DNA of 63,984 bases, the filler included, from an uncultured bacterium (GTDB taxonomy: Bacteria; CAYJRR01): the NCBI GenBank assembly GCA_964372275.1. It is 3 parts of 3 records of this genome, joined end to end, with 100 filler letters (N's around TTAATTAATTAA, not from the genome) between each part and the next. Parts side by side here need not be neighbours in the genome. Positions count along the whole stretch, not along the records: positions 1 to 26,743 come from CAYJRR010000061.1; 2 more parts are not named here. One strand, 5' to 3'. The stretch's first letter is position 1; every line of letters starts with the position of its first letter. The translations under genes and the position numbers were made by a program. Shown here piece by piece: positions 1-63,984 of the stretch. The notes beneath the pieces are model-generated. The model was given only the letters and a program-made list of their open reading frames with translations. It searched no databases and had not been told where the DNA came from.

Positions 1-1
1 C

Positions 2-2179
<2,178 letters not shown>

Positions 2180-2323
2180 CGGCCGACGGCCGCTTTCCAA
2201 AGCGGCGGCGGCGCTTTACAAGCTCTCGCGGCGCGTGCTATCGAGCGACGTCGGCCGGGGCGTTCGCCCACTCGCTCGAACGAACTCGGCGACGCCTCTT
2301 TTCACGTAGGTCCTTCGACTCCC

Positions 2324-4222
2324 ATGCCCAAATCCTGGTACCAACGGCTCTGGCTGGTGCTCGCGGTCGTCCTCGGTTCGCTCTACGTGCTTCTGCCGAC
2401 GTTCCTCTGGAGACCGGCCGGCGAAGGAACGACGGTCGGGGTCGAGGAGGCGGCTCCGGCCGGGACGCCGCGCGCCGACGAGACGGCGATCCGGTCTCCC
2501 ACCGATCCGGCGGAGATGGCGGCGGCGGGCACCACCACCGGGCGCGCGATCGCCGGCGCCGACGGCGACGCCGCCGCGGAGGCGGCCGAGGAGATGCCCG
2601 GCTACATGGCCTTCTTCCCCAAGAAGCGGCTTCGGTTGGGGCTCGACCTGGTCGGCGGCAGCCACCTCGCGCTCGGCGTCGACACCGACGAGGCGCTCCG
2701 GACGTTGATCGGCGGCCACCGGCGCGAAGTGAAGGACCGTCTGACCAAGGAAGGGATCCCGTTCGAGTCGGTGTCGCAGCCGCTCGGAACCACCGAGCTG
2801 GAGGTGGCGCTCAAAGCCGCCGAGGACCGTGACGACCTGCGCGACCTGATGGAAAAGCACGTCGACAGCCGCCTCGAGGAGAAGCGGTTCGGGGAGAAGG
2901 ACGGCGCCTTCGTCGCCGCCTACGGGTTCGAGTCGGCATGGATCGACGAGCTCGAGAACCAGTCGGTGACGCAGGTGCTCGAGCTGCTGCGGACGCGCGT
3001 CAACGAGTTCGGCGTCGCCGAGCCGATCATCTTCCGGGAGAAGACCGACCGGATCGTGGTCGAGCTTCCGGGCCTGAAGAACCCCGAGGAGGCGATCCAG
3101 AACATCAAGCGCACGGCGCTCCTCGAGTTCCACATCGTCGACGAGGACTGGTATCGCGACCAGGGCGGCGACGGAGCCGGCACGGCGCTCCTGCGGCAGT
3201 GGGTCGACGAGGCGCTGGCCGGTCTCGGGGCCCAGGCGACCGACGCCCAGATCAACCAGACGCTGGTGGGCAAGGTCCCGGAGGACAGCGGCGTCTGGTT
3301 CATGAAGACGCTCGACCCCAAGACCAAGCAGCTGGCGCGCACCCAGCCGATGCTGCTCAAGCGGGAGATCGCGCTCACCGGAGACCGGCTGCAGGACGCG
3401 AACCCGAACACCGACCGGTTCAACAAGTGGCAGGTGCAGATCCGGTTCGACGAGGAGGGCGGGGACAAGTTCGCCAAGGTCACCGGCGAGAACGTCGGCA
3501 AACGGATGGCGGTCGTCCTCGAAGGGGCGATCCAGACCGCCCCCCAGATCCAGGACAAGATCGAAGGCGGAGACGCGGTGATCACCCTCGGTTCCGGACG
3601 GGACCCGCAGGCCCAGGCGAACGAGGCGGCGAACATCGCGCGCGTCCTCAAGACCGGAGCGCTGCCGGCGCCGGTGCGGATCGAGCAGAACCGCACCGTC
3701 GGCCCGTCGCTCGGAGCGGACTCGATCGAGAAGGGGGTGCGGGCCGGCCTGCTCGGCACGCTGCTCGTCTTCGCGTTCGCGATCTACTGGTACCGCGCGT
3801 CGGGGGTGATCGCGGTGACGACGCTGATCGCCAACGCCATCGTGCTGTTGGGGGCGATGACCTTCTTCGACGCGACGCTCACCCTCCCCGGCATCGCCGG
3901 CGTGGTGCTCACCATCGGCATGGCGGTCGACTCGAACGTGCTGATCTACGAGCGCATCCGCGAGGAGCTGCGAATCGGGAAGACGATCAAGGCGGCGGTC
4001 GACGCCGGCTTCGACAAGGCGTTCACCTCGATCGTCGACGGAAACCTCACCACCGCGGCGGCAGGGGTGGTGCTCTATCTCTACGGAACCGACCAGATCA
4101 AGGGGTTCGCCGTCACGCTCCTGATCGGCATCGCGACGACCCTGTTCACGGCGCTGGTGATCACGCGCCTGCTGTTCGACTACTGGACGATCAAGCTCAA
4201 GCCGCAGACGCTCTCGATCTAG
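2324..4222 (+). CDS. secD: protein translocase subunit SecD
   Basis: LGLDLVGG, RVNEFGVAEP, VGPSLG, IGMAVDSNVLIYERIREE, IKGFAVTL. Confidence 0.97.
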   Translation: MPKSWYQRLWLVLAVVLGSLYVLLPTFLWRPAGEGTTVGVEEAAPAGTPRADETAIRSPTDPAEMAAAGTTTGRAIAGADGDAAAEAAEEMPGYMAFFPKKRLRLGLDLVGGSHLALGVDTDEALRTLIGGHRREVKDRLTKEGIPFESVSQPLGTTELEVALKAAEDRDDLRDLMEKHVDSRLEEKRFGEKDGAFVAAYGFESAWIDELENQSVTQVLELLRTRVNEFGVAEPIIFREKTDRIVVELPGLKNPEEAIQNIKRTALLEFHIVDEDWYRDQGGDGAGTALLRQWVDEALAGLGAQATDAQINQTLVGKVPEDSGVWFMKTLDPKTKQLARTQPMLLKREIALTGDRLQDANPNTDRFNKWQVQIRFDEEGGDKFAKVTGENVGKRMAVVLEGAIQTAPQIQDKIEGGDAVITLGSGRDPQAQANEAANIARVLKTGALPAPVRIEQNRTVGPSLGADSIEKGVRAGLLGTLLVFAFAIYWYRASGVIAVTTLIANAIVLLGAMTFFDATLTLPGIAGVVLTIGMAVDSNVLIYERIREELRIGKTIKAAVDAGFDKAFTSIVDGNLTTAAAGVVLYLYGTDQIKGFAVTLLIGIATTLFTALVITRLLFDYWTIKLKPQTLSI

Positions 4223-4236
4223 AAAGGGCAACCGCT

Positions 4237-5412
4237 TTGGGTCCACAGCTCCTGGTCAACGCCAACTTCGACTTCGTCGGGAAGCGGAACCTCTTCCTCG
4301 GGGCTTCGGCGGTCCTCGTCGGGGTCTCGCTCGTCTCCCTCGCCACCCGGGGCTTGAACTACGGCGTCGAGTTCACCGGCGGCGCCCAGCTGGAGGTCGA
4401 CTTCACCGGCTCGGCCGAGATCGACGCCGTCCGCGGCGCGGTCCAGGAGGCGGGGATCGAGGGGGCTCTGGTCACGACCATCGGGTCCGCGGAGGACCAC
4501 GCCTTCCTGATCCGGGTCCAGTCCTCGAGCCGCGGCGGCGAGGACCTCGGGTCGAAGATGAAGCAGGCGCTGGTGGCGAAGTACGGCGAGGACAAGGTCA
4601 CCTACTTCGCGTTCGACGCCGAGGCCCGCGACTCCGCCACGGCGCGCGTCGAGCAGACGGTTTCGGCCGAGGAGGTGAAGGCCGTCTTCAACCAGCCCGA
4701 CATCCTCGGCGGCGTCCGCGTCGACGAGGTGCGCATCGATCCGGAGAGCGGGATCCTGACGATCACGCTCGAGAACGCCGCGCGCGACGTGCTGGCCGCG
4801 CTCGACAAGCGGTTCGGCAAGGGGAGCTACGAGGCGTCGATCGACGCCATCGGCGCCGCCGTCTCCCGCGACCTGAAGCGCAAGGCGTTCCTCTCGATCG
4901 CCGCCGCCTGCGTGCTGATCGCCGTCTACATCTGGCTCCGGTTCGAGGCCAATTTCGCCCCGGGAGTGATCCTGGCGCTGATCCACGACGCGGTGGTGGT
5001 GCTCGGGATCTGGTCGCTGTTCCGGGAGTCGTTCGAGTTCAACCTCACGATCGTGGCGGCGATCCTGGCGATCATCGGCTACTCGGTGAACGACACCGTC
5101 GTCATCTACGACCGAATCCGGGAGAACCTGCTCAAGCACCAGAGCAAGGACTTCTACTGGGTGCTGAACCGGTCGGTGAACGAGACGCTGTCGCGCACCT
5201 TCCTCACCTCCGGAGCGACGCTTTTGACCGTGCTCTCCATCGCGCTGATCGGCGGCGAGTCGATCGCCGGCTTCGGCTGGGCGATGACCTTCGGCCTGGT
5301 CAGCGGCACCTGGTCGACGATCGCCGTGGCGATGCCGGCCACCGCGCTGGTCCACGAGCTGCAGGAGCGCCGGGGCGTCGGCACCCCCTCGGCGGCGCGG
5401 CAACACGGGTAA
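4237..5412 (+). CDS. secF: protein translocase subunit SecF
   Basis: GLNYGVEFTGG, IGYSVNDTVVIYDRIRE, ETLSRT; probable TTG start after AGAAAGGG. Confidence 0.95.
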   Translation: MGPQLLVNANFDFVGKRNLFLGASAVLVGVSLVSLATRGLNYGVEFTGGAQLEVDFTGSAEIDAVRGAVQEAGIEGALVTTIGSAEDHAFLIRVQSSSRGGEDLGSKMKQALVAKYGEDKVTYFAFDAEARDSATARVEQTVSAEEVKAVFNQPDILGGVRVDEVRIDPESGILTITLENAARDVLAALDKRFGKGSYEASIDAIGAAVSRDLKRKAFLSIAAACVLIAVYIWLRFEANFAPGVILALIHDAVVVLGIWSLFRESFEFNLTIVAAILAIIGYSVNDTVVIYDRIRENLLKHQSKDFYWVLNRSVNETLSRTFLTSGATLLTVLSIALIGGESIAGFGWAMTFGLVSGTWSTIAVAMPATALVHELQERRGVGTPSAARQHG

Positions 5413-5425
5413 ACGGCGAGACCTC

Positions 5426-7279
5426 GTGGCGAGCCACACCTTCCCGCCGTCCGACGCAGCCGGCGCCCCGAAGGAACCGCGCGGCGGGCGCGCCAACCGA
5501 TCCGAATCGGAGCGGATGGCCCGGCCCCGGCGATGGCGGCTGGTCCGTGGCGCCTCCGACGAGACGGTCGACGTCCTGGCGCGGACGCTCCGGCTGACCC
5601 GGGCCACCGCCGCCGTCCTCGCCAACCGCGGATTGGCCGACCCGGACCAGGCGCGGCGTTTCCTTCGGCCGTCGTTCGACGAACTCCCCGATCCCGGCCG
5701 GCTGAAGCAGATGGACCGGGCGATCGAGGTGGTGGTGCGGGCGGTGAAGGAGCGGCGCCGGATCGTCGTGCACGGCGACTACGACGTCGACGGCGTCTCC
5801 GGTTCCGCGGTCCTGACCGAGTTTCTGCGCGCGGTCGAGGGGGACGTCGTCCCGTTCATCCCCGACCGCATGAACCACGGCTACGGCTTCTCGCGGGCCT
5901 CGCTCGCCGAGTGCCAGCGGCTGGGGGCGCGGGTGGTGATCACCTGCGACTGCGGAACGGCGTCGGTCGACGAGGTGGCGGAGGCGCAAGGTGCGGGGAT
6001 CGAGGTGGTGATCACCGACCACCACGAGCCCGGTCCGGTCCTCCCCAAGGCGGCCGCGCTCCTCAATCCGAAGCAGGCCGGGGAGACGTTCCCCGACCGG
6101 AACCTGTGCGGCACCGGGATGGCGTTCCTGCTGGTGATCGGACTGCGCCGCGCGCTCCGCGAGGCGGGCTGGTTCGCCGACCGGCCCGAGCCCAACCTGA
6201 AGCTGATGCTCGACATCGTGGCGATCGCGACGATCGGCGACATGGTGCCGCTGACCGGGATCAACCGGGTGCTGGTGCGCGAAGGGATGCCGCTGCTCGA
6301 CGCCGGCCGCCGGCCGGGAATCGCCGCGCTCAAGGAGCTGGCCGGCGTGCGCGACCGGTTCCGCGAATCGCACGTCTCGTTCGGGATCGTGCCGCGCATC
6401 AACGCCGCCGGGAGGCTGGGATCGGCGCGCGTCGCGCTCGACCTGTTGCTGTCGCGCAATCCGGACGAGGCCCGGGAGCTCGCCGCCCGGCTCGACGAGG
6501 CGAACCGCCGGCGTCAGGAGATCGAGGCCGGGATCTTCGAGGAGGCGCTGGCGAAGGTGGCGGCCGACCCGGCCCTGTCGGACGGTCCGGCGATCGTGCT
6601 CGCCTCCGAGGCGTGGCACGCCGGGGTGGTCGGGATCATCGCCGCACGCCTGGTCGACCGTTTCCACAAGCCGGCGATCGTGCTCGCCGTCTCGGAGGAG
6701 AACGGCCAGCGCGTGGCGCGCGGCTCGGCGCGGTCGTTGCGGCGCTTGAACCTGTTCGAGGCGTTGAGCGCCTGCTCCGAGCACCTGCTGCGTTTCGGCG
6801 GCCACGCCGGCGCCGCGGGGATGACCGTCGCCGAAGCGGAGGTCCCACGGCTGCGCGACGCCTTCACCCGCGAAGCGGGGAAGCGGCTCTCGACCGCCGA
6901 CCTCGTGCCGGAGCTCGACATCGACGCCGAGCTCCTCGGCGACCAGATCGACGAGACGTTGGTGATCGAGCTGTCGAACCTGGGCCCGCACGGTGTCGAG
7001 AATCCGGAGCCGATCCTGAAACTGCGCGGACTCCCGGTGGTCGGCTCGCGGATCGTGGGGAACAACCATCTCCGTCTCGATCTCGGCGGCGGCTGGGGCC
7101 GGCTGGAGGCGATCGGATTCGGCTACGGCGAGTGCCTGCCGAAGATCCCGGCCAAGCTCGACCTGGCCGTCGTCCCCTACCGTCGCGAATGGCGCGGCCG
7201 CATGCAGAACGAGTTCCGCATCAAGGACCTCGGCCTCGGTCCCGTGGAGCAGGTCGCCCCGCTCCACCCGAGCGAGTAG
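5426..7279 (+). CDS. recJ: single-stranded-DNA-specific exonuclease RecJ (start uncertain, alternative ATG 5516)
   Basis: HGDYDVDG, ITCDCG, TDHH, PRINAAGRL, RGSARS, FGGHAGAAG. Confidence 0.96.
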   Translation: MASHTFPPSDAAGAPKEPRGGRANRSESERMARPRRWRLVRGASDETVDVLARTLRLTRATAAVLANRGLADPDQARRFLRPSFDELPDPGRLKQMDRAIEVVVRAVKERRRIVVHGDYDVDGVSGSAVLTEFLRAVEGDVVPFIPDRMNHGYGFSRASLAECQRLGARVVITCDCGTASVDEVAEAQGAGIEVVITDHHEPGPVLPKAAALLNPKQAGETFPDRNLCGTGMAFLLVIGLRRALREAGWFADRPEPNLKLMLDIVAIATIGDMVPLTGINRVLVREGMPLLDAGRRPGIAALKELAGVRDRFRESHVSFGIVPRINAAGRLGSARVALDLLLSRNPDEARELAARLDEANRRRQEIEAGIFEEALAKVAADPALSDGPAIVLASEAWHAGVVGIIAARLVDRFHKPAIVLAVSEENGQRVARGSARSLRRLNLFEALSACSEHLLRFGGHAGAAGMTVAEAEVPRLRDAFTREAGKRLSTADLVPELDIDAELLGDQIDETLVIELSNLGPHGVENPEPILKLRGLPVVGSRIVGNNHLRLDLGGGWGRLEAIGFGYGECLPKIPAKLDLAVVPYRREWRGRMQNEFRIKDLGLGPVEQVAPLHPSE

Positions 7280-7315
7280 AACCGCGGGACACCGGAGTAG
7301 AATCGTCGCGAACCC

Positions 7316-9418
7316 TTGGCGCGCCGAGTCCGCAACGAGAAGCCTTCCAATCCGATCCTGGCGCGGCCGCTGCCCGACCTTCGGCGCGAGTGGTGGTGGC
7401 CGGCGGCGGTGTTCGTCCTGCTCCTGGCGGTCTACGCCTGGAGCATGCCGCGGACGGTGACGCTCGAGGACTCGGGGCTGTTCCTGATGTCCTGCCACAC
7501 CGCCGGCGTGTCGCACCCGCCCGGATATCCGCTGCACAGTCTGATCGGGAAGCTCTTCACCCTCCTGCCGATCGGGAGCGTCGCGGTGAGGGTGCATCTG
7601 GTGAGCGCCGTCTTCGGCGCCCTCACCGCGGCGGTGGTGTGGTGGATCGCCCGCGTGCTCACCGGAAACGTCGCGGCGGCGATCGCGGCGGGACTGACGC
7701 TGGGTCTGTCCCGCGAGTTCTGGGGGCAGAGCATCATCGCCGAGGTCTACAGCCTCAACACCTTCTTCTTCTTCCTCCTCTTCGCGGTCGCCCTCGCCTA
7801 CCGCGTCGACGGCCGGGAGCGGTGGTTGACGTGGCTCGGGCCTCTCTACGGACTCTCTCTCGCCAACCACTGGCCGCTGATCGTGCTCTCCACGCCGGCG
7901 CTCGCCCTCCTGCTCTGGCCGCGCCGGCAGCGCGTCGTCTCGGCGTGGAAGACGTGGGCGCCCGCGGCGGCGGTGGCGGCGGCCCTCCCTTACGCCTACC
8001 TGGTGGTCCGGTCGCTCACCGACCCGGCGATCAGCTTCATCGGCCCCCTCGATTCGTTCGACCGGGCGCTCTACTTCGTGCTGCGGAAGGCCTATTCGGA
8101 GTCGGACGCCAATCCGATGGCCGGGTCGATCGACAAGCTCCTCTTCCTCGAGTTCTTCGGCCGGCAGATGCTGGCGCAGCTCACGCCGCTTTGGGCCCTG
8201 GCCGCCGCCGCGGGTCTGATCTCCTCGTGGCGCCGCTGGCCGCGGGAGATCTTCGCCGCCGCGCTCGCCGCCTTCGTCGCCAACGGCCTCCTCCTGATCC
8301 TGCTGCTGAAGCGCGACTTCACCCTCCTCGAAAGCGCCGTCTTCAAGGTCTATCCGTTGATCTCCTACGGGGTGATGGCGCTGTGGATCGCCGCCGCGCT
8401 GGGTTCGCTGGCGGAACGGCTTGCCGGGCGGTCGGCCGGCTGGCGCTTCGCGGCCCCGGCCGCCGGGCTGGCGCTCACCGCCGCCGGACTGGTCGCGAAC
8501 GCGCCGGTGAACGACCGGCACCGATACGTCTGGGCGCGCGACTACGCGCAGACGGTCCTCGAGTCGCTGGCGCCGAACGCCGTCCTACTCACGCACGGAG
8601 ACGCCGACACCGGGGCGATCGGATACCTGCACCACGTGGAAGGGATGCGTCCCGACGTCACCCTCTACAACGACCAGGGGTTGATCTTCGGCGATCGACT
8701 CTTCCGGCCGCCGACCAGCGCCAAGGCGCGCGCGCAGGCGGTGATCGACTTCGTGAAAAAGTCCGACCGCCCGGTCTACTACTTCGACGACCTCGACTTG
8801 CCGTGGGGGAAGGAGAAGACGGCGCTTTTCCACCGGGTCGACAAGGCCTCTCCGAAAGGGGCCGAGCGAACGGCGATCGATCCGCGGCAGCGCGACTACT
8901 GCCGCCGGATCGCCGCCCAGACCGACACCACCGACCTGTGGACCGTCGATCACCGTTCGGCGCTCGTCGGCAACTGCGGACGGGTCCTGACCAAGGCGCT
9001 CGGGGCTGCGCGGGATCCCGCGACGGTGGAGGCGCTGTCGGCCGTGACCCGGACCTTTGCGGGGAAGGTCGGCCACGTCGACGTGCTCGCCGAAAACGGC
9101 GACGCGCGCGCACTCAAGGCGGTGCTCGACGACGCGTCGGCCCAGATCGACGGTTTGATTCCCGACGCGCTGCTGGCGCGCTTTCACTACCTGCGCGGGT
9201 TCCTGCGCTACAAGCTCGGGGAGAAGGACGAGGCGCTCGCCGACTTCCTCCGCTCGATCGAGCTGCACCCCTCGCGCGACAACAGCGCCGTCCTGAACGC
9301 GCTGCAGATCCACGCCATGCGCGGCGAGCGGAAGACTTATCGCGAGACGCGCCTCCGCTACTACGGCCGCGACGCGTCCCCGGAACTCGCCGACGCCGAT
9401 CGGATGGCGGGCTTCTAG
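7316..9418 (+). CDS. DUF2723/TMEM260-like multi-pass membrane glycosyltransferase with C-terminal TPR
   Basis: EDSGLF..GVSHPPGYPL, AEVYSLN, GLSLANH, many TM helices, HGDADT..YL..VEG.RPDV, C-terminal TPR (YLRG..LGEKDEALADFLRSIELHP). Confidence 0.85.
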   Translation: MARRVRNEKPSNPILARPLPDLRREWWWPAAVFVLLLAVYAWSMPRTVTLEDSGLFLMSCHTAGVSHPPGYPLHSLIGKLFTLLPIGSVAVRVHLVSAVFGALTAAVVWWIARVLTGNVAAAIAAGLTLGLSREFWGQSIIAEVYSLNTFFFFLLFAVALAYRVDGRERWLTWLGPLYGLSLANHWPLIVLSTPALALLLWPRRQRVVSAWKTWAPAAAVAAALPYAYLVVRSLTDPAISFIGPLDSFDRALYFVLRKAYSESDANPMAGSIDKLLFLEFFGRQMLAQLTPLWALAAAAGLISSWRRWPREIFAAALAAFVANGLLLILLLKRDFTLLESAVFKVYPLISYGVMALWIAAALGSLAERLAGRSAGWRFAAPAAGLALTAAGLVANAPVNDRHRYVWARDYAQTVLESLAPNAVLLTHGDADTGAIGYLHHVEGMRPDVTLYNDQGLIFGDRLFRPPTSAKARAQAVIDFVKKSDRPVYYFDDLDLPWGKEKTALFHRVDKASPKGAERTAIDPRQRDYCRRIAAQTDTTDLWTVDHRSALVGNCGRVLTKALGAARDPATVEALSAVTRTFAGKVGHVDVLAENGDARALKAVLDDASAQIDGLIPDALLARFHYLRGFLRYKLGEKDEALADFLRSIELHPSRDNSAVLNALQIHAMRGERKTYRETRLRYYGRDASPELADADRMAGF

Positions 9419-9419
9419 G

Positions 9420-11468
9420 GTGAGCCGGCACCGGAAGCGCGCGCCCGACGGCCGGCGCCAGACCGAGTCATCACCGACGGCCCTGCTGGCGCGGCCGCTG
9501 CCCGACCTCCGCCGCGAGTGGGCGGCGCCGCTCACCTCGTTCCTGCTCGTCTTCGCGGTCTTCGTCTGGAGCGCCCCGCGGACGGTGACCCTGGAGGATT
9601 CGGGCCTGTTCATCATGTCCTGCCACACCGCCGGGATCTCCCACGCCCCCGGCTATCCGCTCCACAGCCTGCTGGGAAAGCTGTTCACGCTGCTGCCGAT
9701 CGGCTCGATCGCCTTCCGCATCCACCTCCTGAGCGCGCTGTTCGGCGCGGCGACGACGGCAGTGTTGTGGTGGATCGCGCGGGTGCTGACCGGCGACGTC
9801 GTCCTCGCCCTCGCCGCGTCGATCGGCTACGGCGTGTCGCGCGAGTTCTGGGCGCAGAGCATCATTGCCGAGGTCTACAGCCTCAACACCTTCCTCTTCC
9901 TGCTCCTGTTCGCGGTCGCCCTGGCCTATCGGATCGACGGCGACGCGCGCCGGCTGCCGGTCGCCGGCCTGTTGCTCGGTCTGGGATTGAGCCACCACTG
10001 GCCGCTGGTGGCGCTCTCGCTGCCGGCGGTCGTGTGCCTCCTTTGGCCGCGGAGGCGCGCCCTCCTTCCGCATCTGCCCCGGTGCGCGGCCTTCGCCGCC
10101 GCCGGGTTGGTGCCGTTCGTGTGGATGGTCCTCCGCTCGTGGAGCGATCCGCCGATCAGCTTCATCGGTCCGCTCGATTCGCCGTCGCGCGTCCTCTACT
10201 TCATCCTGCGCAAGGGGTACGAGGAGGTCGACGTCAGCGCCACCGCCGGGTGGAGCGACCGCGCCCGCTTCCTGGGCTACTTCGCCGGACAGGTCGCCGC
10301 GCAGCAGACGGTGGTCGGCCTGGCGTTCGCCGCACTCGGGTTCGCCGCGCAGTGGCGGCGGTGGCCGAGGGAGATCGGTCTGGCGCTCACGCTCCTGTTC
10401 CTCGGGAGCAGCGTCCTGGTGGTCCTCCTGCTCCGGCGCGACTTCACCTTCTACGAGCGCGCCGTCTTCAAGGTCTACCCGCTCCTTTCCTACGCCGCGC
10501 TGTCGATCTGGATCGCCGCCGGCATCGACGCCGTGCGCGACGCCCGGATGCGCCGCGCGGTCCACCCGTCGGGCATCCAGGGGGAGCGCCCCCTGCGCGG
10601 ATTCGCGCCGGTGGCCGCGCTCTCGGTCGTCGGGCTGGCGGTGCTGTTCAACGCGCCGCTCAATGTCCGGCGCGACGACCGGTGGGGCCGCGACTTCGCC
10701 GAGACGGTCCTTGCATCGCTCGAGCCGAACGCCGTCTTCTTCACCCACGGCGACGTCGACACCGGAACGCTGGGATACCTGAACCGCGTCGAAGGGGTCC
10801 GGCCGGACGTGACGATCTACAACTCGCGCGGGCTGGTGTTCTCCAATCGCCTCTTCCGAATCCCTCCGACGCCGGCGGTCCGCGCGCGGGCGCTGCGGGA
10901 GTTCGTGGAGCGGACCGATCGGCCGGTCTACTACAACGGCGATCTCGAAGGGCCGTGGGGGGTCGAGCTTCATCCGCTCTTCCGCCGCGTCGTCAAGTCG
11001 CTTCCGCCGGGAACCCAGCGCACGGTGGCGCACCCGGACATCGTCGACTACTGCCGCCGGATCGCCGCCGACACCGGCGAGAGGGAGATCTGGACGGTGG
11101 GCCACCGCTCGGCGATGGTCTCCAACTGCGGCCGCGCGCTCGCAACGATCGTCCGGGAGTCGAACGACGTGGGCACGACCGAGGCGATGGAGGTCGTCTC
11201 GGGCGCGTTCTCCGGAAAGGTCGGCCTCCTGGACCGGATGGCCCACGACGGCGACCTCGCGCTCGTCTCGCGGTGGGTGGACGAAGCCGATCGCCAACTC
11301 GTGGGCGACCTGCCGGAGACCCATCTCGCCCGTTACTTCTACCTGCGCTCGCTCGTCCGGGCGCGGCAAGGGGACACCCGCCGGGCGCGCGACGACCTGA
11401 ACCGCTCGATCGCCCTCCATCCCTGGCCCGACGCGGTCGAGGAACGGGACCGCCGGCGCGCCAAGTAG
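9420..11468 (+). CDS. DUF2723/TMEM260-like glycosyltransferase, tandem paralog
   Basis: Same motifs as 7316-9418 (EDSGLF, SHAPGYPL, AEVYSLN, HGDVDT, VEGVRPDV); colinear over nearly full length. Confidence 0.85.
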   Translation: MSRHRKRAPDGRRQTESSPTALLARPLPDLRREWAAPLTSFLLVFAVFVWSAPRTVTLEDSGLFIMSCHTAGISHAPGYPLHSLLGKLFTLLPIGSIAFRIHLLSALFGAATTAVLWWIARVLTGDVVLALAASIGYGVSREFWAQSIIAEVYSLNTFLFLLLFAVALAYRIDGDARRLPVAGLLLGLGLSHHWPLVALSLPAVVCLLWPRRRALLPHLPRCAAFAAAGLVPFVWMVLRSWSDPPISFIGPLDSPSRVLYFILRKGYEEVDVSATAGWSDRARFLGYFAGQVAAQQTVVGLAFAALGFAAQWRRWPREIGLALTLLFLGSSVLVVLLLRRDFTFYERAVFKVYPLLSYAALSIWIAAGIDAVRDARMRRAVHPSGIQGERPLRGFAPVAALSVVGLAVLFNAPLNVRRDDRWGRDFAETVLASLEPNAVFFTHGDVDTGTLGYLNRVEGVRPDVTIYNSRGLVFSNRLFRIPPTPAVRARALREFVERTDRPVYYNGDLEGPWGVELHPLFRRVVKSLPPGTQRTVAHPDIVDYCRRIAADTGEREIWTVGHRSAMVSNCGRALATIVRESNDVGTTEAMEVVSGAFSGKVGLLDRMAHDGDLALVSRWVDEADRQLVGDLPETHLARYFYLRSLVRARQGDTRRARDDLNRSIALHPWPDAVEERDRRRAK

Positions 11469-11506
11469 GCGCCCCGACTCGTTATAACGCGTCGCGTTAA
11501 TTTCCC

Positions 11507-11535
11507 TTGACGCACATGACGCGGCGCATTAACTT
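11507..11535 (+). promoter_or_regulatory. sigma70-like promoter of phasin-like gene
   Basis: TTGACG-17 nt-TAACTT, followed by GAGGAGG SD before ATG 11575. Confidence 0.6.
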
Positions 11536-11574
11536 GAGACTCGAAAGATCGAACATCCGAGGAGGCAACGCATC

Positions 11575-12075
11575 ATGGCACCACGCAAGACCACCCCGCG
11601 ATCCAAAGCCACCGCCCCGGCGAACGACCTGCGGGCCCGCTTCGAGCAGCGGTTGGAGGACGTCCGCGCCCGGTTCAAGGGCTACGAGAAGGACTGGTCG
11701 AAGACGGTCGACCGCCTCGTCGCGCGCGGCCGGACGGCGGAGCGGGACCTGCGCTCCCGTCTCGACAAGGTCAGCCGCGACCTGAACAAGAGCCCGCTCC
11801 TCGAAAGGGTGCGCAAGAACCCGACCTTCCGCCGCTTCACGAGCGTGAACCTGTTCGAGCGGGTAAAGGAGCTCGACTACGAGAAGGCGGTGAACGAGAT
11901 CCGCCGCGACGTGAAGGGGCTGCAGAACGACGTCGTCGACTTCTTCCAGTCGAGCAAGGACCGCCTCAAGCAGGTGATCGACCTTCCGACGCGCACCGAC
12001 TTCGAGCGGCTCAACAAGAAGATCGACCAGCTCTCGACCCAGGTTCGCTCGATCGAGCGCCGCAAGCGCGCCTGA
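11575..12075 (+). CDS. phasin/PHA-granule-associated-like helical protein
   Basis: All-helical charged sequence with C-terminal LPTRTDFERLNKKIDQL motif typical of PhaF/PhaI-like proteins; strong SD. Confidence 0.6.
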   Translation: MAPRKTTPRSKATAPANDLRARFEQRLEDVRARFKGYEKDWSKTVDRLVARGRTAERDLRSRLDKVSRDLNKSPLLERVRKNPTFRRFTSVNLFERVKELDYEKAVNEIRRDVKGLQNDVVDFFQSSKDRLKQVIDLPTRTDFERLNKKIDQLSTQVRSIERRKRA

Positions 12076-12133
12076 TCGGCATCGAGGTCGGAACCCGGCG
12101 CTCCCTCCCGACTCGCCGGTTCCGATGCAGCAG

Positions 12134-12166
12134 CGAAAGCCCGGCCTCTCCCGAGCCGGGCTTTCG
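12134..12166 (+). terminator. GC-rich stem-loop downstream of phasin-like gene
   Basis: CGAAAGCCCGGC / GCCGGGCTTTCG 12-bp inverted repeat; weak U tract. Confidence 0.5.
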
Positions 12167-12561
12167 TCTGTACTGGGGGCCCGTGCGCGCGGCCCTTCGG
12201 GCCGTGCTCCGATGCCCCCAGACCCCGCGGCCTCAGTCGGCCGTCGGCCTCCTTCGGCCTTGACCAAGGAAGATTCGCCCCTGCGGCGTCGCCCGTGCGC
12301 GCATTGGCCGTCGATTCTCGAACCTAGCCCCAATAACTCGACGTCCCTGGCGTTACTCGGTCAGAACGTGAACCGTTTCCCTTGAGATGACCCGAAACCT
12401 CGAGTGGCCCGTTTCCGTCCTCTTGGCTCTCGAAGCGGTTATTGGCCTAGGCCGTTCGGGGTCGAGCACGTTCCCGCGGTCCGGGAGCGTTATTTGAAAC
12501 AGTTTCGCCGGTTTCCTCGCTGATCGATCGCGGCCGCCGTTGAACGGATCTGGAGGGTCCC

Positions 12562-13623
12562 ATGGTTACTCGGCCGTCGATCTGCACGTTCTCCATTTGG
12601 AGGACGCCTCTCATTCGATCGGCGTTCTTGGGCGTTCTGATCGCGTTCCTGGGCTGCACCGAACGGCAGGAACCGAAGGCCGCGGCGGAGCCCGAGAGGA
12701 TTTCCGTGATGCTCGCGGGAGCGAACGATGTCGCGGCGATCTGTTCCAAGCATGCGGGCGAATCCGTTGGGGGCCGCGAATCCGTCCTCGGCGCGCTGAC
12801 CGCCAACAACCCCGATCTCAACACGATCTTCGGCGCGGGTACCTTGGCCTCGGAAAACACTCCGCTCCCGTTTCGGGAAGGAGTGCCACCCGACGTCGAC
12901 GTGAGGCAGCTCGCGCTCGACTACCTTCGGGTCTCGACGTCCAGTTATTGGCCTTCGGAGATAGAGCTGGTCCGAGGGCGGTGGGGATCCGGATCCTTTC
13001 TCCTTTCACGGATTCTCCGTGTCGGGAGCGCCCATCTTCGTATCGAAAGGACGTCAGTGGAGAGCCGCCACGCCGAATCAATCCTTCGACGGCTCGTACG
13101 GGCGAGTGTCGTCGAAGTTGACGAAAAGCCCGGGTCCAACGAAGGCTCCCGGGAGGTAATAGACATCGAACCGATCCTCGATCTCTCGCTGCGCTCCGCC
13201 GACGGTGCGTTCGCATTCGTCGATGCCCGCTCCTCCGGATACTCGACGCTACAGAGCCTCCGCACACGCTGCGTCGAAACGATCCTCGGCCGAGCGCTGA
13301 ACGAACCTGCTTGGACCGAGACGCCGGTGGGCGAGATCGAGCGCGCCTGGGTTCTCAAGCTTGCAATTGCCGAGAGGAAAAGGAGCGGGACCGTGCCCTA
13401 CGCCGTGATTGGTCTGATCGACTCGATCGGCGATAGGCGGTTCGAGCCGTTCTTACGCGAGTTGATCGAGAGACCGGTGGAATCGCAGTCTCTCGGATCG
13501 TTCGCTCGCACCATCGACTCCTATGCGAAGATCACCCGCCTCGACCTCCGGACTCGACCGTTCAAGGAAGCCGACGTGCCGGAGGTACGAGCGCGCTATG
13601 TCCGGCGATTCCAGCGAGAGTGA
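12562..13623 (+). CDS. hypothetical lipoprotein in lower-GC islet
   Basis: 353-aa ORF, hydrophobic stretch ending FLGC (lipobox-like), GGAGG SD; atypical codon usage. Confidence 0.55.
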   Translation: MVTRPSICTFSIWRTPLIRSAFLGVLIAFLGCTERQEPKAAAEPERISVMLAGANDVAAICSKHAGESVGGRESVLGALTANNPDLNTIFGAGTLASENTPLPFREGVPPDVDVRQLALDYLRVSTSSYWPSEIELVRGRWGSGSFLLSRILRVGSAHLRIERTSVESRHAESILRRLVRASVVEVDEKPGSNEGSREVIDIEPILDLSLRSADGAFAFVDARSSGYSTLQSLRTRCVETILGRALNEPAWTETPVGEIERAWVLKLAIAERKRSGTVPYAVIGLIDSIGDRRFEPFLRELIERPVESQSLGSFARTIDSYAKITRLDLRTRPFKEADVPEVRARYVRRFQRE

Positions 13624-13981
13624 CCGCCTATTTCGACAGCCAGCGATGTCGAAAGAAGGTCGAGGAGATTTTCGGCTGGATGAAGACGGTCGGCGGCTTC
13701 CGGAAGACACGCTACCGGGGAATCGCTCGGACAGGTCTCTGGGCCTGCTTCGTGGGGGCCGCCTACAACCTGCTCCGGATCGCGAAGCTTGCGATACCGA
13801 TGCCTGCCGGTGCTGTTGGACGCTGACCAAGGCTGCTGGGCAACCCCAGCCGACAGCCTTTGCAAGGGCGGTGAAGAGGGGGCGGCGGAGCGGTTGCCGA
13901 GTCCGCGAGGTTTAGCGGAGCCGGCCCCTCTTCACCGCCCTTGCCCGGGCTTCTCCCTGGGGTTGTTCAGCGGCCTGCTAG
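13620..13981 (+). mobile_element. IS5-family transposase C-terminal remnant plus probable right end
   Basis: SQRCRKKVEEIFGWMKTVGGFRKTRYRG...AAYNLLRIAKL is the DDE glutamate/C-terminal region; TTGTTCAGCGGCCTGCTAG at 13963-13981 resembles ends of this IS group; no 5' part. Confidence 0.8.
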
Positions 13982-13983
13982 AG

Positions 13984-14526
13984 CTAGAGCTTCCACTGCA
14001 GCATCACCCGGTCGCGGGCTTCGTCGATGTCGTAGAGGGGGACGGTGAGGTTCTCCCGCTCGCGGCGTTCGGTCAGCTGGCGGATGATGTCGTTGTCCAT
14101 GTCGCGCAGGCGCATGGCGACGACCGAAGCGAGGTAGGCGGTCATCTTCAGCGCCGCGAGGTCGTCGCGCGCCAGGCGCTCGCGAAACGAATCGCGCGCG
14201 ATCTTCATCAGCGAGGCGCGGGTCCGCGCCCGGGCCGCGGCGCTGCGCGTCTCCTCCGTGAGCAGGCTCATCTCCCCGAACACCGATCGGGTGTCGAGCA
14301 CCGCCAGGATGCGGCTTTCGCCGGTGGGAAGCGCCTTCACGATCTCCACCTCGCCGCTCACGACCACGTACATCGCGTCCCCGGAGTCCTGCTCGGAGAA
14401 GACGAGATCCCCCGCCTCGACGTGGACGATCGACGTCTGCGCGACGACGTCCCGGATCTCGTCGGGCGAAAGGACGGCGAACAGCGGGACCTTCTTGAGG
14501 ACGGAGAGCGGGTCCGACGGGGCCAT
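13984..14526 (-). CDS. stand-alone cyclic-nucleotide-binding domain protein
   Basis: LKKVPLFA, GDAMYVVVSGEVEI, FGEMSLL..RSAAARA; no HTH. Confidence 0.88.
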   Translation of the reverse strand: MAPSDPLSVLKKVPLFAVLSPDEIRDVVAQTSIVHVEAGDLVFSEQDSGDAMYVVVSGEVEIVKALPTGESRILAVLDTRSVFGEMSLLTEETRSAAARARTRASLMKIARDSFRERLARDDLAALKMTAYLASVVAMRLRDMDNDIIRQLTERRERENLTVPLYDIDEARDRVMLQWKL

Positions 14527-14541
14527 TCCACCCCGACGCTA

Positions 14542-15711
14542 TCACGGGTCGAAGGGCGGCGGAGGATCGAGGTACGGCACCTCGAACCCGTCGACGAGCG
14601 CCGCCACGTGGGTGGCTCGGCCGTTCCAGACGATCCCGCCGGCGTGGAATCCGGGGAGGTCGATCGCGACCCGCGCACCCCCTCCGGACCACTCGACGAA
14701 GCGCGCATCGCTTGCGCGGAGTGCCTGCAACGCCCACATCGCCGCGCCACGGCCGTCGTCGCCGCCGTAGACCGACACCTGCATCGCGTAGGAGCGGACG
14801 AGCTTCGGCCACAGCTCACGCATCAGGCGGGAGTCGTCGAACAGTTCGACGCCGAGCACGCGACCGGCGGAGGTGAAGACGGCGCCGACCGCGCGGCCAC
14901 GCCAGGCCGACGGCGGCGCGCACCGGGAGACGATCTCGTCGAGGCGACGCGTGACGGCGGGGGACTCGACGTAGGAGCGGTAGGCCCCCGTGGCGCTCGA
15001 GACGCCAGCTTCGGCGCTCTTTCGCTCCACGTGCGACCAGATGTCCTCCTGGCTCCGCCCCGCCGCGGCGCGCGACCGGAGGGCGCCGTCGGCGACCACG
15101 CTGGGCGCGGAGTCGAACGCCGCGCCGCGCGACGCGCGCGCGTCCCAACGACCCTTCTCCACACAGTAGACCGAGACCTCGATCGTGGCGTGCGGAGGCA
15201 CCACCACGTCCTGCCGCAGAACGCGATCCTGCTTCCCTCCGAGCAGGATCTCGCCCGCGAGGAGGAAGACCGGCCGGCGGCCGTGGTTCACCACCAACAG
15301 ACTCGGGACGCTTCCGGCCCCGACCTCGGTGACGCGGAGCGAGCCGCGCCGCACCGCTTCGTCGAGCGTGAGCATCTCCTCTCCGCGTGGCGGGCGCGAT
15401 CCGACGAGGATCGGATGGACGGTCAGACCGGAGTGTCCGTAGGGGCCGCCGAGCCAGGCCTCGGCCAGGAGGCGACGAACCGCATCGGCGTACGGGTCGT
15501 AGCTCGGGGGAGGAGGGGGTGGTGGCGGCGGCGGGGGTTCGTACGGCGGAGGTGGAAGCCAGGGGGTCGGCGGCGGCGGTGCGGCGGTCCCCGAGCCGGG
15601 ACCGACCTCCACCCAGGCGGCCGGGACCGGGTCGGCAACCAGCCAGGCGAGCAGACCCATCCCTCGGACGGCGGCCGCCAGGCCCCGTCGGAACGCGCTC
15701 TTCCGGTTCAT
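14542..15711 (-). CDS. exported ARPP-1 (DUF6569) domain protein with Pro-rich linker
   Basis: LTLDEA..LRVTE..SVPSL.VVN...PVFLLAGEILLGGKQDRV...YCVEKGRW; N-terminal basic plus hydrophobic signal; poly-Pro tract. Confidence 0.75.
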   Translation of the reverse strand: MNRKSAFRRGLAAAVRGMGLLAWLVADPVPAAWVEVGPGSGTAAPPPPTPWLPPPPYEPPPPPPPPPPPSYDPYADAVRRLLAEAWLGGPYGHSGLTVHPILVGSRPPRGEEMLTLDEAVRRGSLRVTEVGAGSVPSLLVVNHGRRPVFLLAGEILLGGKQDRVLRQDVVVPPHATIEVSVYCVEKGRWDARASRGAAFDSAPSVVADGALRSRAAAGRSQEDIWSHVERKSAEAGVSSATGAYRSYVESPAVTRRLDEIVSRCAPPSAWRGRAVGAVFTSAGRVLGVELFDDSRLMRELWPKLVRSYAMQVSVYGGDDGRGAAMWALQALRASDARFVEWSGGGARVAIDLPGFHAGGIVWNGRATHVAALVDGFEVPYLDPPPPFDP

Positions 15712-15775
15712 GGAGAGACGGACAACCGGTCCCCCGGCCAGGTTCCAGCCGGCCGTCGCAGGACCCCGCCGGCGG

Positions 15776-17185
15776 TCAGCGGCGAGTGACGGTGATCCGG
15801 ACGCGGACCCGACCGTCGACGGCCGAGCCCCTGCGCTCGACCGTCCCCAGCGCGCGGAGGCGAGCCAACAGATCGTCCACGTGATCGCCGTCGATCTCGG
15901 CCACCACCGTCGTCGAACTCCCCACCTTCGAAAGGGAGGGAACGTTGCCGACCGGCGCCACCACCGTCCCGCCCGCTGCCCGGACCGCCTCGATCGCCTC
16001 GGCGGGGGCGATCGCCGACGCGCGCCGGAAGGTGATCTGCACGGCAGCCGCCTCCTCCTTCGACGATTCGCGGTCCACCGTCGAGGCCGCGCCGCCGCCA
16101 CTCGGCGCGGACCCGGTCTGAGACCAGTCCCCACCGGCTTCCGACGCGGGCCCGCCTCCCCCCCATTCGTCGGAGGCCGCCGCGGCGCGCCCTCGACGCG
16201 AGCCGCCGGCGTCCTTCTTCTTCTCGGCGCGCACGTCCTTGGCGGCCGGCGCCGGAGCCGCGGGGGGCGGCTCCAACGAGGGCTCGGCGGAATACGACGC
16301 GTCACTGCCGATCGAGTCGAGCGACGGCGCCATCTCCGCTTCCAACGAGGACTCCTCCACGAAGGTACTGGCCGGTGGCGGCGCGAAGTTCACAATGGGC
16401 TCCGGGGGCGGTGGGGCGCGCGGCGCAGCGGCTCTCCGCGGCACGCCGTCCGGCTCGTCCGACGCCTTCCCGAAGGCGGGTTCCGCGACGACGACCGACG
16501 AAGGCGGAGGAGAAGCCCTGGCGCTCCGCTCGGGAATCGCCACGATTTGCGGGCGCGCCTTGGCCACGGGCGGGGGTCGATTCGCTTTGTCGCGCTCCTC
16601 GTCGGCTGGACCGCTCTCGAAGCGTGCCTCGCGTTCCGTCGTGGCGCCGAGCCCCCCCGCACCGCCGAACACCCGATCTGCCGCGGTTGCTTCGGGCTCG
16701 GCCGGGGGCGCAAGCGCGGAGGGCGGCGGAGGCGGCTCCTCCACCACCGTGCTCGCCTGCGCGCCGGCGTCGAGCGAATCCTCGATGATGACATCGGCCG
16801 TGCGGCGCCCGGGCGCGCCGTCCAGCGCGAACAGGTCGGCGCGATCGTTGCGATACATCCAGACGCCGGCGATCAGCACCGTCGAGGCGAAGACGACCCC
16901 GGCCGCCACCGGCCTCGGGATCCGCGTCGCCGCGACGAGCCCCTCCTGCAGCCACTGGAGCCAGCTCCGCCGCTCGGCCTTCTCGCGCACCCGCGCCAGC
17001 AGATCGACCGGGGCGCGGTGGACCGGCAGGGCGCGGAGCATCCCCCGAACCGCCCGGAGGGCCTCCAACTCCCTCGCGCATTCGCGGCAACCGTCGATGT
17101 GGCGGGTCAGTTCCGCACGGCGGACCGGATCGACCGCCTCGTCGAGGAGCTCGCTCAGGGAATTTCGTGCCATGAAGCAGGTCAT
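15776..17185 (-). CDS. zinc-finger (zf-HC2) transmembrane anti-sigma factor
   Basis: C...HIDGCREC, single TM, long low-complexity periplasmic region; overlaps sigma gene stop. Confidence 0.85.
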   Translation of the reverse strand: MTCFMARNSLSELLDEAVDPVRRAELTRHIDGCRECARELEALRAVRGMLRALPVHRAPVDLLARVREKAERRSWLQWLQEGLVAATRIPRPVAAGVVFASTVLIAGVWMYRNDRADLFALDGAPGRRTADVIIEDSLDAGAQASTVVEEPPPPPSALAPPAEPEATAADRVFGGAGGLGATTEREARFESGPADEERDKANRPPPVAKARPQIVAIPERSARASPPPSSVVVAEPAFGKASDEPDGVPRRAAAPRAPPPPEPIVNFAPPPASTFVEESSLEAEMAPSLDSIGSDASYSAEPSLEPPPAAPAPAAKDVRAEKKKDAGGSRRGRAAAASDEWGGGGPASEAGGDWSQTGSAPSGGGAASTVDRESSKEEAAAVQITFRRASAIAPAEAIEAVRAAGGTVVAPVGNVPSLSKVGSSTTVVAEIDGDHVDDLLARLRALGTVERRGSAVDGRVRVRITVTRR

Positions 17186-17850
17186 CGGGATCGCTCGTCC
17201 GTGTTAGACAGCCGGGCGCGAAGCTCGTTCCGTGCCCGGTGAAGGCGTGACTTGACCGTCCCCTCGGCCAACCCGAGCGCCTCGCCGATCTCCTCGTACG
17301 AGAGATCCTCCACGTCGCGCAGCAGGACGATCAACCGGTGGTCCTCGTCGAGGGCGCTGATCGCGTCCTGGATGCGGGCGTTCAGACGGCGGCGGGCCGA
17401 CAACTCCTCGGGGGACTCCCCTTCCGCCGGCAGCTCGCGACGGAGCTCGCCGTCCTCCGTCTCGGCGCCTGAGTCGATCGATTCCTGCTGGTGGTGTTTT
17501 CGCCGACGCAGGTACTTCGCTTTGTTGTGACACTGATTGGCGACGATGCGGAACAGCCAGGTGGAGAACTTGGAGCTCTTCTGGAAGCCCTGGACGTGCT
17601 GGAAGACCGACACGAAGACGTCCTGCGCGACCTCTTCCGCGATTGCCCGATCCCGCAGGAATCGGAAGGCCAGGCTGAACACGCGATCCTGGTAACGCCG
17701 CACGAGCGCCTCGAACGCCCCCGGCTGCTTTCGCTGGCACCGCTCGACCAGGTCGAGGTCGGGATCGATCCGCGGGTTCGCCGCGTCGGCGCTACCGGCG
17801 ATCGGCGCCGGCTCGACGTCCGGCCTCCCTCCCGCGCCGCGCTCAACCAC
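17182..17850 (-). CDS. ECF RNA polymerase sigma-70 factor
   Basis: AEEVAQDVF, FSTWLFRIVAN, LSYEEIGEALGLAEGTVKSRLHRAR. Confidence 0.95.
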   Translation of the reverse strand: MVERGAGGRPDVEPAPIAGSADAANPRIDPDLDLVERCQRKQPGAFEALVRRYQDRVFSLAFRFLRDRAIAEEVAQDVFVSVFQHVQGFQKSSKFSTWLFRIVANQCHNKAKYLRRRKHHQQESIDSGAETEDGELRRELPAEGESPEELSARRRLNARIQDAISALDEDHRLIVLLRDVEDLSYEEIGEALGLAEGTVKSRLHRARNELRARLSNTDERSR

Positions 17851-19288
17851 CGGTGCCTCCCAGTCTCGCCAGGTTCGCGCGCGCGCGCTCGTACGCCGGA
17901 TTCACCGCCAACGCCCGCCGGAACTGTGCCTCCGCCTTGGACCGCTCCCCCGCCGCGAGCAGGAGCTCGCCGAGGAGGTTCTGCACGTCGGCGTAGGCCG
18001 GATGCCGCTCGGCGAACGGTCGAAGACGGGCGAGCCCTTCCTCGACGCGACCCATGCGCAGCAGCGTGCGCGCCAGACCGATGCCCGACGGTAGGTAGGA
18101 GGGATCGATCTCCAGCGCCGCCTGGTCCTGCGCCAGCGCGTCCTCGAATCGCGAGAGCGCCAGGTAGGTTTCGGCCAACGTCCGGCGGATCTCGACCAGC
18201 GGCGGAGCCTTTGGCGCCTCGCCCGCCGCGGTCGCGCGAGCCGCGGGGGCGCGGTCGGGGATCGAGGCGGTGGTCGCCACCTCCCCACGCGAGGCGCCGC
18301 GCCCGGTTTGGGCCGCCGCGGCCGGTGGCACGCCGACGGAAACGGAGGGGGCGGCGGCGGCAGGTGCGGAGACCGGCGCGTTCGCCGGCGGGTCCGCGGC
18401 TGGGCGCGCGGACGCCGCGCGCTCCGTCGCGACGCGCGCCTCGGCCTCCGGCAACTCGGCCTCCAGCAGCGCCGCCTGCATCGAAAGCTCCTCCTCGAGG
18501 GCGGCGAGCGTCGGCGACTCGGGTGGGATCGGGAACGGCCGGACCTTCTGCCGCCTCCGCGGCAACACGATCGCCGCCGACAGGCCGGCCGCGATCAGGG
18601 CGAGGGCAAACCAGAACTTTCCGCCGACGCTCCACGTCTTCGCCATCCGCGGCGGCTCGAAGCCCGGCAGGTGCTTGGCGACCGGCACCTCGGGACCGTC
18701 GCCGCGCCGGTAGCGGAGCAGCTTCCGGCTATACTCCCCCTCCGAGACCTCCAGCGGACCGACGCCACGCGCGTACCAGATGTGTCCGGCGAAGATCGGC
18801 TCGGGAAGGCTGGTGAAGTCGACGCGGATCCCGTCGGTCAGGCTTCCGTCGGGAGCGGTGATGCTCCGCCGCTCGGTGACGCGGAACTCCACCCGGCCGG
18901 TCGGCGTCCACGACTCCCATCGCGCGCCCAGATGCAACGGAAACCGGAGGACCCACGTCGTACGCTCCGGCGACGGCATCGTCGACGGCGGTTCGTGGAC
19001 GCGCGCCACCCCCTTCTCCGTGCGGATCAACCAGACGTCGGCGCCGTCCGCGCCGGCGACCGCCGCCGCCTGCGCAAGCACGTGGCCGGCGGAGTCCCGG
19101 ATCTCCTGCACCGAGCGCACGGTGTCGGCCGACTCCCGCCCATCGCTCGCCAGGAAGCTCCACCGCGACCCGACGACCAGTGGCAAGTAGTCGGCGTCGG
19201 CGACCTTCGCCTGAGCGGCGCCGCCCGCCGCCCCTCCAGCGAGCGCCGAGGCCATCACCAAGGCGCGAACTCCAGCTGCCTGTTTCAT
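17843..19288 (-). CDS. membrane protein: exported beta domain, TM, cytoplasmic TPR repeats
   Basis: Signal peptide, YLPLVVGSRWSF...IWYARGVGP domain, TM helix, C-terminal TPRs (AEAQFRRALAVNPAYERARANL); ATGA overlap with moaC. Confidence 0.75.
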   Translation of the reverse strand: MKQAAGVRALVMASALAGGAAGGAAQAKVADADYLPLVVGSRWSFLASDGRESADTVRSVQEIRDSAGHVLAQAAAVAGADGADVWLIRTEKGVARVHEPPSTMPSPERTTWVLRFPLHLGARWESWTPTGRVEFRVTERRSITAPDGSLTDGIRVDFTSLPEPIFAGHIWYARGVGPLEVSEGEYSRKLLRYRRGDGPEVPVAKHLPGFEPPRMAKTWSVGGKFWFALALIAAGLSAAIVLPRRRQKVRPFPIPPESPTLAALEEELSMQAALLEAELPEAEARVATERAASARPAADPPANAPVSAPAAAAPSVSVGVPPAAAAQTGRGASRGEVATTASIPDRAPAARATAAGEAPKAPPLVEIRRTLAETYLALSRFEDALAQDQAALEIDPSYLPSGIGLARTLLRMGRVEEGLARLRPFAERHPAYADVQNLLGELLLAAGERSKAEAQFRRALAVNPAYERARANLARLGGTGG

Positions 19289-19863
19289 CGGGCCCGAATC
19301 GCTCCTCCGGGACCGATCCTCGTGCCCCGATCGTTCGCGCTGGCCCGCCACGTCCCGCTGCGACCGCCGCTCTTCTCGATCAGGCGGATCCGCTCCACCC
19401 GGATCCCGCGGTCGACCGCCTTCAACATGTCGTAGATCGCGAGCGACGCGGCGGCGACGGCGGTCAACGCCTCCATCTCGACGCCGGTCCTCCCCACACA
19501 CCGGACCGAGGAGGTGACGCTCACGCGCGAACGGCCGGCGTCGAGCGCGAAGTCGACCGCCACCGAGCTCAAGGCGATCGGGTGGCAGAGCGGGATCCAC
19601 TCCGACGTGCGCTTCGCCGCCTGGATCCCGGCGATGCGCGCCACCGCCAGCGCGTCCCCCTTCTTCGCCCGGCCGGACGCGAACTGCCGGAACGCCTCGC
19701 GCGACAGGCGGACCTCGCCGCGCGCGACGGCCCGCCGCTCGGTCTCGGGCTTCCCCCCGACGTCGACCATCCGGGCCCGGCCCTTGGCGTCCAGGTGGGT
19801 GAGGGTGGGGACGCGGAGGGAGGATTGGGGGGAGTCCCCCCGGGAGCGCGGACGCGCGGACAT
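19285..19863 (-). CDS. moaC: cyclic pyranopterin monophosphate synthase MoaC
   Basis: LTHLD..GRARMVDV, IPLCHP, TGVEMEAL, IYDMLKAVD, EKSGGRSG. Confidence 0.96.
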   Translation of the reverse strand: MSARPRSRGDSPQSSLRVPTLTHLDAKGRARMVDVGGKPETERRAVARGEVRLSREAFRQFASGRAKKGDALAVARIAGIQAAKRTSEWIPLCHPIALSSVAVDFALDAGRSRVSVTSSVRCVGRTGVEMEALTAVAAASLAIYDMLKAVDRGIRVERIRLIEKSGGRSGTWRASANDRGTRIGPGGAIRAR

Positions 19864-19906
19864 TGTCGTTGGAGTATAGTCCCCCTCCCTTCAGGAGGTA
19901 GTTCGC

Positions 19907-20926
19907 ATGTCGACGGCTCGGGAAGCGCGGGAGGTGGTGATCATCGGCTCCGGACCCGCCGGATTCACCGCCGCGCTCTACACCGCGCGCGCGAAGCTCC
20001 GGCCCCTCCAGTACGAGGGCCTGGCCGCGGGCGGCGTCGGAGGCCTTCCGGGCGGTCAGCTGATGCTGACCACCGAGGTGGAGAACTATCCCGGGTTCGA
20101 GCACGGGATCGACGGGCCGAAGCTGATGGAGGTGATGCGCAAGCAAGCGCTCCGATTCGGCACCGAGATCCGGTCGCTCGACGTGACCAAGGTCGACTTC
20201 ACGCGCCGTCCGTTCCGCATCGAGGCGGGCGAGGAGACGGTCGAAGCCAAGGCGGTGATCATCGCCACCGGCGCGAAGGCCAAGCTGCTGGGTCTCCCGG
20301 AGGAACGGACGGTCGAGCAGGGGGGCCTGATGGGCCGCGGCGTCTCGACCTGCGCCACCTGTGACGGCGCCTTCTTCCGCGACGCCGATCTGGCGGTGGT
20401 GGGCGGCGGCGACAGCGCGATGGAGGAGGCGAACTTCCTCACCCGTTTCGCGAAGACGGTGACGATCGTCCACCGGCGACAGGAGTTCCGCGCCTCCAAG
20501 ATCATGGTCGACCGCGCCAAGGCCAATCCCAAGATCCGGTTCCTGCTCGATTCGTCGATCGACAAGATCCACGACGTGGCGAAGGGGACGGTCACCGGGG
20601 TGCGCATCGTGCACCTGCCGACCGGCGAGCGCCGCGATCTGCCGGTGGAGGGGGTCTTCGTCGCCATCGGCCACACCCCGAACACCGCCCTGTTCCAGGG
20701 TCAGATCGAGCTCGACGCGAACGGCTATGTCGTCACCAAGAAGGGGACCTCGACCAGCGTCCCCGGTATCTTCGCCTGCGGCGACGTCGCCGACCACGTC
20801 TACCGCCAGGCGATCACCGCCGCCGGCACGGGCTGCCAGTCGGCGCTGGACGCGGAGCGATGGCTCGCCCACGGCAACCACCTCGTCGACGCCGCCGCCA
20901 ACGACGCGCGCTCCGTTCACGCGTAG
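19907..20926 (+). CDS. trxB: thioredoxin-disulfide reductase
   Basis: IIGSGPAG, CATCDG, VVGGGDSAMEEA, YRQAITAAG; AGGAGG SD. Confidence 0.97.
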   Translation: MSTAREAREVVIIGSGPAGFTAALYTARAKLRPLQYEGLAAGGVGGLPGGQLMLTTEVENYPGFEHGIDGPKLMEVMRKQALRFGTEIRSLDVTKVDFTRRPFRIEAGEETVEAKAVIIATGAKAKLLGLPEERTVEQGGLMGRGVSTCATCDGAFFRDADLAVVGGGDSAMEEANFLTRFAKTVTIVHRRQEFRASKIMVDRAKANPKIRFLLDSSIDKIHDVAKGTVTGVRIVHLPTGERRDLPVEGVFVAIGHTPNTALFQGQIELDANGYVVTKKGTSTSVPGIFACGDVADHVYRQAITAAGTGCQSALDAERWLAHGNHLVDAAANDARSVHA

Positions 20927-20936
20927 TCTCGACCCG

Positions 20937-21521
20937 CTATCGAATCGTGGCGGAAAAACGGCCCCGCACCGCGGAGCCGAGCTCGGTGCCCGCCTTCTCG
21001 ATCGTGACGGTGCCCCCCACGCCTTCCGCCTCGCGCTCGATCTCGACCGGAATCCCGTTGGCGTCGAACGTGATCTCGGCGACGAGCAGCGCGGCGCGGT
21101 CGTCCTCGGGAGGGGACGGCACGATCGCGGCCGATCCGCCGTCGATCCACGCTTCCGGCGCGATCTGGATCTCCACCACTTCGAGCCGCGTCTCGGAGAC
21201 GAACTGGTGGATCTGCACCGCGTAGAAGGAGACCTCGTCCGGGTCGAACGTCTGTTGCCCGTTCGCGTCGATGGCGAACGCCGAGGCCCCTTGCGCAATC
21301 GTCCGTGAACCGCCGGCCCGCGTGATCACCACCGCGCCGTCTCCGACGTTCGGCGGATCGGAGCCGGGCACGTAGATCTCGCAATCGAAGGAACCGGTCG
21401 CGGTGCCACCGGCCGGATCGCCGCCGCCCTCGGCGCCGCAACCGGTCAGTGCCAACAGGGCCGAAGCGAGCGACGCCGCGCCCGCCCGGCCACTACCGGA
21501 GCGCCGACGCCGCACGGTCAC
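20937..21521 (-). CDS. lipoprotein A of tandem array (apparent circular permutant)
   Basis: Lipobox LTGC; shares array motifs in swapped order. Confidence 0.75.
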   Translation of the reverse strand: MTVRRRRSGSGRAGAASLASALLALTGCGAEGGGDPAGGTATGSFDCEIYVPGSDPPNVGDGAVVITRAGGSRTIAQGASAFAIDANGQQTFDPDEVSFYAVQIHQFVSETRLEVVEIQIAPEAWIDGGSAAIVPSPPEDDRAALLVAEITFDANGIPVEIEREAEGVGGTVTIEKAGTELGSAVRGRFSATIR

Positions 21522-22194
21522 CCGCCATCCGGATGCGTTGCTCGCGCGTCGCCGGCGCGAACGACGATCCGGCGTCGTAGCAGAGGGCGTAGGAGACGTC
21601 GGCGCCGAGCGTCAGCGTCGATCCGAGGTAGAGGATCTCGATCGTCCCCTGCCCCTCCTCGACGTCGGGCGAGGCAGGATCGGTCCAGACTCCGTCGAAG
21701 CTGCCGGTACCCGACTCCCCCTGCGACGTGGAGAGGTTGCCGGCGGTGTCGATCAGGAAGTACTCCTGCGCCTGGGCGTCCGCGAACGCGACCTCCCCTC
21801 CGATGGCGAGCGGGCCGTCCTCGTTGACCGTGAGCACGAAGCTGCCGGACGTGGCGAGGATCGAGGCAGCCCCGACGTGGGAGGCGAGGTCGTAGTCGTC
21901 GACGAACGCCCCGACCACGTTGGTGAACCCCTCCGGATCGCCGACGAAGTAGCCGGCGGTACCCGTCACCCACCTCGCCGCCGGGGCGTCGAGGACGTAG
22001 TAGTCGATCACCTGCGTCTGATCCGGGGGATCGCGGGTGACCCAGACGATCTGACAGCCGACCGGTTCGAACTCCGTCGGCTCCGGCGTCGGATCCGTGC
22101 CATCGTCGTCGTCGCCATCGCCGGAGCAGGCGCCCGCCGCCACGGCGAGCGCCAGCGTGATCGGCAGCGCGGCGCGGAGTCCCCGGCGGAGCAT
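21493..22194 (-). CDS. lipoprotein B of tandem array
   Basis: AGAC lipobox; CQIVW, W.TG, ATSGSF, FDGVWTDP, YALC. Confidence 0.85.
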   Translation of the reverse strand: MLRRGLRAALPITLALAVAAGACSGDGDDDDGTDPTPEPTEFEPVGCQIVWVTRDPPDQTQVIDYYVLDAPAARWVTGTAGYFVGDPEGFTNVVGAFVDDYDLASHVGAASILATSGSFVLTVNEDGPLAIGGEVAFADAQAQEYFLIDTAGNLSTSQGESGTGSFDGVWTDPASPDVEEGQGTIEILYLGSTLTLGADVSYALCYDAGSSFAPATREQRIRMAGDRAASALR

Positions 22195-22209
22195 CGAATC
22201 GACGGCCCT

Positions 22210-22866
22210 CTACTTCCGCGTTCGAGGAAGCCGGATGCGGACCCCCGAATGGATCTCGTCGCCCGTTTCCGCCACCGGCTGGCACTGCGCGTAGCGCGTG
22301 TAGGTGCCGATCGTCAGGCTCGAGCCGTGGTAGACGAATTCGACCAGTCCCGAACCCGGCGTCGGGATGTCGGCGTTGTTCGCCGACCAGACGCCGTCGA
22401 AATCGGCCTCCCCCCCGGACCCGATCACCGGACCGTTGACTTGGTCCAGGCTGTTGACGTCGAAGTAGACCTTGCCGCCGGTGTCGAGCAGCGAGACGGC
22501 GCTGCCGACCGCCAAGCTGCCGCTCGAGACGGTGACCGTCAGCGTCCCGTTGGTCGCCATCGCCCGGGCGACGTACTCCCCGGAGTCGGGCTCGTACTCG
22601 TCGTAGAAGAGCGCGAACCGCCCCTGCGTCCGGTCGAGGGCCTTGGTTCCGGAGGTCCAGTCGTGGTCGAACATCGCCACGACGTAGAGATCGAACCGTC
22701 CGACGTTTGCACCGTGCGCCGACCAGAGGATCTGACAGGACGGGGTCGTCTGCTCGCTCGCCTCGTAGTCCTCGTTCTTCTCCTTCTCGCACGCGAGCAA
22801 CCCGACGAGGCTCGCGAGCGCGAGCGTGGTCAGCAGCAGTCCCGTTCGCCGGCCGTTGGCTGCCAT
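22210..22866 (-). CDS. lipoprotein C of tandem array
   Basis: LLAC lipobox; CQILW, WTSG, ATNGTL, FDGVWS, YAQC; GGAGGAG SD. Confidence 0.85.
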   Translation of the reverse strand: MAANGRRTGLLLTTLALASLVGLLACEKEKNEDYEASEQTTPSCQILWSAHGANVGRFDLYVVAMFDHDWTSGTKALDRTQGRFALFYDEYEPDSGEYVARAMATNGTLTVTVSSGSLAVGSAVSLLDTGGKVYFDVNSLDQVNGPVIGSGGEADFDGVWSANNADIPTPGSGLVEFVYHGSSLTIGTYTRYAQCQPVAETGDEIHSGVRIRLPRTRK

Positions 22867-22952
22867 CGTCCTCTCCTCCCGTCCGTCCGCTCCGCCCTTC
22901 GGGCGGACCGGAGAGCTCCCCGAAACTCCAGCAAGCATAGCGCGATCGGCGC

Positions 22953-23567
22953 TCACTCGTCCTCTTCGTCCTGTGCGCAGGTGGCGTAGGTGAGATCCTC
23001 CCCGAGGACGGTCGCCGTCCCCAGGATCACGATCCGGAACGAGCCGTCTCCGGGGACCACGTCGGAGGAGTACGGATCGCTCCAGACGCCGGTGAAGGTG
23101 CCGGTTCCGGAGGTGCCCGAAGGGACCGACGGCGAACCGGCGGTGTCGAGGAGATAGACCGGCTGCGCGCTGGAGTCGGCGAACGCGATCGAGGCCCCCG
23201 CGGTGACGGCCGGAACGGTGAGCGCGAACGTCCCGCTGGTGACGACGGCCTGCAGGTCGAACGTGCCGTCGTCGAGGTCGTAGCCGCGCACGTAGGTCCC
23301 GACGAAGCCATCCTCCGCCGAGAGCGCGTATCCGTGGGAGGAGCCGGTGACCCACGCCGCGACCGCACCCGAGAGGCGGAAGAAGTCGATCCGCTCCCCT
23401 TCCGCCGAGTTGATCCAGAGGATCTCGCACCGGTCGGCCGGGAACGGCTCGGTCGGCGACGGCGTCGGCTCCGTTCCGCCGTTCTCCTCCTCGCCGGCGC
23501 ACGCCCCCACGGCGATCCCGACGGCGATCGTCCAACCCAGGATTCGACTCCGGCGTGGCGTCCTCAT
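22953..23567 (-). CDS. lipoprotein D of tandem array
   Basis: VGAC lipobox; CEILW, WVTG, VTSGTF, FTGVWSDP, YATC. Confidence 0.85.
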   Translation of the reverse strand: MRTPRRSRILGWTIAVGIAVGACAGEEENGGTEPTPSPTEPFPADRCEILWINSAEGERIDFFRLSGAVAAWVTGSSHGYALSAEDGFVGTYVRGYDLDDGTFDLQAVVTSGTFALTVPAVTAGASIAFADSSAQPVYLLDTAGSPSVPSGTSGTGTFTGVWSDPYSSDVVPGDGSFRIVILGTATVLGEDLTYATCAQDEEDE

Positions 23568-24175
23568 TCGGCGGTCTGGCTCCGGTCGTAGCAGATTCCG
23601 AACAACGTGTGGGTTCCGATCGTCAGCGACGTCCCGTGGTAGACGAGGATCACCTGGCCGTCCCCGGGCGTCGGCAGCACGTCGGGATCGGGATCGGACC
23701 ACACCCCCTCGAAGCTCGCGGCGCCTCCGCTGCCGACCTGGGCGCCGATCACGTTGTCGCCGTCCATCTCGAAGAAGACCTGCCCCCCGGAGTCGGTCAG
23801 CGCCACCGCGGACCCTTCGGCCGTCGAATCGGTCGTGACGCTGAACGTCCCGCCGGTGGTGACGGCGCGCGCGACGTACTCGTCGGAGTCGACGTCGTAC
23901 TCGTCGAAGAAATAGGCGAGCCGCTCCTTCCCCGTCGGGGTGAGACCATAGCCCTTCTCACCCGAGGTCCAGTTCTCGATCGGCATGTCGAGGATGTAGA
24001 TGTCGTACCGGCCGGCGTTGCTCCCGGTGCTGGCCCAGAAGATCTGGCAGTCGGTCACCTCGTCGCCGTTGTCTCCGCCGCCGTCGTCGTCGCCGCCGCG
24101 ACAACCCGCGATCGACGCCGCGAGGGCGCATCCCCACAGGGCCGCCTGCCATCGAACGAGATCTCGCCGCGTCAC
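23564..24175 (-). CDS. lipoprotein E of tandem array
   Basis: GTG start overlapping upstream stop; IAGC lipobox; CQIFW, WTSG, TTGGTF, FEGVWSDP, FGIC. Confidence 0.85.
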   Translation of the reverse strand: MTRRDLVRWQAALWGCALAASIAGCRGGDDDGGGDNGDEVTDCQIFWASTGSNAGRYDIYILDMPIENWTSGEKGYGLTPTGKERLAYFFDEYDVDSDEYVARAVTTGGTFSVTTDSTAEGSAVALTDSGGQVFFEMDGDNVIGAQVGSGGAASFEGVWSDPDPDVLPTPGDGQVILVYHGTSLTIGTHTLFGICYDRSQTAE

Positions 24176-24849
24176 CGGTCCCCCCCTCGAGGCGCTTCGC
24201 TTGGAAGCTCGTAACAGATTCCGAAGGTCAGAAGCGATCCGAGCGAGCCCAAGTCGGATCCGTTCACCAGGTTCGGGAACGCGACCTCCCCTTCGCCCGC
24301 GGACACATCGCTCGAGTCGAGCGCATCCGGGTCGGACCACACCCCGGAGAACGATCCGATCCCGCCGGACCCCAGCGATGCCCCGAGGGTCCCTTCGTCG
24401 ACGTCGTAGGCGAAGTATTGGGTCTTCGCCGGCTGCTGAAAGCCGACCGCGTCCCCTTCCGAGGTCCCCTCCGACGTCACCTGGAAGGTGCCGTTGGTGG
24501 CGATTCCGACGGCCACGGCGTCCTCGAGTTCGCCGCCCGCCTCGACCCCGTAGAAGAACAGGCCCAGGTTGCCGCCGGCGCCGTCGACTTCGAAGCCGTA
24601 ACTTCCGTCGGCCCAGTTCTCGACCGGAAGGTCGACGACGTAGACGTTGTAGACGTCGCTTCCCGCCGAGTTCGGACCGTACCACTCGATCAGGCAGCCG
24701 TCGGGCTGGAACGCACCGTCGGAGCCGGACGATTCGTCGTCACCGGCATCCCCGCCGCCGCCGCACGCGATCGCCGACAGCATCGCCAGACACACCGCCG
24801 CCGGATGCGCGCGTCGGAAGGAACGTCGTTTGGGCAGGTCTTTCCACAT
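24172..24849 (-). CDS. lipoprotein F of tandem array
   Basis: AIAC lipobox; CLIEW, VENWADG, ATNGTF, FSGVWSDP, FGIC. Confidence 0.82.
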   Translation of the reverse strand: MWKDLPKRRSFRRAHPAAVCLAMLSAIACGGGGDAGDDESSGSDGAFQPDGCLIEWYGPNSAGSDVYNVYVVDLPVENWADGSYGFEVDGAGGNLGLFFYGVEAGGELEDAVAVGIATNGTFQVTSEGTSEGDAVGFQQPAKTQYFAYDVDEGTLGASLGSGGIGSFSGVWSDPDALDSSDVSAGEGEVAFPNLVNGSDLGSLGSLLTFGICYELPSEAPRGGDR

Positions 24850-25096
24850 GACGAGGCACGGAAGAACGCCCGATTCGCGGGGCCAGGCCCGGGCGGGCGC
24901 CCCGCCCTGGCGCCCGCGCGCGGTCGGGAGGCGACATAGTGCCGGTCTTTGGCGTAGCGAAACACATCCCTGGCCAGCATTTTCTGTAGCTGATCTNNNN
25001 NNNNNNTCCCACCTGACGCGGCACGGAAGACCGCCCGATCCGCGCGGCACGGCCGGCGCGCCCGCCCGGCCTTGCCGCGCTCACTCGATCGGAAGG

Positions 25097-25804
25097 CTAC
25101 TTCTTCCGGATCTTGGCCTTCGCGAAACGACCGATCCGGTTGGCCGGCGTGCTCGAGGCAAAGCCGCTCTCCTCGTAGCAGGCGCCGAGCGCACCGTCGG
25201 TGCCGATCGCCCCGAGGTTCGAGCCGTTGACCAGGTTGGAGAAGGTGACGGTGCCGTCGCCGAAGGTGGCCTCGGCGTCGTCGTCCTCGAAGATGTCCGG
25301 ATCCGACCAGACGCCGTCGAAATCACCGACGCCGCCGGAACCGAGCGAGGCGCCGATCGTCTCGTCCTCGAAGTCGAAGTCGTAGTACTTCGTCTTGGCC
25401 GACTGCTCCCAGGTCACCGCGTCGTCCTGCTGGTCGCCTTCGCTCGTGACGGTGAAGGTGCCGTTGGTGGCAATCCCGGCCTTTTCCGCGTCGGTCAGGA
25501 GGGCCGTTTCGAGCGGGATCTTGTAGAAGACCGCGCCCAGGTTGGCCGAGTCGGAGTAGTCGCCGGTGCCGTCGGCCCAGTTCTCGACCGGCATGTCGAT
25601 GCGGTAGGCGTGGAAGTTCTCCTCGTCCGCCGTGAGGGAGTACCAGTCGATGAGGCAGCGATCGGGCTCGAAGGGCGGAGGGGTGGTTCCGTCGTCGTCG
25701 TCGTCGTCACCGCCGGCGCAGGCACTGACACCCAGGGCCATTGCGCTGCCCGCCGCCAGAAGCAGCGAAAGGGAAAGGTTCTTCTTCGAAATCATCTCGG
25801 CCAT
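25097..25804 (-). CDS. lipoprotein G (first gene) of tandem array
   Basis: VSAC lipobox; CLIDW, VENWADG, ATNGTF, FDGVWSDP, LGAC; AGGAGG SD. Confidence 0.87.
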   Translation of the reverse strand: MAEMISKKNLSLSLLLAAGSAMALGVSACAGGDDDDDDGTTPPPFEPDRCLIDWYSLTADEENFHAYRIDMPVENWADGTGDYSDSANLGAVFYKIPLETALLTDAEKAGIATNGTFTVTSEGDQQDDAVTWEQSAKTKYYDFDFEDETIGASLGSGGVGDFDGVWSDPDIFEDDDAEATFGDGTVTFSNLVNGSNLGAIGTDGALGACYEESGFASSTPANRIGRFAKAKIRKK

Positions 25805-25908
25805 CCTCCTGATCAGATTGGGTCGGCGGTCCCGTGCCCCCTCACCCGCGTTTTGCGGGGGGCACTTAAGGCTTTTTCACGGACGACTGTCAAGGTTTCT
25901 GGGAATCG

Positions 25909-25924
25909 TGCAAGGAGCCGGCCA
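25909..25924 (-). promoter_or_regulatory. sigma54 (-24/-12) promoter facing the lipoprotein array
   Basis: Minus strand TGGCCGGCTCCTTGCA = GG-N10-GC with TGGC and TTGCA cores, about 105 nt upstream of 25804. Confidence 0.7.
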
Positions 25925-26079
25925 CCAAGGCGTTCGCGCATCTCCCCGATTTCCGGGAGGGGCGCCGCAGACGAAGCGTCCGCGCGCCGGGCGCGGGCCG
26001 AAAACCGGGCGCCGATGTCATAGCCCTCCAGAAGGACGTGGCGTTCGTTTCAGCCTTTTCGGTTAAGATCCCGGAAGAT

Positions 26080-26743
26080 ATGGGCGACCGCGACGTCATC
26101 CCGCAGGAAGTCACCAACGACTCCCCCACGCAGGTCAAATACGTCGACGGAAAGGCGGCCTCGCTCTCACTGATCAAGAGCCGTCTCGTCGTGATCGACG
26201 GGCCGGACCGCGGCAAGGAGATGGTCGTCGGCAAGGACGTCATCAAGATCGGCACCTTCAAGGGCTGCGATTTCGTCCTCACCGACAAGACGATCTCCCG
26301 GACCCATTGCGAGATCCGGACGATGGAGGACGGCTTCATCCTCCGCGACGAGTCGTCGACCAACGGCACCGTCCTCGACGGATACAAGGTGCGCGAGATC
26401 TACCTGAAGCCGGGGACGATCTTCCACGCCGGCAAGACGGCGATCCGCTTCCAGCCGCTCTCGGAACGGGTCGAGATCCCGCTCTCGAAGGAGACCCGCT
26501 TCGGCCACGTCATCGGCGGCTCGGTCAAGATGCGCGAGATGTTCGGGGTGCTGGAGAAGATCGCACCGACCGATCTCACGGTGTTGATCGAGGGGGAGAC
26601 CGGGACCGGCAAGGAGGTGGTGGCCCGGGCGATCCACCAGGGCTCGGCCCGGAAGAACAAGGCGTTCATCGTCGTCGACTGCGGCGCCATCCCGCGCAAC
26701 CTGATCGAGAGCGAGCTGTTCGGGCACGTGCGCGGCGCCTTCA
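26080..26743 (+). CDS. FHA-domain sigma54-dependent enhancer-binding protein, 3' partial
   Basis: FHA (ISRTHCEI, STNGT), Walker A GETGTGKE, ESELFGHVRGAF(T) GAFTGA motif; cut by contig end. Confidence 0.93.
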
Positions 26744-26843
26744 NNNNNNNNNNNNNNNNNNNNNNNNNNNNNNNNNNNNNNNNNNNNTTAATTAATTAAN
26801 NNNNNNNNNNNNNNNNNNNNNNNNNNNNNNNNNNNNNNNNNNN
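26744..26843. other. artificial contig linker
   Basis: N run - TTAATTAATTAA (six-frame stops) - N run. Confidence 0.97.
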
Positions 26844-27790
26844 TGCTCGGGCCGCTTCGCCAGCGCCTTGAGGATGATCGCCTCGAGCGCCTCGGGGCAC
26901 TCCGGTCGGACCTCGCGCAGCCTCGGCGGCGCCTCCTGCGCGTGGAGCATCGCCAGACGCACCAGGCTGTCGGCGCGGAACGGAAGCTTGCCGGTGAACA
27001 GCTCGAACAGCACCACCCCGAGCGAATAGATATCGCTGACCGCCGTCACCTCGCGGCCGTCGGCGAGCTCGGGGCTCATGTACTGCGGCGTTCCGCTGAA
27101 GCCGACCGTCTGGCTCGTCGCCGCCGACAGCCGGGCGAGTCCGAAGTCGACGAGTTTGGGCACGCCGTCGGAATCGAACAGCACGTTGTGCGGCTTCAGG
27201 TCGCGGTGGATGATCCCCTTCTCGTGCGCGGCGGTGAGACCGTCGCAGACGCCGATCGCGATTCGCAGCGCCTCGTCGAGCGGGATCGGTCCCTTCGCCA
27301 GCCGCTCGGCGAGCGAGCCGCCGGCGAGGATCTCCATCGAGATGAACCCCTCGCCGTCCGCCAGACCGAAGTCGTGGATGCGGATGACGTTGGGATGGGT
27401 GATCCGCCGCGCGGTGATGATCTCGCGCTTCAGCCGCTCGACGTCGCCGGAGTCCTGGGTGTAGGGGGTTTGCAGGACCTTGATCGCGATCTCCTCGCCG
27501 ATCTCACGGTCGAGCGCGCGGTAGACGAGCCCCATCCCCCCCTTGCCGAGCATCGCGAGCAGGTCGTAGCGGCCGGCGATCCGATTCCCGGGCTGCGGCG
27601 CCGCGACCGGCTGCGCGATCCCGGGACCGGAGGTCACCACCGAGACCGGCGCCTGTGACGGGCGCGAGGCCGAAAGCGATGCCGCCGACGGGGACGGGGC
27701 GTGCGACGGGGCGATGGTGGGCAGCGAGCCGCAGGAGAGACATTGCGCCGCGTCGTCGGGATTGGCATGCGAGCAGACGGGACAGATCAC
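26844..27790 (-). CDS. Ser/Thr protein kinase with N-terminal zinc ribbon, 3' partial
   Basis: CPVC..CLSC; LGKGGMG, AIK, HRDLKPHN, DFG, GTPQYMSPE. Confidence 0.95.
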
Positions 27791-27796
27791 GTGGCG

Positions 27797-29548
27797 TCAC
27801 CTCGAGATCGGGACCTGGCCGGTGCCGGAGGAGGAGGAGACCCACCACGAACGGACCGCCTGCGCCCGGTTCTTCACCTGGCGTTCGCCCGCCGGCTCGC
27901 ACTCGAACAGGTCCTTCACCAGCTCGTAGGTCGCCTCGCCGATCTGGATCTTCCCCGCCTCGCCCGTCGTCTCCAGCCGGCTGGCGACGTTCACCGCGTC
28001 GCCGAGCACCGTGTACTCGAGCCGGCGCTTCGAGCCGATCATCCCCGAAACGACCTTGCCGGTGTTGACCCCGATGCGGATGGCGAGCTTTTCGTAGGCT
28101 GGATCCTCCGCGCGCAGGCGCTGGACGGTGTCCCGCATCTCGACCGCGGCGGTGACCGCCCGGACGGCGTCGATCTTGGTGCCGCGGCTGTAGGGGGCGC
28201 CGAACAGCGCCATGATCGCGTCGCCGATGTACTTGTCGAGCGTCCCGCCGTTCTTCTCCACCAGGATCTCGGTCATGCGGTCGAGGTAGCTGTCGAGGAA
28301 CCGCTTCACCTCGACCGGCGCCATCCGCTCCGAGAGCGCGGTGAACCCCTGGATGTCGGCGAACAGGATCGTCGCGTCCTGCTCCTGCGCCGACGCGGTC
28401 GGATCGAGCTTGCCGAGCTTCGCCTGCTCGTCGATGTGGTGGATGACGTCGGCGGAGAGGAACCGCGCCAGGTTCTTGCGCCGCTCCTCGACCGCTTGCA
28501 TCCGCTCCATCATCTGGAGGCGACCGATCTCGGAGGCGGCGTGGTAGCCGATCGCCGAGATCAGCTCGATGTGGTCCTCGCGAAACCGCGCCGCTTCCGA
28601 GGTGGTGTCGAGGTAGAGGTATCCGAGGATCTCGGATCCCGTCCACAGTGGGGCGCACAGCACCGAGCGGATGCCGTACATCGCCACGCTCTTCGCCTGC
28701 GCCAGCGCCTTGTCCTTGCGGGTGTCGACCGCCACCAGACCGACGCGTTTGGTCATCACCGTGTCGACGACCGTCCGGCTGACGCGCACCCCGGTGGCCG
28801 GCGTGTTCCCGGCGCCGGCGGTGATCTGGGCAATCTTGGTCTCGACCCCACGGCCGTCGCGCAGCGCCAGCACGCCGTTGCTCGCACCGGTGGAGCGCAT
28901 CGCCAGCTGCACGGCGATCGTCCCGACCGCGCCGACGTCGGTGCAGACCCGCATCTCGTCGGCGATCCGCACCAGCTTCAGCAGGTGCCCGGCGACGACC
29001 GAGGCGTCGGCCGCCTCCGCCTCCTTGGACCCCGCATCTCCGGTGGAGGCGTCGGGGGAGGGGGGCTTCTCCGCGGCTAGGCGGGTCAGCGATTGCCGGG
29101 TGTCGCTGGCGAGCTTCGAGACGTCGAGGTTCCGCGCGCCGAGCATCGTGCGCAACAGCCCCCCGCTCTCCACCGGCCGCTCGGCGAGGATCGACGACTC
29201 GATCTCGCTGTCGTCCCGCAGCGTCGGCGCCTCGTTCCCCGCCCCCTTGATGCCGGGCGCGTTCCCCTCGGCGTAGGTGACCGACTCATCGCCGAACAGG
29301 AGACGGTCGCCGTCCTCGAGCGTCTTCTCGGTGATCTTCAGCCGGTTGACGAACGTCCCGTGTGACGACCCCAGGTCGGTGAGGATCCACGCTCCGTTGC
29401 GGCGGGTGAGGCGCGCGTGCCGGCGCGAGACGAGCCGTCGCGCGAAGACCAGGTCGCAGTCCGGTTGACGGCCGATCAGGATCTCCCGATCGCCGAGCTC
29501 CATGAAGACGGTGTCACCGGCTTCGTTGCGAAAGGTCAGGTAGGGCAT
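27797..29548 (-). CDS. FHA-GAF-class III adenylate cyclase
   Basis: FHA (IGR, VSRRHA, SSHGT), GAF (SVLCAPL..GYLYLD), cyclase FADIQGFT, DKYIGDAIMA, YTVLGDAVNVASRLE with Lys/Thr typical of ATP specificity. Confidence 0.93.
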   Translation of the reverse strand: MPYLTFRNEAGDTVFMELGDREILIGRQPDCDLVFARRLVSRRHARLTRRNGAWILTDLGSSHGTFVNRLKITEKTLEDGDRLLFGDESVTYAEGNAPGIKGAGNEAPTLRDDSEIESSILAERPVESGGLLRTMLGARNLDVSKLASDTRQSLTRLAAEKPPSPDASTGDAGSKEAEAADASVVAGHLLKLVRIADEMRVCTDVGAVGTIAVQLAMRSTGASNGVLALRDGRGVETKIAQITAGAGNTPATGVRVSRTVVDTVMTKRVGLVAVDTRKDKALAQAKSVAMYGIRSVLCAPLWTGSEILGYLYLDTTSEAARFREDHIELISAIGYHAASEIGRLQMMERMQAVEERRKNLARFLSADVIHHIDEQAKLGKLDPTASAQEQDATILFADIQGFTALSERMAPVEVKRFLDSYLDRMTEILVEKNGGTLDKYIGDAIMALFGAPYSRGTKIDAVRAVTAAVEMRDTVQRLRAEDPAYEKLAIRIGVNTGKVVSGMIGSKRRLEYTVLGDAVNVASRLETTGEAGKIQIGEATYELVKDLFECEPAGERQVKNRAQAVRSWWVSSSSGTGQVPISR

Positions 29549-29680
29549 CGGACCGAAGAGCCCTACGTTACACCCGATCCGCCGATCAGAGGAGGTCGCT
29601 ACTCTCCCAGAGGAGATAGATCGCCGGGAAGGCGAGGAGCAGTCCGGCGAGCACCACGGGGGGCATCGGCATCCTCGCCG

Positions 29681-30277
29681 TCAGGCCGCCACGAGCGGTT
29701 CGAAGTGGATCGCCACGTACCGGTCGCCGCGGGCCGGTCGGGAGGCGAACGGTCCGGCGTGGGGACCGGTGTTGCTCCGCGGAACGGGGATCGGCAGGCA
29801 GTCGGCCGAGCCCGGATCGTCATCGCCGTAGGTCTTCTCGATCGCGCGGCGGATCTCCTCGCGTGTGGCGAAGACCGGCTCGATGTCGAGCTCGAGCAGG
29901 AAACGCAGGGCGTCGATCACGCGCAGGTCGCCCGGGTCGGTCATCGCCACCACCAACGTCGGCACGTCGAGCGCATCCTTGGCCGGGCGGAGCGCCAGGG
30001 GATAGACGAGGAATCGGCGCGCCACGTGACCCGGCATCGCCTTCACGGTTGACGGGTCGGCGTTTCGACCGGCGATCCGGATGAAGGGGAGTCCGTGCTG
30101 GAAGGCGAGCGTCTCGAACAGCTGCTCCTCCGAGAGGAACCGCCGCTCGATCATCACCTCGCCCAGGCGCTGCCCCGGCTTGCGGGAGCCCATGGCGGCG
30201 AGGAACTGCCATTCGGCGACGACGCCGCGCTGGACGAGGAGCTGTCCGAGCTTCGTATGCTGGGGCCTGCGATCCAT
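29681..30277 (-). CDS. stand-alone MshEN/GspE N-terminal domain protein
   Basis: KLGQLLVQRG and RLGEVMIERRFLSEEQLFETLAFQ tandem motifs; VVAMTDP; no ATPase domain. Confidence 0.8.
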   Translation of the reverse strand: MDRRPQHTKLGQLLVQRGVVAEWQFLAAMGSRKPGQRLGEVMIERRFLSEEQLFETLAFQHGLPFIRIAGRNADPSTVKAMPGHVARRFLVYPLALRPAKDALDVPTLVVAMTDPGDLRVIDALRFLLELDIEPVFATREEIRRAIEKTYGDDDPGSADCLPIPVPRSNTGPHAGPFASRPARGDRYVAIHFEPLVAA

Positions 30278-30475
30278 TCACGCTCTCCCGTCCGGGCTTC
30301 GACCAGCGCGAGGGCCAGCAGAATCCATGCCCACCCCCCCCGTTGTCAATTGGTTTTCGAAAGCAGGGGGTTGGATCGGTTCCGAGCCCGGCCGTTCCCG
30401 TGCGAGAGGTGAAAATTACGCGCTGCGGCGGAGATTCCTACACCGGTCGATCCGGGATACCGTCGGGCCGTCACC

Positions 30476-31078
30476 GTGACGGCCGGCGCGCACACGCTTC
30501 CATCGGGGCTTCCACAGCGGGTCGCGCTGTTCGGGGGGTCGTTCAACCCACCCCACGTCGGTCACGTGCTGATCGTCGCGTGGCTCCTGTCGACGGGCAA
30601 GGCCGAGGAGGTCTGGATGATCCCCACCGCGCGGCACCCGTTCGGCAAGGCGCTGGCGCCGTTCGACGATCGGATGCGGATGACGGAGGCTGCCTGCGCC
30701 CTCTTCGGCGCGAAGGCCAAGGTGCTCTCGATCGAAGCGGAGCGCGAAGGACCGTCGTACTCGATCGACACCGTCGAAGCGCTTCGCGCGAGGCATCCCG
30801 ACGTCCGGTTCTCGTGGGTGGTCGGGACCGACGTGGAGCGCGAAGGGCCGGGATGGCGGTCGTTCGATCGGCTACGAACCCTGGTCGAGTTGGTGGTCGT
30901 GCGCCGCGCCGGCGTCGACGGGAGCGAGCGCGAGGTGGACGCGCGGTCGCCGACGCCGCTCTTCCCGGCGATCGCGTCCTCCGAGGTGCGCGCCCGGATC
31001 GCCGCCGGCGAATCGATCGAGGGACTGGTTCCGGCCGGCGTACGCGCCTACATCGAGTCGCGCGGACTCTACCGATGA
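30476..31078 (+). CDS. nadD: nicotinate-nucleotide adenylyltransferase
   Basis: LFGGSFNPPHVGH, SYSIDT, VVGTD, IASSEVR, YIESRGLY. Confidence 0.92.
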   Translation: MTAGAHTLPSGLPQRVALFGGSFNPPHVGHVLIVAWLLSTGKAEEVWMIPTARHPFGKALAPFDDRMRMTEAACALFGAKAKVLSIEAEREGPSYSIDTVEALRARHPDVRFSWVVGTDVEREGPGWRSFDRLRTLVELVVVRRAGVDGSEREVDARSPTPLFPAIASSEVRARIAAGESIEGLVPAGVRAYIESRGLYR

Positions 31079-31127
31079 GGCGCCACTCGCCTTGCAAACG
31101 GCGAACGTGCTGGGGAAAATAGGCGGC

Positions 31128-32834
31128 GTGAAGGTCCACCGAGCGGTCCTCCTCCTTCTTGCCGCCGTCCCCTCCATCACCGTCGCTCCGTTCGGGTCGG
31201 CGAACGCCGCTTCGGCGCGGGAGGTTCCGAGCCTCGGCTGGTCCGACGGTTCCGCGCCGTTCGTGGTCCACTTCTGGCCCGATCCGGTCAACGTCAAGAA
31301 CGCCAACTTCTTCCTCCCGAACAAGGACATCTCCTTCCCGGCGGCCGGATTCCCGCTGGAGATCGAGCGGTCCTACAACAGCCGGTCGACGGCCGACGGA
31401 CCGCTCGGCTTCGGTTGGTCGTTCAACTACGACATCTACGTGCGCATCGGTGAGGACGGGATGCCGGAGGTGGTCGACGCCGACGGCTTCGTCTGCAAGT
31501 TCACGCCGCAAGGGGCCGGCCCCAATGGCGCCAACGAGATGGCCGCGGCGCAGGTGGTGAAGGCGAAGAAGGAGATGGACGAGCGCGCCGGCACAGGCCG
31601 CGACCCGTCCTACTACGCCACCCTCCAGACGCGTCTGGCGTCCGACGCGCGGCTGATCGAGCAGATGCGCAAGGAGCTCCAGATCAAGACGCTGGACCTC
31701 CCGGAGGGGACCTACGTCTCGACGACCCGCGGGGTGCAGCAGCTGGTGGTGAAGAAGGACGGGTACACCCGCACCTTCACCACCGGGATCACCCACCAGT
31801 TCTACAAGTCCGGGAAGCTGCGCCAGATGATCGACTCCGCCGGCAACTCCCTCTTCATGACCTACAGCAAGGGGGGCTCCGGGGACCTGACGGCCGTCTC
31901 GCACTCCTCGGGGGCGAAGCTCGAGTTCCAGACCGGCAAGTTCGGGAAGATCACCGTCGCGCGCGATCCGTCGGGGAAGGCGGTCTACTACCAGTACAAC
32001 GACCAGGGGGACCTGATCGCGGTCAAGGACGTCGGCGGGAAGATCACCCGCTACGAATACGACCAGTGGCACAACATGACCAAGATCGTCTTCCCCAACG
32101 GGGACACGATCCTGAACCGCTACAACCCGGAGAAGGACTGGATCCTCGGCCAGAAGGGGCCGGGTGACAGCGTCACCAGCTACGAATACGGGACCGACCT
32201 CGCGGACGAGACGCACTACTGGACGATCGTCGACGAGAACGGCGTCAAGACTCGCTACGACTACTACGACCGCCAGAACCGGGTGATCACCACCGACGCC
32301 CAGGGGCAGAAGACCGACCGCACCTTCAGCGAATGCTGCGGCAAGCCGCTCAAGGTGATCGAGCCCGACGGGCGGCAGGTGAACTACGAATACGACAAGC
32401 GCGGCAACGCCACCAGGATCTGGGACAACCGCGGGCAGAACGTCCGCTACGAGTACCACCCCAAGTGGTCGAAGGTCTCCAAGGTGATCCTCCCGTCGAC
32501 GACGTTGGTCTACGAATACGACGCGCAGGGGAACCTCGCCGCCGGCACCGACGCCGGCGTGGGGGCGAAGGTGCTGCTGCAATACACCCCCGACGGCCGG
32601 GTGAAGGTGGTCCACGACGGCAAGGGGAAGCAGTTCAACTTCAAGTACAACGCCGCCGGAAAGCCCGAGCAGATCATGCAGAGTGGCGTGAACGGCGCGG
32701 TGGTGATCGAGTACGGCGCCGACGGCGCCGTCAGCTCGGTCAAGACCCTGGGGCAGGCCGACCAACGGCAGATCCTCGGCGACCTGCAGCAGCTGATCCA
32801 GATCGTCGAGCCCGCCTACAAGTTCGAACTCTGA
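31128..32834 (+). CDS. secreted DUF6531 + YD/RHS-repeat protein lacking core and toxin
   Basis: Signal peptide, PVNVKNAN..LEIERSYNS..GPLGFGWS, many YxYD repeats; no DPxG motif. Confidence 0.85.
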   Translation: MKVHRAVLLLLAAVPSITVAPFGSANAASAREVPSLGWSDGSAPFVVHFWPDPVNVKNANFFLPNKDISFPAAGFPLEIERSYNSRSTADGPLGFGWSFNYDIYVRIGEDGMPEVVDADGFVCKFTPQGAGPNGANEMAAAQVVKAKKEMDERAGTGRDPSYYATLQTRLASDARLIEQMRKELQIKTLDLPEGTYVSTTRGVQQLVVKKDGYTRTFTTGITHQFYKSGKLRQMIDSAGNSLFMTYSKGGSGDLTAVSHSSGAKLEFQTGKFGKITVARDPSGKAVYYQYNDQGDLIAVKDVGGKITRYEYDQWHNMTKIVFPNGDTILNRYNPEKDWILGQKGPGDSVTSYEYGTDLADETHYWTIVDENGVKTRYDYYDRQNRVITTDAQGQKTDRTFSECCGKPLKVIEPDGRQVNYEYDKRGNATRIWDNRGQNVRYEYHPKWSKVSKVILPSTTLVYEYDAQGNLAAGTDAGVGAKVLLQYTPDGRVKVVHDGKGKQFNFKYNAAGKPEQIMQSGVNGAVVIEYGADGAVSSVKTLGQADQRQILGDLQQLIQIVEPAYKFEL

Positions 32835-32861
32835 ACGGCCGCGAGGCGTCCCGCCGCGACG

Positions 32862-33206
32862 TCAGAACCAGCCTTCCCGGGCGTAGAACGTGACGTACTC
32901 GCCGGTCTCGCGATTCATCAGCAGATAGGTCGTCGCCCGCCGCAGCGGAACAATGTTCGAGGGGCTGTCGATCAGGACGAAGCCGTCGGCGCCGACGCGC
33001 CGGGCGATCGACCCGAACGCGTCGGCGGTTACGGGGTGCACCGTGACGCGAGGCTCGTGCGGGAGGATCCGGTCGCTCGAGATCCATTCGCCGTGCCGAT
33101 CGCGCGCGAACGCCGCGAGCCTCTCAGTCCGCGCGGACGTAGGCGCGGTGGTCCGGTTCCATGCGCGCGGCTCGCCAATCCTCGAGCGAGGCGTACCGCT
33201 CGGCAT
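32862..33206 (-). CDS. hypothetical protein (start uncertain)
   Basis: Protein-like C-terminal half; overlaps neighbour. Confidence 0.3.
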   Translation of the reverse strand: MPSGTPRSRIGEPRAWNRTTAPTSARTERLAAFARDRHGEWISSDRILPHEPRVTVHPVTADAFGSIARRVGADGFVLIDSPSNIVPLRRATTYLLMNRETGEYVTFYAREGWF

Positions 33207-33468
33207 GGGGCCACGTCGGATCGCCCTCCGGAGCCGGGCGGCGCCACGTGAGATGCACGACCACGTAGGCGGTGCCGTCGCCGGGCGCGACGCGGAACAG
33301 GACGTCGTCGTCGTCGTCCCGCCGTGCGATCGCGCTCGCGTGCCGTCGATGGAGCCAATGCGACCCCGACAGCTCGCGTCGAAGCTCTCCTTCGAGCCCC
33401 TCCGCCTCCGCGCCGCTCACGGGGCGCCACGGCGCGAGGCATTCCAGATCGAAAACGCGTTCCGGCAC
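33124..33468 (-). CDS. small hypothetical protein, immunity-like
   Basis: ELRRELSGSH...ARRDDDDDVLF...VVHLTW...WP pattern; probable GTG start. Confidence 0.6.
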   Translation of the reverse strand: MPERVFDLECLAPWRPVSGAEAEGLEGELRRELSGSHWLHRRHASAIARRDDDDDVLFRVAPGDGTAYVVVHLTWRRPAPEGDPTWPHAERYASLEDWRAARMEPDHRAYVRAD

Positions 33469-33548
33469 GTCTGTCGTCGCCACCTGCGCCGTTCGAGGCG
33501 GCGCTCGACGGCAGCCTACCACTCGGTCGGTCGGGTAGCATCGGGCCG

Positions 33549-34271
33549 ATGGTGAAGGTTGCGCTCGTCACCGGCGGGAACCGCGGGCTCGGGCAGGAGA
33601 CGGCGAGCCGGCTGGTTGCGCTCGGATGGAAGGTCCTGATCACGTCGCGCGAGCGCCAGGCCGGACTCGACGCCGCGAAGCGGATCGGCCACGGCACCTG
33701 GGCGATCGAGCTCGACGTGCGGCGGCCGGAAGGGATCGCCGCGACCGTGCGCGCGCGGACCGGTTCGCTGGACGCGCTGGTGAACAACGCGGGCCTCTAC
33801 GGGCGCGGGTCCGACCGGCGCGCGGTGCTGGAGACGAACCTCTTCGGACCGATGCGCCTCACCGAGGAGCTGCTCCCGCTCCTCGCCGACGGCGCCCGCG
33901 TGGTGAACGTCTCCAGTGGGCTCGGTGAACTCGCCGTCTTCTCACGCGAGAAGCGCGCGCTCGTTTCCGACCCTGCGCTCGACCGCGCGGGCGTCGTCCG
34001 ACTCGCGGAGTCCTACCTGGCGAATCCGAAGGGCTGGCCCGACGCCTACGCCGTCTCCAAGGCGATGCTCAACGCGCTCACCCGGATCGACGCCCGCGGA
34101 CACCCGCGCCTGCGGGTCAACGCCGTCTGCCCCGGCTGGGTCCGCACCCGCATGGGCGGCCGCGACGCTCCGCGGAGCGTGGAGGAGGGGGCCGCCGGCA
34201 TCGTCTGGGCCGCGGCCGAGTGCGACCGCACCGGCGGCTTCTTCCGCGACGGACGGCCGATCCCGTGGTGA
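33549..34271 (+). CDS. short-chain dehydrogenase/reductase (carbonyl reductase-like)
   Basis: TGGNRGLG, NNAG, NVSS, YAVSK, CPGWVRTRMGG. Confidence 0.93.
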   Translation: MVKVALVTGGNRGLGQETASRLVALGWKVLITSRERQAGLDAAKRIGHGTWAIELDVRRPEGIAATVRARTGSLDALVNNAGLYGRGSDRRAVLETNLFGPMRLTEELLPLLADGARVVNVSSGLGELAVFSREKRALVSDPALDRAGVVRLAESYLANPKGWPDAYAVSKAMLNALTRIDARGHPRLRVNAVCPGWVRTRMGGRDAPRSVEEGAAGIVWAAAECDRTGGFFRDGRPIPW

Positions 34272-34294
34272 CCGAAACGCTTCCGGAGCGGGAT

Positions 34295-34678
34295 CTATTC
34301 TCGGTCGAGCCGTTTCAAGGCTTCGCGGGCTCCAAAGGAATCGCAGCCGGCAGAATCGACCTCGAGCGCCTGTCGATAGTACCGGGCGGCGCGTTCGACG
34401 GCGCCGAACTGCTCGGCGAGCCCCCCTGCCTTGACGAGCACGACGACATTCTCGCCGCACGCGGTACGAATCCCAGCCGAGAGCGCCGGCTCGAATGACG
34501 ACCGACCGTCGAACAGGACCCGTCGGTTCCGAGATGATGAATGTCAGTCGATCGGCATCTTGGCGCGATTGGACCGAATCGCGGAACGCGCGTACCTCGC
34601 CATGATGGCCACGCGGCATCCTGATCGTTCCATCCAACCGTTACGCCGGCTTTCGCGGAAGAGCTCGTCTCCTCGCAT
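34295..34678 (-). pseudogene. possible degraded TPR-like gene
   Basis: Frame ends ...GGLAEQFGAVERAARYYRQALEVD...; in-frame TGA at 34544-34546. Confidence 0.25.
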
Positions 34679-34870
34679 GAGGCGCGACCGTCTGCCGGTT
34701 CAAGAGATGCAACGAGGAGGCTGGCAATCGATGCCAGGAGGCGCTTTATGTCCTGAGCAGCCTACCATTTCCAGCGCTGCAGGGACTGTCGAGCTCGATC
34801 GGCCCGACCACGGGTGTTCTTGGCGGCCGTATGCGCCGAAAGAGTGGCGACCGTGGTCGATTGTGCTACG

Positions 34871-34880
34871 TTGTATACAA
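34871..34880. promoter_or_regulatory. palindromic operator of TA module
   Basis: Perfect palindrome TTGTATACAA directly before antitoxin ATG. Confidence 0.55.
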
Positions 34881-35171
34881 ATGAGGCGAAGAGTTTCGGG
34901 CAGAAGGCGCGCGCCTTCGACAACGACCATCACCGTGCGGATCGAGACGCGCACGGGGAAACGGCTCGATCGACTCGCACGGGCAACGGCGAGATCACGT
35001 TCGTATCTCGCGGCGGAAGCGGTCCGCCGGTTCGTCGATCAGAACGAATGGCAAATTCGCGCAATCCGTGAAGGCGTCGACGCGGCCGACCGCGGGCGCC
35101 TCGTGCCGCACGATCGGGTCGATGCGTGGCTCGCGGGTTGGGGCACGGACGACGAGCGCGGTCGGCCCTGA
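34881..35171 (+). CDS. CopG/ribbon-helix-helix antitoxin
   Basis: TITVRI..RLDRLA..RSRSYLAAEAV..NEWQIRAIREG...WG; upstream of toxin. Confidence 0.87.
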   Translation: MRRRVSGRRRAPSTTTITVRIETRTGKRLDRLARATARSRSYLAAEAVRRFVDQNEWQIRAIREGVDAADRGRLVPHDRVDAWLAGWGTDDERGRP

Positions 35172-35174
35172 AGA

Positions 35175-35468
35175 GTGAACGTCGTCTGGACCGAGACTGC
35201 CGTCGGCGATCTCCGTCATCTACGCGCCTACATCGGCCGGAGGAAACGAAGCGCGGCGCGCCGGATCGCGGGGCGCATCCGCGCCGCCGTTCGGCTGCTC
35301 CATCAACAGCCGGGGATCGGTCGCCCCGGCCGGGTCCCCGGAACCCGCGAGTTGGTCATCACCGGGACTCCGTACCTCGCCGCCTATCGCGTGCGTGCGG
35401 GGACCGTCGAAATCCTCCGGGTCCTCCACGGCGCCCAGGAATGGCCCGGTCGATTCCCGCGAGGGTGA
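35175..35468 (+). CDS. RelE/ParE family toxin
   Basis: VVWTETAVGDL...PGIGRPGRVPGTRELV..PY..AYRV..VEILRVLHGAQ. Confidence 0.92.
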   Translation: MNVVWTETAVGDLRHLRAYIGRRKRSAARRIAGRIRAAVRLLHQQPGIGRPGRVPGTRELVITGTPYLAAYRVRAGTVEILRVLHGAQEWPGRFPRG

Positions 35469-35472
35469 GACG

Positions 35473-37347
35473 TCACGCGCGGCGGCGGCGGATCGCGATC
35501 CCCACCGCCACGGCTGCGAGGAGCGACGCGGCGGCGCCGAGCGATGCGGGCGGAGTGGGGCGGGCCTGGTCGAGGCTGCAGCCGCATCCCCATCCGCCCA
35601 TCTCGTAGTCGGCCCCTTCGGCGGCGACGCGGAAGGTGGTGCGCGCCGGCGTCGGGTCGACGTTCTGCCAGCGGTCGCGGGCCCGGACCTCGAACTCGTG
35701 GTCGCCGTTCGGGAGCGCCGTCAGCTCGGCGGTCGTCGCATCGCTCCAGGTCGACCAGCCGCCGCCGTCGATCTGCCAGGAGAAGACCAGCTTCCCGGGC
35801 TCGTCGTCGGTCCCGGAGAAGTCGATGGAGACGCGGGTCCTCTTGACCGTACCGTCGATCTCGGACACGCGGGTGTTCGGGGCGACGTGGTTCACCGCCG
35901 GGTCGTCGGCCGCGTAGAGCGTCGCCCCCGCGACGGCGTAGCCGTGGCGGAAGTTCACGCGGTCGAGCATCACCAGGTAGTCCTGCGCGGGGAAGATCGA
36001 GTTGGTCACGGCGTGATTCTGGAACTTGTTCTCCATGCGCGGCAGGACGTAGCCGGAGATGAACGCCTTGAGGTCCTCCTCCGCCTTCTCCGCGTCGCTG
36101 AACAGTACCTCCGACTCGATGGCGTCGAACCGCACGTTCGTCGAGTCGAGCGACAGGAGCACGCGGTTGGTCTCGACCTCGACCTCGAGCAGGATTCCGA
36201 CCGACAGGTCGGCGTCGGCGCGGAGCAGAAGCTTCTGTTCGCCGTCGGCGCCGATCGTCCACGCCTCGACGTTGAAATCCCGGAGCTTGGCGGAGAGCGA
36301 TCCCTCTTCGAACAGGATCTCGGGCGACTTCCCGATCACCAGGTGGTACTTCAGCAGGTCGCCCGCCTCGGGGTTGATCCCCTCCAACACCTGTTCGAAC
36401 GCCTCCAGGGGCTTCGATTCGCTGTCGAAGCACATCGCGCCCGACTTCCACGCCGCCCACAGCACCTCGTTGAGCGCGCCGTCGGCGACGGAGAGCTCCG
36501 CCATCGAGTCGTCGCCGTATTCGCCGAGACCCGGCGTTCCGCGCGCCTCGAACGACGGCGTGTCGGACAGCCCCGCCATGCACGGCGGCGTCGATCCGGA
36601 GTGGTCGACCTCCATGTCGACCAGCGTCGTGGCGCCACCGTCGTCGATCTCGATCGAGGCCAACCCCACGGCGTAGTCGAGCGGTCCGGCGCTTCCGCGG
36701 AACATCGCTTCGAACAGCGCGTCCTGCACCATCGAGGGGACCTTCTCCGAGAGCATCGCGTTCAGCTTCTGCTCCAGGAACCCCTGGATGAAGTCGATCG
36801 AGAGGACGAGGTCGATCACGTAGTCGGCCCAGCCGTCGACGTCGACGAAGATCTCCTCGTATTCGAGTTGCGGCGGCTCGTTGAACGCGACGAAGACGTT
36901 GTACTGGTCGTCGACGTAGGGCCGGATGTTGGCGGTGAAGGTCACCTGCTGGAGGAAGAGCTCCTGGATCGTCACCGAGAACGACGGACAGAGGTCCCAG
37001 AAGTCGTCGTCGGCGCCGAAGATCTGTCCCGCGAAGTCGACGAAATCGATTCGCGCGGTCAGGTCGAGCCCCTCCGGGGATCCCTCCCAGTCGAGCACCG
37101 TCGAATCGAGGAACGAATCGACGACGAGGTTGTTGATGCCAACCTGATCGAAGCACTTCACGTCGACCTGCGAGATCGACGGCTTCTGGAACTGGAGCGG
37201 CAGTTGCGCGGTGCGGTCTTCGAGGAAACCGAGGCCCTGTTCGGTGATCCGCAAGCCGACGGCGTCGTAGACGACGGGGGCCGCGGACGACGATGCAGCG
37301 GCCATCAGGAGCACCCCGGAGAGAACGCCAACTGAACGTGAATTCAT
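35473..37347 (-). CDS. MYXO-CTERM surface protein with BPI/LBP-like region and Ig-like domain
   Basis: Signal peptide; GLRITEQGLGFL; FSWQIDGGGWS..LPNGDHEFEVRARD..NVDPTP; GCGCS-hydrophobic-RRRR tail. Confidence 0.75.
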   Translation of the reverse strand: MNSRSVGVLSGVLLMAAASSSAAPVVYDAVGLRITEQGLGFLEDRTAQLPLQFQKPSISQVDVKCFDQVGINNLVVDSFLDSTVLDWEGSPEGLDLTARIDFVDFAGQIFGADDDFWDLCPSFSVTIQELFLQQVTFTANIRPYVDDQYNVFVAFNEPPQLEYEEIFVDVDGWADYVIDLVLSIDFIQGFLEQKLNAMLSEKVPSMVQDALFEAMFRGSAGPLDYAVGLASIEIDDGGATTLVDMEVDHSGSTPPCMAGLSDTPSFEARGTPGLGEYGDDSMAELSVADGALNEVLWAAWKSGAMCFDSESKPLEAFEQVLEGINPEAGDLLKYHLVIGKSPEILFEEGSLSAKLRDFNVEAWTIGADGEQKLLLRADADLSVGILLEVEVETNRVLLSLDSTNVRFDAIESEVLFSDAEKAEEDLKAFISGYVLPRMENKFQNHAVTNSIFPAQDYLVMLDRVNFRHGYAVAGATLYAADDPAVNHVAPNTRVSEIDGTVKRTRVSIDFSGTDDEPGKLVFSWQIDGGGWSTWSDATTAELTALPNGDHEFEVRARDRWQNVDPTPARTTFRVAAEGADYEMGGWGCGCSLDQARPTPPASLGAAASLLAAVAVGIAIRRRRA

Positions 37348-37436
37348 CGTTTCCAACCCTCGCGCGCCGGCGTTAGCAGCAGGAAACATGCCTTCCGGCC
37401 AGCGGAATTTTCTTCGGGTTTTCCGCACGGCGCCGG

Positions 37437-39413
37437 GTGTCTGCGGAACGCGGTTGGGACCTGCGTGTCTCGTCGGCGGGGTGGCCGGGTTCCCAATCGC
37501 TCGCGCCCCGATCGGCGTCCCGATCGTCGTTCGCGTGCGAAAGTCGAGGATTATCCGCGCCGCGGATCTCGCCGCACGCGGCCGGTTCGGCGGCACGCGC
37601 ATTGCTCGCCCGGCGCGGCGTGTATCGCCGATCGCAACGTCGATCGATCTCGGAACGCCTTCATGGGCGTCGCGCGCTCGCCGCCCTGGCGTTCGCGGGT
37701 GGCGCGCTGTTCGTCGCGTCCTGGCTCGGCGCGCCGCCGTTCACGCCGGCGGCGTCCGCCGACACCTCGGAGACCTGCATTCCGGTCGGCGACGAGCTCG
37801 GACCGTTCCTTCGCTCGCTCGAAGAGGTGGCCGCGACGCGATCCGACGCCGCCCTGGCTGCGCTTGCGCTGCTCGCCGACCGCGACTTGGCGGCGCGGCG
37901 AGGGTGCGAGGACCGCGATCGCCGTTCGGCCGCCGCCGCCGTCTTGGCGAAGCTGGCGTCGACCGGCCCGGCGGCGGAGCGCCGCGCCGCCGTCCGCCGG
38001 CTTCGCGACGCCGCCGCCGCCGAGACCGATCCCTCGCTCCGCGCGCAGATGATCCGCGACCTCGACCGCCACGCAGCGGGGGCGGATCGGTCGGACCTTC
38101 CCACGATCGCGCGCCTGCGCGAGGAGATCCTTCCGACCTCGCCGCCGTACGACGCCATCTTCGGGCCGGAGGCGGAGGCCACCGCTCCCGGGAGCGACGA
38201 TCCCCTGCGGGTCGCGGTGCGGATCCACTCGGCGAAGGAGGTCTTGCGGCAAGGGGGCTATTTCCGGCTGTTCCGCTCCCTCGGAGCCACGGTCGTCCGG
38301 CCGAACGCCGGCGAGGCGAGGTTCGAGTACACCGTCGTCCCCGACGACCCGACCGGACGGTTGAAGCCGGTCGTCTACGAGATCCGCCTCACCGACGACT
38401 GGCAGGACGACTACGACAACCTCGACGTTTTCGGCGAGATGGGGCGGAAGACCCCGCAGATCGAGATGTACGACTTCCACGCCCAGTACGGCGGCGCCTT
38501 CGACCGCAGCTTCGAGATCGCGACCGCGAACAGGGACGCGCGCAAGCTCTACCTGCTCAATTCGTGCAAGTCGAAGGTCTTCGGCCGGCAGGCGAAGGCG
38601 CTGTACCCGGCGACGCACTTCGTGCTCACCCGCGACGGCGAATACATGGTCGACACCGCGCCGATGCTGGCGCGCACCCTCCAGGCGCTGGCCGAGCGCC
38701 AGACCTACGCGCAACTGCGCCGGAGCCTGGCCCGCGAGGAGCTCACCAACTACCAGTTTCCGGACGACCGCGCCCAGCTCCTCTACGCCGACGCCGACGA
38801 CGACGGAGTCCCCGACGGCCGCGACGATCGACTCGACTGCGGACGCATCGAGCCTCCCTCGCGCAACACGCTTCGACCGGAGGCGCCGTCACAGCCCCCG
38901 GAGACCCTTGGCGGCGGACGGGTGCTCGACGCCGTCCTCGTCGCCAACGGTCTGCTCGGCTATCACCCGACGTTCGGATCACGGTGGGAGGACCGCTTCG
39001 TCTCGGGCGGTTTCGGCCCCGCCGATCCCGACGGTCCGATCGTCACCGTCTCGAAGATTCCCGGCGGACGCGGACGGCCGACCCACGTGGTGACGGTCAA
39101 CGGCGCCTACAGCCACCTGAGCAAGCTTGCGCTCTCGGCGGCGCTGTGCCGCGAGCTGACGCTCTTCGCCGTCACCGGCGGCGGACGCCGGAAGGCGACG
39201 CTCGACGACCGGATCCTGGCGTACGAGGTCGGCGTCGACCTGCTCTCCGCCTGGGGCGACGACGGGCCGCTCTACCAGGAGTACCAGGCGCGATTCGGTT
39301 TCGACCGGCCGCTTCCCTGGTCGGTGGCGACGCGCGCGATCGACCACCACGACGGGGCCACCGACGAGACGGTCGCCAAGATCCGCCGCTACCTCGAGCG
39401 GAACAACGGATAG
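37437..39413 (+). CDS. hypothetical exported protein (helical N-terminus, possible His/Cys dyad, DxDxDG motif); start uncertain
   Basis: Coding-like composition; TM/signal at about aa 75-100; YDFHAQYGG, LLNSCKS, DADDDGVPDGRDD. Confidence 0.65.
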   Translation: MSAERGWDLRVSSAGWPGSQSLAPRSASRSSFACESRGLSAPRISPHAAGSAARALLARRGVYRRSQRRSISERLHGRRALAALAFAGGALFVASWLGAPPFTPAASADTSETCIPVGDELGPFLRSLEEVAATRSDAALAALALLADRDLAARRGCEDRDRRSAAAAVLAKLASTGPAAERRAAVRRLRDAAAAETDPSLRAQMIRDLDRHAAGADRSDLPTIARLREEILPTSPPYDAIFGPEAEATAPGSDDPLRVAVRIHSAKEVLRQGGYFRLFRSLGATVVRPNAGEARFEYTVVPDDPTGRLKPVVYEIRLTDDWQDDYDNLDVFGEMGRKTPQIEMYDFHAQYGGAFDRSFEIATANRDARKLYLLNSCKSKVFGRQAKALYPATHFVLTRDGEYMVDTAPMLARTLQALAERQTYAQLRRSLAREELTNYQFPDDRAQLLYADADDDGVPDGRDDRLDCGRIEPPSRNTLRPEAPSQPPETLGGGRVLDAVLVANGLLGYHPTFGSRWEDRFVSGGFGPADPDGPIVTVSKIPGGRGRPTHVVTVNGAYSHLSKLALSAALCRELTLFAVTGGGRRKATLDDRILAYEVGVDLLSAWGDDGPLYQEYQARFGFDRPLPWSVATRAIDHHDGATDETVAKIRRYLERNNG

Positions 39414-39414
39414 G

Positions 39415-39450
39415 AAAAAAGGGGCCCCTCCTCTCCCGTCGAGGGGCCCC
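39415..39450 (-). terminator. intrinsic terminator
   Basis: GGGGCCCCTC/GAGGGGCCCC stem followed by T6 on minus strand. Confidence 0.7.
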
Positions 39451-39501
39451 TCGCGGCGAGGGGCTCGGGGCGGCCCCGGGGAAGCCCGAAGGGCGAACCG
39501 T

Positions 39502-39729
39502 TCAGTTGGCGGTGCGCAGGAAGGCGCCGCCGGGCAGCCCGGGGGCCTCGATCGTCACTTCGATGGCGTCGCTCACCGACGCGACCACCATCCGCGACGC
39601 CGGGACGTACCGCGGCGCCGGGCTGCCGAGCGTCATCCACCAGACGCCGTAGTACTGGCCGAGGATGACGGCGAGGGTGAGAAACCAGGGCTCCGTCCAG
39701 AACGACGCACGGCGCGGGGCGAGGTGCAT
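39502..39729 (-). CDS. small membrane protein, 75 aa
   Basis: GGAGG SD, one TM, own terminator. Confidence 0.5.
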   Translation of the reverse strand: MHLAPRRASFWTEPWFLTLAVILGQYYGVWWMTLGSPAPRYVPASRMVVASVSDAIEVTIEAPGLPGGAFLRTAN

Positions 39730-39826
39730 CGGTAGCGACCTCCACCGGTTGGTCGGCGCGACCCGGGGGTCGCGACGGATCTGGAAGTGATGGTACGCCC
39801 GACGGATTGGCGCGTCAATCGACCCG

Positions 39827-41065
39827 TTACCTTTTGTCGCGGTGTTGGCGAACGATGTCCAGGACCTCGGTCTCGGTCAGAACCCGGTTCGACCGCTTGG
39901 CCCTCTCGACGATCCCCGCGACGAGCGCTGCGTCCGGCGCGATGTGTCGCCGCTCCAGCCAGAAGGTAACGTTCGCCTGGCCGCTCATGAAGCCGATCTC
40001 GATCTCCTGCTCCTTCCCGAACTCGCTGGCCGGCACCCCGCTGTAGACGCGGTCGGCCAGCCAGACGTCCCCCTTTCGCGCCGCCTTCAGGATCGCCGCC
40101 GCGTGGACACCGGTCGCGGTGCGGAACGCGTCCTTCCCGGCCACGGGATAATTTCGCGGGATTTCGTAGCCGCAGCTGCGCGACGCGAGCTCGCAATAGA
40201 GGAGTAGCTTGGACAGATCCTGGCTCGGGAGCATCCCCAAGAGCTTCAGGTTCATCAGCAGCTGGTCCATCGAGCAGTTGCCGACTCGCTCCCCGATCCC
40301 CAGCGCCGTGCCGTGGATCCGGTCGGCGCCGGCCTCGATCGCCCACAACGCGTTGGCCACCGCCATCCCGCGATCGTTGTGCCCGTGCCAGTCGATCTGC
40401 ACCGCCGCGCCCGTTCCCTTGATCAGATCTCGCGTCCAGCGGATGAGACTTCGGATCCCGTCGGGGGTGGCGTGTCCGACGGTGTCGCAGAGGCACAATC
40501 CGTGGGCCCCTTCGGCGATCGCCATCCGGAACAGCCGGTCGAGCGTGTCGGGCCGGCTGCGGATCGTGTCTTCGGTGACGTAGGTGCACGGCAGCCCGTT
40601 CTTCACCGCGAACGAGATCGCCTCCGCCGACTGGCGCGCGATGAAGTCGACGTTCCACTCCTCGGCGTACTGGCGGATCGGCGAGGAGCCGATGAACGCC
40701 ATCACCTCGATCGCCACGCCGGTCTTCTGCGAGATCTCCACGACCGGCTCGATGTCGCGCACCATCGTCCGGCAGGCGCAGCAGACCTGGAGTCGGAGCT
40801 TCGCGTCGCGGACCTCCGTCACCATCCGGAGCACGTCGTCGTACTGTCTCCGCCCGGCGCCGGGCAGTCCGACGTCGACGTGGTGGATCCCGAGCTGATC
40901 CATCAGGTGCAGGAGCTCGAGCTTGTCCTCGATCGCCGGATCGATCGCCGACGGGGACTGGATGCCGTCCCGGAGCGTCTCGTCCATGAAGCGGATCGGC
41001 TTGGAGGTGATCGGCCCGCGGGCCTCCACCGTGTTCCAGTCGTAGATCACGTCGTCGCGGCTCAT
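39827..41065 (-). CDS. LeuA-family (2-isopropylmalate/homocitrate/citramalate synthase-like) enzyme without regulatory domain
   Basis: DETLRDGIQS, LCDTVG, HGHNDRG, GIGERVGN. Confidence 0.88.
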   Translation of the reverse strand: MSRDDVIYDWNTVEARGPITSKPIRFMDETLRDGIQSPSAIDPAIEDKLELLHLMDQLGIHHVDVGLPGAGRRQYDDVLRMVTEVRDAKLRLQVCCACRTMVRDIEPVVEISQKTGVAIEVMAFIGSSPIRQYAEEWNVDFIARQSAEAISFAVKNGLPCTYVTEDTIRSRPDTLDRLFRMAIAEGAHGLCLCDTVGHATPDGIRSLIRWTRDLIKGTGAAVQIDWHGHNDRGMAVANALWAIEAGADRIHGTALGIGERVGNCSMDQLLMNLKLLGMLPSQDLSKLLLYCELASRSCGYEIPRNYPVAGKDAFRTATGVHAAAILKAARKGDVWLADRVYSGVPASEFGKEQEIEIGFMSGQANVTFWLERRHIAPDAALVAGIVERAKRSNRVLTETEVLDIVRQHRDKR

Positions 41066-41070
41066 CGTCG

Positions 41071-42579
41071 TCAGGCGCTCCGGTCGAGTCGGAACAGTTC
41101 ACGCAGCCGGCCCAGGATGCGCGTCGGTTCTCTCGCGGTGAGCGTCCGCGCCGCCTGCGCCGCCGCCACGTTCTCCTGCTCGCGACGCGCCAGGATCTCG
41201 GCGAGCGTTCCTGCGACCTCGGGGTGCGCGAGCAGCGCGTCGCGGAACGTCTCGCGGCCCAAGGTCAGCAGCAGGCAGTCGCTCGTCGCCACGACCGTCG
41301 CCGCCCGGGGATCGCCGGTGAGCAGGCTCATCTCGCCGAAATGGGCCCCGGCCTGGAGCGTCACCGGCGGCGCGTCGGCCCCCGTCGGAAGCCGCCGCCG
41401 GACCTCCACCTCCCCATGGGCGAGCAGGAAGAAGGTCTCGCCGGGGTCCCCCTGCCGCACGATCGTCTCGCCGGCGCCGAACTGCACGGCCCGCATGCGG
41501 TGCGCGAGTCGGTTGCGCGTGGCGTCGTCCAGCGCCCGGAGGAAATCGACCTCCGCCAGGAACCGCTCGGCCTCGACCGCCACCGAGGACGGGGCATCGC
41601 CGGTGTCGGCCTTCAGGATCGAATGCACCGTCCGGATCGGGAAGGGGATCGTCAGTCCCGCGCGGCGCAGCGCGTACCACAGCGCCGCGTGGACGGCGGA
41701 ATCGATCTCCAGCGCGTCCTGGAAACGGTCGATGAAGAACCGGACTTGGTAGATCACGGCCGAATCGCCGAACGAGGTGACGCGCACGATCGGCGGCGGT
41801 TCGCGCAGCACCCCGGGGATCCCCGATTCGAGCGATGCCAGGAGCGCGGTCCGCGCGGCGGACGGAGGGGTCTCGTAAGTGAGACCCACCTCCACCTTGC
41901 GCGCCGTCACCGGCGAGGGCCGGGAGTAGTTCACGAACTCGAGCTTGGTCAGGACGCTGTTCGGGACGAAGACCAGGTCCTCGTCGCGGGTGACCAGCGT
42001 CGTCGCGCGCCAGCCGAGCTCCTCGATCCGGCCGGTCGTCCCGCCGATCGAGACCCAGTCCCCCTTCTTGAACGGCCGCTCCACCTGGATGGCGAGGCCG
42101 GAGAAGACGTTCCCAAGGGTGTCCTGCAGCGCGAGTCCGATCACCACCGAGAGGAGTCCGGCGGTGGCGAACATCGACGCCAGGTCGACGTGGATCGTGA
42201 GGCGCAGCACCGCCGCGAAGGCGACCAGGTAGAGCCACGCCGCGATCACATCGCGGACGATCTTCGGCGTCTCGTGGTGCAGACGCATGCGCAGGAAGAC
42301 GTCGACGATCAGGATGGCGGCGATCCGCACCAGCGCGAAGGCGAAGAACAGGAGGCCCGTGATGCGAAGTCCTTCGCGCACCACGGACGACTCCGGCAGG
42401 TCGACGAGCCGGGCCGCGGCCTTCGTCGCGAGGAACAGGGCGAGCGCGAAGACCGGCCCCACGAGACGCTTGGCGATCGCCCGGTTCTCGAGCAGGAGGA
42501 TCGCCGTCAACGCGATCAGGAGGAGCACCAGGGCGCCGACGGTGCTCGCGAACTGTACGAGGAACTGGTCGATGGTCAT
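41071..42579 (-). CDS. MscS mechanosensitive channel with C-terminal cNMP-binding domain
   Basis: GLALQDTLGNVFSG, PFKKGDWV, VPNS, IPFP, FGEMSLLTGDPRAATV. Confidence 0.93.
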   Translation of the reverse strand: MTIDQFLVQFASTVGALVLLLIALTAILLLENRAIAKRLVGPVFALALFLATKAAARLVDLPESSVVREGLRITGLLFFAFALVRIAAILIVDVFLRMRLHHETPKIVRDVIAAWLYLVAFAAVLRLTIHVDLASMFATAGLLSVVIGLALQDTLGNVFSGLAIQVERPFKKGDWVSIGGTTGRIEELGWRATTLVTRDEDLVFVPNSVLTKLEFVNYSRPSPVTARKVEVGLTYETPPSAARTALLASLESGIPGVLREPPPIVRVTSFGDSAVIYQVRFFIDRFQDALEIDSAVHAALWYALRRAGLTIPFPIRTVHSILKADTGDAPSSVAVEAERFLAEVDFLRALDDATRNRLAHRMRAVQFGAGETIVRQGDPGETFFLLAHGEVEVRRRLPTGADAPPVTLQAGAHFGEMSLLTGDPRAATVVATSDCLLLTLGRETFRDALLAHPEVAGTLAEILARREQENVAAAQAARTLTAREPTRILGRLRELFRLDRSA

Positions 42580-42610
42580 CGCGGACGGGTTCGAGGTAGA
42601 AGGATCCCCG

Positions 42611-43591
42611 ATGCGCCTCGCTTTGCCAATCGGTCTCGCCGCGTGGGTCCTTTCCGCCGCGTGCGCGCCGAGACCGCGCGGCGAGACCCAGAGCCACCGT
42701 CCGCCGGCCCCCGGAATCGTCCGTTCGAGGCCCGTCGTCTCGTCGCGGATCGCCTGGCCGGACGGGACGCCGGCGGGGGCGCTGCTCGGGATCTCCGCGA
42801 TCGGGCCCGGGCGGGCTCTGGCCGTCGGAAGCCCCGGTGCGGCGTGGATCGACGGAGGGTCGGTCCGCGTCGAGAACCGCGCGGGGTTCGTCCCCACCGC
42901 CGTCTGGGCCGAAGGGGCGCGGTTCGCGCTCGCCGTCGGCTACGGCGGCACGTCGGAGATGTGGGACGGCCGACGATGGGAGAAGGTCGTCACCGGCACC
43001 ACCGCCGATCTGCTCGCGCTCTGGGGTCGCCGCGGTCCGGGTCGCCGCCTGGTCTACGCCGCCGGCACGCGGGGCGCGATCCTTCACTGGTCCGGCGGCC
43101 GGTGGCAGTCGGTCCCCGCGCCCGAGTGGATGACGGTGACCGCGCTCGCCGGCGACGCCGACGTCCGGTGGGCGGTCGGCTTTCGCGCCGGCTCCGGGGA
43201 GCCGCCCGACGGCGCGATTCTCACGCGCCACGAGGGGCGCTGGATCGACGCCTGTCCCGCGCTCGCCTGCGGGGCGGCGATCTACGCCGCCTGGACGCCC
43301 GGCGGCGACGAGCTGTGGACCGCCGGCTCGCGCGGCGAGCTGGTGCGCTACGTCGGTTCCCGATCGGAGGTGATCCGCACCGGCACCGGCGAGGACCTGC
43401 TCGCGATCTGGGGCACCGGCTCGAACGACCTGTTCGTCGCGGGGGCATCGGGGGTGCTGCTGCACGGCAACGGAACGGCTTGGGAGCGGATCGACGCCGG
43501 CGAGGTCGACCTTCGGGCCGTCGACGGGCTTCCGACCGGCGAGGGGTGGGTCGCCGGCGAGGACGGCACGATCACCCACCTCGCGCCGTAG
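42611..43591 (+). CDS. beta-propeller (WD40/YVTN/BNR-like) lipoprotein
   Basis: LSAAC lipobox; repeated DLLA.WG...VG..G.ILHW.G..W units. Confidence 0.75.
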   Translation: MRLALPIGLAAWVLSAACAPRPRGETQSHRPPAPGIVRSRPVVSSRIAWPDGTPAGALLGISAIGPGRALAVGSPGAAWIDGGSVRVENRAGFVPTAVWAEGARFALAVGYGGTSEMWDGRRWEKVVTGTTADLLALWGRRGPGRRLVYAAGTRGAILHWSGGRWQSVPAPEWMTVTALAGDADVRWAVGFRAGSGEPPDGAILTRHEGRWIDACPALACGAAIYAAWTPGGDELWTAGSRGELVRYVGSRSEVIRTGTGEDLLAIWGTGSNDLFVAGASGVLLHGNGTAWERIDAGEVDLRAVDGLPTGEGWVAGEDGTITHLAP

Positions 43592-43625
43592 GCTCCGCGC
43601 GGCGGAACGCGTACCCGGCGCCGGC

Positions 43626-45122
43626 CTACCAGGCGATCGAGCGGCCGACGATCAGGCCACCGGCACCGACGACCAGTCCCGCCGTCGCGGCGCTCCGGGC
43701 CGCGGGCCGGTCGTCACGGACCAGAACGCCGACCGAGAGCGCGCCGACGAGGATCCCGCCCGCGGCGATGCGCCAGCCGGTCCGCCGCCGGGCGCTCGAC
43801 CGATCCCGAGGGACGACCGGCGACGGCACGGGGATCGAGGGGTCGGTCGGCGGTCGCAGGTCGAAGGTGAGAACGCGGTGGCCGTCGTGCGCCACGTCGA
43901 CCACCGTGCGCCGCGCGCCGTCGTCGGCGCGGACGTCGACCACGTGTCGACCCGGCGACACCGACCACCGCGTCACGGGCGTGGCGCCGATGCGCTCGCC
44001 GTCGACGATCACCAGCGCTCCGGCGGGCTCGGTCTCGACCGAGAGGAATCCGCGCGATTCCGGGTGCTCGAGCCGCACGCACGACTCCTCGGCCGGTCGA
44101 ACGTCGACCTGGGTCCGCGTCTCGCGCGTCCCCGGTTTCCGTCCGACCACGACGTGACTCCCCGCGGCGAGGTCGAGCGTCACCGGCGTGCGTCCGACGG
44201 CCAGCGAATCGACGAACACCTCGACCGAGTCGCCGGTCACCGCCAGCGTCCCCCGGGGGCGCGCGACGAGCGCCAGACGCACGGCCGACCGTTGCAGCAC
44301 GACGATCGACGTCGACGTCTCGACCTCCTCGGCGACGACGCGTATCCGGTGCGGTCCGGCGCCGACGAGCGCCTCCGCTCGAGGCGCGCGTCCGATCTCC
44401 ACGCCGTCGATCTCGATGCGCGCTCCGTCGGGCTTGGCGTCGACGACCACCGACGCCTTCGGGAAGACCGACGCGTGCCGGACCAGGAACCGCTTCACCG
44501 CGCGCGACGAAAGGCTCCAGTTCAGCGACTGCGCCGCCGGGTCCCCCTGCGCGACGACCCCGACCAGACGGCCGCTCCGGTCGAGGAGCGGGCCGCCCGA
44601 GTTCCCGGGATTGAGCGGCAACTGCGTCTGGATCATCGAGGCCGAGAAGAGGTTCGACACGATCCCCTCGTTCATGCTCCAGCCGAACCCCTTCGGGTGA
44701 CCGATCGCCACGACGCGCTCGCCGACGGCGAGAGGTCCGCCGATCTCGATCCAGGGAACGGGCTCGGCGACGTCGACCTTCACGATCGCAAGATCGAGGA
44801 CCGGGTCGGCGGCGAGCAGACGACCTTCGTGGTGGGCGCCCGACTGGGTCGTCACCTGCACCCGCTGCGCGTCGCCGACGACGTGGGCGCAGGTGACGAT
44901 GAAGCCGTCGGGCCGGATGAAGGTGCCGCTCCCCTGGCCGTCGGGCACGGCGATCGCCACCACCGCCGCCGCGCGACCCCGGTAGATCGCCCCGGGATCG
45001 GCTCCGTCGACGGGCGTCGGCGTCGGGCTCCCGTCGGGCTCCCGCGTCGATAGCAGGTCGTCGTGAAACGCCGACGGCAGCCCCCCCAGAAGCCCCGCCA
45101 GCATGATCCAGCCGATCGGCAT
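43626..45122 (-). CDS. trypsin-like S1C serine protease with PEGA domains and C-terminal TMs
   Basis: GSGTF, TCAHV, DLAI, NPGNSGGP; three PEGA-like repeats (ETEPAGALVIVDG..IGATP). Confidence 0.88.
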   Translation of the reverse strand: MPIGWIMLAGLLGGLPSAFHDDLLSTREPDGSPTPTPVDGADPGAIYRGRAAAVVAIAVPDGQGSGTFIRPDGFIVTCAHVVGDAQRVQVTTQSGAHHEGRLLAADPVLDLAIVKVDVAEPVPWIEIGGPLAVGERVVAIGHPKGFGWSMNEGIVSNLFSASMIQTQLPLNPGNSGGPLLDRSGRLVGVVAQGDPAAQSLNWSLSSRAVKRFLVRHASVFPKASVVVDAKPDGARIEIDGVEIGRAPRAEALVGAGPHRIRVVAEEVETSTSIVVLQRSAVRLALVARPRGTLAVTGDSVEVFVDSLAVGRTPVTLDLAAGSHVVVGRKPGTRETRTQVDVRPAEESCVRLEHPESRGFLSVETEPAGALVIVDGERIGATPVTRWSVSPGRHVVDVRADDGARRTVVDVAHDGHRVLTFDLRPPTDPSIPVPSPVVPRDRSSARRRTGWRIAAGGILVGALSVGVLVRDDRPAARSAATAGLVVGAGGLIVGRSIAW

Positions 45123-45260
45123 GCCGGATTCGACCCCCCTTCCGGTGCTGTGACGGCCCGGACAGGGGCCCCCGACCCGGACGGTGGTGTCGCGCTCTAA
45201 GCTCGTCAAATTCCAATGCAAACCGCTGTGACCGGGGGTTACAATTAGAGCGGGGGAACG

Positions 45261-47465
45261 TTGCCTACGCCCGGGAGCCGGTTCGGGAACTACCTCCTGC
45301 ACGAGAAGCTCGCCGTCGGTGGGATGGGGGAGCTTTACCTCGCGACGGCGGTGGGGGCGGCACCGGGGACACCGCCGTGCGTCCTCAAGATCCTGCTCGA
45401 GGAGTACCTGACCGATCCCAGCTTCGTCTCGATGTTCCACGACGAGGCCCGCATCGGAATGCAACTGGCGCACGCCAACATCGTCGGCGTCCAGGACGTG
45501 GGACGCGTCGGCGAGATCCCGTACTTCGTCCTCGAATACGTCCACGGGGAGAACCTGCGCCGCGTGTTGCGCGAGCTCTCGGAGCGCGGCGAGCGCCTTC
45601 CGATCGAGCTCGCGATCCGGCTGACGATCGAGGTGCTGCACGCCCTCGACCACGCCCATCGCGCGCGCGATGCGAAGGGGCGCGACCTGCACCTGGTCCA
45701 CCGCGACCTGTCCCCCGACAACGTGATGATCTCGTTCGACGGCGACGTGAAGGTGCTCGACTTCGGGATCGCCAAGGCCGACGGACGCGAGACGAAGACG
45801 CAGTTCGGAATCCTCAAGGGGAAGGCGCAGTACATGTCGCCGGAGCAGGCGCTGGGGCAGGAGGTCGACGCGCGCACCGACCTCTACGCGGTCGGGCTCG
45901 TGCTGCTGGAGATGATCACCGGCGAGCGGCGATTCGCGATCGACGCCGAGCCGGTGCAGATGATCCGCGACGCGCGCACCTGGGTGCCGAAGGGGCCTTC
46001 GGAGAGCGATCCGCGCCTTCCGGTCGAGCTCGACGCGATCGTCCTGAAGGCTCTGCTGCCGGAGCCGGAGCGGCGCTGGCAGACGGCGGACGAGTTCGCC
46101 AGCGTCCTCACCCGTCTGCTGCGCGAGAACAAGCTCCCGCGGGCGAACGAAAATCTGCCGAAGCTCCTGCGCCGGCTCTTCCCGGATCGCGCCGAGCCGT
46201 TCCTGATGGTCGATCGAGGGGACGCCTCGGAGACGCAACCGGCGGTCGAAGCACGGCCGCGGCGAGAGCCCGCGGAGTCGAACGCCGCGATGCTCAACGC
46301 CGAGGAGACGCTCGACGACGGTCCCGAATCGACACAGACGTCACAGGCCTTCCGGCCCTCCGAGGTCTCCGAAACCGCCGACGCGATCGGCGACGCACCG
46401 GCCGAAGCGACGATGGAACGATCGACCACGTCGCGCGCGATCCAGGTTCCCGGGCCGCCGCCGGACCGGCGATCGCGCATTGCCGAAGCGATGGAGATTC
46501 CGGCTCCGGAGTCGACGGTGGTGGTGCCGAAGAAGAGCGAGGCCCGAGCAAACGGCGACGCCCCACGGGTGGCGGGCCGCGCCACCGCGCCGCGCGCGCC
46601 CCGCCCGACCGGCGTCGTCGGCCGCGATCGCGGGCCGTCGCGGGTGGTCGAGGAGCCGCCCGACGAGCCGACGTTCGGCGGTCGCAAGTCGCTCGCCTCG
46701 ACGGTGCGCGAGGCGGAGGAGCGCGAGCACACGCACGCGCGGATCCAGATGCTCCCCGCCGACCCGCCGACCCGCCGACCCCGCCGCACCCCGGCCACGG
46801 TGCCGGTTCGGAAGAAGAAGGGGGGCGCTCTCTTCAAGGTCTTCTTCGTCCTGGTGATGGTCGGGGTGACGTTCGGCGGGGCGACGATGGCCGGAGGGGT
46901 TCCGCCCGCGCTCCTCGACCGGTTGCCGCCGTCGTTGCGGGCCCTCCTCGCGCCGAAGACCCGCGGAGCGGCGCGTGGGACCGTCCCCGCTCCCGGAGCG
47001 ACCAACGGAACGGGATCCGACGCGTCGACGGCGCCGGCCGGCGGCTCCACCGCCGCAGGCCCGACCGCGGCGGAGGCCGAGAAGGGGCCCTCGGCGGCCG
47101 GTACGGCCGCCAATCCGTTCGCGCTGGCCACCAGCGTCCCGTCGCCGACGCCGGCGCCGCCGAAATTTGCCGCGAAGCCACCCGTCGGGCCGACGGCGGC
47201 ACGCACCCCCGCCGTGCGAAAGGGAGGGGCCGAAGCCGCCGATCCGACGAAGGTGAGCGTGCGGATCCTGTCGACCCCACCCGGGCTGGAGGTCTTGGTC
47301 GACGGAAAAGGGACCGGCCGCAAGACCCCGACCACGGTTCAGTTCGACGCCGGTCCACGGGTCCTCTCGATCGAAGCCGCCGGCTACCGCCCCTGGACCT
47401 TCGAGGAGACGTTCGCCCCCGGCATGACCCTGATGCTACGCGCCGACCTCCAAAAAGGTCCGTAG
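45261..47465 (+). CDS. membrane Ser/Thr protein kinase with PEGA domain
   Basis: LAVGGMGE, HRDLSPDN, DFGIAK, GKAQYMSPEQ, TM, STPPGLEVLVDG. Confidence 0.95.
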   Translation: MPTPGSRFGNYLLHEKLAVGGMGELYLATAVGAAPGTPPCVLKILLEEYLTDPSFVSMFHDEARIGMQLAHANIVGVQDVGRVGEIPYFVLEYVHGENLRRVLRELSERGERLPIELAIRLTIEVLHALDHAHRARDAKGRDLHLVHRDLSPDNVMISFDGDVKVLDFGIAKADGRETKTQFGILKGKAQYMSPEQALGQEVDARTDLYAVGLVLLEMITGERRFAIDAEPVQMIRDARTWVPKGPSESDPRLPVELDAIVLKALLPEPERRWQTADEFASVLTRLLRENKLPRANENLPKLLRRLFPDRAEPFLMVDRGDASETQPAVEARPRREPAESNAAMLNAEETLDDGPESTQTSQAFRPSEVSETADAIGDAPAEATMERSTTSRAIQVPGPPPDRRSRIAEAMEIPAPESTVVVPKKSEARANGDAPRVAGRATAPRAPRPTGVVGRDRGPSRVVEEPPDEPTFGGRKSLASTVREAEEREHTHARIQMLPADPPTRRPRRTPATVPVRKKKGGALFKVFFVLVMVGVTFGGATMAGGVPPALLDRLPPSLRALLAPKTRGAARGTVPAPGATNGTGSDASTAPAGGSTAAGPTAAEAEKGPSAAGTAANPFALATSVPSPTPAPPKFAAKPPVGPTAARTPAVRKGGAEAADPTKVSVRILSTPPGLEVLVDGKGTGRKTPTTVQFDAGPRVLSIEAAGYRPWTFEETFAPGMTLMLRADLQKGP

Positions 47466-47575
47466 CAACGGCGAGGGGGCGCGTCGGGGGTCGGAAACGA
47501 TCGTTGGCGTGACCGGTTCCATCGCCACGCGTTGCGAAAACAGCCCCTTCGGCGGTATCTTGGAGCGGGCTGTGG

Positions 47576-50362
47576 ATGAGTCGGGATCCGCTGGCCTCGT
47601 GGCGCAACGGGAGGCTGTCTGTGCGACCGATCCGCATTCGCAACGGGCTTTTGGCCGCGCTCGTCGCGGCCGGTGCAACCCTGCTTCAGGCCGACGTTTT
47701 CGCCAATGAGACCGAGCCCGCCGTCGCCCTGGCCCCGAGCTTGACCGGCGACACGGGCGTCCTTCGCGCCGTCTCCGCGCGTACCGGCAACGTCGGCTTT
47801 TGGGACATCGGCGCCCACGGGATGTACTTCCAGCAACGGGGATTCATTGCCGAGGACGACTACGACGAGTTTACCGGCGCCTTCGGATCGATCTCCTGGG
47901 CCCCCCTCCGATGGCTCGAGCTCTACAGCTCGAGCACCCTTCGGGAGAACTTCAACTCCACCGCCGACCCGAACCTCGACCACGCCAACGGCGCGATCCA
48001 GCTCGGACTGAAGTTGTCGGCGCCGATCACCGGCTGGCGCGGTCCGGTCTGGCTCGCGCTGCGCGCCGGCACCCGATCGCCGCCGAACGTCGACAAGATC
48101 CAGTTCCGCGGCGACACCTTCGGCGCGGAGGTGACCGGAATCTTCACCTTCGACATGACCGAGCGGCTGCTGCCCGGCACCAGCATGTACTTCCCGCTGC
48201 GGATCCACGGAAACTTTGGCTACATCTACGACCGCTCCGGGATCCTGCGCGTGCCCGAGGAGAATCCGGCGCGCACCTTCGCCCTCGATCTCCACGACCG
48301 CAACCGGACCATCTACGCGGCGGCGATCGAGTTCCCGTTCCGCTACGCGACGCCTTTCTTCGAGATCAGCGGCGCGAATCCGAACGGCGTTCCGCCGGAG
48401 GCGCGCCCGTCGATCCTGACGCCGGGGGTCCGCATCACGCCGATCCGCGGGCTGGCCCTCGACCTGGCGGTCGACATCGGCCGCACCACCGAGCGCGTCG
48501 ACGGCCTGCCGATGACGCCGAAGACCCAGTTCACGGTCGGCGCCTCGTACGCCTTCGCCTCGCAGCAGGTCTACCGCGAGCGGTTCGAGGAGTCGGGAGA
48601 GTTGACCGCCGAGGCCAAGCGGCAGATCGCGGCGCTCAAAGCCGAGGTCGAGGCGGAGAAGGTCAAGACGGCCGAGATCGAGCGGAAGATGCAGCGCGCG
48701 ATGTTGCCGGCGGAGGATGCGTGGCTCCTGATCGACCGCCTGGAGGGGACGATCAAGGAGGCGGCGACGCAGCTCAAGCAGCTCGACAACATGGACGGCG
48801 TCAGCGCGGGCGATGCGGCGCTGCGCGCGCTCGCCGCCGCCCGCCGGGCGCAGGAGGCGACCCGCAAGGGCTCGATCGAAGAGGCGATGGCGGCGGCGGC
48901 CGAAGCCGAGGCCGCGGCCAAGGAGGCGGAGGCGGCGGCGCTGCGCGCGAAGGCGAGCGGCGATCCGGAGGTGATCCGGCGAGCCGACCAGGCGGCGATG
49001 GCGGCGCGTCGCATCGCGGAGCTGACCCGCCAGGGGGTCACCAGCGCCAGCGTGGCGATGCGCGACCCGCAGGTGATGGAGCTGTGGCAGATCGCGCGCG
49101 AAGAGGCGATCAAGGCCGACAACTTCCGCAAGCGACTAGGGGACACCGAACCGGTGATGCCGGTCTCGGGCCCGACCGCCAACGCGGCGGCGGCGGTGCT
49201 CAAGGCGGTCGAGGCGGGGGAGAAGGGGAACCTGGCCGAAGCGGAGCTTTCGGTGGTGCAGGCCGAGAAGGAGGCCGCGAAGGCCGTTTCGGGGGCGCAG
49301 GCGATCAAGAAGGATCCCTCGGCCGAGATGCAGAAGCTCAGCCGTCCGGCGGAGGTCACCTCCGGCTCGGCGAAGAAGGCGGCGGTGGCGGCGCGAAACG
49401 CCCTCGACAACAGCCGCCGCGTCGTCGGGGCGATGGCGAGCAAGTCGGGCGGCCGCTTCTCGGACGCGGCGTTCCGGGGGGTGGTGCTCGATTCGCGGAA
49501 CTTCGCTCCGATCGGCGACGCGATCGTGTCGTTCCCCGACACCAACCTCTCGCGGATCCTCGCCGACGCCAACAGCGGCTTCTTCCGCTCCTACACCTTC
49601 CCGCCCGGCCTCGTGAACGTGGCGGTGACCAAGACCGGCTACGAAACGCTTCTCCAACCGGTGACGATCAAGTCGGACGGCGACCCGGTGGTGAAGTTCC
49701 TCCTCAAGAAGGAGGGGAAGTCGAGCACCATCTCCGAGGACACCCCGGGCATCTTCAAGGGGAACATCGTCGACGACAAGGGGCAGGCGGTGGCAGCGAC
49801 GCTTTCCTTCCCCGACGCGCCGTTCACGCAGGACGAGATCCCGACGACCGGGGCCTTCTCGTTGAAGCTTCCGCCCGGTCTCTACCAGGTCGACGCCAAG
49901 GCGCCCGGCTTCCTGTTGCAGGGCCGCCGGATCTCGGTCGGTCCGGGCGAGACGGTGGTCTACGACTTCGTGCTGCGGCCGATCCCGAAGGACCGACGCG
50001 CCGAGTCGGAGGGGAACCGGATCGCGCTCAAGGACGTCATCAACTTCGCCACCAACAGGGACGTGATCCAGGCCGACTCTTTCTCGATCCTGGACGAGGT
50101 CACCGACATCATCCTCTCCAATCCGGACTACAAGCTGGTGCGGGTGGAGGGGCACACCGACGACGTCGGTGGGGCCGCCTACAACCTGGCCCTTTCCGAC
50201 CGGCGCGCGAAGGCGGTGGTGAACTACCTCGTCAACAAGGGGGTCCCGCCGGAGCGGGTGCAGGCCGTCGGCTGGGGAAAGGCCAAGCCGATGAGCGAGG
50301 GGACCGACGAGACGGCGCGGGCGCTCAACCGGCGCGTCGAGTTCAACATCCTGAAGAATTGA
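47576..50362 (+). CDS. OmpA-family outer membrane protein: beta-barrel, long coiled coil, two carboxypeptidase-regulatory-like domains, OmpA C-terminus
   Basis: Signal peptide, amphipathic strands, Ala/Glu/Lys-rich helix, VEGHTDD..YNLALSDRRA..NRRVEF. Confidence 0.88.
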   Translation: MSRDPLASWRNGRLSVRPIRIRNGLLAALVAAGATLLQADVFANETEPAVALAPSLTGDTGVLRAVSARTGNVGFWDIGAHGMYFQQRGFIAEDDYDEFTGAFGSISWAPLRWLELYSSSTLRENFNSTADPNLDHANGAIQLGLKLSAPITGWRGPVWLALRAGTRSPPNVDKIQFRGDTFGAEVTGIFTFDMTERLLPGTSMYFPLRIHGNFGYIYDRSGILRVPEENPARTFALDLHDRNRTIYAAAIEFPFRYATPFFEISGANPNGVPPEARPSILTPGVRITPIRGLALDLAVDIGRTTERVDGLPMTPKTQFTVGASYAFASQQVYRERFEESGELTAEAKRQIAALKAEVEAEKVKTAEIERKMQRAMLPAEDAWLLIDRLEGTIKEAATQLKQLDNMDGVSAGDAALRALAAARRAQEATRKGSIEEAMAAAAEAEAAAKEAEAAALRAKASGDPEVIRRADQAAMAARRIAELTRQGVTSASVAMRDPQVMELWQIAREEAIKADNFRKRLGDTEPVMPVSGPTANAAAAVLKAVEAGEKGNLAEAELSVVQAEKEAAKAVSGAQAIKKDPSAEMQKLSRPAEVTSGSAKKAAVAARNALDNSRRVVGAMASKSGGRFSDAAFRGVVLDSRNFAPIGDAIVSFPDTNLSRILADANSGFFRSYTFPPGLVNVAVTKTGYETLLQPVTIKSDGDPVVKFLLKKEGKSSTISEDTPGIFKGNIVDDKGQAVAATLSFPDAPFTQDEIPTTGAFSLKLPPGLYQVDAKAPGFLLQGRRISVGPGETVVYDFVLRPIPKDRRAESEGNRIALKDVINFATNRDVIQADSFSILDEVTDIILSNPDYKLVRVEGHTDDVGGAAYNLALSDRRAKAVVNYLVNKGVPPERVQAVGWGKAKPMSEGTDETARALNRRVEFNILKN

Positions 50363-50396
50363 ACGCGCGCCGAAGGCGGCCTACGCTACCGGTCGA

Positions 50397-52472
50397 TTGC
50401 ATTCGATCCGACCGTCGGGGATCGCGAGGCTGACGCGACTGCGGGCGTGGCTCGCGATCGCGCTCGCCCTGGCCGCGGTCTACGCCGGCAGCGCCTGCGA
50501 TCGCCCGAAGGAACGCCGATACCTCGCCGGCGGCGGCACGAAGCTCGTCTTCGACCTCCGCTATCCGCCGCTCGTTTCGTCCACCGCGGGGGACGCGCCG
50601 ACGGTCACCTGCGGCGGAACCCGGTCGTGGCTCCTGCGCCTCGACGCCGAAGCCGACGGCGTCTGGGAACGGACGCTCCTCTTCAACTCCGCGCGCAACG
50701 CCATCTACGGCTGCGGGGACCCTCGCGAGCGGTGCGACGACTTCCAGCTCCGGTTCGACATCGGCCCGGTGCAGCGGGCGATACTGGAGGGGCTCGACGT
50801 CGAGCCCGAGGATTTCGCCGACGGCGGCGTGAACGTCGTCTGCCGGGGGATCGCCGACGGCCCCGTCCGTGGGGAGGACCTGCGGGAGTCGCCGCTTCCG
50901 ACGCCGACCCCGGCCTCGGGCTCGGCGCCGTCGAACCTCCCGACGCGGGAGATCGCCGTGACGTTGCGCATGCTGCGCGTCGGAGAGTCGAACGCCCTCC
51001 CGTTCGAGGGCCCGTCCCCCCCCAACGTCCGCTACGGCGCGGCCGCCAGCTACTCCAGCCGTCGCTTCGGCATCGGCATGGGCACCGCCGAGACCGACCC
51101 GCGAGGCGCCGTCCTGTTCGCCGGCGGCGTGATCTCCAGCGGCGGCACCGCCACCATCCCGGACGAGGTCTGGCTGTTCCGACCACAGACCCTGACGTGG
51201 TCGACCGCGGGCCTCTCGTTGCCGAACGCCGGCGCGACGATGACGGCCACGCTCTACCCGGACCAGGGGGCGGAACCGGCGGTCCTGCTCCTGGGCGGAG
51301 CGCGGAGCGCCTCGATCCTTCAGAGCGCCACCGCGAGTGCGTTCCGCTACAACGGAGGCGACCTCGAGCCGCCGATCGTTTCGATTCCGACGCCCGTCCT
51401 CGCGCAGGCCTATCACACCGCTCACCTCGTTCCGCGCGCGCCGGCGGACGGGGGCCCGATCGTCGTGCTGTTCGGCGGCATCGACTTCAACCCCGTCAAC
51501 CAGGATCCGCAGCTGGGGAACTTCCGGGACGCCTTCCAGGTCTTCGTCCCGCCGGGCTCCTCCTATCCCCCCTGCACCGTATCCGGTCCCTTCTTCTGCT
51601 CCTCGCTGACCGGCACCCAGACCTGCCTGCTCAACGCCGATCGATGCCTCCTGCCGGCTCGTGGCTCCCATGTGGGGATCTACTACGAGCCCACGGCGGG
51701 CCTCTCGGCCGTGCTGGTATCGGGGGGGCGCGTGCAGGGCGGAACGAGCTACAGCGCGCAGGTGAGCCACTATTCGGGCGAGGACTACTTCGGGGCGAAT
51801 TCCACTCAGCCCGACGAATTGAGCGAATCGATGGCGGCTGTCGTCACAACCAGTGGAGATAGCACGATCGACCGGCGCCCCATCGTGATGGGCGGCCGCA
51901 CCTCGAACGCGGTTTCGAGCGCCTACTACTTCGCCGCCGACCTGACGATCCAGCCGCTGCCGCCGCTGCGGGTGGCGCGAAGCACCGGCTCGGCCGTCGC
52001 GCTTCGGGACCGGACGATCCTGGTTCTGGGCGGTCGAAGCGGGTTCCCCTCGACCTCGAGCTTCGACTCCGTCGAGCGGTTCGTCCCCCTTCCGGGGGCG
52101 CCACACGGCCGGTTCGAGTTCCTGTCGACGCTGCGCTCCACCTCCTGCACGACCGCCGGCAGCGATCCCGGCGACTGCGCGCGACTGATCGCCCGTCGCC
52201 ATGGCCAACAGAGCGTGGCGCTCGAGGGGACGCAGACCTGGCTCGATGGGGCGGTGCTCGTCATCGGCGGCGCCGAACCGCAGACGACTTCGCTCCCGTC
52301 GACCGAGCTGTTCGTCCCCGCCTACGACTGCATCGGCACCGAGCCGGCGAGCCCGGGAACGAACGAAGACGCGGAAGCGTCTTCCAACGTCACGCTTCCC
52401 GCCCTTTGCGATCGCGGGCGCGCCGCCGAGCCGCTCACCGATCCCGAGACCGGCCGCATCTCCGGCGAATAG
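50397..52472 (+). CDS. Kelch-repeat lipoprotein
   Basis: GSAC lipobox; repeated VL..GG, R.GHQ/R.GSH motifs; Cys-rich loops. Confidence 0.75.
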   Translation: MHSIRPSGIARLTRLRAWLAIALALAAVYAGSACDRPKERRYLAGGGTKLVFDLRYPPLVSSTAGDAPTVTCGGTRSWLLRLDAEADGVWERTLLFNSARNAIYGCGDPRERCDDFQLRFDIGPVQRAILEGLDVEPEDFADGGVNVVCRGIADGPVRGEDLRESPLPTPTPASGSAPSNLPTREIAVTLRMLRVGESNALPFEGPSPPNVRYGAAASYSSRRFGIGMGTAETDPRGAVLFAGGVISSGGTATIPDEVWLFRPQTLTWSTAGLSLPNAGATMTATLYPDQGAEPAVLLLGGARSASILQSATASAFRYNGGDLEPPIVSIPTPVLAQAYHTAHLVPRAPADGGPIVVLFGGIDFNPVNQDPQLGNFRDAFQVFVPPGSSYPPCTVSGPFFCSSLTGTQTCLLNADRCLLPARGSHVGIYYEPTAGLSAVLVSGGRVQGGTSYSAQVSHYSGEDYFGANSTQPDELSESMAAVVTTSGDSTIDRRPIVMGGRTSNAVSSAYYFAADLTIQPLPPLRVARSTGSAVALRDRTILVLGGRSGFPSTSSFDSVERFVPLPGAPHGRFEFLSTLRSTSCTTAGSDPGDCARLIARRHGQQSVALEGTQTWLDGAVLVIGGAEPQTTSLPSTELFVPAYDCIGTEPASPGTNEDAEASSNVTLPALCDRGRAAEPLTDPETGRISGE

Positions 52473-52476
52473 GACG

Positions 52477-53253
52477 TCAGGCGGTGACGGCGTGTGGCTT
52501 CTCGCGCGGGGTGCCGTCGTCGAGCTCGGCGCGGACCACTTCGTAGATCGCCTTCTTGGTGAGGAGATCGCGGTGCGAGATCTCCCCTTCGACCAGCACG
52601 TTCTTGACGTTCGGGGCGTCGACCTCGAGCAGGCAGCAGGGATAGGGACATATGCGGTCGGTCTTCGAATAGACGCTCACGATCCGAGACTCGGGCGGGA
52701 AGGGCCCCTTCTTGAGCCGGCGGATGAACAGGCTCATCGGCGCGATCTGCCAGATGGCGCGGCTGAACAGGCCGACGGTCAGCATCCCGGCGAGCGCGAT
52801 CGGCGTCCCGTGGTGCGGGGTGCCGAGGGTGATCAGGTTCCGCACGTATCGCGCCCCGCCGAGCCGCTTCACGTAGTAGCGCGCGACAAGACCCCCCATC
52901 GAATGCGCCACGATGTCGATCTTCGGGAGGTCGTGGCGCGAGACCAGGCGCTCCACCTTCTCGGCGATCAGTTTGGCCAGGTCCTCGAGCCCGCCGGTGT
53001 TGAAGGTGTCGAACAGCCCACCCTGGTTGATCGACCAGACGCAGAATCCGTCACGGCGAAGCCGGTTCTCGATCACGCCCAGGACCCGCCGGGTCTGCGC
53101 GAATCCGTAGATCAGGAGGACCGGCCGCTCGCAGCGCGAGAAGTCGGTCCGCCGTTCGATCCGGTTCCCGCGCGCCAGCGACGACCGCACGTACGACGCG
53201 AGATCCCCCAGATCCCGCCGCAGCCGCCTGAGCCAGGGACGGAGGCGATTCAA
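52477..53253 (-). CDS. alpha/beta hydrolase (lipase/esterase)
   Basis: PVLLIYG, IVAHSMGGLVAR, ITLGTPHHGT, D..CP, SH. Confidence 0.88.
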   Translation of the reverse strand: MNRLRPWLRRLRRDLGDLASYVRSSLARGNRIERRTDFSRCERPVLLIYGFAQTRRVLGVIENRLRRDGFCVWSINQGGLFDTFNTGGLEDLAKLIAEKVERLVSRHDLPKIDIVAHSMGGLVARYYVKRLGGARYVRNLITLGTPHHGTPIALAGMLTVGLFSRAIWQIAPMSLFIRRLKKGPFPPESRIVSVYSKTDRICPYPCCLLEVDAPNVKNVLVEGEISHRDLLTKKAIYEVVRAELDDGTPREKPHAVTA

Positions 53254-53333
53254 GAATCACCGTCCAATCTGTTCGCCCTTCGGGCGACATCGGGGATTCC
53301 CCGAACCCCTCCATTCTATCGCAGCCCCCGCCC

Positions 53334-53432
53334 NNNNNNNNNNNNNNNNNNNNNNNNNNNNNNNNNNNNNNNNNNNNTTAATTAATTAANNNNNNNNNNN
53401 NNNNNNNNNNNNNNNNNNNNNNNNNNNNNNNN
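53334..53432. other. artificial contig linker
   Basis: N run - TTAATTAATTAA - N run. Confidence 0.97.
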
Positions 53433-54150
53433 NGTCGACGGTCGGACCGACGAACGGGCGCTTCGGCTTTCCGACCTCGCGCTGCAACTGCGCCTGCGCT
53501 TCGAGGAGGACCTGGGCCTCCTGGTGGCCGAACATGATGGCGTCGGCCATGTCGTCCTCGGAGACCATCTTGGCCTCCCCTTCGACCATCGACACCGCGT
53601 CGCGGGACGCGCCGACGACGATCTCCATGTCGCTCTGAGCCATCTGCTCGCGGGTCGGGTTGGCGACGAACTTGCCGTCGATGCGGCCGACGCGGATTCC
53701 CGCCAGCGGACCGGCCCAGGGGATGTCGGAAAGCATCAGCGCCGTCGAGGCGCCGGTCATCGCCAGCACGTCGATGACGTTGTCGTCGTTCCCCGACGCC
53801 ATCACCGTCGCGATCACCTGGATCTCGCTGCGCCACCCCTTGGGGAAGAGCGGGCGGATCGGCCGGTCGATCAGCCGCGAGGTGAGGATCTCGCGCTCGC
53901 CCAGCCGCCCCTCGCGCTTGAAGAAGCCGCCCGGGATCTTCCCGGCAGCGAAGGTCTTCTCCACGTACTCGACGGTGAGCGGGAGGAAGTCGATCCCTTC
54001 ACGGGGCTTGGGCGCGCCCACGACCGTCACCAGGACCGCGCTCTCGCCACACGACGCCAACACGGAGCCGCCCGCCTGCTTCGCGAGCCGGCCGGTCTCC
54101 AGGGTGATCTCGCGACCCCCGACGGAGACCTTCACTTTTCGCACGTTCAT
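53433..54150 (-). CDS. pnp: polyribonucleotide nucleotidyltransferase, 3' partial
   Basis: [44 protein letters not shown]. Confidence 0.97.
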
Positions 54151-54416
54151 TTGCGCAGCCCGAGCTCTTTCACGACCTTGGCGTAACGGGCCGGATCCTT
54201 CGCCTTCAGGTAGTCGAGCATCCGACGGCGCTGCCCGACGATCTTGAGGAGTCCACGACGCGAGTGGTGATCCTTCGCGTGCGACTTGAAGTGCTCGGTG
54301 AGCTGGTTGATCCGCTCGGTCAGGAGCGCGACCTGGACTTCGGGGGAGCCGGTGTCGACGTCGTGAAGCCGATGCTTCTCGACGATCGCCTTCTTGGCCA
54401 ATGGCTGGAGCGACAT
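54147..54416 (-). CDS. rpsO: 30S ribosomal protein S15
   Basis: [28 protein letters not shown]. Confidence 0.98.
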
Positions 54417-54473
54417 TCGCTTAATTCCTTGTCTTTGCTTGTTTTTCTCTTCTTTGGTGTCGTGAAGAGGCGC

Positions 54474-54503
54474 ACTCTAGCGAACCCCCCTCGACCAAGT
54501 CAA
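54474..54503 (-). promoter_or_regulatory. sigma70-like promoter of rpsO
   Basis: Minus strand TTGACT-18 nt-TAGAGT. Confidence 0.55.
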
Positions 54504-54536
54504 GCGCGCATCCCACCGAGGGATTTTCCGATCCGT

Positions 54537-55433
54537 CTAGAGCACGCGGTCGAGGACGACCCGGCCCCGGTCGACCGTCGCAATCGCCAGGACCCGTCCG
54601 GCGGTGTCGACCACCCGCCGGTGGCCTGCGGTGCCACGGTCGTCGCGGGCCGCGGCGAGCGGTGGCCGGCCGTGCGCCACACCGAGCGCCTCTCGGTCGT
54701 CCACGCGAAGGTCGGGCATCGGGAGGGCGATCCGGTTGACGGGGACGATGCGCGCGCGCGCGGAGGCCGGATCGGCGACGACCGTGTCGAGCGGTACGGC
54801 CTCCTCCACCCGATAGGACCCGGACGCGGTGCGTCGAAGCGCGGCGAGATGACCGCCGACGCCGAGCGCTTCGCCGAGATCGCGGGCGATCGCGCGGATG
54901 TAGGTCCCCTTGGAGACGTGCAGCGAGAGTCCGGCGCGCGCGCGCGGACCGGGGTCGAAGCGGTCGAGGGTGAGGGCGTGCACCGTCACGTCGCGGGGCT
55001 CGAGCGCGATCGCCTCGCCGCGGCGCGCCCGGTCGTACATCCGCTCCCCGTCGCGCTGGATCGCCGAGACGTCCGGCGGAACCTGCCGGATCGCACCCCG
55101 GAACGCGGCCATCGCCCGGACGAGGTCGTCCCGACCGATCGTCGATGCGTCGGCCGAGGCCGTCTCCCGGCCGGTCGCGTCGTCGGTGTCGGTGCGGGCC
55201 CCCAGCACGACGATCGCCTCGTACCGTTTGTCGGCGCCCGAGAGATAGCCCGCGATCTTCGTCGCCCGTCCGAGACAGACGAGCAAGAGCCCGGTGGCGA
55301 ACGGATCGAGCGTTCCGGCGTGCCCCGCTTTCGAAGCGCCCAGGGCGACCTTCACCCGCGTCACCGCGGTCTGGGACGTCGGCCCCGCCGGCTTGTCGAC
55401 GAGGAGGAGACCGTCGTTGTCGGCCACGCTCAC
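54537..55433 (-). CDS. truB: tRNA pseudouridine(55) synthase
   Basis: DKPAGPTS, GHAGTLDPFATG, SKGTYIR, LRRT. Confidence 0.96.
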   Translation of the reverse strand: MSVADNDGLLLVDKPAGPTSQTAVTRVKVALGASKAGHAGTLDPFATGLLLVCLGRATKIAGYLSGADKRYEAIVVLGARTDTDDATGRETASADASTIGRDDLVRAMAAFRGAIRQVPPDVSAIQRDGERMYDRARRGEAIALEPRDVTVHALTLDRFDPGPRARAGLSLHVSKGTYIRAIARDLGEALGVGGHLAALRRTASGSYRVEEAVPLDTVVADPASARARIVPVNRIALPMPDLRVDDREALGVAHGRPPLAAARDDRGTAGHRRVVDTAGRVLAIATVDRGRVVLDRVL

Positions 55434-55813
55434 TCCGATTCGTCGAGGTCGGCCGCGCCGCGGCGCTCGCGGTCGAGCTTGGCGAGGATCCCCATCACCC
55501 GGTCGGCGCGCTCCGCCGCCTCGTCGAGCACGAACCGAAGCTCGGGGACCGAGCGAATCGACATCCGATGCAACAGTTCGCGCCGCAGGAATCCGGCCGC
55601 GCGCGACAACCCCTTGACCGTCGCCTCCCGCTCCTTCGGATCGCCGATCACCTGCACGAACACCTTCGCGTTCCGCAGATCGCGCGACACCTCCACCCCC
55701 GACACGGTCGCGGAACGGATGCGCGGATCCTTGAGGCCACGGAGCAGGATCTCCGCCAGCTCCTCGCGGATCACGCGGGCCAGGCGGGCGGGTCGATTGG
55801 AGGGGCGGGGCAT
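55430..55813 (-). CDS. rbfA: 30S ribosome-binding factor A
   Basis: R..RL...IREEL, KDPR, VSRDLRNAKV, VPELRF.LD; upstream of truB. Confidence 0.95.
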   Translation of the reverse strand: MPRPSNRPARLARVIREELAEILLRGLKDPRIRSATVSGVEVSRDLRNAKVFVQVIGDPKEREATVKGLSRAAGFLRRELLHRMSIRSVPELRFVLDEAAERADRVMGILAKLDRERRGAADLDESE

Positions 55814-55973
55814 GGAGCCACGCGACGCTAGCGCGGGAGGCGTGCGGAGGGAAGGAGCACGATTCGGTGCTCGTCTCGAATTGCGGTAGCAGGCGTAGGC
55901 GAGGGAACGACCTCCACCCGGGGGTCCCACGCCCCGGTTCCGGCGCGGGGAGGCGGCGACGACAGTGGTTTGC

Positions 55974-56921
55974 CTAGGGTGCACCCTGGCTCTTCGGGGC
56001 GCCGACGCAGATTGAAGCCTCGCAGTGTCGCTCGCCACGAGCGTTCGGCCTCGGACCTTCGCCGGCGCAGGTCCCTTCCTTTCTCCGGCGGATCGCCCTC
56101 TCGATGCGTTCCGCCCCGAACTCGTTCCGGGCGTGGAGGGCATTGCAGCCCCGACAGGTCACGCGGAGGTTGGACGGCTCGGACCCTCCTCCCTTGGCAA
56201 CCGGGACGATGTGATCGATCTCCAGCCGGTGGCGTGAGCCACACCGACGGCCGTCGGCCCGCGTCCAGGAACACCGTCCCCCGTCCCGGTTCCACACCTC
56301 CCGCCGCACCGCGGCCGGGATCGTTCCCCGCGTGCCCGGTTTCGGCTCCGCATCGCGCGCCGGAGCGGCGCAGGGCGGCGGCTCGAGCGGCGAGGCCGGT
56401 TGCGGCGGCGCGACGAGGGTCTCCGACGCAGCGGTCGGCGACGGAGCCGACCGCGTCGCGGGAAGCGTGCGGACCTTCGCTGGCGAAGGTAGGCGGATCC
56501 GGTCTTCCGGTACGGGCACGGCCTCCGGGCTCTTTACCGCCGCGACCAGCCGCTCGACCTCCTGTTTCGGTCTCTTGGACGCGGCATCGAACAGGTCGCG
56601 GGCATTGTCCGGAGTGAGAACCGGTTCGAGCAACGTGAGCGTCGTCATCCACAGTCGCCCGTCCCGGAGGTAGTCGGCCGCGAAGGGGAAGCGCTGAAGG
56701 ATGGCGGCGGCGTGGGTACGGCGGTAGGTGGGACCCTCTGTGAGACCGAGCGCCTCGCGGCAATAGACCGATAGACTCGAGTACCCGAGGGCCTCGTGCA
56801 TCTTCCGCCGCTCGAACTCGGCCAGGTGGAGCAGAAAGTCGACCTTGACTCGGCACTCACTCCCCAAGAGCTCGCGCAGGCGGACATCGAAGTGCTGCGG
56901 ATCCATCGCGGGATTCGACAT
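55974..56921 (-). CDS. HNH endonuclease with helical (DUF222-like) N-terminus
   Basis: LGYSSL..YC..LG, IPAAVRREVW.RDGGRC..C..LEIDHIVP.AKGG..NLR..C..CN; GGAGG SD. Confidence 0.88.
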   Translation of the reverse strand: MSNPAMDPQHFDVRLRELLGSECRVKVDFLLHLAEFERRKMHEALGYSSLSVYCREALGLTEGPTYRRTHAAAILQRFPFAADYLRDGRLWMTTLTLLEPVLTPDNARDLFDAASKRPKQEVERLVAAVKSPEAVPVPEDRIRLPSPAKVRTLPATRSAPSPTAASETLVAPPQPASPLEPPPCAAPARDAEPKPGTRGTIPAAVRREVWNRDGGRCSWTRADGRRCGSRHRLEIDHIVPVAKGGGSEPSNLRVTCRGCNALHARNEFGAERIERAIRRRKEGTCAGEGPRPNARGERHCEASICVGAPKSQGAP

Positions 56922-57423
56922 GGAAACCTCCATGCTTTCCGGGCAACACGAGGTCTCCGGAGGCAATGGGAGACGCCCTACCGGGCGCAGCACCGCAAGG
57001 ACGCGCCGAACGAACGCTACGCTCTTTGCGGTGCCGGGCGAGCCGCGTGGCCACGCCAGGACGTACCGTTGACGCCTTCTGTCGAATCCAAGCCCCGATG
57101 ACGTGCGCGAGCTGTCAACAATGAAATGCGGTCCGTCCAAGAAATTCAGAGGCTCCGACCCAGGACATCGCGGACGAATTTGGCCGACGACATCGAGGGC
57201 AGCTTCCCTTCGCCACCTCTCCCGGCGGAGATCCGCGGGACCGACTCGCGGCATCACCGGATGACGACCCGAGCATCGCCCGCGTCCCGCGCGACGGCGG
57301 ATGCCGTCTCGTTCGAAGGCGCGAATCCGCCTGTGACGGACGTCGTGCGGGATCCGGAACCGGCCGACTGCCGCGCCGGCGAGGACCGCAGCCCCAGACG
57401 CGGACTCGCCCCGCCGCGATCCC

Positions 57424-57756
57424 CTACTTCTTCCGCTTCGCGCCCGCCTTCCGCTTCCCCGCCCGTTTCCCTCCGTCCGCAGACGTCGCCGTTTCGTCCT
57501 GCACCAGGCGAAAGGTCGCGGTGATCTCGAGCTTGCGTCCGTCCAGCAGGCGGTCGAGCTCCAGCCCGGGTTCGACCCGGTCGAGGAAGCGCCGCAGCTC
57601 GCGCTCGAAGATCCCGAGGAACTCGGACTTCCAGCCGCCGACCTGCTCGGCGAGGTAGTTGAGCGCGACGTTTTGCGCCGACATGCCGGTGTCGAACAGG
57701 CGCTTCACCGTGCCGCGGACGAAGCCCTGCGGGGTCCGATCGTCGTCTTCGGTCAT
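57424..57756 (-). CDS. small hypothetical protein
   Basis: 110 aa, GGAGG SD, ATGA overlap with Kelch gene. Confidence 0.65.
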   Translation of the reverse strand: MTEDDDRTPQGFVRGTVKRLFDTGMSAQNVALNYLAEQVGGWKSEFLGIFERELRRFLDRVEPGLELDRLLDGRKLEITATFRLVQDETATSADGGKRAGKRKAGAKRKK

Positions 57757-60527
57757 GGCAGGTTTGGGTTCCTCCAGGTGGACGGGGTGTAGACCTCGAC
57801 GGAGGCCAGGGGCTGGTTCGCCACCTCATCATAGCCTCCGGCGACGACGATCCGCCCGTCCGAGAGGCGCACCACGGCCGGGGTGCTGCGCGCGGTGACG
57901 AGCGACGGGCCGGCGGTCAACCCCACCCCGTCGGTGTAGCGGTCGACCTCGCGCGCCGACATGTCGGCCGACCCCCGCGACCCGCCGATCATCCAGGTCT
58001 CTCCGTTCGCGACCGACAGCACCGCCATCCGCTCGCGCGCGGCGGAGAGGCTCCCCGCGGCGTCGAACCCGCTCCCGTCGAACGATTCGCAGCTCGACAG
58101 CGATCCCGCGGTCGCGACGGCCGGCTGCCCTCCGCAGACGACCGCGCCTCCGGCACCGACCGGGAAGGCGGCGTGGTCGCGCCGGGCCTGCTGCATCGGG
58201 CCGGTCGGGGCGTACGCGTCCCCCGCCGGGTTGTAGAGGATCGCCGCCGCGCTGATGGTGGCCGGATTGCCGTCGACGCCGCCGGTGAGCAGGACCTTGC
58301 CATCGCTCAGGCGCGCCGCGGCGTGGCGGGCGCGCGACGTCGGGGTACCCGCGGCCGACCACGACGCGCCGGCGAACCGGTCGGCGAGCGCTTGCGGCGT
58401 GCCGCCGATCTCGGCGCCGTGCGCGAGCACCCCTCCGTCGGCGAGCGCGACCAGCGCGTGGAAGGCGCGCGGGCTGGGCAGCGCGGCGACGGTGCTCCAG
58501 GAGGCGGTCGTCAGGTCGAACAGGTCGGCCGCCGCGACCGGTCCGTCGGCCGTGTCGAGCCCGCCCGCGAACAGCACGCCGGCGCCGAACCTCGCCGCCG
58601 CAACGCGGCGGCGTGGGGTCGGCACCGACGACGCGATCGCGGCGGTCGCGCCGTCGGTCGGATCGAAGCGATCGCTCGCCGCCTCCCCGCCCAGACCGCC
58701 CAGGACCGCGACCGCCCCGTCGGCGAGCTGCGCGGCGAACCCCTCGCCGTGCGGCGACGGAAGGGGGAACGGCGCCAGGACGAAGCGCCCGACCGGACCG
58801 AGCAGGAGCGTCACCGGACCCGACCGCTGCCTCCCCGGCGGCACGGCGGCAGCGCTGGCCCCCCAGGCGACGACCTCCGCGCCGGAAAGCGCCTCCAGCG
58901 TCAGGTGAAGCGGACCGTCGAAGAAGTGATTTTCGACTTCGACCGGGTCCAGTCCGGCGTCGAAGGTCCACTCCCCCACCTGCGATGCGGCGTCGTACAT
59001 GCGGAGGCGGAAGCGCTCGGCGGCCAGGGCTTCGAGGCTCTCCCCCGCCGGCAGGAGCGGCGTGATCTCGAGCGGCCCGCGCGTCGACAGCGGGAGCGCG
59101 TCGGGGGACGGATTGTAGATCTCGATCCGCGCGTCGCCGGACGAGCCGCCCAGGAGCCACGCCGTCCCGTCGCGCATCGCCACCCCGAAACCGGATCCGA
59201 CGTGCGTCCCGTCCGACGGCGAGGTGGCCTCCCCCCGCTCGTCGTCGCTCTCCCACACCACCGCATCGCGTGCCGGCGATCCGCTTTGCCCCAGCCCTCC
59301 ACCGAGGAGGACCCGCCCGTCGGCGATCGGAACGGCCACCCCCGACGATCCGTGCCGGCGATCGCGTTCCCGCGCGAACCGGGACGCGACGGCGTCGGCG
59401 AGATCGAGCACCTCGAGCGCCGCGCTCGCCTCGCGCGTGGAGTAAGCGAGCCCCCCGGCGACGAGGAGCCGGCCGCCCGCGAGCGGCGACACCGAGGCCG
59501 CGTAGCGGCCGACGCGCAGCCGGTCGGCGAAGTGCGAGATCGCGATCCCTCCGTCCGACCGGTCGGAGACGATCGAAACGTCGTCGTTCGCGGTCGGCGA
59601 GTCGCCGCCGAGGATCGCGACGCGCCCGTCCGGCAGCGCGACGACCGACGACTGCTCGGCGGGAGCCGCGCCTTCGATCGCGACGAACGTCCCGGCGTCG
59701 GGGTCGTGGACCGTCGGCGGAAACGCCGGATCGCCGAGCTGGGCGTCTCCGCCGCCGGCGAGGATCACCTTCCCCGAGCGGAGACGAGCCCCTTGCAGTG
59801 CGCGCGCGGCCTGCGGCAGCTCGCCGGCAAGCTCCACCCCGCCCGGATCGTCCGCGTCGCCCCGCTTCGGCACGCGGATCACGTCGCACGGCCGCAGGAG
59901 CCCCTGGGAGCCGAGCCCGCCGGCGACCAGCACCCGACCGTCGGAGAGCTCGACCAGCAGGGCGCGGCTGCGGTTCCGGGTGAGTGGCGCGAGCGACCGC
60001 CACTGCCCCGTGTCCGGATCGTAGAGGTCGACCGCGGTCGAGAACTGAACCGACTCGACGCCGCCGGCCATCAGGATCCGGCCGTCCTCGAGCCTCGTCA
60101 CCGCGGCGTCCGACCGCAGCGCCGCCGGGAGCGCGGGCGGCGCCGAGAAGCGGTCGACCTCCGAGAAGTAGATCCCCAGCACCCGCCCGGCCGCCTCTCC
60201 GGGCGGCACGAGCTCGCTCCGTCCGACCTTCACCACCCGGCCGGACGCGTCCAGCCCTTCGACGCGAACCTGCAGGCGCCGGTCGAGGTCGGCGTGGACC
60301 GGGGGGACCGACCACGAATCGCCGACGTCGAAGGTCCTGGACGAGAGCGTCTCGCCCCCCTGCAGCACCCGTATCCGGATCCGGTCGAGATCGGCGAACG
60401 GCTCGGCCTCGTCGTGCGGAGACAGGATCCGCGTCTTGAGCTCGACCGTGCGACCGTCCCGACAGGAGCCCGCGAGCCCGAAGAGGACCAGGAGCGCGGC
60501 GCGAGGCAGGAGGGTGGCAGGAGGCAT
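57753..60527 (-). CDS. double Kelch-propeller lipoprotein
   Basis: AGSC lipobox; about 12 L.DG.VL.AGG repeats in two blocks, each preceded by a beta-sandwich. Confidence 0.85.
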   Translation of the reverse strand: MPPATLLPRAALLVLFGLAGSCRDGRTVELKTRILSPHDEAEPFADLDRIRIRVLQGGETLSSRTFDVGDSWSVPPVHADLDRRLQVRVEGLDASGRVVKVGRSELVPPGEAAGRVLGIYFSEVDRFSAPPALPAALRSDAAVTRLEDGRILMAGGVESVQFSTAVDLYDPDTGQWRSLAPLTRNRSRALLVELSDGRVLVAGGLGSQGLLRPCDVIRVPKRGDADDPGGVELAGELPQAARALQGARLRSGKVILAGGGDAQLGDPAFPPTVHDPDAGTFVAIEGAAPAEQSSVVALPDGRVAILGGDSPTANDDVSIVSDRSDGGIAISHFADRLRVGRYAASVSPLAGGRLLVAGGLAYSTREASAALEVLDLADAVASRFARERDRRHGSSGVAVPIADGRVLLGGGLGQSGSPARDAVVWESDDERGEATSPSDGTHVGSGFGVAMRDGTAWLLGGSSGDARIEIYNPSPDALPLSTRGPLEITPLLPAGESLEALAAERFRLRMYDAASQVGEWTFDAGLDPVEVENHFFDGPLHLTLEALSGAEVVAWGASAAAVPPGRQRSGPVTLLLGPVGRFVLAPFPLPSPHGEGFAAQLADGAVAVLGGLGGEAASDRFDPTDGATAAIASSVPTPRRRVAAARFGAGVLFAGGLDTADGPVAAADLFDLTTASWSTVAALPSPRAFHALVALADGGVLAHGAEIGGTPQALADRFAGASWSAAGTPTSRARHAAARLSDGKVLLTGGVDGNPATISAAAILYNPAGDAYAPTGPMQQARRDHAAFPVGAGGAVVCGGQPAVATAGSLSSCESFDGSGFDAAGSLSAARERMAVLSVANGETWMIGGSRGSADMSAREVDRYTDGVGLTAGPSLVTARSTPAVVRLSDGRIVVAGGYDEVANQPLASVEVYTPSTWRNPNLP

Positions 60528-60612
60528 CGCCGCCGCCGATCCTAGCGTCGTACCCGCCCCCGGCACGAGTCCGCATCGATTCCGGGAATTCTTGCTACTC
60601 TTGCGTCCGCCG

Positions 60613-62616
60613 ATGAACGACCGACGCGCCGGACTTCGACTCCCCCTCTTTTCCCTTTCGGTCCTCCTGCTGCTCGCCTGGTTCGTCGCGATCCCGTCTC
60701 CGCCCCCTCTCCGGTCGGACTGGAGCGCGCCTCCCGAGGCGCGGCGCGACGCGATGTCGGTGGCGCGCGCGATCCTCCACGGGCACGACGACGTCCGACC
60801 GACCCACGAGGCGCTCACCCGGTCCCGTCCGGGCCGGGTGGTGGTCTCGGTCTACGGCGCCGACTGGCGGCGCACCTCGGAGGGACGGGGCGCGAGCGTC
60901 GGCGGCGCGCTCGTCGACGCCGCCTACGCGCTTCGCGGACTGCTGGGATACGTCGACACGTCGCAATCGCCCGCGCGGTGGATCAAGGTCGACGTCGTCA
61001 CGGGCGAAACGCCGATCTCCGATTCGACCCGCCGTCCCGACTGGGAGCGCCTCTACGAGGCGGGTCTGGATGGACTGCGCGCGGAGACGGCCGGTCCGAC
61101 GGGAGCGCCCGTTGCGGCCTTCGTCCTTCCGTCCGATCCGATCGTGGAGGGTTGGTTCACCCCCCGCCGCGCACGGAGCCGCAAGGACCCCGGTTCCACC
61201 TGGTGGACACGCGGCGACGAAGGTCTCGACGCGCGCGACCGCGCCCAAACCCGGTTGGCGCAGGCGATGGGAAGCGCGCCCGAGACCGCCGCGGTCCGCT
61301 GGACGCGCTTCCGCACCGACGCCTTCCTCGCCCCGTTCGACGCCGCGGAGACCGACGACCCGACGTCGCTGTTCCGCGGCGTGCCGCGGGGGCCGGAGGT
61401 GCCGACGCCGGAGGAGATCCGGCGATCGCTCGACCTCGGGGGCGATTGGCTCGCGCGCACGCTCGACGCCGAGGGACGTTTTCTCCTCTACACCTACCTC
61501 CCGCAGCGGGACATCGACCCTCCGCCGTCGAGCTACAGCTTCATCCGACACACGGCGTGTGGCTGGGCGCTGCTGAAGCTGGGAAGGCGATACGGGAACG
61601 CCGACTGGGAGACGGCGGGTCGCCGCGCCATCGCCTGGGCCGCGCGCCACGTGGCGGCGGCGGACGACGGCACCGACCGGAAGATCGTCGTCGCGCCGGG
61701 GGAGGCGGTCGGAGGGCTCGGCCACAACGCGATGCTGGTGATCGCGCTGGCGGAGCTCGGGGACTCCGCGACGGCCGAGGAGCGGCAGGTGCTCGAGGCG
61801 GTGGGGCGAACGCTGGTCCGTGCGGTCCGCGACGACGGCGGCTTCTACGAAAACGAACGCGACGTGCAGAAACGCCCCCGCGACGCCCGCGACCGGCTCG
61901 CCTACGAGCCGGGCGAGGCGCTGCTGGCGCTGGTGATGCTGTCGGAGCGGTTCCCCGACGTTCCAGTCTGGCGCGAGGCCGCAATCCGGGCCGCGGGCTA
62001 CCAGGCCGGAAAGTTCACCAGCGCGGGGAAGGGACTTCTGCGACTCAAGGCGATCGAACGGGCATCGTTCGTCGACCGGGTGCACTGGAGCTCGCAGGCG
62101 CTCGACAAGCTCGCGCGCCTCACCGGAGACCGGCGGTGGGCGCGCGTGGCGGTGGAGATGGGGGACGCCGTCCTCGCCTCCGGGGCGCCGCCGATCGTCG
62201 CCATGCTCGACCACGGCGGCCGGCCGTACGGCCCCGTTCCCGAGGACTACATCGGCGGCTTCCCGCTCCCGGGGCGCGTGCCCCGGACCACCCCCTCCGG
62301 CTCGCGCGCCGAAGCGCTCAACGCCTCGCGCCGTGCCGCCGTCTGGCTGGGCAAGGACCCCGCCCGGTTCGACGCCGCGCTGCTCCGGATCGCCGGCTTC
62401 CAACGAAGGAACCAGTTCACCGAGCGCTCCTGCTACTTCTGCCCGAAGCCCGAGAAGGCGCTCGGCAGCTTCCGCGGAGGCCTCACCGACAACGAGATCC
62501 GCATCGACTACGTGCAGCACGTGATCGCCGGGATGGCCGACACCCTCGAGTGGTACGGCCGCGGGGACACCGACGGAGATCCCCCGCACGCGCGACGCCG
62601 TGGGGACGCGTCCTAG
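60613..62616 (+). CDS. exported alpha/alpha-toroid protein of unknown function
   Basis: N-terminal TM; GRF.Y.Y.P, YSFIRH, LGHNAML.IAL, GEALLAL, EIRIDYVQH motifs. Confidence 0.7.
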   Translation: MNDRRAGLRLPLFSLSVLLLLAWFVAIPSPPPLRSDWSAPPEARRDAMSVARAILHGHDDVRPTHEALTRSRPGRVVVSVYGADWRRTSEGRGASVGGALVDAAYALRGLLGYVDTSQSPARWIKVDVVTGETPISDSTRRPDWERLYEAGLDGLRAETAGPTGAPVAAFVLPSDPIVEGWFTPRRARSRKDPGSTWWTRGDEGLDARDRAQTRLAQAMGSAPETAAVRWTRFRTDAFLAPFDAAETDDPTSLFRGVPRGPEVPTPEEIRRSLDLGGDWLARTLDAEGRFLLYTYLPQRDIDPPPSSYSFIRHTACGWALLKLGRRYGNADWETAGRRAIAWAARHVAAADDGTDRKIVVAPGEAVGGLGHNAMLVIALAELGDSATAEERQVLEAVGRTLVRAVRDDGGFYENERDVQKRPRDARDRLAYEPGEALLALVMLSERFPDVPVWREAAIRAAGYQAGKFTSAGKGLLRLKAIERASFVDRVHWSSQALDKLARLTGDRRWARVAVEMGDAVLASGAPPIVAMLDHGGRPYGPVPEDYIGGFPLPGRVPRTTPSGSRAEALNASRRAAVWLGKDPARFDAALLRIAGFQRRNQFTERSCYFCPKPEKALGSFRGGLTDNEIRIDYVQHVIAGMADTLEWYGRGDTDGDPPHARRRGDAS

Positions 62617-63983
62617 TTGTAGGTGATGACGAAGGGGTACTGGACCACCACGCTCTGGTCCTTGGGCCGCGGGAAGGTCGTCGAGCGGACGACCGAGGTG
62701 ATGCAGGCGGCCACGGAGGCCCCTTTGACGTCGCTCTGGAGCACCTGGGCGTCGCCGACCCGGCCGTCGAGTTGCACCGTGAACTGGACGACGATGCGCG
62801 AGCGGCCGGTCTTCAGCTTCGTCCCCTCGACGCACTTCATCACCTTCGGGAACTGGGCCCGGATCTGCGCGTTCACCTTCCCGGTGTCGATCTGGCTGGC
62901 GCCGAAGGCGCGGTCGTCGGCGTCGATGGCGCTCTCGGACGCCCCCGGCGGAGCGGCCCAGTTGGTCGGGTGGTAGCGGCGCACTACCGCCGTCCCTTCG
63001 GCGAAGTGGATCCCCTTCCGGCCGGTGAGCCCGAAATCGCGCGCCTGCCGCAGGTCCCGGTCGGCCCCCTCCCCGGCGCCGTCTCTCCCCGGTGCGAGTC
63101 CGGTCCCTCCGGGATCCGAGCGCTCCGCCCGTTCGAGCTCCCCAGGGGAACCTCCCAACCCTTCGGAGGCGTTCATCTCCGGTCCGGCCGCGGTGAGCGG
63201 TTCGGCGTTCTCCGCCCCGAGGCCGGCGTCGGCCGGGAGCCCCTCCCCGTCGAGCCCCGCCGCTCCGTCCCCGGGATCGAGCGTCCCCTCGCCGTCCGGA
63301 AGGCCCGACGCCCCGCGGGCCGACCGGCCGCGCGTGCCGGCCGCGCCGCGGGGTCCGTCGATCGGCTTCCCGTCGGCTCCGAGGCGGCGCATCTCGCCGA
63401 CCACCAGCTCCTCGCGCGAGCGCGCGAGCCGCTTGGCGACGACCGAGCTCACCGCCACGGCGCCGAGGAACAGGACGATCGCGACGGTCCCGAGCAGGAC
63501 CTTGGCTCCGACCTTCGACCGTTTCTCGACGCGGCGATAGAGATCGGTCCCGTACTCGCCGATCGTCCGGCTGCGGCGGTCGGGGGCGATCGGCATCGGG
63601 ACGGCCGGCATCTCCTGCTCGGTCTTCCGCTCCCACGCGCTGAACGCGCTCGCGGCGGTCGCCGGCGGCGGCGGCGCCGCCGCCTCACCCGACGCCGGCG
63701 GCGGTTCCGGCGCCGGCCCGTCCACGGCCGCCGACGCGGCCGGCGCGGCGGGGTCGCCCGCGCGGTCGGAAGCGGCGGGGGGTCCGTCCTCGCCGTCGAC
63801 GGCCGGCCCCTCTTCGGTCGGATCGACCGCCTTGGGGTGGCTTCGCTCGGCCACGCTCCGCTCGCGCGCAGGCGGAGCGTTCCCGATCGACGGATCGGTC
63901 GGCTCCGCGAGCTCGGGACCGTCGGGAACGATCGCCCCCTCCGGTACCGGCCGCGGCGTGGATCGCGTCTGGGTGGCGACCGA
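62613..63983 (-). CDS. AgmX/PglI (TonB-C-like) domain membrane protein, 5' partial
   Basis: TM plus C-terminal VMKCVE..RIVVQFTV..DGRV..VAACI....FPRP..VVVQYPFV; frame open to window end. Confidence 0.8.
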   Translation of the reverse strand, partial: SVATQTRSTPRPVPEGAIVPDGPELAEPTDPSIGNAPPARERSVAERSHPKAVDPTEEGPAVDGEDGPPAASDRAGDPAAPAASAAVDGPAPEPPPASGEAAAPPPPATAASAFSAWERKTEQEMPAVPMPIAPDRRSRTIGEYGTDLYRRVEKRSKVGAKVLLGTVAIVLFLGAVAVSSVVAKRLARSREELVVGEMRRLGADGKPIDGPRGAAGTRGRSARGASGLPDGEGTLDPGDGAAGLDGEGLPADAGLGAENAEPLTAAGPEMNASEGLGGSPGELERAERSDPGGTGLAPGRDGAGEGADRDLRQARDFGLTGRKGIHFAEGTAVVRRYHPTNWAAPPGASESAIDADDRAFGASQIDTGKVNAQIRAQFPKVMKCVEGTKLKTGRSRIVVQFTVQLDGRVGDAQVLQSDVKGASVAACITSVVRSTTFPRPKDQSVVVQYPFVITYN

Positions 63984-63984
63984 C

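Follow-up and report, generated by a model that had tools for sequence, protein, structure and literature searches.

Natural circular permutants explained by duplication and fusion are known from saposins and swaposin, from the motif orders of DNA methyltransferases, and from some lectins and glucanases. To our knowledge, clean natural cases are few. Natural circular permutation is a known phenomenon, and the lipoprotein described here, protein A, is a new and unusually tidy example of it, not a new kind of system. As in textbook permutants, A has the two blocks of a single domain swapped relative to its homologues; the old termini would lie adjacent to each other and be joined by a new loop, and the new termini would fall in a former loop. 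Unlike in those permutants, the permuted and unpermuted forms are neighbours in a probable operon whose gene order is conserved, the joined seam of A takes the place of an invariant pair of cysteines, one hairpin is lost, no fused N-C-N-C intermediate was found among the 156 proteins examined, and the family formed by A and its neighbours B-G is unnamed.

We regard A as very probably a genuine circular permutant of the small all-beta domain found in its lipoprotein neighbours, functional and conserved in evolution. A preliminary description of the locus had proposed such a permutation, and the proposal is borne out by a rotation scan of profile alignments, a two-by-two test of the domain halves, reciprocal searches, the register of secondary structure, and the existence of a conserved subfamily. 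What stands is the swapped order; A is not a pure permutation, however, as about one hairpin is missing (E residues 125-150 are unaligned).

The source contig occupies positions 1-26743 of the window (the whole stretch of DNA analysed, 63,984 nucleotides) and belongs to a genome of 4.6 Mb in 225 contigs that is 94.6% complete. Seven lipoprotein genes are arranged head to tail on the minus strand, from 25804 down to 20937, in the order G-F-E-D-C-B-A. Their start codons were picked manually from the signal peptides. The block order of B-G is called canonical here.

20937-21521, minus strand: gene A, 194-aa lipoprotein, circularly permuted member, last in the array
21493-22194, minus strand: gene B, canonical member; its stop overlaps the start of A by 29 nt
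22210-22866, minus strand: gene C, canonical member
22953-23567, minus strand: gene D, canonical member; its ATG overlaps the TGA of E (ATGA)
23564-24175, minus strand: gene E, canonical member, source of the reference AF2 model; its GTG overlaps the TGA of F (GTGA)
24172-24849, minus strand: gene F, canonical member
25097-25804, minus strand: gene G, canonical member, first in the array; AGGAGG before its ATG

Substrates of Lgt and LspA carry a lipobox of the form [LVI][ASTG][GAS]C. All seven array proteins begin with a signal peptide, basic and then hydrophobic, that ends at a lipobox Cys; read by eye from the translations, the lipoboxes are LTGC in A and AGAC, LLAC, VGAC, IAGC, AIAC, and VSAC in B to G. 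This Cys is invariant in the alignments of both A-like and canonical proteins. Since a run of 10 N at 24997-25006 lies between G and F, the array could exceed seven genes. Genome-wide, there are 11 canonical copies (six in the array and five elsewhere) and only one A.

In Myxococcus, sigma-54 operons under the control of FHA-domain enhancer-binding proteins have been described. The present array is similar in that, at two syntenic loci, it is preceded by a TGGC-N7-TTGCA element, known here from sequence, and by the divergent gene of an FHA/sigma-54 activator. In the window, these features are as follows.

25909-25924, minus strand: sigma-54-type -24/-12 element TGGC-N7-TTGCA, 105 nt upstream of the ATG of G
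26038-26743, plus strand: gene of an FHA-domain sigma-54 activator (bEBP), divergent and cut by the contig end (Pfam FHA 4.7e-15, Sigma54_activat 2.2e-27)

The element has a single match in the 64-kb window, where 0.08 would be expected, and it faces the divergent activator gene. The second locus is L014, 19 kb of a 25-kb metagenome contig, which shows synteny with the window; found in both are an array with its divergent FHA/sigma-54 activator, a convergent trxB, moaC, and a gene for a TPR protein. In L014, the only match to TGGC-N7-TTGCA (0.04 expected) is found some 100 nt ahead of the first array gene and adjoins the divergent activator. A loose promoter search allowing two mismatches did not rise above chance (28 found, 34.9 expected). 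The genome contains rpoN (216 bits). Given the unique motif, its same position in L014, the divergent activator, and the presence of rpoN, the whole array is probably one sigma-54-dependent operon under a divergent FHA activator that would sense phospho-threonine.

Protein A can be divided into four parts, which are listed here in the order of the protein chain.

21438-21521, minus strand: signal peptide and lipobox, A residues 1-28, with an Arg-rich start and LALTGC ending at Cys28 (by eye from the translation)
21270-21398, minus strand: C-terminal-type block, A residues 42-84, matching E residues 151-195 (hhalign E 3.9e-6, probability 87%)
21228-21269, minus strand: seam loop, A residues 85-98, an insertion of 14 residues at the junction of the canonical C-end and N-end
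20964-21227, minus strand: N-terminal-type block, A residues 99-186, matching E residues 41-124 (hhalign E 2.8e-5, probability 74%)

Between the lipobox Cys and the first block, A has a short, conserved tether of about 11 residues (C-A-P-E...), while the canonical tether is an acidic, low-complexity stretch of 18-24 residues. E residues 125-150 fall outside the permuted alignment, so A lacks about one canonical hairpin, the one that carries the canonical D...Q.YF motif.

The swapped order can be seen in several comparisons. An HMM of B-G gave two matches on A, A 34-94 with HMM positions 142-201 and A 111-185 with positions 54-122, both with weak domain scores (3.6 and 8.4 bits). When the HMM was permuted by script, with the C-block placed before the N-block, a single continuous match over A 60-185 was obtained, with a full-sequence score of 14.8 bits. 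A profile of 19 A-like sequences was then compared by hhalign with a profile of 99 canonical domains rotated in 6-column steps. The unrotated canonical profile aligned over 71 columns, in one block only (score 28.6, E 2.9e-4, probability 40.3%), whereas a cut at domain positions 84-108 extended the alignment to 124 columns (score 42.0, E 1.1e-6, probability 91%), spanning A 42-186 unbroken. The hhalign probabilities for A against the canonical domain are 74-91%, short of 99%. In the test of halves, the N-half of A matched the canonical C-part and its C-half the canonical N-part, at the E-values listed above for the two blocks, as the preliminary description had read from the window; the N-half against the N-part gave E 0.17 and the C-half against the C-part E 0.16. 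In the reciprocal direction, among 112 canonical domains, an HMM of the A-like N-half had all five of its matches with E<0.01 at relative position 0.82-0.88, and an HMM of the C-half had all eight of its significant matches at 0.26-0.33. No internal repeat was detected in the canonical domain when its C-part was compared with its N-part (E 0.012, probability 3.7%), so pseudo-symmetry does not explain the swapped matches.

Both block orders belong to wider groups of proteins. A search among 1.84 billion cluster representatives recovered 125 members of the canonical family (E <= 0.001), which stand for 125 clusters at 50% identity; a word-based search for it had given 14 matches. With A alone as query, one relative was found, and the alignment of A with that relative then recovered 19 proteins, including A. 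These are 170-194 aa long, all have a lipobox and the same block order, and they share 30 invariant columns; the 18 relatives are 36-45% identical to A. The seam is the best-conserved region of this subfamily, with about 15 of the 30 invariant columns lying between A76 and V108, and the seam loop itself is highly conserved (D85, Q90, D93, and P94 are invariant).

A first metagenome scan found no A-like relative, and a second one found three loci with A-like proteins (L013, L014, and L015). Gene context is known for L014 and L015, both probably of the same lineage, while L013 is too short. In L014, eight canonical genes at 4260-9987 are followed by the A-like gene (about 9965-10504), which is the last, and the stop of its B-type gene overlaps the A-like start by about 26 nt; in L015, a canonical gene is again followed by an A-like gene. 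A tree of the array members groups the genes that immediately precede the A-like gene at three of three loci (B, L014_9418, and L015_344) in one orthologous clade; the latter two are 58% and 50% identical to B. The canonical proteins closest to the two halves of A sit in different clades, and a clear donor is not apparent. Profile scans of genome contigs with A2 and A4 showed no relative, nor did any of those searched among 60 other genomes of the same domain have an A-like gene; searches at the order and phylum levels covered the window's own genome only.

Two alignable forms alone give no direction of change, and it could be asked whether the relation is real but the permuted order ancestral, with the disulfide-closed canonical order derived from it. 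Nothing specific speaks for this polarity. Against it, diversity is much greater on the canonical side (125 clusters at 50% identity, compared with the 19 A-like proteins), and the canonical form also occurs alone or behind other extracytoplasmic domains, namely CHB_HEX_C_1/Fn3_assoc in P0038 and TIG in P0052, whereas the A-like form is a tight clade seen solely as a single copy at array ends. These distributions suggest that the A-like form is the derived one and arose once, and we consider the opposite polarity unlikely.

A further possibility is that A is an unrelated small lipoprotein which happens to lie beside the array, its swapped likeness being due to chance or composition. In favor of such a reading are the weak single-sequence scores, the fact that A and its neighbours are all Gly/Asp/Thr-rich all-beta proteins, and the lack of a Pfam family joining them. 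However, when the mature A sequence was shuffled, none of 1000 shuffles reached 14.8 bits against the permuted HMM (the top shuffle scored 7.2), and the profile-profile E-value of 1.1e-6 appears at the predicted rotation only. The same-order controls stay at the E-values of 0.16-0.17 given above, among 155 shifts of the secondary-structure register shift 0 fits best, and the place after a B-type gene is kept in every one of the three loci with context. The identity of A to E is 25% over 124 aligned positions, and the likeness of A to the canonical domain, as judged from sequence, is weak for single sequences and well above chance for profiles. We find it very unlikely that A is unrelated to the array.

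Established family databases contain neither form. Pfam had nothing above cut-off for A, B, G, the 19 A-like members, or the first 17 canonical members, and NCBIfam had nothing above cut-off for A-G. DUF7349, which appeared in 8 of the 19 A-like proteins, was dropped because its matches cover 25 residues and score no higher than 17 bits, where the cut-off is 27 bits. In the ESM Atlas, the top score of E was 0.76, while the matches of A at 0.91-0.92 were unnamed clusters of about 190 aa, in which Myxococcota is the commonest phylum. A also scored 0.89 to a cluster in which 58% of members carry DUF6252, a domain unseen by hmmscan. All of these Atlas matches are leads only. A full-text literature search, read at the level of titles and abstract openings, returned nothing on the B-G/A lipoprotein family.

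Predicted structures are available for both forms. The AF2 model of E has a mean pLDDT of 84.2 (82-97 in 10-residue blocks over residues 41-200) and that of A a mean of 86.4 (87-98 in blocks over residues 41-194). Both models are all-beta apart from a single short helical turn, which follows the second N-block strand. When the two were compared as one-dimensional DSSP strings, states matched at 97 of the 124 positions of the permuted alignment (78%), the first rank among 155 cyclic shifts (mean 52%, sd 8%). The elements correspond in the models as follows.

A strand 39-49: second half of E strand 142-159
A strand 60-68: E strand 171-178
A strand 71-75: E strand 181-185
A strand 78-84: E strand 189-195
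A strand 99-109: E strand 41-49
A strand 112-120: E strand 56-64
A helical turn 122-124: E helical turn 65-67
A strand 130-134: E strand 71-74
A strand 143-152: E strand 84-93
A strand 158-177: E strand 101-114
A strand 184-193: E strand 122-127

E 131-136 and the first half of E 142-159 have no counterpart in A.

In an exhaustive structural search, the models of A and E shared their top small meander barrels (6x9z_A, 8t0b_A, 3nb3_A, 4rlc_A, and 2f1t_A). The best matches of E were 6x9z_A, a de novo barrel (Z 7.1, rmsd 4.2 A, 115 aligned), and 8t0b_A, entitled 'Novel Domain of Unknown Function Solved with AlphaFold' (Z 6.8, rmsd 5.3 A, 107 aligned); those of A were 3nb3_A (Z 6.2, rmsd 3.8 A, 98 aligned) and 8t0b_A (Z 5.9, rmsd 4.6 A, 98 aligned). 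Small up-and-down barrels such as PagL (2erv_B) and the N-domains of OmpA/OprF (3nb3_A and 4rlc_A) are also among the best matches. These PDB barrels differ from the array proteins in that identity is 6-8%, and PagL and OmpA are integral membrane proteins, in contrast to the lipid-anchored soluble domains proposed here. As the top Z-scores (7.1 for E and 6.2 for A) do not exceed the background of 7-8 stated for the tool, a shared fold class is suggestive only; and since a meander barrel is unchanged by rotation, barrel matches alone cannot show permutation. At the level of the models, the structural matches mean only that the folds of A and E are not visibly different. Barrels of the surface lipoproteins NHBA (6cuj_B), TbpB (4qq1_A), HpuA (9mr0_A), and HphA (8gm3_B) match E at background level (Z 4.2-5.1), and no entry of these four is among the best 50 structural matches listed for A. 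Such neisserial-type proteins are, like the array proteins, lipoproteins with a small beta-barrel domain, with no sequence similarity to them. As regards Slam-type surface lipoprotein barrels and OmpA-like eight-stranded barrels, the Z-scores of E (4.2-7.1) and of A (up to 6.2) stay at background. Foldseek with model E found no PDB match at E <= 0.001, and a PDB sequence search with profiles A3 and A4 gave 0 matches at E <= 1.

The termini of the canonical domain are marked by two cysteines. All 99 of the 99 canonical domains have both Cys42 and Cys194 (E numbering), and 94 of them contain exactly these two Cys; the first is the first residue of the domain, and the second is third from the end of the extracted domain, in a C-Y-D motif. 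Both are invariant in B-G. The pair occurs in none of the 19 A-like proteins, in keeping with the earlier observation that B-G have one Cys near each domain end and that A lacks them. Apart from the lipobox Cys28, A has only Cys47, and a single other Cys, at this position, is found in 17 of the 19 A-like proteins, where the canonical S-F-x-G-V-W motif has its Gly. The AF2 model of E places Cys42 second in strand 41-49 and Cys194 last but one in strand 189-195. An antiparallel pairing of these two strands, the first and the last, of the kind expected in a closed meander barrel, would bring the two cysteines face to face. Cys conservation, strand positions, and the barrel-like fold class thus suggest that the termini of B-G are adjacent and disulfide-linked. 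In A, the corresponding strands (78-84 and 99-109) are consecutive and linked by residues 85-98, so that the peptide linker described earlier for the junction of the old termini is located exactly there in the permuted alignment.

Logan contigs from three runs of two studies cover the A stretch at >=95% likeness, and neither a joint nor an indel is listed within A. In the listed pieces, the B/A junction is bridged by contigs of X1 and X3 and the A/trxB junction by contigs of X1 and X2. For the permutation junction (21228-21269), the only run with a listed contig around it is X1, possibly the very sample from which the window was assembled. None of the runs listed for the stretch is of RNA. A is not an assembly artefact. 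The idea that A is an assembly chimera, or a non-functional remnant of recent recombination that fused the 3' portion of an array gene with the 5' portion of the gene after it, might draw on the proneness of tandem paralogues to misassembly, on a low-depth X3 contig that joins 22123 to 24079 and skips 1955 nt (depth 2, side 21), and on the 10-N gap within the array scaffold, but it is scarcely credible given this coverage, the signal peptide and lipobox of A's own, the 18 A-like relatives from other assemblies with their 30 invariant columns, and an identity to its neighbours of only about 25%, which does not fit a recent chimera.

With A taken as a permutant derived from the canonical form, the course of the two chains can be proposed from the alignments and models. 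The canonical domain, of about 155 residues, would hang from the lipid-modified Cys by its long acidic tether, with one invariant Cys on the first strand and the other on the last. In A, the short tether would enter the strand that is third from last in canonical order; the chain would then reach the old C-terminal strand and pass through the 14-residue loop into the old N-terminal strand, both seam cysteines having been replaced. It would stop after the seventh canonical strand element, with the next hairpin (E about 128-148) missing. Where B-G probably have a disulfide staple at the seam, A would thus have a peptide hairpin closing it, and the opening of the barrel would lie elsewhere.

A single origin is most likely for the A-like form, from a canonical gene that stood in a tandem, translationally coupled array; one copy may since have been retained at the array's 3' end, immediately downstream of a B-type paralogue. 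In such tandem genes, with their overlapping stops and starts, read-through could readily fuse two neighbours, after which the outer parts would be lost. We give this fusion route about an even chance; the new signal peptide of A needs an extra step. The loop of A ends in T-[FL]-D-P, and several canonical tethers have F-[EQ]-P-D ahead of the first Cys. This likeness, which has no statistics behind it, is suggestive of a trace of the fusion.

As to function, the array products are probably envelope lipoproteins that serve as diversified binding modules, with A as a constant member held nearer the membrane. A differs from its neighbours in four respects (the short tether, the absence of the seam Cys pair, the conserved seam loop, and the loss of one hairpin), and these differences, as far as sequence can tell, fit a constant membrane-proximal member working with variable paralogues. 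The capping or anchor role raised for A in the preliminary description is conjectural. A more elaborate proposal, which we hold to be unlikely, is that the array forms a hetero-oligomeric envelope structure in which A is the invariant membrane-proximal base or terminator and pairs with the B-type protein, the permutation having made an assembly module out of a binding module. In such a structure, the pairing would be specific, and A might receive its missing hairpin in trans or form a disulfide through Cys47, its single conserved free Cys; the canonical barrels, with their long tethers and disulfide staples, would differ in number and in sequence from array to array. A complex prediction for B (residues 44-233) and A (residues 36-194), with their own alignments, scored 0.00, a value with no bearing on binding.

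The finding is of moderate interest, for protein evolution and for annotation. It defines an unnamed lipoprotein family of 125 clusters at 50% identity together with its permuted subfamily of 19 proteins, and two linked profile models could end the annotation of A-like genes as orphans. Several features make the case useful: paralogues of both orders occur in one operon, the permuted form constitutes a conserved subfamily, and a probable disulfide staple has given way to a loop. With these features, the array may serve as a natural experiment on connectivity versus disulfide closure in a small beta-barrel, and also as one on tandem, translationally coupled arrays as a source of new topologies.

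Expression of the seven-gene lipoprotein array appears to be framed by a regulatory layout that is also present in L014, a syntenic metagenome contig. The features to which the following text refers are listed here, with positions in the window unless stated otherwise.

25909 to 25924, minus strand: sigma-54-type -24/-12 element, unique, upstream of the first array gene at a distance of about 100 nt
26038 to 26743, plus strand: divergent gene of an FHA-domain sigma-54 activator, adjoining the -24/-12 element
4232 to 4247 of L014, plus strand: counterpart of the -24/-12 element
24997 to 25006: run of 10 N between genes G and F, inside the contig
24172 to 24175: GTGA stop/start overlap, F to E
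23564 to 23567: ATGA stop/start overlap, E to D
21381 to 21383: codon of Cys47 of A, its sole non-lipobox cysteine
26744 to 26843 and 53334 to 53433: N runs at the contig joins

The arrangement of the element and the divergent activator is kept in L014, and rpoN was found in the window's own genome, G000. Within the array, the F/E and E/D overlaps, together with a B/A overlap of 29 nt, suggest translational coupling of the genes. The run of 10 N is a scaffold gap or else stands for bases that were withheld, so the array may exceed seven genes. In addition, one low-depth Logan contig from sequencing run X3 joins positions 22123 and 24079, skipping 1955 nt (depth 2, a 21-nt side and 4 extra letters); it may represent a recombinant between B and E whose array is shorter, or else a chimeric contig.

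The array-bearing contig comprises positions 1 to 26743 only. Downstream of the array (13984 to 20926), the neighbours common to L014 are a convergent thioredoxin-reductase-like gene, moaC and a gene for a TPR protein. Read from translations only, the window also encodes a cNMP-binding protein, along with a sigma factor of the ECF type and an anti-sigma factor. L014 carries a zf-HC2 anti-sigma-like gene and one for ARPP-1.

In A, the permuted last member, Cys47 aligns with a canonical glycine. It is kept in 17 of the 19 A-like proteins and replaced by threonine in the remaining two. Since the protein is exported, such a free thiol could point to an intermolecular disulfide or to contact with a ligand.

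Order- and phylum-level genome searches returned G000 only, and the 60 comparison genomes were labelled as sharing only its taxonomic domain; G000 seems to be the sole representative of its phylum among the genomes compared. Five further canonical copies are encoded there, on contigs C5 (two places), C6, C20 and C41. Two are plain lipoproteins, and three form the C-terminus of open frames of 325-434 aa, whose N-terminal parts matched no Pfam family. In other organisms, the canonical domain is fused behind a chitobiase/hexosaminidase C-terminal domain and Fn3_assoc (protein P0038) or behind an IPT/TIG domain (P0052). These domain architectures hint at a role of the canonical domain at the cell surface, perhaps a glycan-related one.
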